Numbered from the stretch's first letter, positions 1 to 64,000 are shown. The stretch is DNA of 64,000 nucleotides from Ignavibacteriota bacterium (GCA_003820375.1 RPQH01000016.1:11-64010), one strand, 5' to 3'. Program-made: numbers and translations. Notes: a model not told the origin generated them from the letters alone.

Positions 1-77
1 CCGTATGGCTGGCGGGAATGACATATGAAAAATGCTTGTTAATCCGCAATTCACAATTCGAAATTCGAAATTATCAG

Positions 78-165
78 AGTTGGGTTCAAAACAGTGCTAA
101 GTTGGGTTCAAGTTGTGCCGGAGTTGGTATCAAGTTGGTATCAAGTTGGTATCAAGTTGGGTCAT
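78..165. repeat. Tandem array with 11-bp period, about 8 units (AGTTGG-N5; three perfect AGTTGGTATCA units)
   Basis: Units read in register at 78, 89 (degenerate), 100, 111, 122, 133, 144 and 155. Confidence 0.85.
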
Positions 166-414
166 CGTTTTTCAAAAACAGGGGTTAACTCATTGCAGTA
201 TAAGAAGTTAGCTCCGTCAAATTCACCGGGATGCTATGAATAAAATGGCGATTATGTGAAGGAAATGCGGTTTATTTCGAAAAATAAAACTTCACTATAT
301 CGTTAACCAATATCGTTATGGGAAAAATCCGGTAGCAAATTATTGTCGCAGATGTTTGAGAGTTAAAGTGATACTTGAAGGTATTTCCGGTATATTTTGT
401 TCACACCCCGGTTC

Positions 415-492
415 AAATAGTGAAATAGCGAAATAGTGAGATAATGGTTTATTAATCTGATAAATCTGATGAATATGATGAATCTGATGAAT
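415..492. repeat. Adjacent short tandem arrays: 8-bp AAATAGYG x3-4 (415-446) and 9-bp AATCTGATG-like x4 (454-489)
   Basis: Direct reading: aaatagtg aaatagcg aaatagtg agataatg, then aatctgata aatctgatg aatatgatg aatctgatg. Confidence 0.8.
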
Positions 493-836
493 TATTTTAT
501 GCACTCCAAACTATTTTTAGATAAAACTTGACAATGAGTTAACACTATATTAAATTATATTGATGATGTTTATATAGCAGTATAAGCAAAAATAACCGTT
601 CTTTGATAATATAGAGATGAATTATCGCATGTCGCATAATTGCTGTAAAATACTGCTAACGGATTTGGTTAGATTTTGAAAGGTTGAAGAAAATATGTAT
701 TGAAAAATGCCCTAAAGGAGAAATTACTTTATCGGAACTAATTCCCTGTTACATATGTAAATAAAAGTAACCGATTGTTTTAATCATTGACATAAAAGCC
801 AATATTCAGTAAACTGTAATAACAAAACAACCAAAT

Positions 837-1319
837 ATGCGGAAAATATCATTTATAATAGCCCTTTTAGCCATTTTAGCAAATCTCTCTTATGGGCAGT
901 TTAAGGAAATTCCACGTGATACTAAAATGAAGCTTAAGAGTAATAATCTTATTCTTGGTTTTATTAACCCGAAGAATTTCTCGATTACTCATTCTGTAAA
1001 CATGTCATACCAGACGTCGGGCAATGCAAATGTTTCTCTTGCATCATATACGGCAACATTGTCTTATAAAATTCTGGATAACCTGAAGATAAGTGCAGAT
1101 GTGACCGCTCAGTATTCTCCCTTTGCTTCAATAGGAACAAACAGTGTGCTCAATACTGAATTTCAGAATTCATTCAATGGCATCAACCTGAGCAGGGTAT
1201 CACTTGATTATAAGCCGTTCAAGAATATGTATATACATTTTGATTACGTAAATAATAAAAACAATAATTACTGGTTTAACGACTATAATTATTATAACAG
1301 ATGGAACAACGATTTTTAA
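837..1319 (+). CDS. Hypothetical secreted or outer-membrane protein (160 aa)
   Basis: N-terminal signal-peptide-like segment MRKISFIIALLAILANLSYGQ. Alternating beta-like pattern, Asn/Tyr-rich C-terminus ending in Phe. Confidence 0.5.
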   Translation: MRKISFIIALLAILANLSYGQFKEIPRDTKMKLKSNNLILGFINPKNFSITHSVNMSYQTSGNANVSLASYTATLSYKILDNLKISADVTAQYSPFASIGTNSVLNTEFQNSFNGINLSRVSLDYKPFKNMYIHFDYVNNKNNNYWFNDYNYYNRWNNDF

Positions 1320-1331
1320 TCGGCAGCTAAT

Positions 1332-1847
1332 ATGGCAGGAAGCGGTCAGGGTGATTCAATAAATAAATTTAAAAACTACTCTATAAATGTTTTAATTGTC
1401 CTGCTTGCAGTTTTAACTTTGTATTTGCTTTACAGCTTTGTAAAGCACTCAACAAGCGGCAAGCAGGATGATGTTAAAACGCAGACAGCAGATTCATCAT
1501 CCAACACAATCACAAAGCAACCGTCAAGCAAAACCCTCCAGATTGATGTTCAAAATGCGACAGGTGTTCAGGGTGTGGCAAATACATTTATGGAATATCT
1601 CCGTTCCACAGGATTTGATGTTGTTGAAATGGGAAATTTTTCAACCAATGATATTAAAACATCCATGGTAATCGATAGAACAGGGAATATGAGGAATGCA
1701 AAGAAGGTTGCCCAGTCATTGGGAATACAGGAAAAATATGTGATACAGCAAATAAATAAAAACTATTTCCTGGATGCAACGGTTGTAATAGGGAAAGATT
1801 ACCAGGAGCTAAATCCATTTAAACAAAAAGAAACCAACAATCAATAA
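1332..1847 (+). CDS. LytR_C (LytR/CpsA/Psr C-terminal) domain membrane protein
   Basis: One TM helix (INVLIVLLAVLTLYLLYSF), then IDVQNATGVQGVANTFMEYLRSTGFDVVEMGNF...AKKVAQSLGI, which matches the LytR_C pattern. Confidence 0.7.
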   Translation: MAGSGQGDSINKFKNYSINVLIVLLAVLTLYLLYSFVKHSTSGKQDDVKTQTADSSSNTITKQPSSKTLQIDVQNATGVQGVANTFMEYLRSTGFDVVEMGNFSTNDIKTSMVIDRTGNMRNAKKVAQSLGIQEKYVIQQINKNYFLDATVVIGKDYQELNPFKQKETNNQ

Positions 1848-1865
1848 TTAAAATAAAGAAGGAAT

Positions 1866-2210
1866 TTGGATTCAAAAAAATTAGCAGTTAAGCTCGCAAA
1901 TTTATCTCTCTCCAAAAAAGCCACAGATGTTAAAATCCTTGACTTAAGAGGCCTTACAACAATCACCGATTTTTTTGTAATCTGTACGGGAGCATCCGAT
2001 ACACAGGTTAAAGCGATAGCAGATGCAGTTATTGACGGTTCAAAAGGCATTGGTGAAAAGCCATGGCATAAAGAAGGCTTCACCAACCGCAGCTGGGTAT
2101 TGCTCGATTATGTAGAAGTTGTCGTCCACATTTTCCTGAAAGAGACAAGAAATTTTTACGGACTGGAAAAACTCTGGGGCGACGCGGAGATGATGGAAGT
2201 GAAGGAGTGA
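1866..2210 (+). CDS. rsfS: Ribosome silencing factor RsfS (iojap family)
   Basis: DVKILDLRGLTTITDFFVICTGASDTQVKAIADAV...WVLLDYVEVVVHIF...R.FYGLEKLWGDA is the RsfS signature. TTG start follows aaggaa. Confidence 0.85.
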   Translation: MDSKKLAVKLANLSLSKKATDVKILDLRGLTTITDFFVICTGASDTQVKAIADAVIDGSKGIGEKPWHKEGFTNRSWVLLDYVEVVVHIFLKETRNFYGLEKLWGDAEMMEVKE

Positions 2211-2229
2211 GTAATATAAAATTGAATCA

Positions 2230-3936
2230 TCACTTATCCATTACCAAAATTCCGTTTACAAAATAGTTACCTGTACTGGTTCGTATATTATAAACTTCAT
2301 TTGCCGTGTATGCATTATATTCTATTGAGGTAATAACTGCTTTATTGCTATTGCTGCCTTTATTAAATCCGCAGATTAATACATCTCCCTTGTGTAAATC
2401 TCTTACTTTAACAACTCCACTTGAAGTCATAACAGGATGGTTTGAAGTTGCATCCAGTATAAAGTCAGTGTCTGTATTAGTTCCGGATGCTGACGTTGGG
2501 ATTGAGTGATTTAAACCAATTCTGTGTATTAAATAGATCGAGCTGCTGTGATATTGTGTGTTCAAAACAATTCCATCAACATATTTTCCCGTATTCACAT
2601 CCAAGGATAGTATCTTCTCATTTTGAGTAATTTCTGAGATCTTTTTTTGTGAACCGTCAGACATAGTCACAAGCGCATCATGGGGAAAGCAGGTATAATA
2701 AGGATTACTTTTCCATACAACATCTCCTTTTTTATTAATATAAATCTCCTGCTCAGCAGCACTGTTTTCAGGATTTTCACCTGAGCCATCATTAAAACTA
2801 GTTGTTATAATACATAGTCCATTAAAGAAACCGGAACAGTATTTCAAATACATATTTTCAAATAATTTTACAAGATTACCAACGCTATCCAATAATAGAC
2901 AATTATTAGAATACTGCTTGATAAATGCAAATCCTTCAGAAAATTCTGAAGAGTAACTGAATTCAGGTTCGTAGACAACTTCACCATTTTTATTTATAAA
3001 ACCATAATCTCCTGTATATTTTCCTGTGGAAATAAATACTTTCGCTAAACCGCAATGAAAATCATCGCATCTTTTCCATTTGGCTTCAATTACAAGTTTG
3101 CCGGTTTTATCTATGTATCCCAATTTACCATCTATTTCAACTGCTGCAAGCCCTTCAGAGAAATTTCTTGTGTCTTTACCAAATTGAGGAGTAATAACCA
3201 TGGTGCCTGTTTTATCAATAAAACCAATTTTGTCGTTATATTCGACCTTTGCCAATCCTTCAGAGAATATATCAGATTTATAACCATACTGGGGAATGAT
3301 TATTTCTTTTCCTGATGTATCAATATATCCAACAAATCCATAATAATTTACCTTAGCAATACCTTCATTAAAAAAATTTGTATAGGGATGACCAAGAAAA
3401 TAAAAATGGATATCATAGTAATATCTTTTTTTAGTGATGATGTTTCCATTTTTATCAATGTAATTATAGAACTCATTTTGATTTCCATCTTTATTATCTA
3501 CAGCCAATGCCAATCCAAATTTAAATCTACTAACCTCATAGTACAATGTGTCTATTATTAACTTTCCAGAAGTATCAATAAAGCCCAGTTTATATCCCGT
3601 GCTTACACCAGCTAGTCCCTCCGAGAAACTATGAGCTTCCCTGTAAATTGCAGGGATTACTAGTTGCCCTGAAGTATTGATATACCCATATAGTCCTCCA
3701 ATTCTGACAACAGCTAAACCTTCCGAAAAATAACCGGCACCATCGAATTGATAAGGTATTAATACATTACCGTTAATATCAATATATCCCCATTTTTCCA
3801 GTGCGAAATATTCATACGATGTGTCTTCATTAATGTAATTACAAACTGGGAATAAATATTGAGGATTGGTTGATTGAGAATATGAGTGAGAACTAACTAT
3901 GAATAGGAAAACTATTGTTAAATATTTTATAACCAT
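2230..3936 (-). CDS. Secreted WG-repeat (KWG/WG_beta_rep) protein with a C-terminal Hint (Hedgehog/intein-like) domain
   Basis: Signal peptide, then about 10 repeats of the type GYID.tGk.vI...y...  FSEGLA.V. C-terminal about 150 aa: CFPHDALVTMSDGSQKKISEI (block A), TSNHPV (TxxH), VYNIRTSTGNYFVNGILV (blocks F/G). Confidence 0.8.
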   Translation of the reverse strand: MVIKYLTIVFLFIVSSHSYSQSTNPQYLFPVCNYINEDTSYEYFALEKWGYIDINGNVLIPYQFDGAGYFSEGLAVVRIGGLYGYINTSGQLVIPAIYREAHSFSEGLAGVSTGYKLGFIDTSGKLIIDTLYYEVSRFKFGLALAVDNKDGNQNEFYNYIDKNGNIITKKRYYYDIHFYFLGHPYTNFFNEGIAKVNYYGFVGYIDTSGKEIIIPQYGYKSDIFSEGLAKVEYNDKIGFIDKTGTMVITPQFGKDTRNFSEGLAAVEIDGKLGYIDKTGKLVIEAKWKRCDDFHCGLAKVFISTGKYTGDYGFINKNGEVVYEPEFSYSSEFSEGFAFIKQYSNNCLLLDSVGNLVKLFENMYLKYCSGFFNGLCIITTSFNDGSGENPENSAAEQEIYINKKGDVVWKSNPYYTCFPHDALVTMSDGSQKKISEITQNEKILSLDVNTGKYVDGIVLNTQYHSSSIYLIHRIGLNHSIPTSASGTNTDTDFILDATSNHPVMTSSGVVKVRDLHKGDVLICGFNKGSNSNKAVITSIEYNAYTANEVYNIRTSTGNYFVNGILVMDK

Positions 3937-4073
3937 TAAATTATATTTGTATTACATTAGACATTAGATACTTTCTAGATTATATTCAAAACTTACTAAA
4001 AAAACTATATTAACCGACTTATAAATATTCAAATATTGAAATCAATACTTATTATTTTATTTAAAATGCATGT

Positions 4074-4313
4074 TTATATCCCAAAACTCCTTAATTCCCT
4101 TAAAGATTGTTCAAGTTCTTGTATTTGCTTTTTTAATTCTTTTAAATAATTACTATCAATTGTGTTGTCACGGGCTTGTTCCCTTAATAGTTGTAATTGT
4201 TTTTCCATCTCCGCGATAGCATTTGAATTAGCGTTTCTAAATTGCTGTGTATTTTCTTGTTGTGAAAGAGCAGTTGCGGTGAGACTTTCTAAAAAATCTT
4301 TAAAAAATGACAT
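4074..4313 (-). CDS. Small coiled-coil protein (79 aa)
   Basis: Heptad-like Q/E/L-rich sequence. No recognisable domain. Confidence 0.4.
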   Translation of the reverse strand: MSFFKDFLESLTATALSQQENTQQFRNANSNAIAEMEKQLQLLREQARDNTIDSNYLKELKKQIQELEQSLRELRSFGI

Positions 4314-4381
4314 TTTCCCCTCCTAAAAGTTTTAAAAAATTGTTATTAATTTTTCTTTTTAACAAAATATTTAGTAAATAT

Positions 4382-4927
4382 TTATAAATTAAACAATTTG
4401 AACATAATCGGACCTATTAGGATATAGACCAAAACCGTTAAGAAAACTAAATGAACTAAAGCTAAATTCTTTCCGCAATTAGAAACCAGCCTGACTTCAG
4501 AGAAAATTGTCAAATATGCACCCATTATTAAAGCATGTTCTGGAAAATAACCCAAGACTTTTACTAACCCAAATTGCAGTTTGAAAACCAGACTTATTAT
4601 AGATATTGCCGCAACTGGTAACGTAGCAAGTACGCTAAATATAAATCCCTTTTTAAAACCTATATATTTCATAAGAAAAATTCCTGAGAACAAACTTATC
4701 ATTAATACAAAACCAAAAGAATATAAAAAAGCTATAATTCCTGATAGTATATTTAAGCCAAAACCTTCTTTATTTATATACGCATTTGTCATTTCAATAA
4801 GGATATATGACCATGCAATTGAGCTGATTATTAAAACAATAAATGTAGATTTTAAATTTGGCTCTTGCCCGCTACTTATATCATCTTTACTAATATTTAG
4901 TGCTAACGAGGAAATTATTGTTTTCAT
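4382..4927 (-). CDS. Integral membrane protein (181 aa, about 5 TM)
   Basis: Several hydrophobic segments. No recognisable family. Confidence 0.5.
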   Translation of the reverse strand: MKTIISSLALNISKDDISSGQEPNLKSTFIVLIISSIAWSYILIEMTNAYINKEGFGLNILSGIIAFLYSFGFVLMISLFSGIFLMKYIGFKKGFIFSVLATLPVAAISIISLVFKLQFGLVKVLGYFPEHALIMGAYLTIFSEVRLVSNCGKNLALVHLVFLTVLVYILIGPIMFKLFNL

Positions 4928-4944
4928 AATTAATTTAAATTACT

Positions 4945-6618
4945 TTATAATAATGCAATGAAAAGAAGTAATAAAAACAGACCTGCAATTGCAGCACCTG
5001 TGTAAAACTTTTGCTCCAGCATAGTTTTCTTAAGTATCATTTCACGAAATTTACCTTTAATAACTGCTGGGTTACTTGCTTCTATATATGTTCCACCACC
5101 TTTATTTGCAAGCGACTCCATAGTCATATTTAAACTTTGGTCTGAATAACCAAAGCTCCCAAAACCACTACCAGAACCATAAGCAATTGTTGATAACGTA
5201 ATTTTTTGTTTTCTAGAAATATCCATATATTTAATTATTATTGAATCTAATGGGGGTATATTTCCGGAAGGGCAATTTTGCTGACCATCAGCTAATAATA
5301 TAATCATTCCATTTGCATCTTCTGGGATATTAGAAGAATAATTATAAGCTTTCTCAATTCCAGCATACATAGGAGTACTTCCATCAGCTTTTAATGTAAG
5401 GATAGAGTTTTCAATACGTTGAATATCCTGAGTATAAGGTACTATTATCGGCATATTTTCAGGTTGGCAATTTATTCCGAATACTGATGAGTATACAATA
5501 ACTGAAAAAGCATTATCTGTTGTTGGTAAATCCTTTATTATCTGGGGAACTGCTTTTTTAACTTCGTTAATTTTGTTATTAGAATTCATTGATCCAGATA
5601 CGTCAATTAAGAAAATAATATAATTTTTTGCTGTAATGGGTGTTTTTTTAAAACCAAGGTAATAGATTTTCTGATTAAAAGAAGTATTATAAGGAATTGG
5701 TGTAATTTCACCTAAATTTTTTAAGACTTCATTAGCAACATTATTAAGATCCCTAATATTTAGATATTCAAATGGTATTACTGCTAATGAACCTAACAAA
5801 GATATAACAACGGTTATTGGAGTTGTACTTTTTGAAGGATTTGATGGGTCAACAGGTTCTTCCCAAGCAATAGATTCTAAAAAATGTAATACCGGTTTCG
5901 AAAAAATTTCTTTAAAACTTAAATCAAGATAACTTTTATTATTTAAAATTCTGAAATTTTCTTGCTCTGATATTGCCTCTAAATAACTGTATGTCATTGA
6001 TATTCCTCTATGCTTGCTAACCAAAAGCTCTATCTTCTTATTAATGTCGTTTAATAAACAGCTATATTTATTTCTAATAAAATTTAGAGGATGATTTGGA
6101 GAATTATTATATTTAATTCTTATTCTTCCCCTAATTATTGCCAGAGCAATGAGTTCTTTTGAATAATCTCTTTCTAGTGGAATATTTGTTATTGTATTTT
6201 GATTGGGGTCTAAACAAGTGTAACTTATACTTTGACTTATAGAATGAAGATATTTTTCGTTAATTATTCTAAAATCATTGTCTTGTTCAAGTAAATCTGC
6301 ATGATTCCATAATGATTGTTCTAATGGTTTTGCCCAATAGTTTCCTTTTTTCCTCCCCCTCGTATAAAACTCCATAAATTTCATTTCTTCATTAGTCATC
6401 GTTTTGCCCTGTGATTTCATTATTGCATTTTTCTCAAATTCCGGATTTACTATTACAAAATCATTATAGCCAAATGTAATATAATCATCTATCAAAATAT
6501 TAAATTCTACATCGTTATCTCCACTTTTAAGATTTTGATCTTTTATTATTTTATTATTAGTGGTAAAGACATTAAGGAAGCAACAAATAAATATTAATAA
6601 TAGTAAATATTTTTTCAT
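4945..6618 (-). CDS. von Willebrand factor A (vWA) domain protein with signal peptide and C-terminal TM anchor
   Basis: MIDAS-type motifs: FLIDVSGSM, ADGSTPM, ILLADGQQN. N-terminal signal sequence. C-terminal hydrophobic FYTGAAIAGLFLLLLFIALL. Confidence 0.75.
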   Translation of the reverse strand: MKKYLLLLIFICCFLNVFTTNNKIIKDQNLKSGDNDVEFNILIDDYITFGYNDFVIVNPEFEKNAIMKSQGKTMTNEEMKFMEFYTRGRKKGNYWAKPLEQSLWNHADLLEQDNDFRIINEKYLHSISQSISYTCLDPNQNTITNIPLERDYSKELIALAIIRGRIRIKYNNSPNHPLNFIRNKYSCLLNDINKKIELLVSKHRGISMTYSYLEAISEQENFRILNNKSYLDLSFKEIFSKPVLHFLESIAWEEPVDPSNPSKSTTPITVVISLLGSLAVIPFEYLNIRDLNNVANEVLKNLGEITPIPYNTSFNQKIYYLGFKKTPITAKNYIIFLIDVSGSMNSNNKINEVKKAVPQIIKDLPTTDNAFSVIVYSSVFGINCQPENMPIIVPYTQDIQRIENSILTLKADGSTPMYAGIEKAYNYSSNIPEDANGMIILLADGQQNCPSGNIPPLDSIIIKYMDISRKQKITLSTIAYGSGSGFGSFGYSDQSLNMTMESLANKGGGTYIEASNPAVIKGKFREMILKKTMLEQKFYTGAAIAGLFLLLLFIALL

Positions 6619-6643
6619 AGTGTTCTTTTTAAAAAATATTTCA

Positions 6644-6961
6644 TTAATCTTCTTTTTTAATTAACATTTTTTTAGCCTCTTCTTGAATCGTTGTGAGTTC
6701 ATTTTCTTTCTCGGAAATTTTAATTAATAGCTCATTAATCTCTTTACATTTTTCTTTTATTATCAATTCATCATAGTTATTCTCTTTGTACATATTAAAA
6801 GTTGTTTTGCCAATATCGATAAAAATTTGAGTTTTCTTAATCTGTAGTTCAGAAATTTCTTCCTTAACTTTGTTTGTTTCGATGAATTCCTTAGATTTGA
6901 CACTTATTGTATTAAGTCCTTTACTTACACGTTTTTTAATTATATCAAAAAAATCAGTCAT
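6644..6961 (-). CDS. Small coiled-coil protein (105 aa)
   Basis: K/E/I-rich heptad pattern. No domain recognised. Confidence 0.45.
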   Translation of the reverse strand: MTDFFDIIKKRVSKGLNTISVKSKEFIETNKVKEEISELQIKKTQIFIDIGKTTFNMYKENNYDELIIKEKCKEINELLIKISEKENELTTIQEEAKKMLIKKED

Positions 6962-7022
6962 TTCTATAATTTATATAAATATTTTCACTAATTTTATTTC
7001 AATTTTGTGATTTTAAAACAAA

Positions 7023-7406
7023 TTATTGTGTAAAATGTTGTAAAAAAAGTCTTAACCCAACAATTGATGTTGTGGATAATGTATAAATTAAAAACTCTGA
7101 ATAGTCATATTGATTTATAATCAATGTTGTAATAGGCCAAAATCCTGTTTTGAAAATATAAAAGTCAGGTGTCAATGCTATTATGATAATATTTATAATT
7201 ATTATTAAGCAAAAGGTAATCAGAGAGAAAGCAACCCACTCATCGTCAAAAAGTAAAAACATACAGATAAACGTCCATATTCCTATTAAAATAATCGGAA
7301 AGTACCACCATCCAATTTCTCCAAATAAATATATAATACCTATAATTGCACCTATAATACCAATAGGTAAGCAACCTGTATAGTCGTCTGTTATACTACT
7401 GCTCAT
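7023..7406 (-). CDS. Small integral membrane protein (127 aa)
   Basis: Three to four strongly hydrophobic segments. Confidence 0.45.
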   Translation of the reverse strand: MSSSITDDYTGCLPIGIIGAIIGIIYLFGEIGWWYFPIILIGIWTFICMFLLFDDEWVAFSLITFCLIIIINIIIIALTPDFYIFKTGFWPITTLIINQYDYSEFLIYTLSTTSIVGLRLFLQHFTQ

Positions 7407-7459
7407 AAAATATTAATATATTATAAATCGTTGTTTTTAGGAATTGTTTATTTAAAAGC

Positions 7460-8017
7460 CTAGTTTAATTCTGCAAATTCACTTAATTTTTTCCATTCTC
7501 CGTCTATACATTTTTTAATCAATGAATTATCATTTATTTTATAATCATCTTTATATGATAATATTTCTTCCTTTTCATAGGGCCCAAATTCTTTGTTCTT
7601 TTTTATATAATATCCATATTTTATTTTTTGCGTTTTTTTCACAATATCTTCAATTGATTGTTCTTTCTTAGTGAGTTGTACTCCATCATGTTCCATTTTC
7701 TTTATTTCACCTCTGTCTTTTGGCTCATCACCATAATCATTTGGACCGTACGTTCCATCCGTACATAAAAGTACGAGATTATAAATTGGAATTAAAAGAA
7801 ACCAACCGCTTTCATTAACGTCATGCATTCTTTTAATAGCCTGAATGGTAATAAAAATATCAATAGCTAAACCAATTATAATTGTTAGTACGAATAACTT
7901 TCTATCATTACCAGTGGATAAATAAAATAATATTCGAATAACAGAAGCTAATATAAACATTATCCAAAAAGTTGATCTTGTAATACGTCCTTTTAAAGAT
8001 AGAATATTTGTATTCAT
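7460..8017 (-). CDS. DUF805 membrane protein fused to a GYF_2-like C-terminal domain
   Basis: GRITRSTFW...IKRMHDVNESGWFLLIPIYNLVLL...GPNDYG is the DUF805 (YhaH/YhaI) signature. C-terminal YYIKKNKEFGPYEKEEIL...GEWKKLSEF resembles GYF_2. Confidence 0.7.
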   Translation of the reverse strand: MNTNILSLKGRITRSTFWIMFILASVIRILFYLSTGNDRKLFVLTIIIGLAIDIFITIQAIKRMHDVNESGWFLLIPIYNLVLLCTDGTYGPNDYGDEPKDRGEIKKMEHDGVQLTKKEQSIEDIVKKTQKIKYGYYIKKNKEFGPYEKEEILSYKDDYKINDNSLIKKCIDGEWKKLSEFAELN

Positions 8018-8170
8018 TTTCGGTTTTGATATTTGCCTGTATGAACTTGCTAATAATAATTATGAAAATATTATGTTTTAGTTCTTACCTACTTAATATG
8101 ACACACAACAAAACTGATTTATGCAATAATAAATATTTTGTGAATAAATAAAAGAAATGGATAATTTATA

Positions 8171-10333
8171 TTACCGTTGTGGGTTGTTCGCTTGCAGGTA
8201 ATATTTATTCTGAATAGGGGAGTTCACAAACTTCTCTCCATTCCACCATCTTACATTGGTTTTTAATGAATCGGAGAGTTTTTGATAGTATTCTGACGTG
8301 TTGGATTTATTTGTAAGGTTGTCATTAATGCCAATAAAATGTGAGCTAAAAACTATTTCTTTTACATTCATATCCTTATCAAACTTATAAATAATGAAAA
8401 TATCTTCATCAGTAGTATTATATGTGCCTTCGGAAACAGTTACTTCTAAACCGTTTGTATCGAGCTGCTGAATTTCAATAACATCATTGTTCAGCTTTTT
8501 TAAATAATCTGTATTAATAATTGTTTTAGGAAATAGGATATAATATTTTTCCAGTCCCGGTTTTCCGTTTCTTAATGGGTCTGTCTGAGGACTTGCACCT
8601 TCAATGAAATCAGTATCAAAAATTACCATTGCAGCACATCTAAAGTGATTATTACAATATGCAGCAATGAATTCTTCCTTACCATCTTTCTCAATATCAG
8701 CAAATCTATTGACTACCAGTTGTCCGCTGTTCCAGTATTGAGATAATATTTTCCCTGTATGGTCAAGTTTAAATATTCCGAAAGGAAACGTTTTATTTAG
8801 TAAACCTGTAAGAATAATCTTTCTTGTATCATTGTTTAAAGATGGAGTTACAAAAATGCCATCAGTCTGAAAATTATCCTCATGTAAAGTATTATAATAA
8901 ACGGTTTGTCCTGGAATTGTATCTATCCATTTTACGTTACCATTGCCTTCAATACAATAAAGTAACCGGTTTTTTAAAGGGTCCGAAACAGTCCGGGTGA
9001 TATAAAGAATTTCATTCTTCCCATCACCATCTATATCTGTTATATTAACCTTTTTAGTGAAAATTTCTTTATTTGTGTAGAAGTTTTGAAAAGCAGGATC
9101 AACATTATCTGTTTCAAAAAGCTTAATATCATGCTTATTATAAAAACCTACCTTGTAATTTTCATATTTTGCATATTCAGGATTTTTATCAAGCTTTGGT
9201 ATTAGAAATGTTAATACAAAAAAGACCATTATAATAATTGAAACAAACAATAAAACTATGTTGATAAGATTACTGTGAATTTTCTGTAAATGTTTTATTT
9301 TCTCGGTTAATTTTAAATCGTATTTTTTAATACACTGCTCATTTTCCAAAACTTGTTCAAATTTCTTCACCGGGAATATTTCTAAACATCTGCCGGGATA
9401 TTTCTTATTTAGCTCAGAAAGCAAATTTTTCGCATCAGAATAATTATCTTCAGGGATAACAAAATTTTTAAACGGTGAATAAAATACAATTTCCAATTTT
9501 GCTTTAAGAACATTGTATGGCATCGGTACCATAAATCCCTTATCATTAAGCTCACCGGTGTAAACAGTGTTACATAAAAACTTATAATAATACTTGTTTG
9601 AAGTGTTAAATAATACCGCATTAAAGGCAAGTAAAGCTGTACCAATACCCAGAGATTTACCGAGATAACAGGCATCCATCTGACCTATGCTGTATATATA
9701 ATCGTAATTAGAATATTTTATTTTATCTTTCAGGCATTTCTGCTCTGCAATTTTAACTGAGTTTTCCAACTGTTCTTTTATTCCATTATCATCTACTCCG
9801 GTATCATTGGTTAGTATAAAGCTATTGTTTTTATTGCTGGTTCTTTTAATATCAATATTCAGAGGCAGAATTTCTCCTGCTGCTTGTTCATATTTTGATT
9901 TATTATCCGGTTCAATTAATACAATATTCAATTTATCTGGAAAAGCATATACTTTAGTTTCTTCTTTTATCTTGCCCTTCGTTTCACCAAGTATTAATAG
10001 AATTTCTTCTTTCTTCTTATTTAAAATTTCAGAAGCATCTTCAAATGCCTTTATGTCTAAAGAAACATCAGGTATTTGTGTGCAATAATCTAATATTTTC
10101 AGAAGGTCATTAATTCTTCCGGGTGCAATGTAATTGAATTCCTTTTTCTTTATTAAAAGAATAATGAAATGTGAAAATTCTAAATAATAGGAGTTGTATG
10201 GTGTTAGATTTTCGTGATGGAATAGCTCAGAAAGGAAAGCCGATATCTTTATAAGTTTAAGACCTGTACTGCAGGGTTTTTTTAACTCATTCTTGAGTTC
10301 GCTTGCTTTTATTTCTGTATCTAATATTGACAC
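8171..10333 (-). CDS. Membrane protein: N-terminal Lon-like (S16) protease-fold domain, one TM helix, FG-GAP/VCBS-like repeat ectodomain
   Basis: YLGKSLGIGTALLAFNAVL...VYTGELNDKGFMVPMPYNVLKAKLEIV...FVIPEDN aligns by eye to Lon DGPSAGIAM..AMTGEITLRG.VLPIGGLKEKLLAA...VLIP.EN, with the Ser and Lys positions retained. TM: LINIVLLFVSIIIMVFFVLTFLI. Also DIDGDGKNEIL and DIEKDGKEEFI. Confidence 0.6.
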   Translation of the reverse strand: MSILDTEIKASELKNELKKPCSTGLKLIKISAFLSELFHHENLTPYNSYYLEFSHFIILLIKKKEFNYIAPGRINDLLKILDYCTQIPDVSLDIKAFEDASEILNKKKEEILLILGETKGKIKEETKVYAFPDKLNIVLIEPDNKSKYEQAAGEILPLNIDIKRTSNKNNSFILTNDTGVDDNGIKEQLENSVKIAEQKCLKDKIKYSNYDYIYSIGQMDACYLGKSLGIGTALLAFNAVLFNTSNKYYYKFLCNTVYTGELNDKGFMVPMPYNVLKAKLEIVFYSPFKNFVIPEDNYSDAKNLLSELNKKYPGRCLEIFPVKKFEQVLENEQCIKKYDLKLTEKIKHLQKIHSNLINIVLLFVSIIIMVFFVLTFLIPKLDKNPEYAKYENYKVGFYNKHDIKLFETDNVDPAFQNFYTNKEIFTKKVNITDIDGDGKNEILYITRTVSDPLKNRLLYCIEGNGNVKWIDTIPGQTVYYNTLHEDNFQTDGIFVTPSLNNDTRKIILTGLLNKTFPFGIFKLDHTGKILSQYWNSGQLVVNRFADIEKDGKEEFIAAYCNNHFRCAAMVIFDTDFIEGASPQTDPLRNGKPGLEKYYILFPKTIINTDYLKKLNNDVIEIQQLDTNGLEVTVSEGTYNTTDEDIFIIYKFDKDMNVKEIVFSSHFIGINDNLTNKSNTSEYYQKLSDSLKTNVRWWNGEKFVNSPIQNKYYLQANNPQR

Positions 10334-10339
10334 ACTTTT

Positions 10340-11092
10340 TTATTGAAAGACTACAATAGTTATGTTCTTCCGTTGTTTATTTGAAATCCTGAACCTGTTA
10401 TTTGTAATTTTGCAATATTCATATTTTGAGTAATCCTCAGAATAAATAATATAAGCGGAAAAAAACCATTGTACTTTGTTTGGTACTAATTGAAACTCAA
10501 CATCGTCACCGGAAAATTTTATATTTAAAGCTAAATCATTATTTGTTAAACTTTGCCCGCTCAGTTCTTTAATAATAAATACAGCTTCGGGTAGTTTTAT
10601 AATTACATTTTGAGAACCAATAAACTTTTCTTTAATCTTAACTCTTCCGTTTTTATCTGCAATATATGATTTATTTATTCCGGGGATGTATGCTAATGAA
10701 TTTGCTGCGGGAGAATCTTCGTTGGTAATATAAAGTACATATTCACCACTGAATTTATTTTGCAGCAGTCTCGATACTGTCAGTTTTTCTGCCGATACGT
10801 AAGTTCTGACATGCTCATAATAATTTAATTTGTTCTCTTCATGCTGTGCTGCAAGCATGTACCTGTCATTTTCTATATCATCCTGGTGTAAAGTTTCTAA
10901 CTTAATTACCTTTTTACCGCATTTTTTTTCAAGTGTATTGAAAATATTATAAAACTCTTCTAATTCTATAACTTTGTTACGAATTTCTTCATCGGAACTT
11001 ATCATATCTTCTATTTCGCGTATTTTTTCAGCGGATAAAAGTGACCTGTTGAGAATATACAGGTCAAGTTCTATGTCTTTATACTCTTTCAA
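10340..11092 (-). CDS. Hypothetical cytoplasmic protein (250 aa); N-terminus faintly anti-sigma-like
   Basis: Good ORF, 6 nt from the downstream gene. The N-terminal helical segment LDLYILNRSLLSAEKIREIEDMISSDEEI resembles anti-sigma N-termini but lacks the Cys/His ligands and a TM helix. Confidence 0.4.
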   Translation of the reverse strand: MKEYKDIELDLYILNRSLLSAEKIREIEDMISSDEEIRNKVIELEEFYNIFNTLEKKCGKKVIKLETLHQDDIENDRYMLAAQHEENKLNYYEHVRTYVSAEKLTVSRLLQNKFSGEYVLYITNEDSPAANSLAYIPGINKSYIADKNGRVKIKEKFIGSQNVIIKLPEAVFIIKELSGQSLTNNDLALNIKFSGDDVEFQLVPNKVQWFFSAYIIYSEDYSKYEYCKITNNRFRISNKQRKNITIVVFQ

Positions 11093-11128
11093 AAATCTAC
11101 TATTTATTTATGTTATATGACACTATTT

Positions 11129-11839
11129 CTAATTAAGTTCTCTTTCGGGATAATTATATTTAATATTATCAGATAAACGTCTTTCGTATGCTTTTTTTAC
11201 AATTGAAAAAAGATAATCTTCCTTAATTGCTTTACAAAATTTACATTGATTGCTCAGAATAATGAAAATATTCTCTACGACTTCGGAAACAAAAAAGTGA
11301 TTATATTTTTTCATGAAGATTTCGAAAAGCAATTCTTCCGGCGGAAATTGTTCTGAATCAAAATCATTTTCATTGTTTTCAACTAATAATATGTAATTTT
11401 CGTTATGGTGTGAAATTTTCTGATACTTATCCTGATTTCTCTGCAGATAAATTCTGACAGCTTTTCGTGTTTTCCAGTACATATCGCCAAGATTTTCCCT
11501 CAAATTGGCTGTATACTGATTTGTCCTTTTTCGTATTATTTCCTTTAAATAAGCTTTTACTTCTTCATCGTGCTTTATTTTTTTCGTTTTACAGATTTTT
11601 TCAAAATAGGTATTAAAGTGGATAAAGTATCTGTCTTTTTCTTCAAACAAATCAGCAATGCAGTCTGATGCAAGTTCTTCAAAAGTACAACCAAGATTTT
11701 GTGTCAAGTATTTACTTGAGGAAATATTTTTCTGCATGCGTAAATGGGCAATAGACATATTACAGCAGATTTCGTAAAATCTGTTTACAAATGGGGAGTC
11801 CTTGCCGGATACCAAAATAGAATGTAATATTTCTAACAT
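11129..11839 (-). CDS. Hypothetical protein (236 aa), possibly a highly divergent sigma-70/ECF-like regulator
   Basis: ELASDCIADLFEE and AYLKEIIRKRTNQYTANLRE weakly resemble sigma regions 2.1/2.2. No clear region 4. Confidence 0.3.
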   Translation of the reverse strand: MLEILHSILVSGKDSPFVNRFYEICCNMSIAHLRMQKNISSSKYLTQNLGCTFEELASDCIADLFEEKDRYFIHFNTYFEKICKTKKIKHDEEVKAYLKEIIRKRTNQYTANLRENLGDMYWKTRKAVRIYLQRNQDKYQKISHHNENYILLVENNENDFDSEQFPPEELLFEIFMKKYNHFFVSEVVENIFIILSNQCKFCKAIKEDYLFSIVKKAYERRLSDNIKYNYPERELN

Positions 11840-11917
11840 TATGAATTTATGAAATTCATAAAAATGTAAGACTTAATTATTTTTGAAATTAATAAGCGTA
11901 AATATTATATTTATATA

Positions 11918-13255
11918 TTACGCAAGCAAATGTTTATCTATTATATTGGTATCAAAGTTTCCTTCGATAAACCTTTCATGATGCATAACTTTTTTGTGGA
12001 AGGGGATAGTAGTATAGATTCCTTCAATTACAAACTCATCAAGTGCACGGTACATTTTTGCTATTGCTTCAAGGCGTGTATCTGCTGTTACAATCAGCTT
12101 GGCAATTAATGAATCATAATATGGGGGTATAACATAGTTTGCATATACATGAGTATCTACCCTCACTCCCAATCCTCCCGGCATGTGGAATGTAGTTATC
12201 TTTCCGGGTGATGATTGGAAATTTTTGTCAGGATTTTCAGCGTTTATCCTGCATTCTATTGAGTGACCTTCAGTTCTTACTTTTTTAACTTTTATCTTTC
12301 TTCCTGCGGCAATTTTTATTTGTTCACGTATCAGGTCTATTCCTGTTACCTGTTCGGTAACCGGGTGCTCAACCTGTATTCTTGTGTTCATTTCCATGAA
12401 ATAAAAATTCTTATCCTTATCGACTATGAACTCAATTGTTCCTGCACCCTCGTAGTTAACCGATTTAGCTCCTTTAACTGCGGCTTCACCCATTGCATCT
12501 CTTACAAAACTGTCAATAAAAGGTGAAGGTGTTTCTTCGATAAGTTTTTGGTGTCTTCTCTGTACTGTACAGTCACGCTCACCAAGATGTATTACGTTGC
12601 CATAGCTGTCTCCGAGCACCTGTATCTCAATATGCCTTGGCTCTTCAATATATTTTTCCATATAGATTTCACCATTGGCAAATGCACTCTCAGCTTCCTG
12701 TGTAGCCATAATAAAATGTTTTTCCATATCATCTTCATTATGGACAATACGCATACCTTTTCCGCCGCCGCCCGCCGATGCTTTTATCATTACCGGATAT
12801 CCTATTTCAACTGCAACGGATAAAGCTTCATCTACTGTCCTGATAATTCCTTCGCTTCCCGGTACAACAGGTACAAAGGCTTTCTTCATTGTTTCTTTGG
12901 CTAATGCTTTGTTGCCCATTGCATTTATCATATCAGCAGAAGGTCCGATAAATTTTATTTTTGAGTCAGTGCAGATTTCAGCGAACTCTGCATTTTCAGC
13001 AAGAAAGCCGTAACCGGGATGAATTGCATCCGCATTAGTAATTTCAGCAACAGCAATTATTCTTGGAATATTCAAATAGCTTTCTTTAGATGAAGGAGGT
13101 CCGATGCATACAGCTTCATCTGCAAACTTAACATGTAGTGAATCTTTGTCGGCTTCGGAATAAACTGCAACAGTTTTAATTCCCATTTCCCGGCAGGTGC
13201 GGATTATTCTTAATGCAATTTCGCCCCTATTTGCGATAAGTATCTTATTGAACAC
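11918..13255 (-). CDS. accC: Acetyl-CoA carboxylase biotin carboxylase subunit
   Basis: [39 protein letters not shown] and [14 protein letters not shown] are full-length AccC hallmarks. Confidence 0.95.
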
Positions 13256-13279
13256 GGTCTTTTATTTTAATTGATAAAA

Positions 13280-13762
13280 TTAGCTCTGTTCTACGAGAAA
13301 TAGTACTTGATTATATTCTACCGGCTGGCCATTCTCAACCATTATTTTGGCAATCTTTCCGCTTACTTCTGATTCTATTTCATTCATGAGTTTCATAGCT
13401 TCAATAATACACAGCACAGTGCCTACAGTAACCTGAGAGCCGACATGCACATATGAGTCAGCATTTGGTGACGGAGCAGCATAAAATGTTCCAACTATAG
13501 GAGAACGTACTTCAACTAAATTGGAGTTAAGTTTAGGTTCGGTCTTTTCTTCCGGTTTAACAGCAGGAGCTTCAGCCGCCTGTACTATTGGTGCCGGAAC
13601 CGGGGCTTGGGAAAAATGTATTGTTTGTGGAATTTCGCCGGATACAGGCTTGTTTTTTACTAATTTTATTTTTGTGCCTTCTTCTTCTATTTCAAGCTCT
13701 GAAATTCCGCATGTATCCAGCATCTTAATTAACTTTTTGATGTAGTTTAAATCTGTTTTCAT
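13280..13762 (-). CDS. accB: Biotin carboxyl carrier protein of acetyl-CoA carboxylase
   Basis: Ala/Pro-rich linker and the biotinylation motif [12 protein letters not shown]. Confidence 0.9.
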
Positions 13763-13771
13763 AATTTTTAT

Positions 13772-14335
13772 TTATTTTTTTACCCGTTCAAGGTAGTCAC
13801 CGGTTCTGGTGTCAACCTTTATAATATCGTTTTCATTTATGAACATTGGTGCATTTATAGTTGCACCTGTTTCAACTTTTACTTGTTTTGAACCGCCTGT
13901 GGCAGTATCGCCTTTAATGCCGGGAGGGGCTTCAATTACTTTGAGATTCACGTGGGGTGGAATTTCCACAGTTATTGGAGTCTCTCCATCAAAAGCTATC
14001 TGCACTGATTCGCCTTCCTTCATAAAACGGCTCTGGTCTCCTACAGATTCATCCATTATGGAAACCTGGTCATAAGTCTCTGTATTCATGAAAACAAATC
14101 CCGAACCATCATGGTATAAATACTGAAATACCTTTGTCTCAAGTCGTACAATGTCTATTTCTTCACCTGAACGGAAACGGTTCTCTATCATCTTACCGTT
14201 CTTAATGTTTTTCATTTTTACCTGGTAGAACGCACGCAGGTTTCCCGGCGTTCTATGTTCCGATTTAATAACTACATGCAGCTCGTTATTGTATTTGATT
14301 ACTAATCCGTTTCTTAAGTCAGATGTAGATCCCAT
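13772..14335 (-). CDS. efp: Translation elongation factor P
   Basis: Full-length EF-P pattern (DLRNGLVI..., ...GDTATGGSKQVKVETGATINAPMFI...). The loop reads TPGNLRAF instead of KPGKG.AF. Confidence 0.92.
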   Translation of the reverse strand: MGSTSDLRNGLVIKYNNELHVVIKSEHRTPGNLRAFYQVKMKNIKNGKMIENRFRSGEEIDIVRLETKVFQYLYHDGSGFVFMNTETYDQVSIMDESVGDQSRFMKEGESVQIAFDGETPITVEIPPHVNLKVIEAPPGIKGDTATGGSKQVKVETGATINAPMFINENDIIKVDTRTGDYLERVKK

Positions 14336-14823
14336 AAAATCCTGTTTTCTCCTTTTAAGCTTTTTTTAATAGAAATGGAAGGTTTTTGTATGAAAACCGT
14401 TAAAAAATAGATAAAAATTGTTAATTATCTTCAAATATAAGGTTCTCAAAATATAAATACAATGAAGTTTTAAAATCAGTCAATATTATTTCTCAAAGTT
14501 TGAAAATAAGACTCAAATTGCATGAGAAGACTATGTTTTTTCGGACTTTACTATTTATCTTCTATTTTATAATTCCGGGGGGAGAATAGGGATAAAAATT
14601 TTGAGACAAAGTAATTGAATTTAATTAATTAAGAACAAAATATATAAACTGTGTATAAACTCCACACTTTTTATTAAAATTACTCAAAAAAAAGTGGTAT
14701 TTCAAAATTTATCTTTATATATTTACGGATTATTTACGTGGGGATTAATACTTTCGTTTTTTGTGGAGAATGAGGACATTTTAACCGAAAAACCCCTTTT
14801 TTTAAATTAAATTGCAACATTTT

Positions 14824-14839
14824 TGGCATAAGTATTGAG
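14824..14839 (+). promoter_or_regulatory. Weak sigma-54-like -24/-12 element (TGGCAT-N5-TTGAG)
   Basis: TGGCATAAGTATTGAG lies 50 nt upstream of the ATG at 14890. The -12 GC is not conserved. Confidence 0.2.
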
Positions 14840-14889
14840 ATTATTATACTCATATTTGTGTTATTAAGTATAAAGCCATAAAATTCAAT

Positions 14890-15393
14890 ATGATAAAAAA
14901 CATTTTAATAAGTTATTTAAGTATTTCTGCTATAGTTGCAGTGATATTCTTAACTGGGTGCACAAAAGAGGTACCCAAAGAGCTGATGGATAATAAACAA
15001 CAGCCAATGAACAATCAACAAATGCCAAATGATTCTATTCATATGAATCTCCAGAAATCTGACCCGCACGGCTCCATGGGAACCACCGGCGCTGATACTT
15101 CAGATACTAAGGTTCTTGTCGATAAATTTATCAAAGAAGCAGACGATGCGGATGCTAAATATGTTAAAACAAAATCTGAAGCTGATAAAAACCTCTGCAT
15201 TGAAAAACAATTGGTAGCAGCGAACTTTCTGACATATGAAGCTGATTTACCTCCTAAACAGAAGTACAGACCTGCACTCAAGAGATATAATAGAGTGCTT
15301 GAGCTTGATCCTTCTAATAAGGATGCTTTAGCTAATAAAAAACAGATAGAAGATATTTATGAATCAATGGGCATGCCCGTACCTAAAGATTAA
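14890..15393 (+). CDS. Lipoprotein with a TPR-like C-terminal region, possibly a Ccm accessory protein
   Basis: Lipobox IFLTGC. The C-terminal helical repeat (ALKRYNRVLELDPSNKDALANKKQIEDIY) is TPR-like. It sits immediately upstream of the ccmD-like/ccmE/ccmF genes. Confidence 0.45.
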   Translation: MIKNILISYLSISAIVAVIFLTGCTKEVPKELMDNKQQPMNNQQMPNDSIHMNLQKSDPHGSMGTTGADTSDTKVLVDKFIKEADDADAKYVKTKSEADKNLCIEKQLVAANFLTYEADLPPKQKYRPALKRYNRVLELDPSNKDALANKKQIEDIYESMGMPVPKD

Positions 15394-15398
15394 CGTAT

Positions 15399-15539
15399 AT
15401 GAACAATTTTTTTGAAAACTTTTCTTCTTTTGTTGTACTGGCAGCGACGCTGGTAATATGGATGTTTCTGTTTTTCTATCTTGTTAAGATTGAAAAACGC
15501 ATTAGAAGAATTGAAAAAACCAGGCAGTTAAATAAATAA
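15399..15539 (+). CDS. CcmD-like small membrane protein (46 aa; below the ORF-track cutoff)
   Basis: ATG at 15399, 5 nt after the preceding stop. Encodes MNNFFENFSSFVVLAATLVIWMFLFFYLVKIEKRIRRIEKTRQLNK: one TM helix plus a basic tail, directly upstream of ccmE. Confidence 0.45.
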   Translation: MNNFFENFSSFVVLAATLVIWMFLFFYLVKIEKRIRRIEKTRQLNK

Positions 15540-15552
15540 ACATTATCACACT

Positions 15553-15945
15553 ATGAACAAAAGGTATATATTAGGCGGTTTAATAATTGTAGTTTTCCTT
15601 GTTGTCGGGTTCTTTGCTTTTAAAGACAGCAAAATTGAGTATGCAAATTTCCAGGGTGCAGCTCAAACCCATAAGACTTGCCAGGTCAAAGGCGTATGGG
15701 TTAAGGATAAAGAATCAAAGTTTGATGCATCAACAAACCAGTTTACCTTTGTAATGAAAGATGAGAACAACCAGGAAATGAAGGTTGTGCTCGAGGGTGC
15801 AAAACCTAATAACTTTGAAATGGCAGAGAACGTTGTTGCCAAGGGGAAAGTAACAAACGGCTACTTCCATGCTAAGGAAGTTCTGACAAAATGCCCTTCA
15901 AAGTATGAAGGTAAAGGCGAAGATGTTCAAAAATCCGGGTCATAA
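15553..15945 (+). CDS. ccmE: Cytochrome c maturation haem chaperone CcmE, Cys-type (CxxxY) variant
   Basis: N-terminal TM anchor and an OB-fold-like body. C-terminal KCPSKYEG replaces the usual HxxxY haem-binding motif. Confidence 0.85.
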   Translation: MNKRYILGGLIIVVFLVVGFFAFKDSKIEYANFQGAAQTHKTCQVKGVWVKDKESKFDASTNQFTFVMKDENNQEMKVVLEGAKPNNFEMAENVVAKGKVTNGYFHAKEVLTKCPSKYEGKGEDVQKSGS

Positions 15946-15969
15946 AATTTTATTATAACTAATTAACTA

Positions 15970-18327
15970 ATGGGATCAATATTAATCTTTATCGCATTTG
16001 CATCTGCACTGCTGGCTTCGGTGTCGTATTTCTCGGCACACTTCGGGAAGACCAATGCCGTCAGGTTCGGGAGATTTTTCTTCCACGTGGCTGCAATTGC
16101 TACAATATCATCTGCTGCGTTTTTATTATATTTAATAATTACGCATCAATTCCAGTATACTTATGTTTGGAATTACAGCTCGCGGGACCTTCCGTTTAAC
16201 CTGCTCCTGTCTACTTTTTATGCAGGACAGGAAGGAAGCTTTCACCTATGGGCATTCCTGATGGCATTGATAGGAATATTTTTAGTAACGTTTGTCTCGA
16301 AACGTGACGGGGCAAAAGACAGGTATGAACCCCAGGTAATGGCGGTGTTCACACTGCTTCAATCATTCCTCCTGTTCATTCTTATTGTTAAATCACCTTA
16401 CGAATTTGTATGGCAGTCATTCCCCGGAGATGTACAGGTAGGTTTTGTTCCGCCTGACGGAAGAGGATTAAATCCGCTGCTTCAGAATTTCTGGATGACA
16501 ATTCATCCGCCGATACTGTTCGCAGGATTTTCTGCACTTGCAGTTCCGTTCAGCTTTGCTGTTGCCGCTCTGATGAAAAACGATTACACCAGGTGGCTTA
16601 AGCTTGCAATGCCGTGGACACTGTTCGCAGGAATGGTGCTCGGGCTTGGGATTATGCTCGGCGGCTACTGGGCTTACGGTGTTTTGGGATGGGGCGGTTA
16701 CTGGGGCTGGGACCCGGTCGAAAACTCGTCTCTCGTTCCATGGATAATAATCGTCGCTGCTATTCATACTATGATTTCAGAGCAAACTACTGGCAGGTTT
16801 AAGAAAACGAACCTCCTGCTTTGCATGCTGGCATTCATTTTCGTGCTGTATTCTACCTTCTTAACAAGAAGCGGAATTCTCGGTGATGCGTCGGTACATT
16901 CCTTCGTTGACCCGGGACAGGAAGTTTATTTATTCCTCGTCGTGTTCCTTTCATTGTTCAGTATTGGCGGAATCGGATTAATAATTTTCAGAATGAAATC
17001 TCTTGCAGTGCCTAAGGAAGAAAAATCTACCGAGCTGCTGTCAAGAGAAACTGCATTATTTATAGGTACAATAACATTATGTGCGGCCGCACTGGTAATT
17101 GCAGTCGGTACAAGCTGGCCAATCATTTCAAAAGGCACTGTTGACCCTTCATTCTATAATAAAATGAACCTGCCGCTTGCTATTTTAATAGCTGCAATTA
17201 ACGGCTTCAGTATTTTACTGAAATGGAAAAACTCGGATGAGAAGCAATTCATAAAGAGCTTATATATGCCTGTCATCTTAACAGCCGCTGCAACTATAAC
17301 ACTTGTAATATTCGGGCTTGATGATGTGTTAATGGGTGTCTTTGCCGCAGCGTCATTATTTGCACTGTTCATTAATGCAGATAATATTTTCCGCATGGTC
17401 AAAACAAATTCTATGAAGGCAGGTCCGTATGTCGCTCACTTAGGCATTATGGTTTTATTCCTCGGTGTTATCGGTTCAGCACAATATTCGCAGGAAGAGA
17501 ATGTATCACTGCCGATAGGCGAACCGAAGGAAGTGTTGGGTTACAAGCTTACTTATTTAAAGGCAACCCCGTTTCCCGATGACCCGAACAAGTATCATTT
17601 TAATGTCGCAGTTGAAAAAGACGGAAAATCATACTGGCTCCAGCCGGTTATGTTCTACAGTGATTACAATCAGGGTGTAATGAAGAACCCTGACTATGCC
17701 GCCCTGCTTACAAAGGATATTTACATTTCACCAATGGGTCTTGAAGTCCCTGAAAAATACGCAAAGGATGACAAGATTAATATTAAGAAGGGTGAAACTG
17801 CCGATGTTAAAGGATTGAAGGTTAAGTTCATTGACTTTGACCGCTCCAAATTCAACAGGGACGATATGGCATCAGGCAAAGAAAATATTATTGCCGCTGA
17901 GCTTGAAGTCACAGACGGAACAATGAAGGAAACTATAATTGCCGAACAGCATATTCATGAAGGTGAATCTGAACCGGTTGAGGTTCAGTTAAGCGGTAAT
18001 ACAAGGTTCTCCTTCTTCTTCACGCAGATGAACCTGCAGGAAGAAGCACAGGTTGAGATAGCAGTGGTTGATAACCTTGCACCAAAAAAAGAGGAACCGG
18101 CAGAAACACTTGTTGCAACGGCAAGCATTAAGCCGTTCATCTCGTTTGTATGGGTGGGAACAGGCATTATGGTTCTCGGTTTCTTCTTCTCGATAGTGAA
18201 CAGGTACAGGAAACTCAGACAAGAAAATGAGACAATAAAACATATAAGTGGTAATGGGCATGAGTCTAAAGTGCACACTAACGGCGGAAACAAAAAGCCG
18301 CATAGTAAACACAAACAGCATGCTTAA
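15970..18327 (+). CDS. ccmF: Cytochrome c-type biogenesis protein CcmF (haem lyase)
   Basis: Polytopic membrane protein with the WWD motif WGGYWGWDPVENSSLVPW. C-terminal His/Lys-rich tail. Confidence 0.9.
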   Translation: MGSILIFIAFASALLASVSYFSAHFGKTNAVRFGRFFFHVAAIATISSAAFLLYLIITHQFQYTYVWNYSSRDLPFNLLLSTFYAGQEGSFHLWAFLMALIGIFLVTFVSKRDGAKDRYEPQVMAVFTLLQSFLLFILIVKSPYEFVWQSFPGDVQVGFVPPDGRGLNPLLQNFWMTIHPPILFAGFSALAVPFSFAVAALMKNDYTRWLKLAMPWTLFAGMVLGLGIMLGGYWAYGVLGWGGYWGWDPVENSSLVPWIIIVAAIHTMISEQTTGRFKKTNLLLCMLAFIFVLYSTFLTRSGILGDASVHSFVDPGQEVYLFLVVFLSLFSIGGIGLIIFRMKSLAVPKEEKSTELLSRETALFIGTITLCAAALVIAVGTSWPIISKGTVDPSFYNKMNLPLAILIAAINGFSILLKWKNSDEKQFIKSLYMPVILTAAATITLVIFGLDDVLMGVFAAASLFALFINADNIFRMVKTNSMKAGPYVAHLGIMVLFLGVIGSAQYSQEENVSLPIGEPKEVLGYKLTYLKATPFPDDPNKYHFNVAVEKDGKSYWLQPVMFYSDYNQGVMKNPDYAALLTKDIYISPMGLEVPEKYAKDDKINIKKGETADVKGLKVKFIDFDRSKFNRDDMASGKENIIAAELEVTDGTMKETIIAEQHIHEGESEPVEVQLSGNTRFSFFFTQMNLQEEAQVEIAVVDNLAPKKEEPAETLVATASIKPFISFVWVGTGIMVLGFFFSIVNRYRKLRQENETIKHISGNGHESKVHTNGGNKKPHSKHKQHA

Positions 18328-18356
18328 TTAAATTAAGGGTTAATTGAAATATGCTG

Positions 18357-18390
18357 AATCCGGGTTTGGAAACGAGCCCGGATTTTTTAT
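18357..18390 (+). terminator. Rho-independent terminator after ccmF
   Basis: Stem ATCCGGG (18358-18364) / CCCGGAT (18377-18383), followed by a T-run. Confidence 0.8.
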
Positions 18391-18400
18391 TGCTCATAGA

Positions 18401-18470
18401 GTTCTTTAAGTTCTTTAAGTTCTTTAAGTTCTTTAAGTTCTTTAAGTTCTTTAAGTTCTTTAAGTTCTTT
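18401..18470. repeat. Perfect 9-bp tandem repeat GTTCTTTAA x7, plus a partial unit
   Basis: Direct reading; head-to-tail with no spacers. Confidence 0.95.
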
Positions 18471-18598
18471 TCAGAGGCAGTGTCTGGTCTTAGTTTGAGA
18501 ATTTGGATTAACTTAGATTAACTGATATGTATGCCAGAGAAAGAAAGAACTTAAATTTACAAATATTGACCTGACACAAGCGTCAGCTTAAGATGACC

Positions 18599-18815
18599 GG
18601 ATGATTTACAATCAATGCTGGACAAGGGGTTATTATCAATTAAGAATGAAGAATGAAAAATGAAGAATTGGATGATTTACAATTGTAGTTAGACAAGGGG
18701 TTACTGATATAAATAATTATAAACTGCAATTACATTATTATCTTTATTAACAACTCCAGACTGCGATTAACGAATTACCCCTTGCAAACTATCCGGCTTG
18801 AATGATTTACAATCT
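18599..18815. repeat. Repeat cluster: 71-bp-spaced direct repeats (GATGATTTACAAT-N8-GACAAGGGGTTA x2), a 7-bp array AAGAATG x4 (18642-18669), and an inverted partial third copy
   Basis: GATGATTTACAAT at 18600 and 18671. GACAAGGGGTTA at 18621 and 18692. ATTACCCCTTGC at 18774 and GAATGATTTACAAT at 18801. Confidence 0.75.
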
Positions 18816-19064
18816 GTGTATAAAGCCGCATTTTGCTCATTTTTTACGTAGGAAAACTCCTACAAATGAAAATTTTTCAATTTTTATTTTTTTTGTTTCA
18901 TATCTAACCCTAAAGCCAATCTCAGAATAAATTATTTTCACGACCTGATAAGAACAATTTCGATATTAACAAAGAACGACAGTGAGTGATAACCGGCAGT
19001 ATTTCTCACTACTATATAAAAATAATATAGAGATTGCCGCTTGTCAAGTTTTAACTAAAAATAG

Positions 19065-19109
19065 TTTAGAGTGTGTAGAGTGCTTAGAGTGAGTGGAGTG
19101 TTTAGAGTG
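19065..19109. repeat. 9-bp tandem array (TTTAGAGTG-like x5)
   Basis: tttagagtg tgtagagtg cttagagtg agtggagtg tttagagtg. Confidence 0.85.
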
Positions 19110-19464
19110 GCATTTTGGGCTATTTTGCAGGTAATTATATTAACGCTGCGATAAGCAAGTAAGGATTCCCCTCTTGAGAGGGGTGGACTCCGATGGAGCG
19201 TTAGCGGAAATCGGATGACGGGGTGTGTCCTGAAATAAACCGTGAATACCCTAAAGCATTACTTTAACTCTTCAATTATAGCGACGACAAACCGGTTATT
19301 TTGTTTTATTTTTCCCAAAAACCAGCGGGCAGGAGTGGTTTTTCAAAAACCTCGATTCCTGCATTAAATCGCTATATTTTGGGTGATTTTTGGCACTTTG
19401 GTCAGGAGTTATCTGCTTATACTGCAATGAGTTACAGCCATTTTTCGAAAACTCCTGCCCGGAA

Positions 19465-19530
19465 AGTGCCCGTAAAGTGCCCGTAAAGTGCCCGCTGAGT
19501 GCCCACTGAGTGCCCGCTGAGTGCCCGCTG
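19465..19530. repeat. 11-bp tandem array (AGTGCCCGTAA/AGTGCCCGCTG x6)
   Basis: Units read in register at 19465, 19476, 19487, 19498, 19509 and 19520. Confidence 0.9.
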
Positions 19531-19587
19531 GATGACCGCGGGGTTTTTTACACTCCCATTATAATCTCATTATAAAACTTTATATAC

Positions 19588-20058
19588 TTACGGTATTATT
19601 TTCTTCCTCACTTTAAGATTTGATAATTTAATGTACTCGTAATACCAGCAATGGTTTAGATGGATTCTGATTTTTACCTTAAAGCCCGAAGTATGCGGTA
19701 CCGGAAAATTATGATGCCCGCTTATTGAATTGTAATCTTCTGCATTAAAAGAATTGCTGAGATTATTTTCTTCATCAAAAACCTCTACTGTTAGTGTGTG
19801 TAATGCCGTAGATAATGCTGTATCAAAACGTGATGCATATCCGTCAAAGTCCACTTCATAATCATACTTATCCTGATTTTGGGGAAAATATGTATGCATA
19901 AAAACAGTATCGCCTGCACCATACATTGAAAGCGAATCCAATTTGTAAACAACATATGGGTCTGCATTTTGATTGTTATTAACAATATTATTTTCTCTGC
20001 ATTGAAGAAAGAGAAAAGACAGGGAGAGAATTAATATTTGAATTATATATTTTTTCAT
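19588..20058 (-). CDS. Hypothetical lipoprotein (156 aa from the internal start)
   Basis: MKKYIIQILILSLSFLFLQC is a lipoprotein signal. The longer ORF to 20211 adds an implausible N-terminal extension. Confidence 0.5.
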   Translation of the reverse strand: MKKYIIQILILSLSFLFLQCRENNIVNNNQNADPYVVYKLDSLSMYGAGDTVFMHTYFPQNQDKYDYEVDFDGYASRFDTALSTALHTLTVEVFDEENNLSNSFNAEDYNSISGHHNFPVPHTSGFKVKIRIHLNHCWYYEYIKLSNLKVRKKIIP

Positions 20059-20489
20059 TGGGAAGTGAAGAAAATTATTTTCTTTATTTGAAAAGGCTGT
20101 GAGGATGCCCGGCAATATAATATTATTTGATGCAATTATATTCATGGCATATAAATATGCGAAAAAACTTTGTGAAGATATACTGAAAAAACAAAAGTCG
20201 CCATTTTTCAACTATATTACGGGATTTTCTTTGACAAATTACACCTCAAAAAGTTCAATACTATGCATTAATCGCAGTATTTCAGGAAAATTTGCCTGAA
20301 AATTTTGTGATTTCTGAGAAAATCTTCTTTGACTTAAAATGTGCTAAATCAGTAATTTATTAACATTAAAAACCACATTTTCAAAATGTGATACAGTGAA
20401 AAGCTTTTTTAGAGTTTATTACTGACAATTCTCTTGCTGATGTGGAATATATTTAAACAATAATTATAAATTAAAAAGGAGTTGGGAAT

Positions 20490-20648
20490 ATGAAAGTTTC
20501 TCCATGGCATTCAAAAAAATCCATTGTTTATCATAACAACACAAAATGTACTTTAGGAAATAATATAGAAAGAATAAATAAACAATCGGGAACAGGTGGT
20601 AAACCTATATGTAGTTTATGTTCGAAATTAAATAAAGTTAAGAAATAA
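20490..20648 (+). CDS. Small Cys-containing protein (52 aa; below the ORF-track cutoff)
   Basis: RBS aaaggag lies 8 nt upstream of the ATG. Encodes MKVSPWHSKKSIVYHNNTKCTLGNNIERINKQSGTGGKPICSLCSKLNKVKK, with a C..(20)..CxxC spacing suggesting a metal-binding knuckle. Confidence 0.4.
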   Translation: MKVSPWHSKKSIVYHNNTKCTLGNNIERINKQSGTGGKPICSLCSKLNKVKK

Positions 20649-20727
20649 ACCACTTACTAAAATTTCTTTTGTAGATGAAGATAGGATAATTTTTAATAAC
20701 ATATAAATTTAATAAAGGAGAAATATT

Positions 20728-21006
20728 ATGGCACTTTTAAGCAGCAGAGATCTTAAATATACATATTCTTGGACAGCTTATGAAGGTGACAATCCTAAAA
20801 TAAGCGGTGAACCTGATAATACTTTGTTGAATAGGAATGAGGGATATGAAATGCTTTATTTTATAAATAAGTTCGCTGAGATACACAATTTTATAAATAA
20901 AGAATCCGGACATAAAGTAGAAGAATTGATTAAAACTAAGGTACCTAGCCACATACATTCACAAATAAAAATAAAGGATTGGTTAGTGCAAAATTGGAAT
21001 AATTGA
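20728..21006 (+). CDS. Hypothetical small protein (92 aa)
   Basis: RBS aaaggag upstream. No recognisable domain. Confidence 0.45.
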   Translation: MALLSSRDLKYTYSWTAYEGDNPKISGEPDNTLLNRNEGYEMLYFINKFAEIHNFINKESGHKVEELIKTKVPSHIHSQIKIKDWLVQNWNN

Positions 21007-21071
21007 GTAAAAATATATTGTAAATTAACATGAATAAAAATATTTTATCTTAAATAATATAATAAAATAAT

Positions 21072-21344
21072 ATGCAAACTTTAATTACGTATGATGTAAA
21101 CAAAGATCATACAAAAGTAAAAAAAGCTTTAAAGGAAAAAGGGTATAGAGATATTATTGCTGGGTCTAATAATGTACCCTGTAATTTACCAAATACAAGT
21201 TTATGGAAATCAGGAGTGAGTTTTACAACAGCTCTTTCAGATCTACAGGAAGTTACCCAAAAATTAAATGTTATACTTGAAAGGGCATTCACTGCGGAAT
21301 TTGACAAATGGACAGGAATTGAAGGATTAGAGCATAAAGAATAG
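21072..21344 (+). CDS. Hypothetical small protein (90 aa)
   Basis: The beta-alpha start MQTLITYDVNKDHTKVKKALKEKGY is reminiscent of small ferredoxin-fold (Cas2/VapD-like) proteins, but this is not diagnostic. A terminator follows. Confidence 0.45.
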   Translation: MQTLITYDVNKDHTKVKKALKEKGYRDIIAGSNNVPCNLPNTSLWKSGVSFTTALSDLQEVTQKLNVILERAFTAEFDKWTGIEGLEHKE

Positions 21345-21372
21345 GGCAAAGGCGGTAATACCGCCTTTTAAT
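21345..21372. terminator. Bidirectional rho-independent terminator between convergent genes
   Basis: AAAGGCGG (21348-21355), loop TAATA, CCGCCTTT (21361-21368), flanked by A/T runs. Confidence 0.75.
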
Positions 21373-21405
21373 AAATAATATTAATTATGGTTGTAAATAT
21401 TTCTG

Positions 21406-22584
21406 TTATAATATTTTTTTTCTGAAGTCACGTAAAGCCTGTCTCCAAGCTCTTAGCCAGTTGCCATTGTTTTTTTTCTCTTCAAATAAAATATCTTCTT
21501 CTTCAAGTTCAGTCCAATTGTTTTCAGCTTCTTTTAGCCAAATATTTACATTTGAAAGTGGGTCGTTAGAATCTAAACATTTTTCAACGTTCATGAACCA
21601 ACATAAATAATGTCTCCAACTGTAACCTAACCATGCTTTTTTTGGTTTTTCCTTAAACGATTCTATAATAACATTTCCCCAAAAATTATTTGAAAAATTC
21701 GTATTAAAAAAATGCTCAAAATTATTTTCGTTCAAACGACCAATGTCAGCCTCCCTTAAAAATGTAAGTAAAGAATGTTCAAACCAATATTCTAATTGAC
21801 CGCCACCTTTTTTCGAAGGTTCTTCAAAACGTGATAAAGTAAACCTTCTTAAGTTAAAAAATTTGCCTGTTGCACAATGAGTTGCGCCAGCAACTTTATA
21901 TAAGATCATCTCCGATGAACAAAATGAAATTAATACTTCTTTTCCTGTTGAATTCAATAAATGAATTAATTGCATTGCACCTAAAAGCTCATCTGCTTCA
22001 TCAAGTTCTCTGCGTGGTTCGGTATCAGATATAAAAACAATGTAATATCCACAACATTCCACTTCTGTTAAAATAGAAGCGTAAGTGAATATATTATCTT
22101 GTTTTATTAAGGCTTTCATACTTACCATAACTGTACATAAGATTTCAATTTCAGTATCTCTACTATTTTTATGTAAACTTTTACAGGTTTCAGCACATAC
22201 TTCATAATAGTTCTCGTCAAATAGTTTAGGAAGTATCACAGGTGAAGCAACTTTATTTACATTTAACTTGCTACTAAATTTTATAAGTTTTTTATTTATC
22301 TCATTCCACCAGGGTTTTGAAGCATAATCAGTTGCAGAATCAATATCCTTAGGAAAGTAAGGTTGTTTTATCAAATGTTCTCTTTTTGAGCGCGGAAAAT
22401 AAAGTTGTGGGTCTAATATAATATCTAATTTTTTGTCAGTCTTGTCCGTAATTTTTAACAACTGTTTTTGTAATTCCGCTGGATTTCTATTGACTGGACT
22501 TAAAATTATTCCTTTAAATTCTCTAATGTGTTTTTCACCTACAAGGTTTTCTGTATCATGTCCCATTTGCATATATGAAGCCAT
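21406..22584 (-). CDS. Hypothetical protein (392 aa), third gene of the nuclease-like/kinase operon
   Basis: RBS aaggag 10 nt after the kinase stop. No motif I can assign. Trp-rich helical C-terminus. Confidence 0.6.
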   Translation of the reverse strand: MASYMQMGHDTENLVGEKHIREFKGIILSPVNRNPAELQKQLLKITDKTDKKLDIILDPQLYFPRSKREHLIKQPYFPKDIDSATDYASKPWWNEINKKLIKFSSKLNVNKVASPVILPKLFDENYYEVCAETCKSLHKNSRDTEIEILCTVMVSMKALIKQDNIFTYASILTEVECCGYYIVFISDTEPRRELDEADELLGAMQLIHLLNSTGKEVLISFCSSEMILYKVAGATHCATGKFFNLRRFTLSRFEEPSKKGGGQLEYWFEHSLLTFLREADIGRLNENNFEHFFNTNFSNNFWGNVIIESFKEKPKKAWLGYSWRHYLCWFMNVEKCLDSNDPLSNVNIWLKEAENNWTELEEEDILFEEKKNNGNWLRAWRQALRDFRKKIL

Positions 22585-22594
22585 GTAATACTCC

Positions 22595-23446
22595 TTAATT
22601 AAAAATATTTAAAATATCTTGTGTGTTTATATACCTTTGTACTGGCCATGCAGAAAGCATCTTTAATATATCCTTAAAACCCATTTTTGTTATTTCTATA
22701 ATAAATTCATTTGAACATGGTAATCTGTTTGCAATGTGATTTACTACATTTGAAATATTCATACCGGTTGATTGAAAAGGGTGTTTACCTGTCAAGCAAA
22801 TACCTAATACTATCCCAATTGAGAACTGATCACTTCTCCATTTTATTAAATGTTTTTCGTTATTTAATTGCTCAGGTGAGCTATAATAAGGTGTGCACGG
22901 ACCTTGGGGCATCCAAGACATTGTTAAAGAAGGTAAGGACAAATCTCTAACAAGACCAAAATCAACTAAACTTGGATATTCAGATTTCGTGCTAAACATA
23001 ATATTATCTGGTTTGATATCTCTATGGACTAAATCTAGGGTTTTCAAATGTTCTAATGCTTTTATTAATGCGAACGCATACTTTTTAACATCACTTATAG
23101 GTACTTTCCCATATTTTAATCTATCTGTTAAACAGCCATCGTCATAAAATTCTTCAATTATGTAAATAAAAAGAGTTCCATTATATGCATATTGCCCATA
23201 CTCATGAATTTTTGAAATATATGGACAATCACATTTTTTTATAGCATTTATCTCTCTTGTAGTCCTATCTATACTGATTTTTTGCAGATCAACAATTTTA
23301 AGGGCTATTTCTAGACTGTTGCAAGTGGTAGCCTTGAAAGTTTCTTTAAATGCTCCATTACCGACAAATTTATTATATATTAAATTTAATTTTTTGCAAA
23401 TATCTTTTGCAACATCCTCATATTGTGGATTAAAAGGTTTGGCCAT
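22595..23446 (-). CDS. Ser/Thr protein kinase (Hanks type), catalytic domain only
   Basis: GAFKETF (P-loop-like), IALKIV (VAIK Lys), HRDIKPDNIMF (catalytic loop), VDFGLV (DFG), YYSSPEQ (APE). Confidence 0.85.
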   Translation of the reverse strand: MAKPFNPQYEDVAKDICKKLNLIYNKFVGNGAFKETFKATTCNSLEIALKIVDLQKISIDRTTREINAIKKCDCPYISKIHEYGQYAYNGTLFIYIIEEFYDDGCLTDRLKYGKVPISDVKKYAFALIKALEHLKTLDLVHRDIKPDNIMFSTKSEYPSLVDFGLVRDLSLPSLTMSWMPQGPCTPYYSSPEQLNNEKHLIKWRSDQFSIGIVLGICLTGKHPFQSTGMNISNVVNHIANRLPCSNEFIIEITKMGFKDILKMLSAWPVQRYINTQDILNIFN

Positions 23447-23865
23447 TAGGCATTTTCGATATAGTTATTGGCATGTTCTGTAAGCCAGACCGAATATGGA
23501 CAATTTTTGATTGCTTCGATATGAACAATAATAGAAGATTGATTTATAGTACATAACCCTATTCCTCTTTTTTCAAATTCATCGATAAATTTTAATGCTA
23601 TCGTTGCTGTTTTATCAGGTAGGACCACATAAGAATAATGAGCATAAATTGTGTTTTTATAAGCCTGGTGTAAAGCATCTTTCCATTTATAAAGTTTTGC
23701 TTCAAATGCTATTAAAAAACCATCTTTTGTTATACCTATAATATCAGTTTTTCCGCTTCTATAATTGAACTCAGTAGCGAAATTTAAACATTTGACATTT
23801 TTTTTTCGTGTTGTCTTTAGCTTTTTTTGAAAATCTTTAACTAATTGTGATTCCTTTGTATACAT
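23446..23865 (-). CDS. PD-(D/E)xK nuclease-fold-like protein (139 aa)
   Basis: ATEF...GKTDIIGITKDGFLIAFEAKLYKW fits the E...D...(D/E)xK spacing. Its stop overlaps the kinase start (TAATG). Confidence 0.5.
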   Translation of the reverse strand: MYTKESQLVKDFQKKLKTTRKKNVKCLNFATEFNYRSGKTDIIGITKDGFLIAFEAKLYKWKDALHQAYKNTIYAHYSYVVLPDKTATIALKFIDEFEKRGIGLCTINQSSIIVHIEAIKNCPYSVWLTEHANNYIENA

Positions 23866-24403
23866 TAATATAAAATAACAAATATTAAAAATAAAAGATA
23901 CAACTCTAATGGTATTATTAATTTATTTTTTACTTTTTTTCGTTACTGTTACTCATTATAATAACAATTGTGTCATATTTTTCCATTCCATTGCACATTC
24001 GTAGTTTTTCGTCTCCCTGATAAGGGGGAATAAAAAAGAAACTAAAAACAGTGTTAGGTCTTTCTTGAAAATACAGATAAATTTTAATCATTACCGGTTT
24101 TCCTCTCCGTGCTCTCAGTGTGCTCTGTGGCTATTATCTTTTCATAGGCAAGGGGTGATTATCCATCAATCAAGTTCTGTTATATCTATAAAGATTATTA
24201 GTTATTGTAGATTGTATGTATAATCACGGAATCACCGTCTTGTCCCTAAATCCTCTTTGTGGCAGGGGAGGGGAGTGAGTTCTTCAGTTTCATTCATGGG
24301 ATTGCCACGCTTTCCTTGCTTTATAACAATAAATACTTGTCATCTATTTTTCAGTTCTAATTTATATTCCATTACTTGTTCGAGCTCGCAATTCATTTAT
24401 TGA

Positions 24404-24442
24404 TGTAAAAAAAAGCCGCAATCTTATCGATGGCGGCTTTTG
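24404..24442 (-). terminator. Rho-independent terminator closing the cytochrome cluster
   Basis: AAGCCGC (24413-24419) / GCGGCTT (24433-24439), with an A-run on the plus strand (a T-run on the minus strand) after the stem. Confidence 0.75.
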
Positions 24443-24461
24443 TAATTTTATATCTTATCTA

Positions 24462-25151
24462 TTACGGGTTCTGACCGAAGTTTACTACACCATTCACATG
24501 CAGGTCAGTACGTTTAAATGTACCCGATGAATCCATCACTACACGGTGACAGTCTACACATGTAGTAATTGTGTTATTCGGGTCATGTGTGTACAACGGA
24601 AATGGTTTCGGATTCGGATTTCCTGTAACAGGATTACCATGGCATGAACCGCAAATTACATTTTCCGGCTCCATCCATTTTACAGTCATCTGATTTCCGC
24701 CGGCAAAACCACCATGGCAATATACATCTGCACATGACCGGTCATTTGCATCATACTGCGGATTGGGTATATAACCTCCATATATCCGCTGTTTTGCAAG
24801 CGGTCCGAATGTTATTTCAGCCCTGTTATCAGGATTTGTTCTGTCTATGTGTGTTGAATCCCAATAATTATTTACCGGAATATGGCACTCGCCGCACTCT
24901 ACCTTTGCAGAGAACCTTGTTGCCATTAAATGCTGAACATGAGCACCTACACCCGGGTTGCTCCTGGATGTATCGCCGTTCAATGCTTTAGGCGGGTTCG
25001 GATTGTCGCCTCTTCCGTGGCATAATGTACACTCTCCCGATGACCTTGATGGTGCAAGTATATCATCTTCAAGCTCACTGCATCCCTGGTAAATAAATAC
25101 CAATGCAGTAATTAAAAATAAAACTGAGTATAATTTCATATGTTTTTTCAT
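24462..25151 (-). CDS. Multihaem c-type cytochrome lipoprotein (4 CXXCH + 1 CX4CH)
   Basis: Lipobox VFIYQGC. Motifs CTLCH, CGECH, CADVYCH, CGSCH, CVDCH. The paired CX4CH...CXXCH arrangement resembles the Geobacter-type repeat domain. Start taken at MKKHMKLY, 1 nt after the upstream stop. Confidence 0.8.
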   Translation of the reverse strand: MKKHMKLYSVLFLITALVFIYQGCSELEDDILAPSRSSGECTLCHGRGDNPNPPKALNGDTSRSNPGVGAHVQHLMATRFSAKVECGECHIPVNNYWDSTHIDRTNPDNRAEITFGPLAKQRIYGGYIPNPQYDANDRSCADVYCHGGFAGGNQMTVKWMEPENVICGSCHGNPVTGNPNPKPFPLYTHDPNNTITTCVDCHRVVMDSSGTFKRTDLHVNGVVNFGQNP

Positions 25152-25152
25152 A

Positions 25153-26454
25153 TTACTTGAACCTCCTGTCGCCATCGGTGCTGTTATGGCAGTAACCGCA
25201 GAAACCTACACCGCTGATTCCGTTTGGTCTTGCATTAGCATCACTGTGGCATGTATAACAAATTGCACCCTGTGTTTCGTGCCATATTCCCTTATTATCA
25301 TTTTCAAAACCTGATTCATGTGTTCTCGGGTTAGTACCTTTCACACCGTCGTTATCTATATGGCAAGTAATACAGATGGGGTCACCGCCCTGTGTATCGT
25401 GGCAGCTCTGGCATGATTCAATATCTTTTCTTGCTATTGTAGCATGGAGCCCGCCGCCTGTACCGACACCAAAGGTTGTAAACATCGGCTGTTTATGGCT
25501 GTCAGGTGCAATACTGCTGAGTGTCTGCCCGTTATCGCTATGGCATGTATTACAGAATGTTACAGGGTCATGACAGGTCTTGCACTCAAACCGCTTGTGG
25601 TTTGCGTCAAGCCCGTGTGTGAACCTGTAATTCAGGTCGTGAGCTGTCGTAAGCTTTTGCAGGTCGTGCCTGTCAATTCTTGTAGCCCCTTCCTTGCTGT
25701 AATAAGGAGCGTAGAAGTTTTCGCTTGTATTATTTCCCGTAACGTTTACAGGACTGTGGCATACCTGGCAGAAGTTATCGCTGTGGCACATCATACAATT
25801 ATTCTTGTTTGAGCTTGGGTCAAATACAACCTTATGCTCATTTAAGAAATTAGACTGCCTGTGGCTTTTCGGGAACAGGTTAGTCAGGTTTGTATGGCAT
25901 GATTCACAGTTATTGCCTGCCTGCTGGCTCAAGTTAACTGCCGGCTGGTTCTGCTCTGTATGGCAGGTACTGCAAACTTCCATCGGCGGAAAAGCCGTCG
26001 GTGATTCTTTTGCAAATTTAACATTATCAACGCCAACGTGGCATGCTGTGCATTCCTGCTTTTGTGTAACAACATGGAATTTATGTGAAAAAGCAAGTTC
26101 CTTTTTGGTCGGCGGGAATTTCTTAGCCGCACCTTCAACATGGCAGAAATTACAGTTCTTCTGGTCGGTAACATCGTGGCATGCACTGCATTCGTTATGT
26201 CCGGGGTTCAGGTCATCTTTTGCAGAGACTGAAGTGTTTGCTTTAACGTGGCAGTCTTTACATGCAACGGCAGCTTCTTTTACGTGAAACTTATGGTCGA
26301 ACTTTATTACTTTGCTGTGGTCTTCCTGTGCTGCAGACGGATATACGCTGACTTTCTTCATGTCCGTCTTTGTATCCTTCATCAAATAAGCAGTTGAAGA
26401 TAGAAATACAAGGACACCAGCAAGAAGTAAAAAGTATAGTTTATTAATTTTCAT
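25153..26454 (-). CDS. Periplasmic 14-haem c-type cytochrome (c7/c3-like repeats)
   Basis: 14 CXXCH motifs. Recurrent F.HK.H....C..CH units resemble polymerised c7-type domains. Signal peptide present. Confidence 0.9.
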   Translation of the reverse strand: MKINKLYFLLLAGVLVFLSSTAYLMKDTKTDMKKVSVYPSAAQEDHSKVIKFDHKFHVKEAAVACKDCHVKANTSVSAKDDLNPGHNECSACHDVTDQKNCNFCHVEGAAKKFPPTKKELAFSHKFHVVTQKQECTACHVGVDNVKFAKESPTAFPPMEVCSTCHTEQNQPAVNLSQQAGNNCESCHTNLTNLFPKSHRQSNFLNEHKVVFDPSSNKNNCMMCHSDNFCQVCHSPVNVTGNNTSENFYAPYYSKEGATRIDRHDLQKLTTAHDLNYRFTHGLDANHKRFECKTCHDPVTFCNTCHSDNGQTLSSIAPDSHKQPMFTTFGVGTGGGLHATIARKDIESCQSCHDTQGGDPICITCHIDNDGVKGTNPRTHESGFENDNKGIWHETQGAICYTCHSDANARPNGISGVGFCGYCHNSTDGDRRFK

Positions 26455-26468
26455 AATTTTTTTTATAC

Positions 26469-27776
26469 TTAAAATTTCTTAAATAACCAATAGCTGAAAC
26501 CTGCCATGAAGCGGGTGTCAGTCTTATAGATCCGGTTTTTTATAAATTGTCCCTGTAAATCAATTGTAAACTGCCTGATTGGCCTGTAAGTAATGCCAAT
26601 CATTCCGCTCAGTGAATTTACCTTATCAACAAAATAATCACCAAGCTCGTATCTTGCATAACTGATAGCAGCATTCCCTGAAAGTTTTTCGGGAACTATC
26701 TGGTTTGTGTAATAGGCGTTAATACCGTCAGACTCTCCGGAATATCCCATATATCTTGTAAAGTTAATTCCGAAGTTTGCATGACTGACACCTGCCTGCA
26801 CCCTTATTGAGTTATCATCATCATATATCACATCCGAAACTCTTACGAATGCATTCATACCGTTATTGAAAGTATAATCTGCACCACCTTCGATTTCCAT
26901 GTTCTGCTTATGTGTAAATACCCAGAAAATTGTATTATAAGCTAACTGCGGCTGCCTGTATGTGTAACCGGCAGAGAGGTTCAGATTTTTCATAACGTTT
27001 GTTCTTACATTGAACTCACCGTAATAAAATTTCTTCAGGTTAATATCATAATATGCATTGCCGTAGAAGTTATGTTTTCCGAGGTAAGTATAATTGAAAT
27101 CTAATCCTGCGAGCTGTTCGGCAGGAGTATCATAATCAATTAAAACTTCCTGCAGATTGAATAAGCTGTCAGGACGCAGTGTATAATATGAAGCAAGCTT
27201 ACGGTGCTTGTTGGTGTAGCTCAATGATGCCATAAGGTCTTTCACTCCATAGTAAGCAAACTGTGCACCCACCATGTAGTTTTCCTTGGCTTTAAAATGG
27301 CTAGTGAAGGTATAATCGTAAGGAGTAAGCGCTCCTCCAAAGCCTGTTAACTGAAATTCTTTGTTCTTTCCTGCTTTTATCTTAAGTAATAAACCGTCTA
27401 TTGGTCCTTTGCCAACACCGGCATAAACATACTGCCTGCCTGCTTTTACATCAAGAACGTTGAACAGGTTCGTTCCTTTAATGTACAGGTTATATGCCCT
27501 GTATTTAAATGCATCTTCCGATGTTTTGTTCATCACATCTTCTTCAGCCTGCAGAGATGTATTAAAGCTCCATTGCTTCTGCTGAACTTCAAAAAGAAGG
27601 TTCTGGTAAGCTTTCATGTGGAATGTTTTAGGACCGGCATTTCCTGCTGAGTCAGCAAGAGAGTCAGCTCTTTCCCATCCGTACACATTTGTGCTGAACC
27701 TAAGATTCAAGTTTTGAGAATACAATACAGGTAGTGATACAAAGAAAAGAAAAACAAAAAGTAGTATTTTTTTCAT
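26469..27776 (-). CDS. Predicted outer-membrane beta-barrel (porin-like) protein embedded among the cytochromes
   Basis: Signal peptide, alternating aromatic/polar beta-strand pattern throughout, C-terminal ...FSYWLFKKF. Confidence 0.65.
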   Translation of the reverse strand: MKKILLFVFLFFVSLPVLYSQNLNLRFSTNVYGWERADSLADSAGNAGPKTFHMKAYQNLLFEVQQKQWSFNTSLQAEEDVMNKTSEDAFKYRAYNLYIKGTNLFNVLDVKAGRQYVYAGVGKGPIDGLLLKIKAGKNKEFQLTGFGGALTPYDYTFTSHFKAKENYMVGAQFAYYGVKDLMASLSYTNKHRKLASYYTLRPDSLFNLQEVLIDYDTPAEQLAGLDFNYTYLGKHNFYGNAYYDINLKKFYYGEFNVRTNVMKNLNLSAGYTYRQPQLAYNTIFWVFTHKQNMEIEGGADYTFNNGMNAFVRVSDVIYDDDNSIRVQAGVSHANFGINFTRYMGYSGESDGINAYYTNQIVPEKLSGNAAISYARYELGDYFVDKVNSLSGMIGITYRPIRQFTIDLQGQFIKNRIYKTDTRFMAGFSYWLFKKF

Positions 27777-27800
27777 ATCATTTTATTTTTTAAAATAGGA

Positions 27801-27824
27801 TACGCCCGCAGCTCAGCGGGCGTA
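27801..27824 (-). terminator. GC-rich hairpin (possible intra-operon attenuator or terminator)
   Basis: TACGCCCGC (27801-27809) / GCGGGCGTA (27816-27824). The T-run is better on the plus strand than on the coding (minus) strand. Confidence 0.4.
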
Positions 27825-27839
27825 ATTTTTAATTAACAC

Positions 27840-28403
27840 TTACTTCTTCGGATGCTGAATCTTTGCCCATGCTTCATCAAAGTTGAATGCTTTGAATGTC
27901 GGACTATCAGCATTATGGCATGTTGTACAGAAAGCTGCTTTATCTGAATGCTCAAGTAAACCGTTTGCAACTGCCTGTGCATGGTCTTTCATAATAGACA
28001 TAGATTTATAAGCTGAACCGGGACCGTGGCATGTTTCGCACTGTACACCTTTTGTTTTGTCAAATGTTGCATCAAGCTCAGCTTCTACCAGTTCTTTTCC
28101 AAGTGTATGGCATTTTACGCACTGCGGAGTTTCTGCTGCTGCAGTGGTGAATCCTTTATCTTTAGCTATCTTATCTGCCTCAGGTGTGGTAAGAACTGTA
28201 TATGCCTGTGAGTGTTTTGATTCCTGCCATATTTCGAGCTGTTTTCCTTTTGCATCGCCTTTATGGCACATACCGGCGCATTTATCTACACCGATATATT
28301 TGAAATCACCGGCAGCTTTACCTGTATCACCGGTAAAGGCAGAAAAAGAAATGAAGGCAACTAAAAAGATTATAGTTGCCGGTAAATAAATTTTCTTATT
28401 CAT
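27840..28403 (-). CDS. Tetrahaem c-type cytochrome, cytochrome c554-family-like
   Basis: CAGMCH (CX3CH), CVKCH, CETCHGPGS, CTTCH. Signal peptide present. Confidence 0.85.
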   Translation of the reverse strand: MNKKIYLPATIIFLVAFISFSAFTGDTGKAAGDFKYIGVDKCAGMCHKGDAKGKQLEIWQESKHSQAYTVLTTPEADKIAKDKGFTTAAAETPQCVKCHTLGKELVEAELDATFDKTKGVQCETCHGPGSAYKSMSIMKDHAQAVANGLLEHSDKAAFCTTCHNADSPTFKAFNFDEAWAKIQHPKK

Positions 28404-28552
28404 GGTTGATTAATTTAGTTTGAATAATTCAAGTTAATTAAGTTGGTTAAATAATAAAAGATAAAAAGTTACTTATCTTTATTCACTTGTTATACTTTGG
28501 AGTAGTATTTATTGTTCTTCACTCCAAAATTAAAAAATTGTTGATTACTGCT

Positions 28553-28788
28553 ACCTCACCCCCCAACCCCCTCTCCATCCACGCAGTGCGGGACTTCGCA
28601 AGCTCAGCATAGAGAGGGGGAGATTCTGAGGATTTATACTCTTCTACTCCCTCCTCCACTTGGAGAGGGGAGATTCTGAGCTTTTAAGCTCTTCTACTAC
28701 CTCTCTCCATTTGGAGGAAAGCAAGAAGAATTTTTAATCACCTGCATCTCCCCCTCTCCAAGTGGAGAGGGGGTTGGGGGGGTGAGGT
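28553..28788. repeat. Nested palindromic repeat element inside the cytochrome cluster
   Basis: Outer arms ACCTCACCCCCCAACCCCCTCTCCA (28553-28577) / TGGAGAGGGGGTTGGGGGGGTGAGGT (28763-28788). Two internal units of about 50 bp contain GGAGAGGGGAGATTCTGAG...CTCTTCTACT.CCTC. Confidence 0.85.
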
Positions 28789-28817
28789 TTTAAAAATTTG
28801 CTTAAGACCGCAATATT

Positions 28818-29987
28818 TTAGTTCTTTTTTAATAACCCGTGTTTTTCGAAAAACGGGAAAATTTTATCGAACTGCCTTAAAAGAATAAAAGGTATTGCAA
28901 TAATTAAAACCGATACAATCAATCCTTCTTTATCAAATAAGCCCGGGAAATATTCAGTAAATCCACGCATACTTTTTGAAACGAGCTGACCGCCGATAAC
29001 CACATTCCAGCGCATAAGCAGAACCTGTATCAAAAGCATACCTGAAGATAACCATATCATAAAATTTTTTATTCTTGTGTCGAACTTAAAAAGCGAAGTT
29101 ACGCAAAGCAATAAAAACGGTATAACCGAAAAAACTCCAATTTGCAGGTAGACATATGAAACCAAAAGCTTTCCGTCTATGAGCTCTCTTAAGATTGTCC
29201 ACCTTTCTGTGTTCTCATAAGCAATTGAAAGAACTTCCATAAGCTCAAGCACAACAGCAATAATCATAAATCCCCACAGCCATTTTCCCATAAGATTTAG
29301 GCATTCCTGGTCAACCGGTTTTTTTCTCAGCCAGTGTACAAACTGGTATAAAAATATAAGAACAGAAAGACCCGATACTATTGCCGAGAAAATGAATATG
29401 ATGAACATAAGCGGTGTTGACCACCAGAGATTAGCTTTAATTGAACCAAAAAGAAAACCGACGTAACCGTGAAGTATGCATGCAACCGGGATACCGAAAC
29501 CTGCAAGGAAAATAATAAGCTTTTTATCAAACTCTTTTGCTTTATCAGATTTAACGGTAACACCCATTGTAAGAATATAATAAAGCTTCTTCATAATACC
29601 GCGTGAGCTGTTATACTTGTCTATGATTTCTTCACGGTAGCAAAACCAGACTTCAAGAACAACAATCAGCAGGTAAAAAGTATAAACAAAGCCAAAGCCG
29701 CTCATAGCAGATGAAAAATTCGGTGTTAGCATTATATTCATTGCACGCATCGGGCTTCCAAGATGGTTTAAAAGCGGCACCGTTGCAAACAATAAAAATG
29801 CAAGTGATGATACAAGCGCAAACTTGGCAATCGATTTCAGCTTTTCCATACCAAATACATGATAGAATGAGGATACTATAAAAGCTCCCGCCACCATACC
29901 TGTTATATAAGGATACAGCACTATCATGACTGTCCATGTTATATGCAGTTCATTCGGGAATACAAAACCTTCAGCAATATGTTCCAT
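28818..29987 (-). CDS. NrfD/PsrC-family polytopic membrane quinol-interacting subunit
   Basis: About 10 TM helices. The N-terminus W.VMIVLYPYITGMVAGAF is typical of the NrfD family. Its start overlaps the FeS-subunit stop by 1 nt. Confidence 0.85.
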   Translation of the reverse strand: MEHIAEGFVFPNELHITWTVMIVLYPYITGMVAGAFIVSSFYHVFGMEKLKSIAKFALVSSLAFLLFATVPLLNHLGSPMRAMNIMLTPNFSSAMSGFGFVYTFYLLIVVLEVWFCYREEIIDKYNSSRGIMKKLYYILTMGVTVKSDKAKEFDKKLIIFLAGFGIPVACILHGYVGFLFGSIKANLWWSTPLMFIIFIFSAIVSGLSVLIFLYQFVHWLRKKPVDQECLNLMGKWLWGFMIIAVVLELMEVLSIAYENTERWTILRELIDGKLLVSYVYLQIGVFSVIPFLLLCVTSLFKFDTRIKNFMIWLSSGMLLIQVLLMRWNVVIGGQLVSKSMRGFTEYFPGLFDKEGLIVSVLIIAIPFILLRQFDKIFPFFEKHGLLKKN

Positions 29988-30778
29988 TATTTAACTTCCT
30001 TATCTAATCCAATATAATAACATTTAGGATTTGTACCGAGCTCAGCTTTAAGTAAACCATATCTTCTCTGGTTAAGGATTTTCCTGATTTTACTGTTCGG
30101 GTCTTTAAGATTACCGAAAATTCTTGCATTACGCGGACATGCATTAACACATGCGGGCGCTTCACCTTTATGAATACGGTGATAGCACAGTGTACATTTA
30201 TCGGCAATTCCTTTTTCTTCATCAATGTACCTGCATCCATACGGGCATGCCTGGACACAGTAGCCGCATCCAACGCAGCGTTCCTTATCGATTAGCACAA
30301 CACCATCGGGTGATTCATATGACGCTCCCACGGGACATACCTGTGTGCATGCAGAATCATAACAATGGTTGCACAGCTTTGGTACAAAAAATGCTTTTAC
30401 AATATCATTGCTGTCGAAGTTATCCGATTGGAAACTTTCAATTGCACCTTTGGGAGAATCAACTCGTATCTCGCCTTTGCTGTCAATCTCATATCTTTCA
30501 ACCCATGTTCTGAAATAAGATTCGGGGACATTGTTCTCAACCTTGCATGCTCTTACGCATGCTCCGCATCCGATACATCTTGTTGTATCAACAATAAAAC
30601 CCCAGTCATATTTAAGCAAGTCTTCATAGTTATCTACAACAATATCCTTATCTCCCTTGCCAAAAGCGAAGAACGAACCGCAAAGTACGCCGGCAGCAGA
30701 ATACAGACCAAGCCTTAGAAACTGGCGGCGTTCCATTTTCGCAGACTCTGAATCGTTTAGTTTTTCTTCTTTTTCCAT
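29987..30778 (-). CDS. Tat-exported 4x[4Fe-4S] ferredoxin-type subunit (NrfC/PsrB-like)
   Basis: Twin-arginine motif RRQFLRLG. Four Cys clusters: CIGCGACVRAC, CNHCYDSACTQVCP, CVGCGYCVQACP, CTLCYHR...ACVNACP. Start taken at MEKEEKL rather than the extended ORF to 30841. Confidence 0.88.
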   Translation of the reverse strand: MEKEEKLNDSESAKMERRQFLRLGLYSAAGVLCGSFFAFGKGDKDIVVDNYEDLLKYDWGFIVDTTRCIGCGACVRACKVENNVPESYFRTWVERYEIDSKGEIRVDSPKGAIESFQSDNFDSNDIVKAFFVPKLCNHCYDSACTQVCPVGASYESPDGVVLIDKERCVGCGYCVQACPYGCRYIDEEKGIADKCTLCYHRIHKGEAPACVNACPRNARIFGNLKDPNSKIRKILNQRRYGLLKAELGTNPKCYYIGLDKEVK

Positions 30779-30791
30779 GATGTGTTTGAGA

Positions 30792-32060
30792 TTAATGACA
30801 TTGTTTACAAAAATCTTCCTTATGACATTTAGCACATACATCTTTTCCCTTTTGGGAAACTACATCCTTATGGGTTTCTTCAAATCCTTTAGGATGTGGT
30901 ATTTCAACTTTATGGCAGTTTGCACATGAGTTCTGCTTGTGACAGAATTCACATGAAGACTTATTTTGAGCTGCTGACTCCGGGTGCAGCTTAGACCAGC
31001 TTGGTACATGCGATACCGGCTTTGTTTTCAAATGGCATGATGAACACTGGTTAGTTGTATGGCACTTCTGGCAAAGCTGCGAATTATCCTTTGTAAAACT
31101 TTTATGCTCACGTGTCCAATTTTTAGGATGAGGGTCTTCTTTAGTATTCTGATTCATGTCGTGAATCTGGTCAGCATGGCATTTCAGGCAAATTTTCTCA
31201 TCTGATTTTTCAATAATATTCAGGTTGCCGATATGCGACGGCCAGTCTATCTTCGGCGGATACTTTTCATCCTTGAATGATTTTTTCTCATGGCATAAGA
31301 GACAGAACTTTACATTTCCGTTTTTATATATCCTGCCTGTAGTCTCATTTTCTTTATGATATAAATGGCACGTTCTGCAGTCAATATATTTATGATGCGG
31401 ACGCACCTCAAAGCTTTTTACAACACTTGAATGACAGTCTTTACATTCAAATATTGCAGGATGGTCTGCAACTTCTTTAAAGCTTTTTTCGGGTTTCTTG
31501 TTATGGCATTCAGTGCATTTATACACTATTGGGTGAATGCGTGACTGCTTTACTTCCGTTAAAAGAAAAACCGGCTCATGAGGACTGTGGCACTCTATAC
31601 ATTTGGTTCCCTTATTGGTTACATTAAGGAATTTATAGTGCTCGTCCTGGTCAATCTGCGGAAAATCACTCGGCCTGGCTTTAAGCTTTCTGTGACAGAA
31701 GAGGCACCCTTCCAGCTTGAATTCTCTTGGCATTACAGCCTGTTCTTTTGTAATTGTGCCAAGGCTGTCTTTATGATAAGTTACGTGCAGGTTACCTGCT
31801 CCATGGCAATCAACACATGGTACATTATAATGAGCATCTTTACCGTGAAGCTGGTAAATCCCCTCATGACAACTTTTGCATGTGTTGCTGTTTTGGTTTA
31901 TTATCGGTAGTGCACGGTTCTGGTTATTTGCTTCCCACCTGTAATGACCATGCAGCCCGAAGTTTTCAGGCAATGCAATCTGCCGGGCAATAAAACCAAT
32001 TACTCCCAAAACCACGATGATTGAGAAAATCCTCACAATATGTGATTTATCTTTAAACAC
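30792..32060 (-). CDS. Membrane-anchored 15-haem c-type cytochrome
   Basis: N-terminal TM helix and 15 CXXCH motifs. The protein ends in ...CKQCH. Confidence 0.9.
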   Translation of the reverse strand: MFKDKSHIVRIFSIIVVLGVIGFIARQIALPENFGLHGHYRWEANNQNRALPIINQNSNTCKSCHEGIYQLHGKDAHYNVPCVDCHGAGNLHVTYHKDSLGTITKEQAVMPREFKLEGCLFCHRKLKARPSDFPQIDQDEHYKFLNVTNKGTKCIECHSPHEPVFLLTEVKQSRIHPIVYKCTECHNKKPEKSFKEVADHPAIFECKDCHSSVVKSFEVRPHHKYIDCRTCHLYHKENETTGRIYKNGNVKFCLLCHEKKSFKDEKYPPKIDWPSHIGNLNIIEKSDEKICLKCHADQIHDMNQNTKEDPHPKNWTREHKSFTKDNSQLCQKCHTTNQCSSCHLKTKPVSHVPSWSKLHPESAAQNKSSCEFCHKQNSCANCHKVEIPHPKGFEETHKDVVSQKGKDVCAKCHKEDFCKQCH

Positions 32061-32107
32061 AATATTTAGAATAAGTTTATAAGAATATTTTTAAGAAAAA
32101 ATTAATA

Positions 32108-34168
32108 TCATTTTATAGATTTAAGTTGTTTAATTTTTTCGGATAATAGGGAGCTCAACAAATCATAATTATGAACATAAATACTCTGGTGCGATGAAAT
32201 ATCGTTAATTATTTTTCTTGTTTCTGTTACTATTGCCTGCTGTTCGCTGTCTAAAGGCATGCCTTTAACTTTTGCAATTTCAGATTCAGCTTCTTTTACT
32301 GCATCTTTAATTTCTTTTTTCCAATCGTTCGCCATTCCTTCATATGAGTTATCATGACATTTTATGCAAATATCATTTTTCGGCTTTATTACATTATCGC
32401 CCTGAGAATGGCAATCTATACAATGTACGCCGCCCTGCTTCATGAAATCCGGCTGGTTCTTCTTGAAATAATTACCGTCATAAACGGATACCTGGAACTC
32501 ATGACACTTTGCACAGGATTCATTGGTCTTCCCTGATGAGTGGTGGCAGCTATTGCAGTTTTCCTTGCTTACAATTAATTTTCCATGGTCCTGTTCATTT
32601 GAATGGCATTTTGCACAGGCTATTCTCTCTTTTACTATATGAAGATTATGAGAGAAATTCATATCATACTTTTTAACGTTGATTTCCTGTATTCCTGAAT
32701 GACAGTTGTAACATTCATTTGGTATCAGCTCAGAGCTAGATTCAAATGCAGGAAGATTGACCGGTGCACCGATAATCGACATAGATTTTTTCATAAGATT
32801 GTAACCGGCTATTAACAGCTTATCGGCAAACTGCACGTTGTGAACGCTTTTTCCTACTTCTACTATTCTTATATTATGGTTTGCTTCATCCAGTGCCTTT
32901 ATTGCTTCCTGTTTGTTGCTGCTTTTCGAATTATAAACCTGGAAGCTTACTGTATTATAAATTGATTTTATTAATGCTACTCTTTTTCCTGAAGCTATTT
33001 CCCACTGTTGTACAAGCCTGTCATATCCTTTTCCGTGGCATTTATCGCACGAGCTTCCGCCGGATTTTGATGTCGTAATATCTTTCTTATCTGTTTCATG
33101 AAATACATGGCATCCTTTGCAGTTTATTCCGTTCATATACATTACGCTGGGTGATTTATCGACGTTGAACCCGTTTTCTCCTGTATATAAACTTACCTGT
33201 GATGTGTGAGCATTTGTATGACAGCTCTGGCAATCAGGCGGGCTGTTTGGGTCAATTTTTTGAATTTTATGCTGTATCTGGCTGTGGCATGTGAAACATT
33301 TCATGCTGTGCTTGGTAATATGAGTTGTATGCATGAACTCGGTATCATCATACCTGTCGAGACGCACTGTTTCAAAATGGCACTGGAAGCATCTTTCTTT
33401 TCCTACTTCACCATTGCCTGCTACTACATTAGAATGGCAATTATTACACTGTATGTTGTTACTTACAACTGATGTATGGTCATACCTGAAATTTGCCATC
33501 TGAATTTTTGATTTGTCACTCCAGTTATGGCAGGTTTTACAATCGGTCAGCTTATCCCATTTATGTTCGGGATCATCTGATTTTTTGAAATGACAATTAA
33601 AGCACGTTGCTTCGGTTACTTCAATATGAGAGCCCTGAACAATCTGTGAATGGCAGCTTGTACATTTAAGCGTTTTGCCCCTCCTCAGGTCTGCCAGGTG
33701 ATTCTTATGGTTAAACTTTATTCCTTTAAAATCATAAGTAGTATCCTGTAAAGCCTGCTTTTCATGGCATCCGCTTCTTGCACATGTGTTATCCGGTATT
33801 TCAGCCCATGGTTTGCGTTTCTTGTAAGACATGGATACGTAATTCACAATCTGAACCAAACCGTTTAGCTTTCCTCTTACAGTTCCGGAAATTCCGGGTT
33901 CAAAATGGCACTCTACGCAATCTATTTTATTATGGGCTGAAGTTCTCCAGCTCTGGTAAAAGGTTTCCATGTAATGACACGTAGGGCAGAAGCTGGGTCT
34001 TGATGTATATTCAGCCGCTGCTGCTGTTATAATAAGCAGGAGCAAAAGAGTTGTTACAGTATATTTTGAAATTCTTATAAACTTAGACCCGCGCTTATAA
34101 AAATCACGAACAGATTTATAAGCCCCCGATAATTTTTTCCCGGTATTTTTAAGTATATTATTTCCCAT
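32108..34168 (-). CDS. NapC/NirT-like membrane-anchored multihaem cytochrome (17 CXXCH + 1 CX4CH)
   Basis: TM helix followed at once by CPTCH...CVECH (NapC/NirT-like entry). CARSGCH. Two helical inserts containing VHNVQFADKLL and VHNYDLLSSLL. Confidence 0.85.
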   Translation of the reverse strand: MGNNILKNTGKKLSGAYKSVRDFYKRGSKFIRISKYTVTTLLLLLIITAAAAEYTSRPSFCPTCHYMETFYQSWRTSAHNKIDCVECHFEPGISGTVRGKLNGLVQIVNYVSMSYKKRKPWAEIPDNTCARSGCHEKQALQDTTYDFKGIKFNHKNHLADLRRGKTLKCTSCHSQIVQGSHIEVTEATCFNCHFKKSDDPEHKWDKLTDCKTCHNWSDKSKIQMANFRYDHTSVVSNNIQCNNCHSNVVAGNGEVGKERCFQCHFETVRLDRYDDTEFMHTTHITKHSMKCFTCHSQIQHKIQKIDPNSPPDCQSCHTNAHTSQVSLYTGENGFNVDKSPSVMYMNGINCKGCHVFHETDKKDITTSKSGGSSCDKCHGKGYDRLVQQWEIASGKRVALIKSIYNTVSFQVYNSKSSNKQEAIKALDEANHNIRIVEVGKSVHNVQFADKLLIAGYNLMKKSMSIIGAPVNLPAFESSSELIPNECYNCHSGIQEINVKKYDMNFSHNLHIVKERIACAKCHSNEQDHGKLIVSKENCNSCHHSSGKTNESCAKCHEFQVSVYDGNYFKKNQPDFMKQGGVHCIDCHSQGDNVIKPKNDICIKCHDNSYEGMANDWKKEIKDAVKEAESEIAKVKGMPLDSEQQAIVTETRKIINDISSHQSIYVHNYDLLSSLLSEKIKQLKSIK

Positions 34169-36308
34169 TTTGCGTTATCTTATTAATTTCTTTTATTGAC
34201 TTATCCAGCAGATCACTTATGACCATATAATTATGAATACCACCGCTTCCATCTGTTTTGATTGCGGCTATTAATTTTTTAGCTGTCTGAACTTTACCTT
34301 TATCTTCTTCACTTAAATTAGAATTCTGTACATTTGCAATTAGACCTGATAAATTTTTTATTTTTGAACTAATATCACTTGTCCACTCTGCTTTCATGCC
34401 TTTGTAAGAAGCATCATGACAATCGGCACATACAGTTTCTTTCGGCTTTGATATTACATTTTTATCAGGTGCGTGGCAGTCTTCACAGGAAACTCCAGCG
34501 GTTTTCATAATATCACTTTCACCTTTTGTACTTGCAATATTGCCGCTGTACGTACCGTTCTGTACCGGGTGACATTTACTGCAATCTTTCCGCAGTTCTT
34601 TATCCTTATGATGACAGCTTGTACAAATATTTGCTTTAATTTGTACTTTGGTAAAGTCTGTATTTGTATGACAGACTTTGCACTCTATATTACTCTTTTT
34701 GCTGTGTAAGCCATGCGGAAAATTTATTGAACCGTATTTTATATTTTCCGGTACTTTATCAAAATTCTTATGACATGACTCACAGTCATTTTTTGTTACA
34801 ATAAGCTTTCTGTGTTCCTGGTCCGAGTGACATTTGGTACACTGTAAAAATTGTTTATGTGTCTGATGAGGAAATTTCTCATCGTTGAATTTTTCTATAC
34901 TCTTCGGCGTTATAGCAAAATGACAGAGGTTGCAGTATTCACTTCCATCGGATAATAATTTACTTCTGCCTGCTTTGAAATTACTGTTTCCGAGACGCTG
35001 TGCAATACCTTCAAGATTACTTGCAGTATTTTTTAACAGGCGGTAAGCATAGTCAACATTGTGAACTGCTTTACCGTTAATCACAAGATTCAAATTATTT
35101 TCCGCATCATCAAGATAATTTTTTTCCGCATCCACATTTTTGCCCTGATTTCTGGCATTATCAACCATCTGCCTCACACTTGTTATACTCGGTGATATTG
35201 TTTTAATTGCTTCATCAAATGAACTTATCCATTTATCAAGCATGCTGCCATAGTTATCGGAGTGGCATTTTACACATGATTGTCTTTTCTCGCTTAATTC
35301 ACTCTTTCCGTCATTATTTAAGTCCAGGTGGCATCCTTCACAGGAAACCTGTGCCGCAAACATTCTGCTCAAAACACTGGTTACACCTCTGCCTTCACTG
35401 CCTATATACATTTCTCTTTGCGGAGAATGCTTGAGTGTATGGCAGTTCTCGCAGTTTGCTTCCAGTGAGCTTATCATCTTTACCTTGCCGTGGCCAATTG
35501 AATTATGGCACTCTTCACAGTCAACTCCATTTTTGGTAATATGAACATTGTGTATCTTTTCATGGTTATCAAACTCCGATGTTCTTTCAACATGGCATTT
35601 GAAACATACTTTCTTATTTACTTCAGCATTACCGGTAGTTACATCTACATGGCACTGAGAACAATCTACCCCGATTTTCAAATAACTTTCATGGCTGAAC
35701 TGAAATCCTTTATGCTCAACAACTTTACGGGGAATTCCATGGCATACATTACAGCTTGTAGCTGAGTGACCTCTTTCAGAACCTTTGAAGTGGCATGTAA
35801 AACATACGTTTTTATTTATTTCAAAATGCTCTTGTTCTTCACCTCTTGCATGACAGCTGGTACAGCGGAGTTTTTTACCTCTTTTTAAATCACCTAAATG
35901 GTCTGAATGATTAAAAGAAATATTCATCTCAAATGCTGTGTTCTTTTTCAGGTCCTGCGATTCATGGCAATCCAAACAAACTTTATCATCTACTTCAGCA
36001 CGCGGACGGGGATTATATGACCCTGCAATATATCTCAGTAAATATGGAGCAGTTAATATTCTCCTGCTCGGATGGCATGTAACACATGACACATCTTTAT
36101 GCTTTGAGTGCGTTGACTGCTCGTAATACGGCTTCATGTAATGACAAACCACACAACCCGGTGAGTAAGCTGAAACAAAATAGTATGCCGCATTTATTAT
36201 AATTAAAAACAAAAACGCTCCGGCAAACAGCTTTATTATCGGATGCTTATAGTTTTTTACCCCGGTATAAATCTTATTCAGAAGATCCTTTATGTTATAC
36301 CTTTTCAT
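34158..36308 (-). CDS. NapC/NirT-like membrane-anchored multihaem cytochrome (20 CXXCH), paralogue of 32108-34168
   Basis: Same architecture: TM, then CVVCH...CVTCH. Helical inserts VHNVDYAYRLL and IHNYMVISDLL. Confidence 0.85.
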   Translation of the reverse strand: MKRYNIKDLLNKIYTGVKNYKHPIIKLFAGAFLFLIIINAAYYFVSAYSPGCVVCHYMKPYYEQSTHSKHKDVSCVTCHPSRRILTAPYLLRYIAGSYNPRPRAEVDDKVCLDCHESQDLKKNTAFEMNISFNHSDHLGDLKRGKKLRCTSCHARGEEQEHFEINKNVCFTCHFKGSERGHSATSCNVCHGIPRKVVEHKGFQFSHESYLKIGVDCSQCHVDVTTGNAEVNKKVCFKCHVERTSEFDNHEKIHNVHITKNGVDCEECHNSIGHGKVKMISSLEANCENCHTLKHSPQREMYIGSEGRGVTSVLSRMFAAQVSCEGCHLDLNNDGKSELSEKRQSCVKCHSDNYGSMLDKWISSFDEAIKTISPSITSVRQMVDNARNQGKNVDAEKNYLDDAENNLNLVINGKAVHNVDYAYRLLKNTASNLEGIAQRLGNSNFKAGRSKLLSDGSEYCNLCHFAITPKSIEKFNDEKFPHQTHKQFLQCTKCHSDQEHRKLIVTKNDCESCHKNFDKVPENIKYGSINFPHGLHSKKSNIECKVCHTNTDFTKVQIKANICTSCHHKDKELRKDCSKCHPVQNGTYSGNIASTKGESDIMKTAGVSCEDCHAPDKNVISKPKETVCADCHDASYKGMKAEWTSDISSKIKNLSGLIANVQNSNLSEEDKGKVQTAKKLIAAIKTDGSGGIHNYMVISDLLDKSIKEINKITQNGK

Positions 36309-37239
36309 TTTCTTCGTCTTTCTCCGCAGCTCTTTGCTTCATAATTTCTTCATATTCAAGCGGATGCTCATCAAGCATCTCTTTTTTTGTTACTTTACCG
36401 TTCAGCCAAACTTTGCTCATAGGAAACTTATGAGGATTCAGATGGACATTATAAAAATGCCATCCTATAATTACAAGCGTAGCGAGCAAAGCTTCATCGC
36501 TGTGCATTTCGCGTGCTATTGCATGAACATAATTTGTTACCATGTCCGGTCCGAATGAAAGATTTATTTCACCTATCCAAACAGGCTCAAACTTCCCCTG
36601 GAAAAGCCACATAATTGTTCCCGTTCCAATCATCATAATCAATCCCCAGTAAACAGCCCAATAATCGAATTTCTCTACATAGCTGAACCTGCCGTATTTA
36701 ACTTTTTCCTTCCTTATTCCCAGGTAATATTTTAGCTGGTTTATTACATCACTGAAATCCCTTAAGCTTGGTAAAAGCTCATAAAAATCTTTTCTTCCGG
36801 CCCGTGACCAGAATGAATATATTAGATGATAAACACCCACAAATATCATGACCAGTGCAAACAAGTGATGAACTGCACGTGCTCCCGGGGGACCTCCAAA
36901 CCAGTTAATAATGAACTGGAAAAAATCACTTTTCGGAAATTTCAAAGGAATGCCTGTCAGTATAAGCATTACTGTTGATGACAAAAGCAAAATATGCTGG
37001 AATCTGAAATTCCATCCAAACCTTGTAAATACTTCTGCCTTATCTTCATTCTTTGGGTCATCCTTTTTTTCAACAGGAGTTTCTATTATATCAGATTCAT
37101 TCTTTTCCTTTTCAAGAAGCTCTTCATATTCATGGCTCACTTCTTCGCGTATTTGCAGCTCAAGCTCACTAAGCTTTTTCTGCAAACGCTTGTTGACTTC
37201 CTCATTAATTTTATCTTTTATTTTCGTTTCTTCTTCCAT
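36295..37239 (-). CDS. b-type cytochrome membrane subunit (FdnI/HydC, Ni_hydr_CYTB-like) with an acidic/basic N-terminal extension
   Basis: RFGWNFRFQHILLL, four TM helices with conserved His (VHHLF, YHLIY, EMHSDE, WHFYNVH). E/K-rich first 70 aa. C-terminal PMSKVWLNGKVTKKEMLDEHPLEYEEI. Confidence 0.7.
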   Translation of the reverse strand: MEEETKIKDKINEEVNKRLQKKLSELELQIREEVSHEYEELLEKEKNESDIIETPVEKKDDPKNEDKAEVFTRFGWNFRFQHILLLSSTVMLILTGIPLKFPKSDFFQFIINWFGGPPGARAVHHLFALVMIFVGVYHLIYSFWSRAGRKDFYELLPSLRDFSDVINQLKYYLGIRKEKVKYGRFSYVEKFDYWAVYWGLIMMIGTGTIMWLFQGKFEPVWIGEINLSFGPDMVTNYVHAIAREMHSDEALLATLVIIGWHFYNVHLNPHKFPMSKVWLNGKVTKKEMLDEHPLEYEEIMKQRAAEKDEENEKV

Positions 37240-37247
37240 GATACCCG

Positions 37248-38318
37248 TTAATGTATTGTTTTATGCTTTAGCCGTTTTATCAGGTCCAGTATTACATGGA
37301 TGGCAAGCATTGTCAGTGTAATTATTGTTAGCCATTTAAATATTGAGCTGATATAATAAATCGGACCGGATTCCTCTGAGTGAGGATTAATATGTATTAG
37401 TCCTTTTGTATAATTTACATTTGCATCCTGGTGGCAATTGCCGCAGGTCTTTACAATGTTATTTGCATGAATTGTAGAGCGCGGGTCACTTTGCGGCCTG
37501 ATATCATGAATACCATGGCAGCTTGCACAATTTGCAACTGTCTTTTCACCGAACTGAACCGCTATACCATGATAACTCTCTTCATATGTTTCAATCTTAT
37601 CTGAGCTTATTCCGTATCTCTCTGTTATTACTTCCGAAGCATGGCAGTCTCCGCATGTGTTATATAGAGCAGTTTTATAAACCGATGATTTGGGGTCGTC
37701 TTTTTTCCTTATAGTATGCTCACCATGGCAATTGGTACAAACAGGGGCATCACTGTTGTTCTGCTCAAACAATGCTGTGCCATGAATGCTATGGCTGTAA
37801 GCACTGTAAATATCAAGATGGCACTGCCCGCACATTTGTGTTATTTTCTTCTTCATTTCTAATTCGGAAAGTGAAGACCTTTTTTTAATATCATGTGAGC
37901 CGTGGCAAGTCTGGCAAATAGGAGTATTAAGATTTCCTTTTAACCTTTCCTGCTGGTGAACGCTTTCCTGGAACTCAGTGTATTTTTCCGTCTCGGGTGC
38001 ACCTACTGGATTATTTTCAAAATGACAGCGTGTGCACTGAACTTTTTTTACATCTTTTTTATGTCCAAGTGCGGTTATTTCTACTATGTCACTGTGGCAA
38101 TCATAACAATTTACGGTGCTATGCGGTGATGTATTTAATGTGCTGTCACTTACATATAAAAATTTTAAATGTCCGTCTTCGGTTTTAGTGCTGAACCCGG
38201 GCTTTCCATGGCATATCAGGCATTTTTGATTCTGTATCTGCGAATAAAGAACAGGTGATATTCCAAATACAATGACAAATACCATAAGTATTGCAATATT
38301 TATAAAACTTTTTCTCAT
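37248..38318 (-). CDS. 9-haem c-type cytochrome with a C-terminal TM anchor
   Basis: Signal peptide, 9 CXXCH motifs (many as C..CHG.H.I), C-terminal hydrophobic WLTIITLTMLAIHVILDLI. Confidence 0.9.
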   Translation of the reverse strand: MRKSFINIAILMVFVIVFGISPVLYSQIQNQKCLICHGKPGFSTKTEDGHLKFLYVSDSTLNTSPHSTVNCYDCHSDIVEITALGHKKDVKKVQCTRCHFENNPVGAPETEKYTEFQESVHQQERLKGNLNTPICQTCHGSHDIKKRSSLSELEMKKKITQMCGQCHLDIYSAYSHSIHGTALFEQNNSDAPVCTNCHGEHTIRKKDDPKSSVYKTALYNTCGDCHASEVITERYGISSDKIETYEESYHGIAVQFGEKTVANCASCHGIHDIRPQSDPRSTIHANNIVKTCGNCHQDANVNYTKGLIHINPHSEESGPIYYISSIFKWLTIITLTMLAIHVILDLIKRLKHKTIH

Positions 38319-39016
38319 TGTTTATCAGATACAAATTCTTTTCCGTAAATTTCTTCATATTCTTCCGGATGCTCGCTCTGCAGTTCCTGCTTGCTAATTT
38401 TTCCTGTGAGCCAAACTTTATTCATTGGAAAAATTTTCGGTGAAAGGTGAACGTCATATATGTGCCATAGAAACAAAACAATAAATATCAGTATACCTTC
38501 GTTACTGTGAACAACCCCGGTAATATCCCATAACCATTTTGGAACTATCATGGCAATACCCCATACTTTGAGCAAAAGAATCAAGCCTGTAACTATCATT
38601 ACAGCACAGCCGAGCACAACTCCCCAATACTGGAATTTCTGAGATATGTTGTATCTTCCTGAACTCGGCTTATTTGTGTTAAGCCCCATGCTGAACTTTA
38701 AGCCGGGTATTAATTTTTTAAAATCTTTTTTCCGGAATTTAAGATGTGAGATCTCTTTGTGTCCTTTATCCGAAAATGTAATATAGAAGGCATGATATAC
38801 ACACAAAGCTATGAGTATAAATGCAAAAAGATTATGAAGTCTTCCTCTTCCCTGAAGACCGCCTTCTATTTCTATCATCATTCTGCCTAACCATGAATCG
38901 TAATATGTCAGCGATAAACCGGTTATCAGCAGCATTATTAATGATACAAATAAAATAACGTGTTGAATACGTTCTGACAGGTTAAACCTGATTACGTATT
39001 CTTCCTGAGTTTTCAT
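38315..39016 (-). CDS. b-type cytochrome membrane subunit (FdnI/HydC-like)
   Basis: RFNLSERIQHVILF, His-bearing TM helices, C-terminal PMNKVWLTGKISKQELQSEHPEEYEEI. ATGA overlap with the downstream 9-haem gene. Confidence 0.75.
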   Translation of the reverse strand: MKTQEEYVIRFNLSERIQHVILFVSLIMLLITGLSLTYYDSWLGRMMIEIEGGLQGRGRLHNLFAFILIALCVYHAFYITFSDKGHKEISHLKFRKKDFKKLIPGLKFSMGLNTNKPSSGRYNISQKFQYWGVVLGCAVMIVTGLILLLKVWGIAMIVPKWLWDITGVVHSNEGILIFIVLFLWHIYDVHLSPKIFPMNKVWLTGKISKQELQSEHPEEYEEIYGKEFVSDKQ

Positions 39017-39057
39017 TTTGTAATGATTATTTTATGGCTGTTTGTTGTTCTTTTTAA

Positions 39058-39942
39058 TTATTTTCCGGCATCCTTTTTAGGATTTATTTCTTCAGCCGGT
39101 ATATTATTATTTCCTTTATCTTCTTTTTTATCTTTTTCAATTTTTATTTCTTCAGGTGCAGGCTTTTTTTCTTCTTTTTTGATATCTTTCTTTTTGATAT
39201 CCTTCTTACCGGTATCTTCTTTTCTGATATTTTCTTTTTTTGTTTCTTTAGCCTGTTCTTTTTCAATTTCTTCAAGCTCTAAAGGATGTTCATGTTCCAT
39301 TTCTTCGCGTGTCAGGTATCCTTTAAACCATGCTTTATTCATCGGGTAAACATCAGGGTTATAAATCACGAAATAGAAATGCCATACAAATATAGCAAGT
39401 GAAGCAAGGATTGCTTCGTAATAATGAATCGCAGTAGCAATATCCATTCCTGAATTTGAAATTACCGGGAGAAATGTGTTTTCAAACCACAACACGCCGC
39501 CTGTAGCACCCATAACAATTGTACCCCATGCAACTGCCCAGTATTCCGCTTTTTCTATATAGCTGAATCTTCCGAACTTGGGTCTGACCTTTGTTTTGCC
39601 TATATAATATCTGAATGCATTATTAAGATCTGTTAAGTCCTGTTTCCTGAACCACATATCTATAATAAATTTTCTGCCTCTTTGGCTGAGTATCACATAG
39701 AATATGTGGTAAAAAGATACTGCGACCATTATTACTGCAGCTATCCTGTGAACATCTCCTCTTAATTCAAAAGCATTTTCGCCAAATAAATTAAATAAAC
39801 CTCTGACCCAAAGGGCTTCCGGAAATTTTAGTGCAAAACCCGTTATTACTAATGTGATGAAACTGGTTAATAGAAAGAAATGCTGTATCCTTTCATTTAA
39901 CGTCATCCTTAAATATTTTTCTTGTTGTTTCTTACTGCTCAT
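39058..39942 (-). CDS. b-type cytochrome membrane subunit (FdnI/HydC-like) with a K/E-rich C-terminal tail
   Basis: LNERIQHFFLL, His-bearing TM helices, PMNKAWFKGYLTREEMEHEHPLELEEI, then a Lys/Glu low-complexity tail of about 65 aa. Confidence 0.75.
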   Translation of the reverse strand: MSSKKQQEKYLRMTLNERIQHFFLLTSFITLVITGFALKFPEALWVRGLFNLFGENAFELRGDVHRIAAVIMVAVSFYHIFYVILSQRGRKFIIDMWFRKQDLTDLNNAFRYYIGKTKVRPKFGRFSYIEKAEYWAVAWGTIVMGATGGVLWFENTFLPVISNSGMDIATAIHYYEAILASLAIFVWHFYFVIYNPDVYPMNKAWFKGYLTREEMEHEHPLELEEIEKEQAKETKKENIRKEDTGKKDIKKKDIKKEEKKPAPEEIKIEKDKKEDKGNNNIPAEEINPKKDAGK

Positions 39943-39956
39943 CTTATCAAATGAAA

Positions 39957-41864
39957 TTATTTTTTCTTTTTAAATTTCTTTGAGAAATCAACTACGTTGT
40001 GTAAAACCATACCGCCAATTACAGCTATAATCATAAATATGTAAAAGTTGGTTACCCAATACATCCACGGATTTTCTTCTTCAGGTTTGACAATATGTAT
40101 CGGTGTATTGAAGAAAGCCGTTACTGCACCGGGATGACACTTTCCGCATGTTTCAGGTAAATTCTTTTTGCTGATTGTTGATAATGAATCCGTTGACGGC
40201 CTGATATTATGGTTACCATGACAGCTTTCACAATTAGCTGCGACTTTTGAACCGCCTCTTACAGCAAGTCCATGGAAACTTTCCAGATAAGACTCGGTTC
40301 TTCCGGTTGGAAGGTCATATTTCTCTGTCATCTCAACCGAGTTATGGCAATCTGAACATAACTGCACCAATCCTTTAGAGCTTGCAATCCTGCTTTCGCT
40401 TTCATCTTTCTTCAGTATCTGGTGGTTACCATGGCAGGTATTGCAGGTAGGTGCATCCGGATTATTTTTATCTAATAAAGACTGTTCATGTATGCTTCCA
40501 TTATAATCACCCAGTTGTTTTGTATGGCAATCTGATTGTCCGCATGTTTTTGCAATATTTTTCTTGTATATCTGAGCTTCAGGGTCATCAAACTTTTTCA
40601 TTTCATGTGCACCATGGCAATCAGAGCATGTTGCGGCATTCAGCTTTCCTTCCTGCAGTGCCCTGTAATGATAGCTGTCTTTATAATTGCTGATAAGAAC
40701 TTCTTCGCCTTTATAATTTTTATGAGGCAGCTTCTGGTCAACATGACAGCTAAGGCAAAGCTCAACCTGGTTTAATTTTGTAAACTCTTTTGATGATACA
40801 ACGGATTTAATATTATGCTCACCGTGGCAGCTTGCACATGTGGGTGCTTTGAAGTTACCCTTCATCAGCTCTGTACCGTGCTGCGATTTTTTAAAATGTT
40901 CAACTTCCTGCTGGTGGCATTTCCCGCATGTTTCAAGCATTTTGGCACGGATTGTGGATGCCTGTGGATTGTTCGGGTCCTGTATCATATGGTCACCATG
41001 ACAATCGGAGCAGCCGGCTGCTTCTTTTCCGCCTTTTTCAATTGAGGCGTGCACACTGGTTTTATAATCCGCAACAAACTTAGCAGACCCTCTGCCTTCA
41101 CCCGGGAACAGCTTTTCATCCAAATGGCATTTTAAACAGCTCTGTGATTCAATTGTCATCTTGCTTGTTAAAATCTGGTGTGAGCCGTGGCAATCTGTAC
41201 ATGTTGGAGCATTTTGGTTTCCCGATTGCAGAACAGTCTGGTGAACGCTGTTGTTAAAATTCTTTTCATGAGAGCCGTGGCATTTACCGCAAGTTGCGGC
41301 AACTTCATTCTTTGAAATTTTCTTTGAGCTGTGTCCGCCTAAGTGACAGCCTTCACAACCTACATTCTTTTTTGCATGAATGCTTGTTTTATATTGCTGT
41401 ATGCCTTTTGTATTGTGGCATTTCTGGCAGTTTTGCGTTTGATTTACTCTTATCTCTTTGCCGGGTGCTACATCATGTTTTGTATGGCAGTCGTAACAGT
41501 TAACCTGCTTATGAACACCGGCTTCAATTCCTTTTAAGCTTTCCTGGTGGCAGCTTTTGCAATCAACTTTTACAGGAGTTTTTGAATGAGGCAGTTCATC
41601 AGGGTTGTAACCTGTATGGCAATCAACGCATTCTGCCATGGAATGCACGGACTTTTTATAAGCTGCCGGATTGACATACATAGATACTTTTTTCCCGTTC
41701 CTGTCAGCAGTCAGGTCAGGGTCTTCATGGCATGCAAAACAAGCTTCTGTGTTTTGGGCTGAGAGTTTCACATAACCGGCGGCGAATAATGAAATAAAAA
41801 CAACTGTGCCGGTAACAAGTAAGCCGAATAAGATATTCCTTAAAAATTTATATCCTGGTTTCAT
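39957..41864 (-). CDS. 19-haem c-type cytochrome (18 CXXCH + 1 CX4CH) with a C-terminal TM anchor
   Basis: Signal/anchor at the N-terminus, motifs counted by eye including CGQSDCH, C-terminal hydrophobic FYIFMIIAVIGGMVL. Confidence 0.9.
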   Translation of the reverse strand: MKPGYKFLRNILFGLLVTGTVVFISLFAAGYVKLSAQNTEACFACHEDPDLTADRNGKKVSMYVNPAAYKKSVHSMAECVDCHTGYNPDELPHSKTPVKVDCKSCHQESLKGIEAGVHKQVNCYDCHTKHDVAPGKEIRVNQTQNCQKCHNTKGIQQYKTSIHAKKNVGCEGCHLGGHSSKKISKNEVAATCGKCHGSHEKNFNNSVHQTVLQSGNQNAPTCTDCHGSHQILTSKMTIESQSCLKCHLDEKLFPGEGRGSAKFVADYKTSVHASIEKGGKEAAGCSDCHGDHMIQDPNNPQASTIRAKMLETCGKCHQQEVEHFKKSQHGTELMKGNFKAPTCASCHGEHNIKSVVSSKEFTKLNQVELCLSCHVDQKLPHKNYKGEEVLISNYKDSYHYRALQEGKLNAATCSDCHGAHEMKKFDDPEAQIYKKNIAKTCGQSDCHTKQLGDYNGSIHEQSLLDKNNPDAPTCNTCHGNHQILKKDESESRIASSKGLVQLCSDCHNSVEMTEKYDLPTGRTESYLESFHGLAVRGGSKVAANCESCHGNHNIRPSTDSLSTISKKNLPETCGKCHPGAVTAFFNTPIHIVKPEEENPWMYWVTNFYIFMIIAVIGGMVLHNVVDFSKKFKKKK

Positions 41865-42211
41865 TTTTCTACAAATATTTCATCAAGCGTTTTTACTAGT
41901 TCGCTTAATCTTAACGGTTCAGATATATATTTTACACCTTTATCTTCGTTCTTTTCAGAGTCAAGAGAGGGCAGGCAGATCATGGGAATCCCAATAAACC
42001 TGTTTTTTATCATATCCTTAGTATCTTTACTGATATCCACATCCATGATAATGCAGTCATAATCATAACCAAGTTCATCGAAAATTTGTTCATCAACCTT
42101 ATATGCATGACAGCATGAAACCAAATAATTTGACAATGTAAAAGTTTTCTTTATTAAATTGCAAATTGGCGGTTTAAGGCAAAATATTAGTACTTTGAAT
42201 TGTTTTCCCAT
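41861..42211 (-). CDS. Degenerate CheY-like receiver (pseudo-receiver) protein, first gene of the cytochrome operon
   Basis: FKVLIF..., DCIIMDVDI (Asp at the phospho-acceptor position), IPMICLPS, ISEPL. It lacks the N-terminal acidic pair and the conserved Lys. ATGA overlap with the next gene. Confidence 0.4.
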   Translation of the reverse strand: MGKQFKVLIFCLKPPICNLIKKTFTLSNYLVSCCHAYKVDEQIFDELGYDYDCIIMDVDISKDTKDMIKNRFIGIPMICLPSLDSEKNEDKGVKYISEPLRLSELVKTLDEIFVEK

Positions 42212-42254
42212 AACGGTATTATTATATATATATCAAAATCATATAATAGAGTTT

Positions 42255-42270
42255 GACAATTATAGTGCCA
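42255..42270 (-). promoter_or_regulatory. Sigma-54-like promoter (TGGCAC-N5-TTGTC) upstream of the cytochrome operon
   Basis: The reverse complement of 42255-42270 reads TGGCACTATAATTGTC, about 45 nt upstream of the ATG at 42211. The -24 element is perfect; the -12 element is TTGT rather than TTGC. Confidence 0.4.
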
Positions 42271-42446
42271 TTATTTTTTGGTTTTTTTCGCCAAAATTAA
42301 AGGTTTTTGAGGAATAATTTAAAATTAAGAAGATTTTGGGGATTTTTTCCTCAAATAAGTGGTGAGAATTTTACTGTAATTAGGATGTATTTGGGAGTTT
42401 TTTAGATTTTAATGATTTTATTTTTGTTATATTTTAAAAATTATAT

Positions 42447-42695
42447 ATGGAAAATAAATCAGGAAACGGATTAGAACCTCAGGATTTCACCCAGTTACTT
42501 AAAGATTATAGTAATAAATGGGTAGTTTTGTCATTTGATGAAAAAGAGGTTATAAAATCGGGAGATGCCTATGATGATATCATGGATTTTACTGATAAAG
42601 GAATTGTTATGCTTGTACCTGATAACTCTCAAACATTTTTTAACCATAAGATTAAGTGTTTAAAATATCATACTCAAAATCAGTTCTACTCTTAA
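42447..42695 (+). CDS. Hypothetical small protein (82 aa)
   Basis: Clean ORF. No confident domain. Confidence 0.4.
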   Translation: MENKSGNGLEPQDFTQLLKDYSNKWVVLSFDEKEVIKSGDAYDDIMDFTDKGIVMLVPDNSQTFFNHKIKCLKYHTQNQFYS

Positions 42696-42777
42696 GTTAT
42701 TTGCCGAAATCGAATAATTCTTTACAATTTATATCATCCTATCCAGATTCTAAAATAAAGGTTTGGGTAAAGCTTGA

Positions 42778-44001
42778 TTAAAATGTGTAGCCTATATAAG
42801 CGTTTACCAATATTCTCCATTTCTTTTTAATTGGGAAAAAAGGTGATACATCAAAACCTAATGATACTTTATTGATTTTTGCAGGCACGTAAATACTAAT
42901 CTGTTCTAAAATGTCGATAACATCCAGAAATAATGAAATTGCAAAACCACCCCTGCCTTTATTCAGGTTGAATGGAGAGTTTACCCCAAATGTACCGATG
43001 CCTAAATTAACAGGTAATCTGTGCCCTGTAACCGAATTTACATAATAAAACCGGAGCATTGCACTTGTGTTTCCATACTCGGTAGTATCATAAGCTCTCG
43101 AATCATATAAAACTTTGGGAAATCCTAAAAAAAATCCTAATTCGATTGTCGGTCCTTTTAATTGAAAAAAACGGGTAACCGCATTGGGCTGGTTACGAAT
43201 TCCAATCTTTATTAAATAGTCGGGTTCAACGGATACTTTTATTACTGCCCAATCCGGAAGTGAATCAAGATACAATTGCACCTGGTTTATTTCATTGTAG
43301 CTTGTAGCCGAATAGGGACCGTAAGCGGCACGGTATTGATTGAACTTTATCCGGTCAATAAATACATCGCCGTGACTCTTGAATGTCATTACACGTCGCT
43401 CAATTGTTTGCAAAGTATTGCCTTCTCTTGAAATAACAGTAGTCTTAATTATTACGAATTGCGGTCCCATTTGCTCGGATATCTTATCACGCAAAAAAAC
43501 TATTTTAAGATTTTGCACCTGTTTTTTATCTAGAGTTACCGGTTTTTTTAAATCTACACTACCATCAATGGGTTCAAATGAAATATAATTTCCAATATTC
43601 TCAAATGTCTTATTCTCTTCAATCTCTATAATACAATCAGTATCGTAAACGTAACGGCGTTTTTCTTTATCCTGAACATTTAAGCGGATATTAAATAAAC
43701 CGGGTATAACATTTAGAGGGATTACAGCCGTGTAAGTATTGTTATTCTCAGCAGTAAAAGAAATTCCATTATTGGGCAGTACCGGTGTTAGACTTATCGA
43801 TGAAGTATCGTTTTCACGATGGAGCTTCAAATGAATTGTGTCACCGGAAATATACACAGGTTTATCGGTTGATAAACTGATATATTCGTCATCATTTGTC
43901 GTTTTAATTAATACATCTGTATGATACTGCGCTTGCAGTCGGTTGTTTGTTATGAAGCAAATCAGTATTAGTATAAAAAATAATGATTTATAAATGTTCA
44001 T
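42778..44001 (-). CDS. Hypothetical secreted or outer-membrane protein (407 aa)
   Basis: Signal peptide, Ig-like N-terminal half, beta-rich C-terminal half ending ...AYIGYTF. Confidence 0.5.
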   Translation of the reverse strand: MNIYKSLFFILILICFITNNRLQAQYHTDVLIKTTNDDEYISLSTDKPVYISGDTIHLKLHRENDTSSISLTPVLPNNGISFTAENNNTYTAVIPLNVIPGLFNIRLNVQDKEKRRYVYDTDCIIEIEENKTFENIGNYISFEPIDGSVDLKKPVTLDKKQVQNLKIVFLRDKISEQMGPQFVIIKTTVISREGNTLQTIERRVMTFKSHGDVFIDRIKFNQYRAAYGPYSATSYNEINQVQLYLDSLPDWAVIKVSVEPDYLIKIGIRNQPNAVTRFFQLKGPTIELGFFLGFPKVLYDSRAYDTTEYGNTSAMLRFYYVNSVTGHRLPVNLGIGTFGVNSPFNLNKGRGGFAISLFLDVIDILEQISIYVPAKINKVSLGFDVSPFFPIKKKWRILVNAYIGYTF

Positions 44002-44371
44002 AATATTCCAGTTTTAGAAGATTAATAATTTTTAATTTAACCCCAATGATAGTGAAACCTCAATGTAAAAATAACTAAATTAATCAAGAAAAGTTAAATT
44101 GAAATTCATGTTATTAATGCAGTGCCAGGTTGGTCTATTTGGGGATAGTGTCAGATTGCCTTTATGGTTGGTCTTTCAGAGAGGGATAGATTTTGACACA
44201 AGTACTTTTATTCAGTACAGTGTCAGATGTTATCCTGAAAATATGTGTAAATTTTGATTATAAAATTTTATCAAATAGAAATAGTTAATCTTTACTTTCC
44301 CGAATTCATCTGACACCATGAACGTCCTTAAATGGATTATGGATTTGTATGCCTTGCTATATGGAATCCAT

Positions 44372-44458
44372 CCACGGGTTAAAACCCGTGGTTACTGTTA
44401 ATTGCAGCTTCTCCATGTTTCCACGGGTTAAAATCCGTGGTTACTGTTAATTGCAGCT
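44372..44458. repeat. Tandem duplication (49-bp period) of a 38-bp hairpin-containing unit
   Basis: CCACGGGTTAAAACCCGTGGTTACTGTTAATTGCAGCT at 44372-44409 and a near-identical copy at 44421-44458. Confidence 0.85.
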
Positions 44459-44487
44459 GCTTCTATTATTGTTCATCCGAAAATTAA

Positions 44488-44976
44488 TTAATAAATCTGT
44501 TCGGTGGCGGAAATATATGTCTGTTCGCGGTTCAGGAAGCAAACCAGGCGGCTGTAAGAATATGTAATATTTGCGGGTTTGTATAAACGGGAATTCTTTT
44601 CCAGTTGCTCAAGATCAATATATGAATCAATATAAATCGTATCGGAGGAAACGCACACGGTAAAATCTTTGCTGTCGGAGTATTGATATATGTATTTATC
44701 AAAAACTATATCTTTACCCGGCGGCTTTGCAATTATAATTATTGCTGCAGAAATAACGACAATTATAACCAGAAAACCTATTATCCCGGTTTTAGATACA
44801 AGCTTGTGTGAGTGTATCAGCTTTCTTTGCTTGTAAATAATATAAGCCATATAAATAAAAACCAACGGACCAACTACGCAGAAGATAATAATATTGATAG
44901 TGTAATAATCAGTGCCAAAAATACCTGCAAGAAAATTGAGTATATCAACACACCATTGAAAAATTGTTCTTATCAT
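44488..44976 (-). CDS. Membrane protein (162 aa, 3 TM)
   Basis: Hydrophobic segments. No domain recognised. Confidence 0.5.
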   Translation of the reverse strand: MIRTIFQWCVDILNFLAGIFGTDYYTINIIIFCVVGPLVFIYMAYIIYKQRKLIHSHKLVSKTGIIGFLVIIVVISAAIIIIAKPPGKDIVFDKYIYQYSDSKDFTVCVSSDTIYIDSYIDLEQLEKNSRLYKPANITYSYSRLVCFLNREQTYISATEQIY

Positions 44977-45053
44977 TTTTATTGTGAATAAAATAAATAA
45001 AGTATCAATATTACAACGAGAGCAATAATATATGTTTATAAGTAAGAAAAAAA

Positions 45054-45202
45054 AATAGAAAAGAGCGGTGATATCAGCAGGCTATGTACAGGACAATTTT
45101 CCGTACTGCCAGTGTCTCACTCATTGAAGAATTATAAAAAATTAATTATTTCAATGAGTTGACACTGGCAGTACAGAAAAATTAATAGAAAAGTGCGGTG
45201 AT
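45054..45202. repeat. 31-bp-arm inverted repeat flanked by 19-bp direct repeats
   Basis: Arms 45097-45128 / 45150-45180 (TTTTCCGTACTGCCAGTGTC.CACTCATTGAA). Direct repeats AATAGAAAAG(A/T)GCGGTGAT at 45054 and 45184. Confidence 0.75.
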
Positions 45203-45561
45203 GATAAATAACTCACATTCTACTCTAATATATAAACAAAATTAGTAATAAAAATTATTCAAAGACTCATTTATGAACCTAGAAAATAATATTTTTAATA
45301 TAAACCAGAAAAAATTAAATAATAAAAACAAAATACACTTTTCCGTTTTTATGATTTGATAAGTTTTAAGCTTTACTATCCAGCTAGATATGAGATTTTT
45401 AATCTCTTGTAGCTCTGTTAACTCTGGATTGATTTGTGTTTTATTCATTTTGCTTTGATTAAGTTATTGATGATAACCAAAGCTAACAATTAGAAAATGT
45501 TTTGTAAATTGATATCCCTTGAAATCAAGGGTATTAAAGGGTATTAAAGAATAAACAATGT

Positions 45562-46326
45562 TTAAAGTGATTTGAGGACTTCAATAAAATTTTCTTTGTG
45601 TTCTTGATTTATAAATGAGTGCTTTGTTAAATTACATACAAGTTTTTCCAAATTTATTTCTTTGTTCATAAGAGAGCTATTCAAAACCTCATCAATCAAA
45701 TAAGATTTTTCAGATTTATTATTGTTTGTAATAATCACATTATTTATTGCTTGAGTTAATTTTTTATTTTTAAATGGTTTTTCATATTTATCAATGAAAT
45801 AGTCTTTTACCAATTTCTTTAAATTATCTTTTTGAATTTGTGTTAAGGGTATATTATGAATTAAGTAATACAAATCGGAATCATTGCTTTTCCATTTTAT
45901 TTCATTAAATTTTGTCAGTTTCTCAATATTAGGTATTATTGGTTTTTTAATTATTGATTTTAAACTCAAAATTTTATTATAGTTATTTTCTATCTCTATA
46001 ATCCAATTAATAAATTCATTATTTGCATTTTCCCAGGGTTCTACTTTATTTTCATAGGGTTCTTCAAATTCAAATTTAGCTTTAACCTTTTCAATATATA
46101 ATTTTTTGTCTTGAATTGTATCGAATGTATTTAAATCATTTGTTATGTCGTTTCTTAATTTACCTATCGGTATTAAACTTATATCCTTACTCAATATTTC
46201 AAAATCTTTTTTTGTTAAATTAATTACTTCCCCAGCTTTATAAAGTTTACCTTCATAATACCAGCCATTAAATTCAGTTACAACAAATTGGTGATAATAA
46301 GTAATTATAATATTGTCTTTTAGCAT
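45562..46326 (-). CDS. Hypothetical protein (254 aa) in a very AT-rich segment
   Basis: Long clean ORF, K/N/I-rich. No domain recognised. Confidence 0.5.
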   Translation of the reverse strand: MLKDNIIITYYHQFVVTEFNGWYYEGKLYKAGEVINLTKKDFEILSKDISLIPIGKLRNDITNDLNTFDTIQDKKLYIEKVKAKFEFEEPYENKVEPWENANNEFINWIIEIENNYNKILSLKSIIKKPIIPNIEKLTKFNEIKWKSNDSDLYYLIHNIPLTQIQKDNLKKLVKDYFIDKYEKPFKNKKLTQAINNVIITNNNKSEKSYLIDEVLNSSLMNKEINLEKLVCNLTKHSFINQEHKENFIEVLKSL

Positions 46327-46482
46327 ATTATTTAATGTTTATTTCTGGAAATGAATTAACAGCTTCTCTTTTAGCCATATCTACAATTTTAGCATAGAAA
46401 GCAACCATAAGATTTATTAAAATAAAGCAGTTACTACTTAAATAACTATTTAAATTTGTAAATAAAGTGTAAACCATTTCAA

Positions 46483-47745
46483 TTATTTTATCAAAACCAT
46501 TCTTTTAGTTTGAATAAAATCTTTTGTTTCCAACTTATAAAAATATATTCCGCTGCTTAAATTATTACCATCAAAATTAATTCTGTAGCTGCCAGCGCTC
46601 AATTCCTCACTGACTAATATCTCTGATTCTCTGCCTTGTAAATCATAAACAGTAAGTTTAGTATATCCTGCTACAGGTATATCAAACTCAATTGTAGTTG
46701 AAGGATTAAACGGATTTGGATAATTTTGAGATAATAAAAATATATCGGGTATGTTTTCACTGATTGGTTTAATCCCTATTAGATTTCCACCGGTTGTGGA
46801 TTTTAATATAACTCCTCCGCTTCCTACTGCCCAACCTGTATTATTATCAATAAAGAAAATTGATTTTAAACTTGTAGTTTTACCTGTTTGCTGAATATTC
46901 CAACTCAAACCATAATTACTTGTATATAATATTTTACCACTGTCACCTACAACCCAACCGGTATTTTCGTTTATAAAATATATATCCCATAGATTGGCAG
47001 TTCCAATATTGTATTGCGGTATCCAGTTATATCCACCATTTGTTGTCTTTCTTAAAAAATGATTAGCAGTGTAATTTGTAGTTCCCCAACCTGTTAATGC
47101 ATTTATGAAAAATAAAGAATTATATACGTCTGTATAGGTGTTTACCTGAACCCACCAATTTCCACCATTTGAAGTTGATAAAATAACACCTCCCATTGAA
47201 TATTCACCTGTACAATAGCCTGTTTCTGCATTTGGAAAAAATAAATCTCCATTTAACATTAATGTTCCGAAATTATTTGTTTTAGGCAACCAAGTATTAC
47301 CGCCATCTGTGGTTTTATACAAACATGGGTCTGTTTTGCTAAGTACCCATCCGGTATTATCGGAAATAAAAAAAATATTCCATATTGAATCTGAACTATA
47401 GTTTAATATACTCCAATTGTTTCCTGCGTTCGTTGTTTTAAGTATTTCAAATTGAATATTTGTTTTTGCTGAAACATAACCGGTGTTTGAAGATGTAAAA
47501 AATATGTGACCGACATTATAACCCGTAGGCATTTCTAAAAAAAACCAAGTATTTCCTCCATTGGTTGTTTTAAGCAAACCATCATTTGGAACTGCAACAT
47601 AACAAACCGATTGAGATGTTGCGTACACACAGCTTAAATTAGATATTGTTCCACAAGGTTGTTGAACCCATCCTGTTTGCGCAGAAATATTAGAAATGAA
47701 TAAAAATAATAATAGGTATAAAAACAGAATTGAAAGTTTTTTCAT
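46483..47745 (-). CDS. BNR/Asp-box (Ycf48-like) beta-propeller protein with a T9SS C-terminal sorting domain
   Basis: Repeated TTNGGNTW, TTNAGNNW, TTDGGNTW, TSNGGNWW, TTNGGYNW, SNYGLSW motifs. C-terminal NYPNPFNPSTTIEFDIP...GIYFYKL...KRMVLIK. Confidence 0.75.
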   Translation of the reverse strand: MKKLSILFLYLLLFLFISNISAQTGWVQQPCGTISNLSCVYATSQSVCYVAVPNDGLLKTTNGGNTWFFLEMPTGYNVGHIFFTSSNTGYVSAKTNIQFEILKTTNAGNNWSILNYSSDSIWNIFFISDNTGWVLSKTDPCLYKTTDGGNTWLPKTNNFGTLMLNGDLFFPNAETGYCTGEYSMGGVILSTSNGGNWWVQVNTYTDVYNSLFFINALTGWGTTNYTANHFLRKTTNGGYNWIPQYNIGTANLWDIYFINENTGWVVGDSGKILYTSNYGLSWNIQQTGKTTSLKSIFFIDNNTGWAVGSGGVILKSTTGGNLIGIKPISENIPDIFLLSQNYPNPFNPSTTIEFDIPVAGYTKLTVYDLQGRESEILVSEELSAGSYRINFDGNNLSSGIYFYKLETKDFIQTKRMVLIK

Positions 47746-47842
47746 TTGTTTTCCCTTTTTTGATGTTGATTACCCCTAATATACTATGTTTTTTTAATAA
47801 TTTACAGTAATGGCGGATGGTTGTTGTTACAGCAGAAATGTT

Positions 47843-49186
47843 TTATTCAAAACCATACTCCTTAATCTTCTTATACAATGTCTTCCTGTCAATGCCAAGT
47901 ATCTGGGCTACTTTAAGCTTGTTCCAGTTGTTTTCTTCGAGTATCTTTTTTATATATAATCTTTCTATTTCTTTTAAACCGACATTATCAAGCGAGCTGA
48001 ACGGGTTCTCTTCTGCATTCTCGCTAATCTGAAGGAATTTAAATTCATTTACGTTTAGCTTATCATTCTCCGATGTTATAACAGCTCTTTCAAGAATATT
48101 TTCAAGCTCACGCACATTTCCCTTCCAGTCATATTTCATTAAAATATTTATTGCCTCCGGTGTAATTGAAAGTGTCCTGTTCAGCTTATCACCAAGCTTC
48201 TTTAAGTAATAATCAACCAGCAGGGGAATATCATCTTTCCTTTCATTAAGCGAGGGAAGAGTGAGTGTAACGGTTGTAATCCTGTAATACAAATCTTCCC
48301 TGAATTTCTTCTGCTTTATCATTTCCTTCAGGTTCTGGTTTGTTGCAGATATGAGTCTTATATCAACGCGTTTAACTTTATCGCTTCCCAGAGCTTTAAT
48401 TTCCCATGTTTCCAGTACCCGCAGGAGCTTTGCCTGCAGTGAAAAAGGCATTTCGGCAATTTCATCAAGCAGCAGGGTACCGCCGTTTGCCTGTTCGAAA
48501 ACGCCTTTTTGCGTTTCCACAGCTCCAGTAAACGCACCGCGTATATGACCGAACATTTCGCTTTCAAGCAAATTCTCGGGAATTGCACTGCAATTAATAG
48601 CGACAAATGGTCCGTTCTTTCTTGGACTGTTGTAATGTATTGCCCTTGATACAAGTTCTTTGCCTGTTCCGCTGGGTCCTTCAACCAGTACATTAACATT
48701 TGTTTTTGAAACATTTTTTATGAATTCAAAAACTACCTGCATTTTTTTGCTTTTGCCTACTATACTGCTGAATGAATAATTCTCTTCAACCATAGTACGC
48801 AGGTTCCTGAGCTGGTTAGTCAGGTTTATTTTTTCTGCTGCTTTATCAACTTTAATTATAAACTCTTCAAGATTGAACGGCTTATTTATATAGTCATATG
48901 CACCAAGCTTCATCGATTCGACGGCAGAATTAACCGACCCGTAACCGGTTATCATAATAAAAATACAATCTGCTGGTTTTGTTTTTAGCAGGTCAAGACC
49001 TGAAAGTTTCGGCATCTGCAAATCGGATATTACTATATTATATGTGTTTTCCTTTATCATTAGCTGTGCTTCAGAGCTGTCATTAGATTCATCCACTGCA
49101 TAGCCTTTGCGTGCAAGCACTTTTTTAAGAAGCTTTGTAGAGTTTACTTCATCATCAACGACCAGGATTTTAATGTTTTCATTCAT
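47843..49186 (-). CDS. Sigma-54-dependent response regulator (NtrC family: REC + AAA+ + Fis-type HTH)
   Basis: ILVVDDE...ISDLQMP (REC), GPSGTGKE (Walker A), GAFTGA, LLLDEI (Walker B), C-terminal HTH VAQILGIDRKTLYKKIK. Start taken at MNENIKIL. Confidence 0.9.
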   Translation of the reverse strand: MNENIKILVVDDEVNSTKLLKKVLARKGYAVDESNDSSEAQLMIKENTYNIVISDLQMPKLSGLDLLKTKPADCIFIMITGYGSVNSAVESMKLGAYDYINKPFNLEEFIIKVDKAAEKINLTNQLRNLRTMVEENYSFSSIVGKSKKMQVVFEFIKNVSKTNVNVLVEGPSGTGKELVSRAIHYNSPRKNGPFVAINCSAIPENLLESEMFGHIRGAFTGAVETQKGVFEQANGGTLLLDEIAEMPFSLQAKLLRVLETWEIKALGSDKVKRVDIRLISATNQNLKEMIKQKKFREDLYYRITTVTLTLPSLNERKDDIPLLVDYYLKKLGDKLNRTLSITPEAINILMKYDWKGNVRELENILERAVITSENDKLNVNEFKFLQISENAEENPFSSLDNVGLKEIERLYIKKILEENNWNKLKVAQILGIDRKTLYKKIKEYGFE

Positions 49187-49398
49187 AGATTGCAAAAGTA
49201 TAAAAAAAAACAATAAACTTGTAGTCTTTACCTAATACATGTTAGGAGGTTGACTGTATAAATATTAAACACTTAAGCAACGCTTAATAACCCACTCTTT
49301 TTAGTCCTATATTTCCACACAAAAACAGCAGTTGGTGAAATATTTCCTCAAAGCTGTTTTAATAATCTTTAATTATAAACTAAAAATAAACTCATGAT

Positions 49399-49414
49399 TG
49401 GCACGGAAAATGAC
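49399..49414 (+). promoter_or_regulatory. Weak sigma-54-like element (TGGCACGGAAAATGAC)
   Basis: Perfect -24 TGGCAC but a poor -12 (ATGA). About 90 nt upstream of the 49507 cytochrome gene and divergent from the sigma-54 activator gene. Confidence 0.25.
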
Positions 49415-49506
49415 TTATAACAAGGGTATTACATAGCCATAAGTAACTAAAATGAAGTATATTTTTAAAAGTTACGAGTTAAAAAACCCAAATCTTCAAT
49501 AAAATC

Positions 49507-51603
49507 ATGAAAGAAATAAAAAAAATTCTACTAATTTTTGTTTTGTTGGTCATTTGCTCAAGTACAATTCTTAGCCAGAGGGCTTTAATTGTACCGCAGG
49601 CAGTTACACCACATGACCTAAAGACCTCAACATTTGTTCCTGACTCAACAGTATATCCGGGTTTGACAAATGTAGCGAACAAAACCATGGTTTACATGCT
49701 TGTAAAGAACATCAGCGGCACAGCTGAAATTACCAGTGCTTCATGGACTTTACAATCAAAACCAAGCGGTTCAAATGCCACCATCACTCCTGTTACTGCA
49801 CTCGGCTGGTGGGCAAAATTCAGACCTGACGTAACAGGTACCTATGAAGTTAAAGTAACTATGGTAACCTCGGCAGGTTCAAAAGATACAACAGAAAAGT
49901 TTTATGCAGCAACATATGTTGGCGTAGGCAATTTTCAGGGAATAGCTCCTACATATCCACAATGTATGACATGCCATCAGGGTATGCCGGAATTCGCTGC
50001 TATTTTCAATAAATGGAAAGTAAGCCCCCATGCTGTTAAATTCAAATTTGATATTGACAGCGGTTCAGCTACTTATGCAACCAGATGTTTCCCTTGTCAC
50101 ACAACCGGAACTGACCATAATACTGTTCAGGATAACGGCGGATTTGACGACAGGGCAAGAACACTCGGTTGGGCATGGAGTCAATGGGCACCACCGAAAC
50201 CCGGAAACTGGGATTCATTAAAGACAAAATTCCCGGCATTAACACAGTTTGCAACTATAGGCTGCGAAACCTGTCATGGACCGGGAAGTGAACATGCAGC
50301 TACAAGCGATACATTGAAAATTGATGTATCATATGATTCTAAGATGTGCGGACAGTGCCATGACGAACCATGGAGACATAATAAAATGGCTCAGTGGGAA
50401 CATTCAGGTCACTCTGAAGCTGTTTGGAGCAATTCATTTGCCCAGAACAATAACGGTACAAACAATTTAGGAAACTGTATCAGATGCCACGATGGAAGAG
50501 GTTATGCAAACTTTACAAAGGGTGTTGGAACCTACACCAACGGTATGATAGCATCAAGCCAGGAAAAGATTGGTTGTGCAGCTTGTCATGATCCACATGG
50601 AAGCGGTAATCCTTATTCATTAAGAAGCAGACCAAACAATTCCGATACTCTTGCAACCGGATATCAATATAATGAGCTTGGTGCAGGAAAAGTTTGTGCA
50701 GATTGCCATAAAAACAGAACTAATGTTACAGTAACTACTGCAACAAAGGTAAATAGTTCACATTGGGGAATGCATCATTCAGTACAGGCAGATGTTCTTT
50801 TAGGAAAAAATGCTGCATCATTTGGCGGAGCTCCTTATTTAAGCGGTTCGCATAAAAATGTTGTTCAGGATGGTTGTATCGGATGTCATATGGCACCTAC
50901 AACAGATACCGGAACAGTTAACAGAGATAAAGTAGGCGGACATTCATTCAGTATGGTTAATAGTGAAACAGGTTTTGAAAACATTGTTAATGCATGCGGT
51001 GATTGCCATCCCGGAAAAACTAACCTGGATCAATTCCTGGCTCCTGACGATTATGACGGAGACGGAATCGTTGAAGCATGGCATAAAGAAGTTGATGGAT
51101 TACTTACAAAAGTCAGAACATTTGCATTACCGCCTTTTGGTGTTGATTCAGTATCATGGGAATTAATTGCAGCTGACTCTTTCAATGTTGATCTCAGGAA
51201 AAAATACTGGAACTACCAGTTAATAGAATATGATGGAAGCCATGGAATGCATAACCCGCGTTTTGCAGTTCAGGTTTTACAGAATGATTTAATTGGTGTT
51301 CAATCAATTAGCAACGAAGTTCCTATTTCATATGCGTTATCACAGAACTTCCCGAACCCGTTCAACCCATCAACAAAGATCAATTTCTCGATACCGAGAA
51401 CTGATAATGTTATGTTGAAAATATATGATATAAACGGACAGGAAGTTTATACACTCGTAAACGAAAAGCTTAATGCAGGTAAATACTCAGCAACATGGAA
51501 TTCTGTCAATGATAGAGGCAATAGTGTTGCAAGCGGTGTTTATTTCTATAAAATTATATCAGGTGATTATGTTGAAGCGAAGAAGATGATACTCGTAAGA
51601 TAA
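49507..51603 (+). CDS. 9-haem c-type cytochrome with a T9SS C-terminal sorting domain
   Basis: Signal peptide. Motifs CMTCH, CFPCH, CETCHGPGSEH, CGQCH, CIRCH, CAACH, CADCH, CIGCH, CGDCH. C-terminal NFPNPFNPSTKINFSIP...GVYFYKI...KKMILVR. Confidence 0.85.
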   Translation: MKEIKKILLIFVLLVICSSTILSQRALIVPQAVTPHDLKTSTFVPDSTVYPGLTNVANKTMVYMLVKNISGTAEITSASWTLQSKPSGSNATITPVTALGWWAKFRPDVTGTYEVKVTMVTSAGSKDTTEKFYAATYVGVGNFQGIAPTYPQCMTCHQGMPEFAAIFNKWKVSPHAVKFKFDIDSGSATYATRCFPCHTTGTDHNTVQDNGGFDDRARTLGWAWSQWAPPKPGNWDSLKTKFPALTQFATIGCETCHGPGSEHAATSDTLKIDVSYDSKMCGQCHDEPWRHNKMAQWEHSGHSEAVWSNSFAQNNNGTNNLGNCIRCHDGRGYANFTKGVGTYTNGMIASSQEKIGCAACHDPHGSGNPYSLRSRPNNSDTLATGYQYNELGAGKVCADCHKNRTNVTVTTATKVNSSHWGMHHSVQADVLLGKNAASFGGAPYLSGSHKNVVQDGCIGCHMAPTTDTGTVNRDKVGGHSFSMVNSETGFENIVNACGDCHPGKTNLDQFLAPDDYDGDGIVEAWHKEVDGLLTKVRTFALPPFGVDSVSWELIAADSFNVDLRKKYWNYQLIEYDGSHGMHNPRFAVQVLQNDLIGVQSISNEVPISYALSQNFPNPFNPSTKINFSIPRTDNVMLKIYDINGQEVYTLVNEKLNAGKYSATWNSVNDRGNSVASGVYFYKIISGDYVEAKKMILVR

Positions 51604-51627
51604 AGTAAATACTCATTCCTTTAGTTA

Positions 51628-51659
51628 GACCCGTCTTCCCCAGAGACGGGTTTTTTTTA
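51628..51659 (+). terminator. Rho-independent terminator
   Basis: GACCCGTCT / AGACGGGT stem followed by T8. Confidence 0.85.
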
Positions 51660-51741
51660 TGCCCCTTACAGAACTTTTAAGAACCTGCTTTGTTTTGTAT
51701 TTACTGTTTTTCTTTTAATAATTGCAGACAAGGAGCAAGTT

Positions 51742-52551
51742 ATGAAACAAATGTTTACAAGGAACACCAAAGTTGTTGTTTTTTCATTTCTATTTGTATT
51801 TGTAACGTCTTTATACGTATTTTCATCAAGCGGTGGATTTACCGGCAGGACGTTAAAAACCAGTACAAGCGGCTGCGGAGGCTGTCATGGCTCCACTTCA
51901 AGCAGTGATGTAAATGTGTTTATAGGAGGTCCTGATACCATTACTGTAGGCCAAACAGGGGCATTTTCCGTTACACTTACCAGGGCGGGCAGTACAGGCT
52001 CAGGAATAGATATTGCTGCCAAGAACGGTTCTTTAGCTGCGGTTTCACCTTTTATTCATGTTTCCAACGGTGAATTAACACACAATGCAAATATTCCGTT
52101 AGTATTAGGTAATATAACATTCCTTTTTAATTATACAGCGCCGCCAAATGCAGGTACGGATACAATATTTGCTACCGGGCTAGCGACAAACAGTGATGGT
52201 ACCACAGGTGGTGATTTCTGGAACTGGGCTCCTAACCGTGTCGTTACTGTTATAAATCCAATCGGGTTAAATAATAATTCTGAACCGGTTGAGTTCCGTT
52301 TGGAACAGAATTATCCGAACCCGTTTAACCCGGCTACTACAATCTCTTTCTCAGTGCCAAAAACTGCCGAAGTAACAATAAAAGTTTATGATATTGCGGG
52401 TAATGAAGTTGCTGATATCTTTAGCGGCAAAGTAAACAGCGGAACACATGAAGTAAAATGGACTCCGCAGGGAGTTGCAAGCGGCGTTTATTTCTACAAG
52501 CTGGTATCGGAAGATTTTTCTGCTGTAAGAAAAATGATGCTTGTAAAATAA
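51742..52551 (+). CDS. Secreted protein with a single CGGCH haem-binding-type motif and a T9SS C-terminal sorting domain
   Basis: Signal peptide, SGCGGCHG near the mature N-terminus, beta-rich body, C-terminal NYPNPFNPATTISFSVP...GVYFYKL...RKMMLVK. Confidence 0.7.
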   Translation: MKQMFTRNTKVVVFSFLFVFVTSLYVFSSSGGFTGRTLKTSTSGCGGCHGSTSSSDVNVFIGGPDTITVGQTGAFSVTLTRAGSTGSGIDIAAKNGSLAAVSPFIHVSNGELTHNANIPLVLGNITFLFNYTAPPNAGTDTIFATGLATNSDGTTGGDFWNWAPNRVVTVINPIGLNNNSEPVEFRLEQNYPNPFNPATTISFSVPKTAEVTIKVYDIAGNEVADIFSGKVNSGTHEVKWTPQGVASGVYFYKLVSEDFSAVRKMMLVK

Positions 52552-52570
52552 TATAAATTATTACTTTAAA

Positions 52571-52607
52571 CCCCCGTTTCAGAATGAAATGAAACGGGGT
52601 TTTTTTA
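52571..52607 (+). terminator. Rho-independent terminator
   Basis: CCCCCGTTTC / GAAACGGGG stem followed by a T-run. Confidence 0.85.
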
Positions 52608-53097
52608 TTCATCAGATTCATCATTCCGAGAACTCGCATAGGCGTCAAGTTAATGAAAAGAGGATTCGAAATAGATAAAAGACAAGGGATAATAGTATTA
52701 ATAGGCATATATTCAAATTCAGGAATAATCTTGATAAGCAATCCGGATTTAAACTACTCCATTACCCCTTGCATACTTCAATTATCCGAATATCCCTCTA
52801 TAGCAGTTATAAGCAGATAAATTTACGGAATATCAGGAATTTATGAGATGCATAATAATTATATTAATTCTCTTAGATAAATCTGCGGTTAATTAAGGTT
52901 GGCAAGGGGTAATAAGAACATTAAAGATTAGAGTTATTTATATGATTCTTAATATTATTCGTGGAACATTTATATCAATACAGTTACCCCTTGTCTTTTT
53001 TATATTTCCAATCTCCTTACCGTTAACTTGACGCCTATGCGGGTTCTCGGGATGATGAATCTGATAAATCTGATGAATTTGACAAATCTGATAAATC
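52607..53097. repeat. MITE-like non-coding element bounded by 47-bp terminal inverted repeats
   Basis: Left arm 52607-52653 (ATTCATCAGATTCATCATTCCGAGAACTCGCATAGGCGTCAAGTTAA). It is a near-perfect reverse complement of 53023-53069. The right arm continues into a 9-bp array (TCTGATAAA-like) to about 53097. The interior has three CAAGGGGT motifs. Confidence 0.6.
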
Positions 53098-53371
53098 TTA
53101 AAAGTAGGGTTCAAATATTACACAAAACCGCACCCAAACAGTCCACTTTTTCCACATAAATCCTTTTAAATTGGCCATAAATCGCAAAATCGGGCATAAA
53201 ATCAGGCACTAAAAATGTATATAATTATACAAGAGGCTTAAAATAATGTTTGATATAAATCATGAAAAATCCTGATTCAAATCATATTTTATCATAGCAC
53301 TTTTTTATTATTTTAGTATGTTCTAAGAACTAATTTATCAGATAAATTACAAGAAAGCGAGAATTTAATAA

Positions 53372-53701
53372 ATGTCTTATAAGATAACTGAAGAATGCAT
53401 AAGCTGTAACGCATGTGTGGAAGAATGTCCAAATGATGCTATTTATGAAGGCGGTTCAAACTGGACATTAGGCGACCAGACTTTTGGTGAAGGCGAAGCA
53501 CCCGAAGGATTCCAGGCAGCATTTTCATCAGATTACTATTATGTTGTTCCCGGTAAATGCACTGAATGCAAAGGGTTCTACGATGAGCCTCAGTGCGTTG
53601 GTGTATGCCCTGTTGATTGCTGTGTACCCGATGAAAACTATACTGAAGACGAAGCTGCATTATTAAGCAAAAAAGATTATTTAGACCAGGTTGGAAGATA
53701 A
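53372..53701 (+). CDS. 2x[4Fe-4S] ferredoxin (YfhL-like)
   Basis: CISCNACVEECP and CTECKGFYDEPQCVGVCPVDCC. Confidence 0.85.
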   Translation: MSYKITEECISCNACVEECPNDAIYEGGSNWTLGDQTFGEGEAPEGFQAAFSSDYYYVVPGKCTECKGFYDEPQCVGVCPVDCCVPDENYTEDEAALLSKKDYLDQVGR

Positions 53702-53724
53702 GATAATTTGATTGTTATGTTATA

Positions 53725-53752
53725 AAAGGGTTACTTGTTAACCCTTTTTTTA
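53725..53752. terminator. Bidirectional rho-independent terminator between convergent genes
   Basis: AAAGGGTTA / TAACCCTTT stem with a T-run. Confidence 0.8.
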
Positions 53753-53754
53753 TT

Positions 53755-54972
53755 TTACCGCGGAAGCTTTATGCTGAATGTTGTTCCTTTGCCAATGTGT
53801 GACTTCACACTGATATTACCTTCATGCTCTTTGATAACTTTTTTAGCAATCGAAAGTCCCAGCCCTGTACCTTTGCCGTATTCTTTTGATGAGAAGAACG
53901 GCATAAAAATTCTGTCAAGGTTTTCTTTAGGTATGCCGCTTCCCGTATCGGAAATTTCAATATAAATATTTCTTTCATCACCTGAAGTTTTTACTTTTAT
54001 TTCTCCTTCCTTTTGGATTGCCTGCATGCCGTTAGTAATTATATTTGTGAGAACCTCCTGTACCTGTGCTTTGTCAAATCTTGTGGCACCCAGGTCCTTT
54101 TCAAGCTGTTTCTTAAAGTGAATAGTCTTGCCGTCTGTAAGGTATTTGCAATTCTTAATTATCTCGTTTATAACATCATTCATTTTATTTTCCTGCTTAC
54201 TTATTGTAAGCGGCCTGGAGAAATTCAGCAAATGCCTGATTGAACGTGTAATTCTTGTTGCTTCTTCAACAATAGTTTTTAATTCCTCGTATTCCTTTTC
54301 ATTTTCTCTTTTATCGAGCAAAAGATAATCTGCGTTACCGGAAATTATATTAAGCGGATTTGAAAGACTGTGAGCAATACTGGATACAACTTCACCTATC
54401 AATGCAAGATTTTCTTTTTCCCTTAATTCCTTTTCAAGTTTTTTTACTTTGGTAATATCTCTTACTATTCCGACGGAGCCGATCATTTCATGCTGTTCAT
54501 TGTAAACAGCGAAGCGTGTTATACTGACATTTAACTTGCTCCCGTTCTTTGCAATCCGTTCGGTTTCAAAATTGGCAAGGAAACCATGCTCTATAACTTC
54601 GTTTATCAGGAAATCCTTTTCACCCTGCTTTAGCTTATGTTCGGGAAGCAGTACCTCGAAGTCACGGCCTGCCATTTCCTGGCGGGTATAACCGAATATG
54701 TTCTCTGCACCTTTGTTCCACAGGAATATTTTTGAGTCATTATCAAAACCGATTATTGCATCAATTGAATTGAGAATGATATCGGAGAAGAATTTTTCAT
54801 GTGCGGATTTGCCTTCTCTCATAAGCTGTATCATATCTTTGAGAGAAGTTCCGAGTGTTTCTAATATAAAATTATATTCTTCATCGCTTAGCTTTGACTC
54901 AAACCTGTTCCTCAAAGCTTCCAGAATAGCAGTCTTATACTTATCATATTCAGCAATTATTAATTGTTCCAT
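53755..54972 (-). CDS. Cytoplasmic PAS-domain sensor histidine kinase
   Basis: PAS region (IIGFDNDSKIFLWNKGAENIFGYTRQEMAGR). H-box SSIAHSLSNPLN, N-box LTNIITNGMQA, G-boxes ISDTGSGIP and GTGLGLSIAKK. No TM helix. Confidence 0.88.
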   Translation of the reverse strand: MEQLIIAEYDKYKTAILEALRNRFESKLSDEEYNFILETLGTSLKDMIQLMREGKSAHEKFFSDIILNSIDAIIGFDNDSKIFLWNKGAENIFGYTRQEMAGRDFEVLLPEHKLKQGEKDFLINEVIEHGFLANFETERIAKNGSKLNVSITRFAVYNEQHEMIGSVGIVRDITKVKKLEKELREKENLALIGEVVSSIAHSLSNPLNIISGNADYLLLDKRENEKEYEELKTIVEEATRITRSIRHLLNFSRPLTISKQENKMNDVINEIIKNCKYLTDGKTIHFKKQLEKDLGATRFDKAQVQEVLTNIITNGMQAIQKEGEIKVKTSGDERNIYIEISDTGSGIPKENLDRIFMPFFSSKEYGKGTGLGLSIAKKVIKEHEGNISVKSHIGKGTTFSIKLPR

Positions 54973-55264
54973 AAATAACTGCAGTTACACCTTTGCCATA
55001 AGTATGTTTAAATTAAGCATTTAATGCTGTTCAAATTTTTGGGATTCAACAAATATAACAATCGTAATGCAAGATAATCAAGATATTGAAAAAACCTGAG
55101 CTTTTCAACGTTATTGCAATAATAAATGCAGATAAATTATTTCATATCAATAAAAAAAATTAAAGGATATATTTGTTATGAGTATTTGAAAAAATGTTTT
55201 GCTTATTAATGAAATATCTACAATTAATATTAACCCCAAACCCACATCTTATACCTAATCAGTT

Positions 55265-57955
55265 ATGAATAATTCCAGTAAGCTTGATAAAATATTTAAT
55301 CCTCACAGAATAGCATTGATTGGTGTTACAATTAACCCCAATAGTGTCGGAGGAAAAGTATTATCCAATTTAGTAGGCAGCGGATTTAAAGGAGTTATAT
55401 ATCCTGTAAATCCTGATAGTGAAGCAGTAATGGGAATACCATGTTTTCCCGGTTTGCAATCCTTACCAAAAATTCCTGAGCTGGCTGTTATTTGCTCACC
55501 TGCAAAGCAGGTTCCTGAATGGGTGCGTAAATGCGGCGAAGCAGGCATATTCGGCATTATTATTATGTCTGCAGGTTTCCGTGAAATTGGTGATGAAGGA
55601 AAAGAACTTGAACAGCAGATAATAAATGAAATGAAAAAGTTTGACGGAATGAGAATAATCGGTCCTAACTGTCTTGGTATAATTGTTCCATCATTAAATT
55701 TAAATGTAAGCTTTGGTCCAGGAATGCCTAAAGCAGGTAATATTGCTTTTATATCACAATCAGGTGCATTGTGTACATCCGTACTTGACTGGGCAATGGA
55801 AGAAAAGATTGGATTCTCTAATTTCGTTTCTATCGGTAATGCTCTGGATGTTGATTTTGGTGACCTGATAGATTACTTCGGCGAAGATGAAAAGACAAAA
55901 TCAATATTAATGTATATTGAATCGATAAAGAATGCGCGTAATTTCATGACAGCAGCACGTTCATTTGCAAGGACCAAACCGATAGTTGCATACAAAGCGG
56001 GAAGATTTCCCGAATCTGCGGAAGTGGCGGCTTCTCATACAGGTGCTATAGCGGCGGAAGATAATATTTATGATGCGGCATTCAAGAGAATGGGTGTTGC
56101 ACGTGTATTTGAAATAGGTGATATATTTGATTGTGCTGAACTTATAGGTCATAACAAAATACCACAGGGCTCACGGCTTGCAATAGTCACAAATGCGGGA
56201 GGTCCGGGTGTGATGGCTACTGATGCCCTGATAGCTCTTGACGGTGAGCTTGCTAAGTTTTCGGATGATACATACAAAAGCTTAAATGAAAATCTTCCTG
56301 CTTATTGGTCACATGCTAACCCTGTTGATGTATTGGGAGATGCACCTTCAAAAAGAATCGGTAAAGCAGTCGAAATAGTATTGGCAGATAAAAATGTAGA
56401 TGCAGTGCTTGTAATACTGACGCCGCAGGCAATGACAAATCCGACTGCAGCGGCAAAATCTATTTCACTTCTTTCAGAAAGCTCACGGAAACCGGTAATT
56501 GCCGCATGGCTTGGCGGCGGGAAAATGAAAGAAGGAATTAAGATATTAAATGATGCAGGAATTGCGACATACGGCACTCCCGAACAGGGTGTAAATGCAT
56601 TCATGACATTGGTTGCTTATGCACGCAATCTTGAAAGCTTGTATGAAACTCCGCGTGATATTCCTGTTGAGTTTACAGATGAATGGATAAAGATGAGGAA
56701 GGAATTTAATACAATTATTTCAAATAACGGCTCAACCTTAACTGAAGATATTTCTAAAAAATTACTATCAGCATACGGCATACCTGTTACAACACCAAGA
56801 CCGGCATATACGCAGGATGAAGCCGCAAAAATAGCAGAAGAAATTGGCTATCCTGTTGTTGTGAAAATATTATCAAAAGCGATTTCGCATAAGTCGGATG
56901 TTGGAGGAGTTATATTAAATGTGCAGAATGAAGCCATGGTTCGCAATGCATTTGAACAGATATTCAGGAATGCAAATGAAAAAATGCCCGGTGCAAAAGT
57001 AGAAGGTGTGACAATTCAAAAGATGATAATTGCAAAAGAGACAGTTGAGATGATAATGGGAATTAAAAAAGACCCTGTGTTTGGCAGTATTGTAATGACG
57101 GGAATGGGAGGAATTACAGCGGAACTGTTCAAAGATTCTGCAATTGGTTTCCCGCCTTTAAATGAACGCCTCGCATATAAAATGCTTGAATCATTAAAAA
57201 TATGGCCATTATTAAGAGGGTATAGGGGAAGAAAACCTGTTAATGTTGATAAGCTTATTGAGATATTAATACGCCTATCATATTTATGTGCTGATTTTCC
57301 GGAGATAAAAGAGCTTGATATTAATCCGCTCCTTGTAACCGATAAAGAAGTTATTGCACTTGATGCAAGAGTGGTTCTTGATAAAGAAAGCAATTATAAA
57401 AAATCACTTCCATATTCACATCTTGCAATTAAGCCATACCCTGAAGAATATGTAAGAGAGATACAGCTTCTTGACGGCACAAATATTACACTGCGTCCTA
57501 TTAAGCCGGAAGATGAACCTTTATGGCTTGAATTGCTAGCTAGCTGTTCGAAGGAATCTATTTATTCACGGTTCAGGTATTTCTTTCACTGGGACTCACA
57601 CGAAGTTGCAACGCATTACTGCTATATAGATTATGACAGGGAAATTGCAATTGTTGCAGAAATAATCGAAGACGGCAAAAAAAAATTACTTGGTGTAGGC
57701 AGGTTAATTGCTGACCCTGAGCATGAAACAGTTGAATATGCAATTCTAGTCAGTGATGCATGGCAGAATAAAGACCTCGGAAGCATACTAACTGATTTCT
57801 GCTTCGAAGTGGCCAACCGCTGGGGATTGAAAAAAATTGTTGCTCAAACAACGACGGATAATAACAGGATGATTTCAGTATTTAAGAAAAGAGGATTTGA
57901 AATTAAAACAGATGTGCATTCGGAACTGGTTGAAGTTGAGAAAGAGCTTGAATGA
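55265..57955 (+). CDS. Pat/YfiQ-type protein lysine acetyltransferase (ADP-forming acyl-CoA synthetase-like domains fused to GNAT)
   Basis: N-terminal CoA-binding (IALIGVT...VYPVNP), a succinyl-CoA-synthetase-like domain, an ATP-grasp region, and a C-terminal GNAT (WQNKDLGSILTDF...). Confidence 0.85.
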   Translation: MNNSSKLDKIFNPHRIALIGVTINPNSVGGKVLSNLVGSGFKGVIYPVNPDSEAVMGIPCFPGLQSLPKIPELAVICSPAKQVPEWVRKCGEAGIFGIIIMSAGFREIGDEGKELEQQIINEMKKFDGMRIIGPNCLGIIVPSLNLNVSFGPGMPKAGNIAFISQSGALCTSVLDWAMEEKIGFSNFVSIGNALDVDFGDLIDYFGEDEKTKSILMYIESIKNARNFMTAARSFARTKPIVAYKAGRFPESAEVAASHTGAIAAEDNIYDAAFKRMGVARVFEIGDIFDCAELIGHNKIPQGSRLAIVTNAGGPGVMATDALIALDGELAKFSDDTYKSLNENLPAYWSHANPVDVLGDAPSKRIGKAVEIVLADKNVDAVLVILTPQAMTNPTAAAKSISLLSESSRKPVIAAWLGGGKMKEGIKILNDAGIATYGTPEQGVNAFMTLVAYARNLESLYETPRDIPVEFTDEWIKMRKEFNTIISNNGSTLTEDISKKLLSAYGIPVTTPRPAYTQDEAAKIAEEIGYPVVVKILSKAISHKSDVGGVILNVQNEAMVRNAFEQIFRNANEKMPGAKVEGVTIQKMIIAKETVEMIMGIKKDPVFGSIVMTGMGGITAELFKDSAIGFPPLNERLAYKMLESLKIWPLLRGYRGRKPVNVDKLIEILIRLSYLCADFPEIKELDINPLLVTDKEVIALDARVVLDKESNYKKSLPYSHLAIKPYPEEYVREIQLLDGTNITLRPIKPEDEPLWLELLASCSKESIYSRFRYFFHWDSHEVATHYCYIDYDREIAIVAEIIEDGKKKLLGVGRLIADPEHETVEYAILVSDAWQNKDLGSILTDFCFEVANRWGLKKIVAQTTTDNNRMISVFKKRGFEIKTDVHSELVEVEKELE

Positions 57956-58006
57956 TTTTGAATTTACTGCTGTTTACTTTCACGTGAGCACAGTTTATAA
58001 GTGAAC

Positions 58007-58035
58007 AAGGGGAGAAATGATGTTCCCCTTTTTAT
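58007..58035 (+). terminator. Rho-independent terminator between convergent genes
   Basis: AAGGGGA / TCCCCTT stem followed by a T-run. Confidence 0.7.
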
Positions 58036-58074
58036 TAAATTTTCAAAAAATTTAATTATAAAAATCCTTTTACT

Positions 58075-59517
58075 TTAAAAACTTGTTTTAAAAAAGAAAT
58101 ATCTCCATTGCTTTAATGCATCTGAAGCATTAGTAAGTTCCATTCCAGTATATTGCTTGTAAACCTCCTGAGCTTGCAGTTTTTCATCATCTCTGCCAAA
58201 CATAAATATTCCTATGCAGTTAAGTTGTATTACCATAGGCATTTCCTGGTCAAGATATTGATTCCATTGTTCCATTGATATGGTTTCATTCATCATATGT
58301 GCAAAGCCTAAATTTAGAAAGATGCTCATAGAATCACGGTTAGCTTTGTTTTTAATGAAATAGCCAGTAAGTCTTTGTCTAAAGTTTTGAGAGCATAAAT
58401 AGTTTAAATAATTTGTAGTATCATTAGCTATATAGTTTTCCCATTCTTCTGAGCTTTCAAAATTTTTCCCCGTTATAGTCTTAAGACTTTTTAAAGCATA
58501 ATTATAATAACCTGATAAGACTACATTAGTTTTTGAATATTTATTAAATAATTTAATTTTCCTTAAGTCACCTATAAATGTATTCTTACTAAAAATGAAG
58601 CATGCATCATGCCCACCCAAACGTCCTTCACTCTTTAGAATAAATCCATCATAATCATTAGTGTTAATATACGGAAAATTGAAGTCTTTACTTTGCAGGA
58701 ATATATTTTCTGTTTTCACCTGGTAAAACTCAGGGCTATTTAACATTTCATATGGCATATCCACCTGTTCTATACTTAATACATTTTCTTCACCAAATTT
58801 ATCTTTCAGGAAATATGCTAAATAATATCCCATAGCTTCATCATCATTTAATGAAGGAACAAATCTTTTTTTTGATGTTTTGTTTTTAATGAGATGAGCA
58901 TCCCCTGTAAATATAAGCAGCTTTGTATCTGGATTTTCAATTGCGTATTTAATAATTCTCAAAGCAGCTAGACTATCTCTGGTATTAACGAAATATAATG
59001 ATAGATCATGTTCAGGCATATTCCACAATGAAGTATCCGATATATCCGTGGCTTCGGTTGCTTGTATGTCAAAAAATAATTTCTTTTCTTCAAGACTTTG
59101 CTTATTTAAAATCCTGACTTCATCAGAAAATGTTTTCAGGTCCATAAAAAACTCTACCATCTCAATTGAAATAAATGGATAAAAATAATTAATAAGAGAA
59201 TCAAGCTTCCCATTATTAATATACAAATTTAGTAATTCAACTATGCTTGGTGAAGACTCAAGAAAAAGAGTAAGATGGGTTATTTTTGATTTATCCTTAG
59301 TAACTTCATCTGACCAATTCTTAAGAAATGATATTATACCCTGATAAGGTCCAGGAGCACTGTGAAAATAGTCACCAAGCATCAATATCTTAGAATCCTC
59401 TAGTTTATGTAGAAGATAATGGTTTGGATTTGGTTCATATTTTTTGGTTTGTCCACAGGAAGAAACGGAAGAAAAAGTTATTAAAATAATCAGGATTGAT
59501 TTGAAATATTTATTCAT
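58075..59517 (-). CDS. Hypothetical lipoprotein (480 aa)
   Basis: Lipobox-like SSVSSCGQ. No confident domain. Confidence 0.5.
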   Translation of the reverse strand: MNKYFKSILIILITFSSVSSCGQTKKYEPNPNHYLLHKLEDSKILMLGDYFHSAPGPYQGIISFLKNWSDEVTKDKSKITHLTLFLESSPSIVELLNLYINNGKLDSLINYFYPFISIEMVEFFMDLKTFSDEVRILNKQSLEEKKLFFDIQATEATDISDTSLWNMPEHDLSLYFVNTRDSLAALRIIKYAIENPDTKLLIFTGDAHLIKNKTSKKRFVPSLNDDEAMGYYLAYFLKDKFGEENVLSIEQVDMPYEMLNSPEFYQVKTENIFLQSKDFNFPYINTNDYDGFILKSEGRLGGHDACFIFSKNTFIGDLRKIKLFNKYSKTNVVLSGYYNYALKSLKTITGKNFESSEEWENYIANDTTNYLNYLCSQNFRQRLTGYFIKNKANRDSMSIFLNLGFAHMMNETISMEQWNQYLDQEMPMVIQLNCIGIFMFGRDDEKLQAQEVYKQYTGMELTNASDALKQWRYFFFKTSF

Positions 59518-59555
59518 TTTTTTTCAGAATTGTTTATCAACTCTTGAGGATTAAT

Positions 59556-60302
59556 TTAAATAAATTTCAACGATTTAATCAATAAAAAAGGTGGTCTTTT
59601 TCTTTCTTCTAATAATTCAGGTCTGTTAACTTCATCTAATTCATTAGCATGTGGTTCTAATATTTTTAAGATTTTAAAGTTATTCTCTATTAATTGATTC
59701 ATTATTGTTGAAATTGTTCTATGATACTTAATTACATCTTTTACAAACCATTTATTATTTCTTATCCCTTCATCAGAATAAGAATCAACTTTCCAAAACA
59801 TTTTTATGCCATTTTCATCTCTTACCCATTTTGAATTATAATTAAGTATACAGGTTACTAAAGGGTGCTCAATAGAAAAAATGAAATAGCCGGATTCTTT
59901 TAGGGATCTATTTACTTTATTAAATATGTCATTAATATCTTTGATATAATGCAAAGCTAACGAACTAACAACAATATCATATTCATTTTCTTTATATAAA
60001 AAATCTTCCATAGGAATTGTTTCTATAAATATGTTTTCAAATATTTGGGATTTTTCTTTTGCAATACTTGTCATTTTCTCTGATATATCAATTCCGGTTA
60101 TTATATTTGCACCAAGTTCCTTAAACTTTAAACATAAATCTCCCATACCACACCCTAAATCTAAAATTGATTTGTCCCTAACATCAGGTAAAAGTGATAG
60201 CATAGCAGGGATTTCGATAGAATCATTTAACCCTTCACCAGTTTCTCTCATTAATTTGTAATTATCAAAGAAAATATCATTATCATATATGTTTTGTTTC
60301 AT
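59556..60302 (-). CDS. Class I SAM-dependent methyltransferase
   Basis: Motif I ILDLGCGMGDL and motif post-I GIDISEKM. Confidence 0.85.
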   Translation of the reverse strand: MKQNIYDNDIFFDNYKLMRETGEGLNDSIEIPAMLSLLPDVRDKSILDLGCGMGDLCLKFKELGANIITGIDISEKMTSIAKEKSQIFENIFIETIPMEDFLYKENEYDIVVSSLALHYIKDINDIFNKVNRSLKESGYFIFSIEHPLVTCILNYNSKWVRDENGIKMFWKVDSYSDEGIRNNKWFVKDVIKYHRTISTIMNQLIENNFKILKILEPHANELDEVNRPELLEERKRPPFLLIKSLKFI

Positions 60303-60571
60303 ATTTTATAAGTTTTATTACTATGAAGTATATTCTAAAAAAATTTCAAGAATTAATAATATAATCATTAAGATAAATAAATATTAATACTTAAGATATG
60401 AAATTTACTTTATTGCTTTTTGACTATCCCTTTTAAACAGAGTTTTTTATCTATTCAAATATTAATAGAAAGGAAAGATAATATGTACTACGAATTAAAA
60501 AACACACAAAATTGTTAAAAAAGAGAACATAGTAAATCTCAGCTTATCAAACTTTCTTCCCTCATTGCTAA

Positions 60572-61642
<1,071 letters not shown>

Positions 61643-61657
61643 AAAAGTAAATTTATA

Positions 61658-61683
61658 TCACCCGTCCCTAAAAAGACGGGTGA
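61658..61683 (+). terminator. Hairpin after gap (weak terminator)
   Basis: TCACCCGTC / GACGGGTGA stem with a poor T-run. Confidence 0.4.
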
Positions 61684-61735
61684 ACTATTTATAAGGAGCT
61701 TACCCGGATAAGCTGATTGATAAGGAGTATATTTA

Positions 61736-62941
61736 ATGAACAAACTGACTATTGATGATCTTGCGGGAGCCGGTGAACTGAAATCGAAGCGTGTACTTGT
61801 AAGGGTTGATTTTAATGTGCCAATGTCTAAAGAAGAGGAAGGGAAAATTACTGATGATAAAAGAATTGTTGAATCACTTCCTACTATAAACAAAATAATA
61901 TCCGAAGGCGGAAGATGCATCTTAATGAGCCACCTCGGACGCCCCAAAGGTGAAGCTAATCTGAAATATTCTCTGAAACCTGCTGCAGAACACCTTTCAA
62001 AATTAATTAACCGTCCTGTTCAATTTGCGAAAGACTGTATTGGTGATGAAACCAAAAATATGGTTAATAGCATGAAAGACGGCGATGTGCTTTTACTTGA
62101 AAATCTTCGCTTCCACAAAGAAGAAGAAAAAAATGATGAAGCATTTGCAAAAGAGCTTGCATCACTTGGTGATGTATATGTGAATGATGCATTTGGTTCT
62201 GCTCACCGTGCGCATGCATCAACAGAGGGTGTTACAAGGTTTATTTCAAAAAGTGCCGCGGGATATTTAATGCAGAAAGAGCTGGAATATTTATCCAAGG
62301 TAATAACCAATCCCGAAAGACCATTTATTGCAATTCTTGGCGGAAGTAAAATATCAGGCAAGATCGATGTAATCCATAACTTACTGCCAAAAGCAGATAA
62401 AGTACTCGTTGGCGGCGGAATGGTTTTTACATTCTATAAAGCTATGGGATATGAGATTGGCAAATCACTTCTCGAAGAAGATAAGATAGAGCTTGCAAAA
62501 CAATTACTCAGCGAAGCGAAAGATAAACTGCTTCTTCCTATTGATATTGTTGTGGCAGATAAATTTGAAAATGAAGCGGCATCAAAAGTTGTAAATGCAA
62601 ACCAAATACCTGCTGATATGATTGGTCTGGATATAGGACCTGAGACAATAATAAAATTCAGGGATGAAATACTTGGAGCAAAGACAATAGTATGGAACGG
62701 ACCAATGGGTGTATTTGAAATGGAGAATTTTGCCAAAGGCACGTTTGAGATAGCAGAAGCACTTGCAGATTCAACAAAGAACGGAGCAGTAACGGTAATC
62801 GGCGGTGGTGATTCAGCTGCAGCAATTGCAAAAGCAGGTCTTGAAAAAGAAGTAAGCCATGTTTCAACCGGCGGCGGTGCAAGCCTGGAGTTTCTTGAAG
62901 GGAAAACCTTGCCCGGCGTTGAAGCTTTGAGTGATAAATAA
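61736..62941 (+). CDS. pgk: Phosphoglycerate kinase
   Basis: [35 protein letters not shown] and STGGGA are PGK hallmarks. Confidence 0.95.
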
Positions 62942-62970
62942 TTAACTCTTAATAAGAAATAATTTAATCA

Positions 62971-64000
62971 ATGAAAAACGACAAAAAGAAATTTAAGAAG
63001 GTTAAAAAAGAAGTTAAGTTCAAATATCCAAAAACTCCTCAGTTTCTTGACAGGAATGAATCGCAGACAGGTCCTTGTCCTGAAGTATATCAATTTCTGA
63101 AGAAACTTGACCTTGACCATCTTTCATGGTATTCAAGAGATTTCATGAAGGGAATCAAATCACGGCTTTCAAAAAAGATTGCTGATGATTTCGGGTTTGA
63201 CGAGAAACATGTTCTTCTCAGCTATGGAAGTGAAGACCTGTTAAAACAGATAATTCACTGCTATGTTAATCCCGGTGATAAAATTATGATACCGCATGAA
63301 GCATGGTGGTATTATAAAAAAGTAGCATCCGAACGCGGCGGGTTAAATGCTGAATACCCGATGAGAAGAGGGACACTTGACGGCTGTGCTTATTTCCATT
63401 ATGATGTGGATGACATGATTGAAATTTACAACAGGGAAAAGCCAAAGGTTGTTGTGGTCGCATCTCCTAATAATCCTACAGGCAACAGGATCGATTACAA
63501 AGATTTAAAGAAATTCCTTGATGCAAGTAAAGATACTGTTGTAATGATTGATGAAGCATACTGGGGATTCGGCTCAACCGATAACAGCTATGTAAAACCA
63601 TACATTGAGGAATATCCGAAACTTGTTATCTGCAGAACATTCTCGAAATTCTTTGCTCTTGCAGGAGTGAGAATCGGCTTTGCATTTGCTGGCAGAGGTC
63701 TTGATGTACTTATCAACTTCACAACCCGTTACCTTGGATATAACAGGATATCCGAGCGTCTCGGCGAGATAGCACTTGATAATATTAAGTGGTATCTGAA
63801 GGTCGGCAAGCAGTATGAAAAAGATAAAGAAATGTTCATTAAGGAATTCAACAAGTTGAAAGGATTTGTACCTTATAAATCATATGCAAACTTTATGCTT
63901 GTGGATATTCCGCTTGAGATAAGAAGCGGCTTGAAGAAATATCTTGTTGAGAGAAATTTATTGGTAAAATTCCTTGATGAAGAAGCATTCAGAAGTGAAG
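62971..64000 (+). CDS. Class I/II pyridoxal-phosphate aminotransferase (histidinol-phosphate aminotransferase-like), 3' end truncated by the window
   Basis: ATG at 62971, open to the window end. VVASPNNPTGN and CRTFSKFFALAGVRIGFA (PLP-Lys motif SK). Not in the ORF track because no stop is present. Confidence 0.8.
   Translation, partial: MKNDKKKFKKVKKEVKFKYPKTPQFLDRNESQTGPCPEVYQFLKKLDLDHLSWYSRDFMKGIKSRLSKKIADDFGFDEKHVLLSYGSEDLLKQIIHCYVNPGDKIMIPHEAWWYYKKVASERGGLNAEYPMRRGTLDGCAYFHYDVDDMIEIYNREKPKVVVVASPNNPTGNRIDYKDLKKFLDASKDTVVMIDEAYWGFGSTDNSYVKPYIEEYPKLVICRTFSKFFALAGVRIGFAFAGRGLDVLINFTTRYLGYNRISERLGEIALDNIKWYLKVGKQYEKDKEMFIKEFNKLKGFVPYKSYANFMLVDIPLEIRSGLKKYLVERNLLVKFLDEEAFRSE

Follow-up and report, generated by a model that had tools for sequence, protein, structure and literature searches.

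The 64,000-nucleotide stretch analysed here (RPQH01000016.1:11-64010 of the Ignavibacteriota assembly GCA_003820375.1; hereafter the window) carries, on its plus strand, two adjacent genes whose products combine CxxCH motifs with a C-terminal type IX secretion system (T9SS) sorting domain (CTD). Gene A (49507–51603; 698 aa), assigned from the open reading frame (ORF), the CxxCH count and Pfam/NCBIfam matches, encodes a predicted nonahaem c-type cytochrome, whereas gene B (51742–52551; 269 aa), assigned from the ORF, NF041895 and TIGR04183, encodes a choice-of-anchor V protein with a single CGGCH. Both ORFs, with their nine and one CxxCH motifs, are as given in the preliminary description, and the Sec-type leaders claimed there are also apparent, by eye and in the AF2 models: in each protein a basic n-region is followed by a hydrophobic helix (residues 2–21 in A and 2–26 in B). 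The predicted signal peptide of A spans residues 1 to ~23 (49507–49575; MKEIKKILLIFVLLVICSSTILS), where cleavage would presumably occur. Cys17, which lies within this leader, has no lipobox context and is not conserved, and so no lipoprotein signal was found. The leader is succeeded by a haem-free β-sandwich (residues 26–135; 49582–49911), the strands of which are modelled with pLDDT values of ~86–96; Asp46, Trp80, Trp102 and Asp127 are conserved in the alignment of homologues, and the domain possibly has a role in substrate or surface binding. Next come the haem domain (residues ~150–510; 49954–51036), delineated by motif scan, alignment and PDB profile, an NrfA/OcwA-like helical module (residues 525–592; 51079–51282), with modelled helices at 525–540, 561–576 and 584–592, and, finally, the type-A sorting domain (residues 615–698; 51349–51600). 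A is a member of a large, conserved Ignavibacteria family: there are more than 1,200 matches of ~700 aa each, and PF18962 is present in 119 of 120 among the matches listed.

The motif scan places the nine CxxCH motifs of A at residues 153, 194, 253, 281, 324, 357, 397, 457 and 497, against a mean of 0.017 motifs in composition shuffles, and they account for 18 of the 19 cysteines, the exception being Cys17. Eight of the nine sites are invariant in 40 homologues (50–71% identity), as are eight non-motif histidines and Met462; site 2 is absent from 10 of the 40. A short helix overlaps every CxxCH motif in the AF2 model (pLDDT 80); the fold of the haem domain received no confirmation from Foldseek, which gave matches to the β-sandwich domains only. 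The best matches in a profile search of the PDB were OcwA (6i5b; E 8.6e-17) and 6qvm (681 aa; E 2.4e-15), which, from its protein length, we take to be OmhA of Carboxydothermus ferrireducens. NrfA followed (E ~6e-6), over residues 442–594 of A, which comprise the last haems and the helices, and the octaheme nitrite reductase 8rv0 was likewise among the matches. The C-terminal helices of A align with those of OcwA and with NrfA residues ~279–449; in addition, the His–His pair 423–424, of which His423 is invariant, is aligned with a VHHP stretch of OcwA that is probably the haem-5 His–His motif of that protein. A scores 26–36 bits with the decahaem models OmcA/MtrC and DmsE/GSU2203, whose cutoffs are 192–325. 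No CxxCK, the motif of the NrfA-type catalytic haem, occurs in the A sequence, and A is therefore not an NrfA-type nitrite reductase; 'nitrite reductase' is nevertheless the source name of some family members (P0027). Judged from its sequence, A is a genuine c-type cytochrome with multiple haem sites and belongs to the NrfA/OcwA (MCC) lineage, covalent haem being predicted at its CxxCH motifs.

The sorting domains that had been proposed for both proteins were recovered by curated models: TIGR04183 scores 40.9 bits on A and 44.1 bits on B (cutoff 23), and PF18962 scores 32.2 and 40.8 bits, respectively (gathering score 27). In the AF2 model the CTD of A is a β-sandwich, for which the best Foldseek match is 8gl8_D (TMt 0.62), the substrate CTD in the SprA–PorV translocon, with later matches to 8gl6_D, PorU (6za2) and PorZ (5m11). 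The CTD of B (residues 191–269; 52312–52548) is also supported by its model, which has a β-sandwich at 186–267. By these HMMs both A and B are bona fide type-A CTD proteins, and A is so by predicted fold as well. The domain is kept in all 40 aligned homologues of A, in which N614, P616–P621, G644, G677, Y679, F680 and M694 are invariant; the corresponding set in 60 B sequences is N190, P192–F195, G220 and Y250. Such invariance across 40 A and 60 B homologues (32–71% identity) indicates clear purifying selection on the CTD. Both CTDs have a YD-x-x-G sequence, which contains the invariant G644 (A) or G220 (B), and K-K-M-x-L-x-K/R ends. At the level of the pattern, YD-x-x-G would fit the loop-β3-β4 motif, whose glycine RgpB requires for its secretion (PMC11285876). 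A third type-A CTD protein, a BNR/Ycf48-like β-propeller (46483–47745, minus strand; PF14870; TIGR04183 42.9 bits), has homologues near A in loci L001 and L086. Three such proteins are thus encoded within 6 kb of window sequence, and the third of them illustrates how common CTD cargo is here.

Elsewhere in the window, on the minus strand, haem counts and Pfam cytochrome families identify a porin–cytochrome-like module (24462–28403). It comprises genes for proteins with 3 (27840–28403), 14 (25153–26454) and 4 (24462–25175) haems, according to their CxxCH counts, and a gene for a porin-like protein of 435 aa (26469–27776) with 55% identity to its equivalent in L002. Family and structure searches returned no family or PDB match for the porin-like protein, so that it is a presumed β-barrel. 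On the same strand, CxxCH counts and Pfam matches define an inner-membrane/periplasmic electron-transfer cluster (28818–41864), encoding NrfD-like and 4Fe–4S proteins, three cytochrome b561-type proteins and multihaem cytochromes with 15, 17, 20, 9 and 18 CxxCH; its end at 41864 is 7.6 kb from A, close to the ~7 kb initially estimated. A related electron-transfer cluster adjoins the A homologues in L001 and L083. A multihaem/porin-like cluster lies beside A in six of the seven neighbourhoods compared, the porin-like protein being 420–447 aa in length; the module that includes this protein is found in the window, L002, L085 and L086, and in the latter three its genes keep their order and directly abut A. 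By its position, A is associated with porin–cytochrome genes, as an extracellular component would be, and this is an association only. No cytochrome gene was found within 10 kb of the A homologue in L084. The window also encodes two proteins of System I cytochrome c maturation on the plus strand, CcmE (15553–15945; PF03100, 62 bits; NCBIfam CcmE model) and CcmF (15970–18327; PF16327 and PF01578; NCBIfam CcmF/NrfE model), and in L002, L085 and L086 the corresponding genes are beside, or at most ~9 kb from, the A homologues.

The divergent sigma-54 activator that had been noticed next to A is a response regulator with REC, AAA+ and Fis-type HTH domains (47843–49213, minus strand; PF00158, 235 bits; PF00072; PF02954), and it occupies this position in four of the seven loci (the window, L001, L083 and L085). 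A possible, weak −24/−12 element, TGGCACGGAAAATGAC (49399–49414, plus strand), lies 108 nt upstream of A; its −24 box is perfect and its −12 element is poor, with three mismatches. A similar element, TGGCAC-N5-TTGA, precedes the A homologue of L007, none like it was found upstream in L001 or L002, and the window-wide counts of sigma-54-type elements are not above chance. The link between sigma-54 and A derives from the conserved synteny and the −24 box with its poor −12 partner, and not from a convincing promoter. Downstream of the two genes lie a ferredoxin (53372–53701, plus strand; Pfam Fer4) and an AtoS-like PAS sensor histidine kinase (53755–54972, minus strand; family search); both are also downstream of the A homologues in L001, L083 and L085, placing the kinase at four of the seven loci.

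On balance, we think it probable, if by no means assured, that A is an OcwA-like nonahaem cytochrome that is exported by T9SS and acts, at the cell surface or after release, as a terminal reductase fed by the porin–cytochrome-like conduit. As its leader suggests, A would be carried to the periplasm by the Sec system, where System I, for which the CcmE and CcmF genes are present, would load it covalently with haem. T9SS would then recognise the type-A CTD and move the protein, already folded, across the outer membrane, outside which it would be either tethered to the surface after removal of the CTD, or released. Given the type-A CTDs, the multihaem sites of A and the CcmE/CcmF genes, the export of a folded holo-cytochrome, as the preliminary description had envisaged, appears to be the most economical reading; the T2SS-dependent export of MtrC and OmcA is a precedent for a secreted holo-cytochrome (PMC3279761). 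Once outside, A may serve as a terminal, possibly multipurpose, reductase of Fe(III)/Mn(IV) minerals, humics or electrodes, and we leave the range of physiological acceptors wide because OcwA-like proteins reduce nitrite and hydroxylamine too. Its electrons would come from the adjacent quinol-oxidising cluster of cytochrome b, NrfD and multihaem proteins, by way of the neighbouring conduit; the recurrence of the porin-like/multihaem genes beside A makes this conduit its most likely donor. T9SS would thus take the role that T2SS has for MtrC/OmcA in Shewanella, and would not replace the trans-outer-membrane conduit. To judge from synteny, the sigma-54 response regulator next to A and the PAS histidine kinase probably govern expression.

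The closest solved relatives are two reductases, OcwA and OmhA, that Gram-positive iron reducers carry on the cell surface (PMC6703420; PMC7829351), and a grouping of OcwA with nonahaem proteins of Gram-negative bacteria has been reported before (PMC7829351). Like A, OcwA (Thermincola potens, 6I5B) has nine haems, a His–His pair, a globular haem domain and, behind it, C-terminal helices, which in OcwA form a three-helix bundle (PMC6703420). However, the identity of A to OcwA and to OmhA (6QVM) is low, and residues ~247–594 of A alone align; A has, in addition, the N-terminal β-sandwich and the C-terminal sorting domain, and haem site 2 is dispensable in its family. Moreover, since the host of A is a diderm, A must cross an outer membrane, unlike OcwA and OmhA. 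The proposed logic, secretion followed by feeding through a conduit, is that of MtrC/OmcA with MtrAB in Shewanella and of OmaB–OmbB–OmcB in Geobacter, and Geobacter-like porin–cytochrome clusters are known in Ignavibacteria (PMC7399161). MtrC and OmcA are, however, T2SS-exported lipoproteins of another fold, whereas A has no lipobox, carries a T9SS CTD and stems from the NrfA/OcwA lineage. With the type-A cargo of Bacteroidota (RgpB, RemA/RemZ, chitinases and M36 peptidases), A shares the order of Sec leader, passenger and CTD of ~80 aa; the passengers of that cargo are hydrolases or adhesins, whereas the passenger of A is a predicted covalently haem-loaded redox protein. Our searches of the accessible literature found no paper that links T9SS with c-type cytochromes, nor any documented T9SS cargo that is covalently loaded with haem.

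Neither the 64-kb window nor ~1.2 Mb of sampled related loci yielded a T9SS core gene (SprA, PorV proper, PorU or GldKLMN); PorV/PorQ-family paralogues alone were detected, in other Ignavibacteria MAGs (NF033709, 212 bits; cutoff 90), and these do not reach the equivalog cutoffs for PorV and PorQ. T9SS in the Ignavibacteriota, the phylum of the host, has so far been deduced from homologues only. Were the CTD unused for secretion, either as a relic or because the genome has no T9SS, A and B would be ordinary periplasmic cytochromes; this would accord with an earlier survey that, as it is cited in PMC5837995, confined T9SS to Bacteroidetes (Abby et al. 2016). We consider it very improbable, since the CTD is clearly under purifying selection in both families and CTD cargo is abundant, with 151 CTD ORFs, about half being of Ignavibacteria type, in the 1.2 Mb that we sampled from loci of FCB genomes. 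Furthermore, PorV/PorQ-family genes do occur in Ignavibacteria loci, and more recent papers assign T9SS homologues to Ignavibacteriota (PMC5837995) or state that T9SS 'may also be present' there (PMC11285876); Por-tagged CAZymes are described from M. roseus. The preliminary description had gone further in the opposite direction, with T9SS-displayed cytochromes forming a surface electron route independent of porin–cytochrome complexes. A and B do carry an export signal of their own and lie outside the porin–cytochrome operon of the window, with 7.6 kb between them and the closest cytochrome gene, and the isolated L084 homologue could be read in the same way. However, T9SS transports protein and not electrons, and so a surface cytochrome still needs an electron path across the outer membrane; together with the conserved multihaem module beside A in six of seven loci, which in three of them abuts the gene, this makes such independence improbable, and we find no support for that part of the claim.

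A different function for an exported A is easier to entertain, although we still regard it as unlikely: rather than a tethered metal reductase, the protein could be an enzyme, secreted or at the surface, with N/S-oxyanions (nitrite, hydroxylamine, sulfite or tetrathionate) as substrates, or a soluble shuttle that is released. Many type-A CTD cargoes of Flavobacterium are released and not anchored, which would suit such a shuttle. The enzymatic role would be consistent with the matches of the C-terminal haems and helices to NrfA and 8rv0, with the nitrite reductase name given to some family members, and with OcwA itself, which is active on nitrite and hydroxylamine and contains haems of open coordination with His–His on their flanks (PMC6703420); His423–His424 of A are probably aligned with one such pair, through the VHHP stretch. 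Against this, A lacks the catalytic CxxCK motif, a quarter of the A family can do without haem site 2, which is open in OcwA, and the neighbours of A are consistently porin–cytochrome-like and quinol-oxidising clusters with no nrfH-type partners; nor is there an obvious reason to export a nitrite reductase from the cell. We therefore retain the conduit-fed terminal reductase as the preferred reading of A.

B matches the curated choice-of-anchor V model (NF041895; MXAN_6652 family) with 118.2 bits over residues 18–165 (cutoff 42). In 1,062 representative clusters this domain is found at residues ~25–175, always just after the signal peptide, as in B, and its anchors vary, mostly being a T9SS CTD and in a few cases a Cys/TM/Arg-rich, MYXO-CTERM-like tail; the literature assigns no function that we could find to the family. 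The CGGCH of B (residues 45–49; 51874–51888) contains the only two cysteines of the protein (shuffle mean 0.0002 motifs) and is the canonical-spacing form of a family C-x(1,2)-CH. When B was aligned with the 150 best family representatives, C45, C48 and H49 were each present in 149 of the 151 sequences and were the only fully conserved polar residues, whereas the spacing was contracted to CxCH in 96, about two thirds. With CGGCH being one spacing variant of a motif that is mostly CxCH, haem binding by B is plausible but hypothetical; of the earlier description of both products as haem proteins, the part concerning A stands, on its conserved sites and the CcmE/CcmF genes, and that concerning B is reduced accordingly. 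The motif could almost as well be a metal site, or a disulfide plus His, in an Ig-like surface protein outside electron transfer, a possibility that we would place only a little short of even. In addition to the contracted spacing, it would explain why the AF2 model (pLDDT 91) has the motif in ordered coil, where c-type sites typically have a short helix, why His114, the best candidate distal ligand (117 of 151), is Gln in 27 sequences and in the L083 orthologue, and why Foldseek returned generic Ig folds only and Pfam/NCBIfam searches no cytochrome family. The unique conservation of Cys, Cys and His speaks against it, and a contracted haem-binding motif is reportedly functional elsewhere (Ferousi et al. 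2019, J Biol Chem, as cited in PMC11492766). So, too, does gene position: in two genomes B lies immediately 3′ of a gene for a multihaem cytochrome, its L083 orthologue (59% identity) directly following that of A. The gene for B is probably co-transcribed with A, and its product, a small member of the choice-of-anchor V family, is probably an Ig-fold surface protein; more speculatively, its C-x(1,2)-CH may hold a single haem or another metal, and B may act as a partner or relay. That the choice-of-anchor V family has an invariant C-x(1,2)-CH, and that B sits beside a multihaem cytochrome, are observations of the present analysis.

The two open reading frames concerned, namely, A (698 aa; 49507-51603) and B (269 aa; 51742-52551), are encoded by the plus strand with 138 bp between them. 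They lie in DNA of low G+C (about 0.26-0.43 across the window), and what the preliminary description observed of them is confirmed. A carries nine CxxCH motifs, at residues 153, 194, 253, 281, 324, 357, 397, 457 and 497, which hold all of its cysteines save Cys17 in the leader; the chance count from composition shuffles is a mean of 0.017. The T9SS (type IX secretion system) C-terminal type-A sorting domain (CTD), claimed for both proteins, is recognized by the curated HMMs: against TIGR04183 (cutoff 23), A and B score 40.9 and 44.1 bits, respectively, and against PF18962 (cutoff 27), 32.2 and 40.8. The interpretation placed on these features, namely, that A and B are haem proteins exported by the T9SS for surface electron transfer independent of porin-cytochrome complexes, is partly supported.

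Relatives of A number more than 1,200 in a word-indexed search. The best 120 are all about 680-740 aa in length, and PF18962 is present in 119 of them; where a name is given, it is 'T9SS type A sorting domain-containing protein', and the source is Ignavibacteria. When A is aligned with 39 of its homologues (40 sequences; 50-71% identity), site 2 (C194) is missing in 10 of the 40 sequences. The other eight haem motifs are invariant, and so are the histidines at positions 175, 263, 302, 364, 423, 449, 479 and 582, and Met462. The CTD is kept throughout (40/40), with the elements N(Y/F)PNPFNP, YD-x-x-G (G644 being invariant), GxYF and KKMxLxK/R. The AlphaFold2 model of A (pLDDT 80, pTM 0.71) delineates an N-terminal leader helix, a haem-free β-sandwich (residues 26-135), the haem domain (residues about 150-510), where a short helix overlaps every CxxCH, three C-terminal helices (residues 525-592) and a terminal β-sandwich (residues 599-696). 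Foldseek matches to the whole model are dominated by this last sandwich: the top match is chain D of 8GL8 (TMt 0.62), the CTD of a substrate in complex with the SprA-PorV extended translocon, followed by 8GL6 (the RemA CTD complex) and then by the CTDs of PorU and PorZ. Only β-sandwich domains were matched with the whole model, and none of the matches involved the haem core. The PDB sequence/profile search also aligns the PorU CTD with the C-terminal domain of A (E 5e-4). The YD-x-x-G element fits, at the level of pattern only, the loop-β3-β4 motif, the Gly of which is needed for RgpB secretion (PMC11285876).

By sequence, the best PDB match of A is 6I5B (phmmer E 5.9e-10; profile E 8.6e-17), which is the OcwA protein from Thermincola potens. 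This nonahaem terminal reductase of the cell surface is active with iron oxides, shuttles, nitrite and hydroxylamine; it has a three-helix bundle C-terminal to a globular haem domain, and its open-coordination haems are flanked by His-His pairs (PMC6703420). A is like OcwA in that its own pair, His423-His424, aligns with the VHHP stretch of the latter. The second match, 6QVM (profile E 2.4e-15), is a 681-aa 'multiheme cytochrome cf' whose length, taken alone, matches that of OmhA of Carboxydothermus ferrireducens, and it may be this protein; OmhA is a cytochrome that was sheared off the cell surface and off biogenic magnetite (PMC7829351). The clade in which OcwA is placed otherwise consists of nonahaem proteins of Gram-negative origin, OcwA being its sole monoderm member (PMC7829351), and A evidently belongs to such a clade. 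Two other assignments were considered. NrfA matches the last haems and helices of A (E about 6e-6), but A is not a nitrite reductase of that type because it has no CxxCK motif. Likewise, a surface lipoprotein of the MtrC/OmcB type is ruled out: A has no lipobox, and the corresponding models score far under their cutoffs.

The window also encodes CcmE and CcmF (15553-18327) and, on the minus strand, a large respiratory cluster in two parts: a porin-cytochrome-like module (24462-28403), comprising genes for a 3-haem protein, a porin-like protein of 435 aa (26469-27776), a 14-haem protein and a 4-haem protein, and a group of genes (28818-41864) for NrfD-like, 4Fe-4S and three cytochrome b561-type proteins together with multihaem cytochromes bearing 15, 17, 20, 9 and 18 motifs. 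The porin-like protein has no family or PDB match and is 55% identical to the product of the equivalent gene in L002, a locus of another genome that holds a homologue of A. Across seven neighbourhoods of A (the window, L001, L002 and L083-L086), a multihaem/porin-like cluster lies beside A in six, L084 alone being without cytochrome neighbours; the porin-like module directly abuts A in L002, L085 and L086, and in these same three loci CcmE/F are found either next to A or at the module's far end. Additionally, a PAS histidine kinase follows A in four of the seven.

This conservation bears directly on the proposal that the route is independent of porin-cytochrome complexes, which we reject because the T9SS moves protein, whereas for electrons a path is still required, and A's conserved neighbour is one. 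A better analogy than a conduit-free route is provided by Shewanella, in which the type II system places MtrC and OmcA on the surface and MtrAB supplies their electrons (PMC3279761). In the case of A, the T9SS would take the place of the type II system in moving the protein across the outer membrane, and electrons would reach it via the adjacent porin-cytochrome-like module. On balance, we lean towards A being a T9SS-exported, OcwA-like nonahaem reductase, located at the surface or extracellularly and working with this module. If this is correct, A would be the first redox-cofactor cargo for T9SS biology, and the SprA translocon would be shown to admit a holo-cytochrome as large as about 65 kDa. 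The 4-haem protein of the module (24462-25175, minus strand) has the N-terminal sequence ...LVFIYQGC-SELEDD, in which an acidic run comes after a possible lipoprotein Cys; we take this to resemble the surface-lipoprotein export signal of Bacteroidetes, and the protein may be the module's own extracellular cytochrome.

Export of A presupposes T9SS machinery. Among 20 ORFs of the window that were scanned with NCBIfam and Pfam, no T9SS core gene was recognized. A contig scan of related genomes, which was keyed mostly on the CTD motif, yielded about 1.2 Mb of sequence, the surroundings of unrelated CTD proteins and not of homologues of A; this sequence contains 151 CTD ORFs, largely from Ignavibacteria and other FCB-group MAGs. 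No SprA-, GldKLMN- or PorU-like gene was found in this sample, nor was there an SprA-sized non-cargo ORF, an FGE-sulfatase (GldK-like) motif or a run of genes of K-L-M-N size. The batch hmmscan of the sampled loci did not display singleton families; a concatenated scan of 30 of their secreted ORFs gave no T9SS core gene, and there was no PorU among the nine large CTD ORFs scanned. The only positives for T9SS components in the sample are PorV/PorQ-family paralogues within a block resembling a polysaccharide-utilization locus (PUL). One such outer-membrane protein, from an Ignavibacteriales MAG, scores 212 bits against NF033709 (cutoff 90), albeit under the PorV and PorQ equivalog cutoffs, and its relatives in several Ignavibacteria MAGs are named PorV/PorQ family protein. 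The T9SS 'may also be present' in Ignavibacteriota (PMC11285876), where BLAST also suggests its occurrence (PMC5837995), and the literature describes the Por sorting domain on CAZymes of M. roseus. On account of the PorV/PorQ-family proteins and these reports, it is likely that the lineage of A's host possesses a T9SS, and this particular genome may have one. The block itself is conserved (L062 72-9247; L087, L088 and L089; also L020, L066, L072 and L078): its products are a protein with a type-A CTD; a second, about 900 aa long, that resembles TonB-dependent receptors; a third, unannotated and about 1,030-1,230 aa in length, whose C-terminus reads ...G(K/R)F-x-(I/L)IK; and a member of the PorV/PorQ family (341-350 aa). 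In the Ignavibacteria loci L087-L089, the block extends to a rotamase-like protein, genes for ABC-type sugar uptake and GH130 enzymes. It has the look of a PUL-like locus that possesses a PorV-like component of its own.

A is not the sole multihaem protein to bear a type-A CTD above cutoff, as three distinct architectures were found. Besides the family of A (nine haems, about 700 aa), there are six-haem proteins of about 605 aa (L001 7937-9751 and L007 10901-12718; TIGR04183 42-44 bits), the best PDB match of which is OcwA, and nine-haem proteins of 919-923 aa (L003 563-3322 and L004 9974-12745) that are 32-36% identical to A. The six-haem protein adjoins the homologue of A, on the upstream side in L001 and on the downstream side in L007, roughly in the place of B in the window. 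L003 and L004 come from MAGs labelled Deferribacteres or unclassified; therefore, the combination of nine haems with a type-A CTD is not confined to Ignavibacteria.

For B, the single CGGCH, at residue 45, was correctly described, whereas its designation as a haem protein is uncertain. In B, the NCBIfam model for the 'choice-of-anchor V' domain scores 118 bits (cutoff 42); the match to the MXAN_6652 MYXO-CTERM family is weaker. A word-index search with the N-domain gave three proteins only; an exhaustive representative search with residues 27-173 of B found 1,062 representative clusters, in which the domain always directly follows the signal peptide. Among the best 150 of these representatives, the C-terminus is a type-A CTD in at least 107 and a Cys/TM/Arg-rich tail in two. 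When B is aligned with these 150 (P0124-P0273; 151 sequences), Cys45, Cys48 and His49 are each found in 149, and the motif, directly after the signal peptide (51874-51888 in B), is spaced as CxCH in 96 and as CxxCH in the rest. B may be a monohaem protein, since a functional contracted haem-binding motif was reportedly described by Ferousi et al. in 2019 (listed among the references of PMC11492766). We consider it about equally likely that the motif binds a metal, or that it combines a disulfide with a His; B has no Cys beyond the CGGCH pair. In the AF2 model (pLDDT 91), the motif lies in an ordered coil packed on an Ig-like sandwich, which is followed by the CTD sandwich, and Foldseek returned generic Ig folds only. 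His114 is kept in 117 of the 151 sequences and shows no co-variation with the motif spacing; it is ruled out as an obligatory distal ligand, as it is replaced by Gln in 27 of the 151 and in the L083 orthologue. B follows A in the window and in L083, the closest relative (59% identity), but not in the other loci examined. Should the family bind haem, a very large family would be founded on the contracted attachment site, whose known use would be greatly widened. A more sweeping reading, which we put forward tentatively and hold to be rather unlikely, is that the T9SS is a general, hitherto unrecognized FCB-group route (Ignavibacteriota and neighbouring phyla) for surface proteins covalently loaded with haem, including at least three multihaem families, and that the choice-of-anchor V proteins are small Ig-fold surface monohaem cytochromes, mostly with CxCH.

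The gene at 47843-49213 encodes, as described previously, a sigma-54-dependent response regulator divergent from A, and next to it lies the gene for a BNR/Ycf48-like protein with a type-A CTD (46483-47745; Pfam/NCBIfam-type HMM matches). A perfect TGGCAC box is located 108 nt upstream of A, with a poor -12 element (49399-49414), and sigma-54 promoter matches across the window are not above chance. What supports regulation of A by sigma-54 is synteny: such a regulator is divergent from A, or from a CTD-cytochrome pair that includes A, in four of the seven loci. The sequence TGGCAC-N5-(A/T)TGA is found upstream of the A gene in two genomes (at 49399-49414 in the window and about 47 nt upstream of 8483 in L007) and is absent upstream of A in L001 and L002; it may represent a form of the sigma-54 -24/-12 promoter that is peculiar to the lineage.

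Ignavibacteria are recurrent on anodes and in iron-reducing communities. Studies of their electron transfer have sought porin-cytochrome genes of the Geobacter and Shewanella types, and have relied on generic localization predictors (PMC7399161). Searches of the full-text literature found no paper joining the T9SS or type IX secretion with multihaem cytochromes or CXXCH, and no relevant paper joining the T9SS with c-type cytochromes or extracellular electron transfer; neither the M. roseus respiration paper nor the I. album genome paper mentions sorting domains on cytochromes. The co-occurrence of CTD and cytochrome is visible in the protein names of public annotation, and it does not appear to have been interpreted. 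A conserved, T9SS-tagged nonahaem family would offer a concrete and testable answer to how Ignavibacteria put cytochromes beyond the outer membrane; if so, the CTD would serve as a simple sequence marker for extracellular cytochromes in FCB-group metagenomes.

By eye, Gln directly follows the likely cleavage site in most of the predicted signal-peptidase I substrates of the window (for example, NISA/QTGW and VLYS/QNLN, the slash marking cleavage), the N-termini being those of 837-1319, 2230-3936, 26469-27776, 37248-38318, 39957-41864, 42778-44001, 46483-47745 and 49507-51603. This 'Q-rule' is described as a feature of Bacteroidetes specifically, and not of the FCB group as a whole (PMC5837995). 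Two secreted proteins have no Pfam or NCBIfam match: that of 42778-44001 (minus strand, 407 aa), which is encoded between the cytochrome cluster and the CTD genes and has an aromatic last residue like that of an outer-membrane β-barrel, and that of 58075-59517 (minus strand, 480 aa), which has a lipoprotein-like leader. A further secreted protein (2230-3936, minus strand) shows an unusual pairing, in that six WG-containing β repeats (PF14903, 217 bits) are joined to a Hint module of the intein/hedgehog type at the C-terminus.
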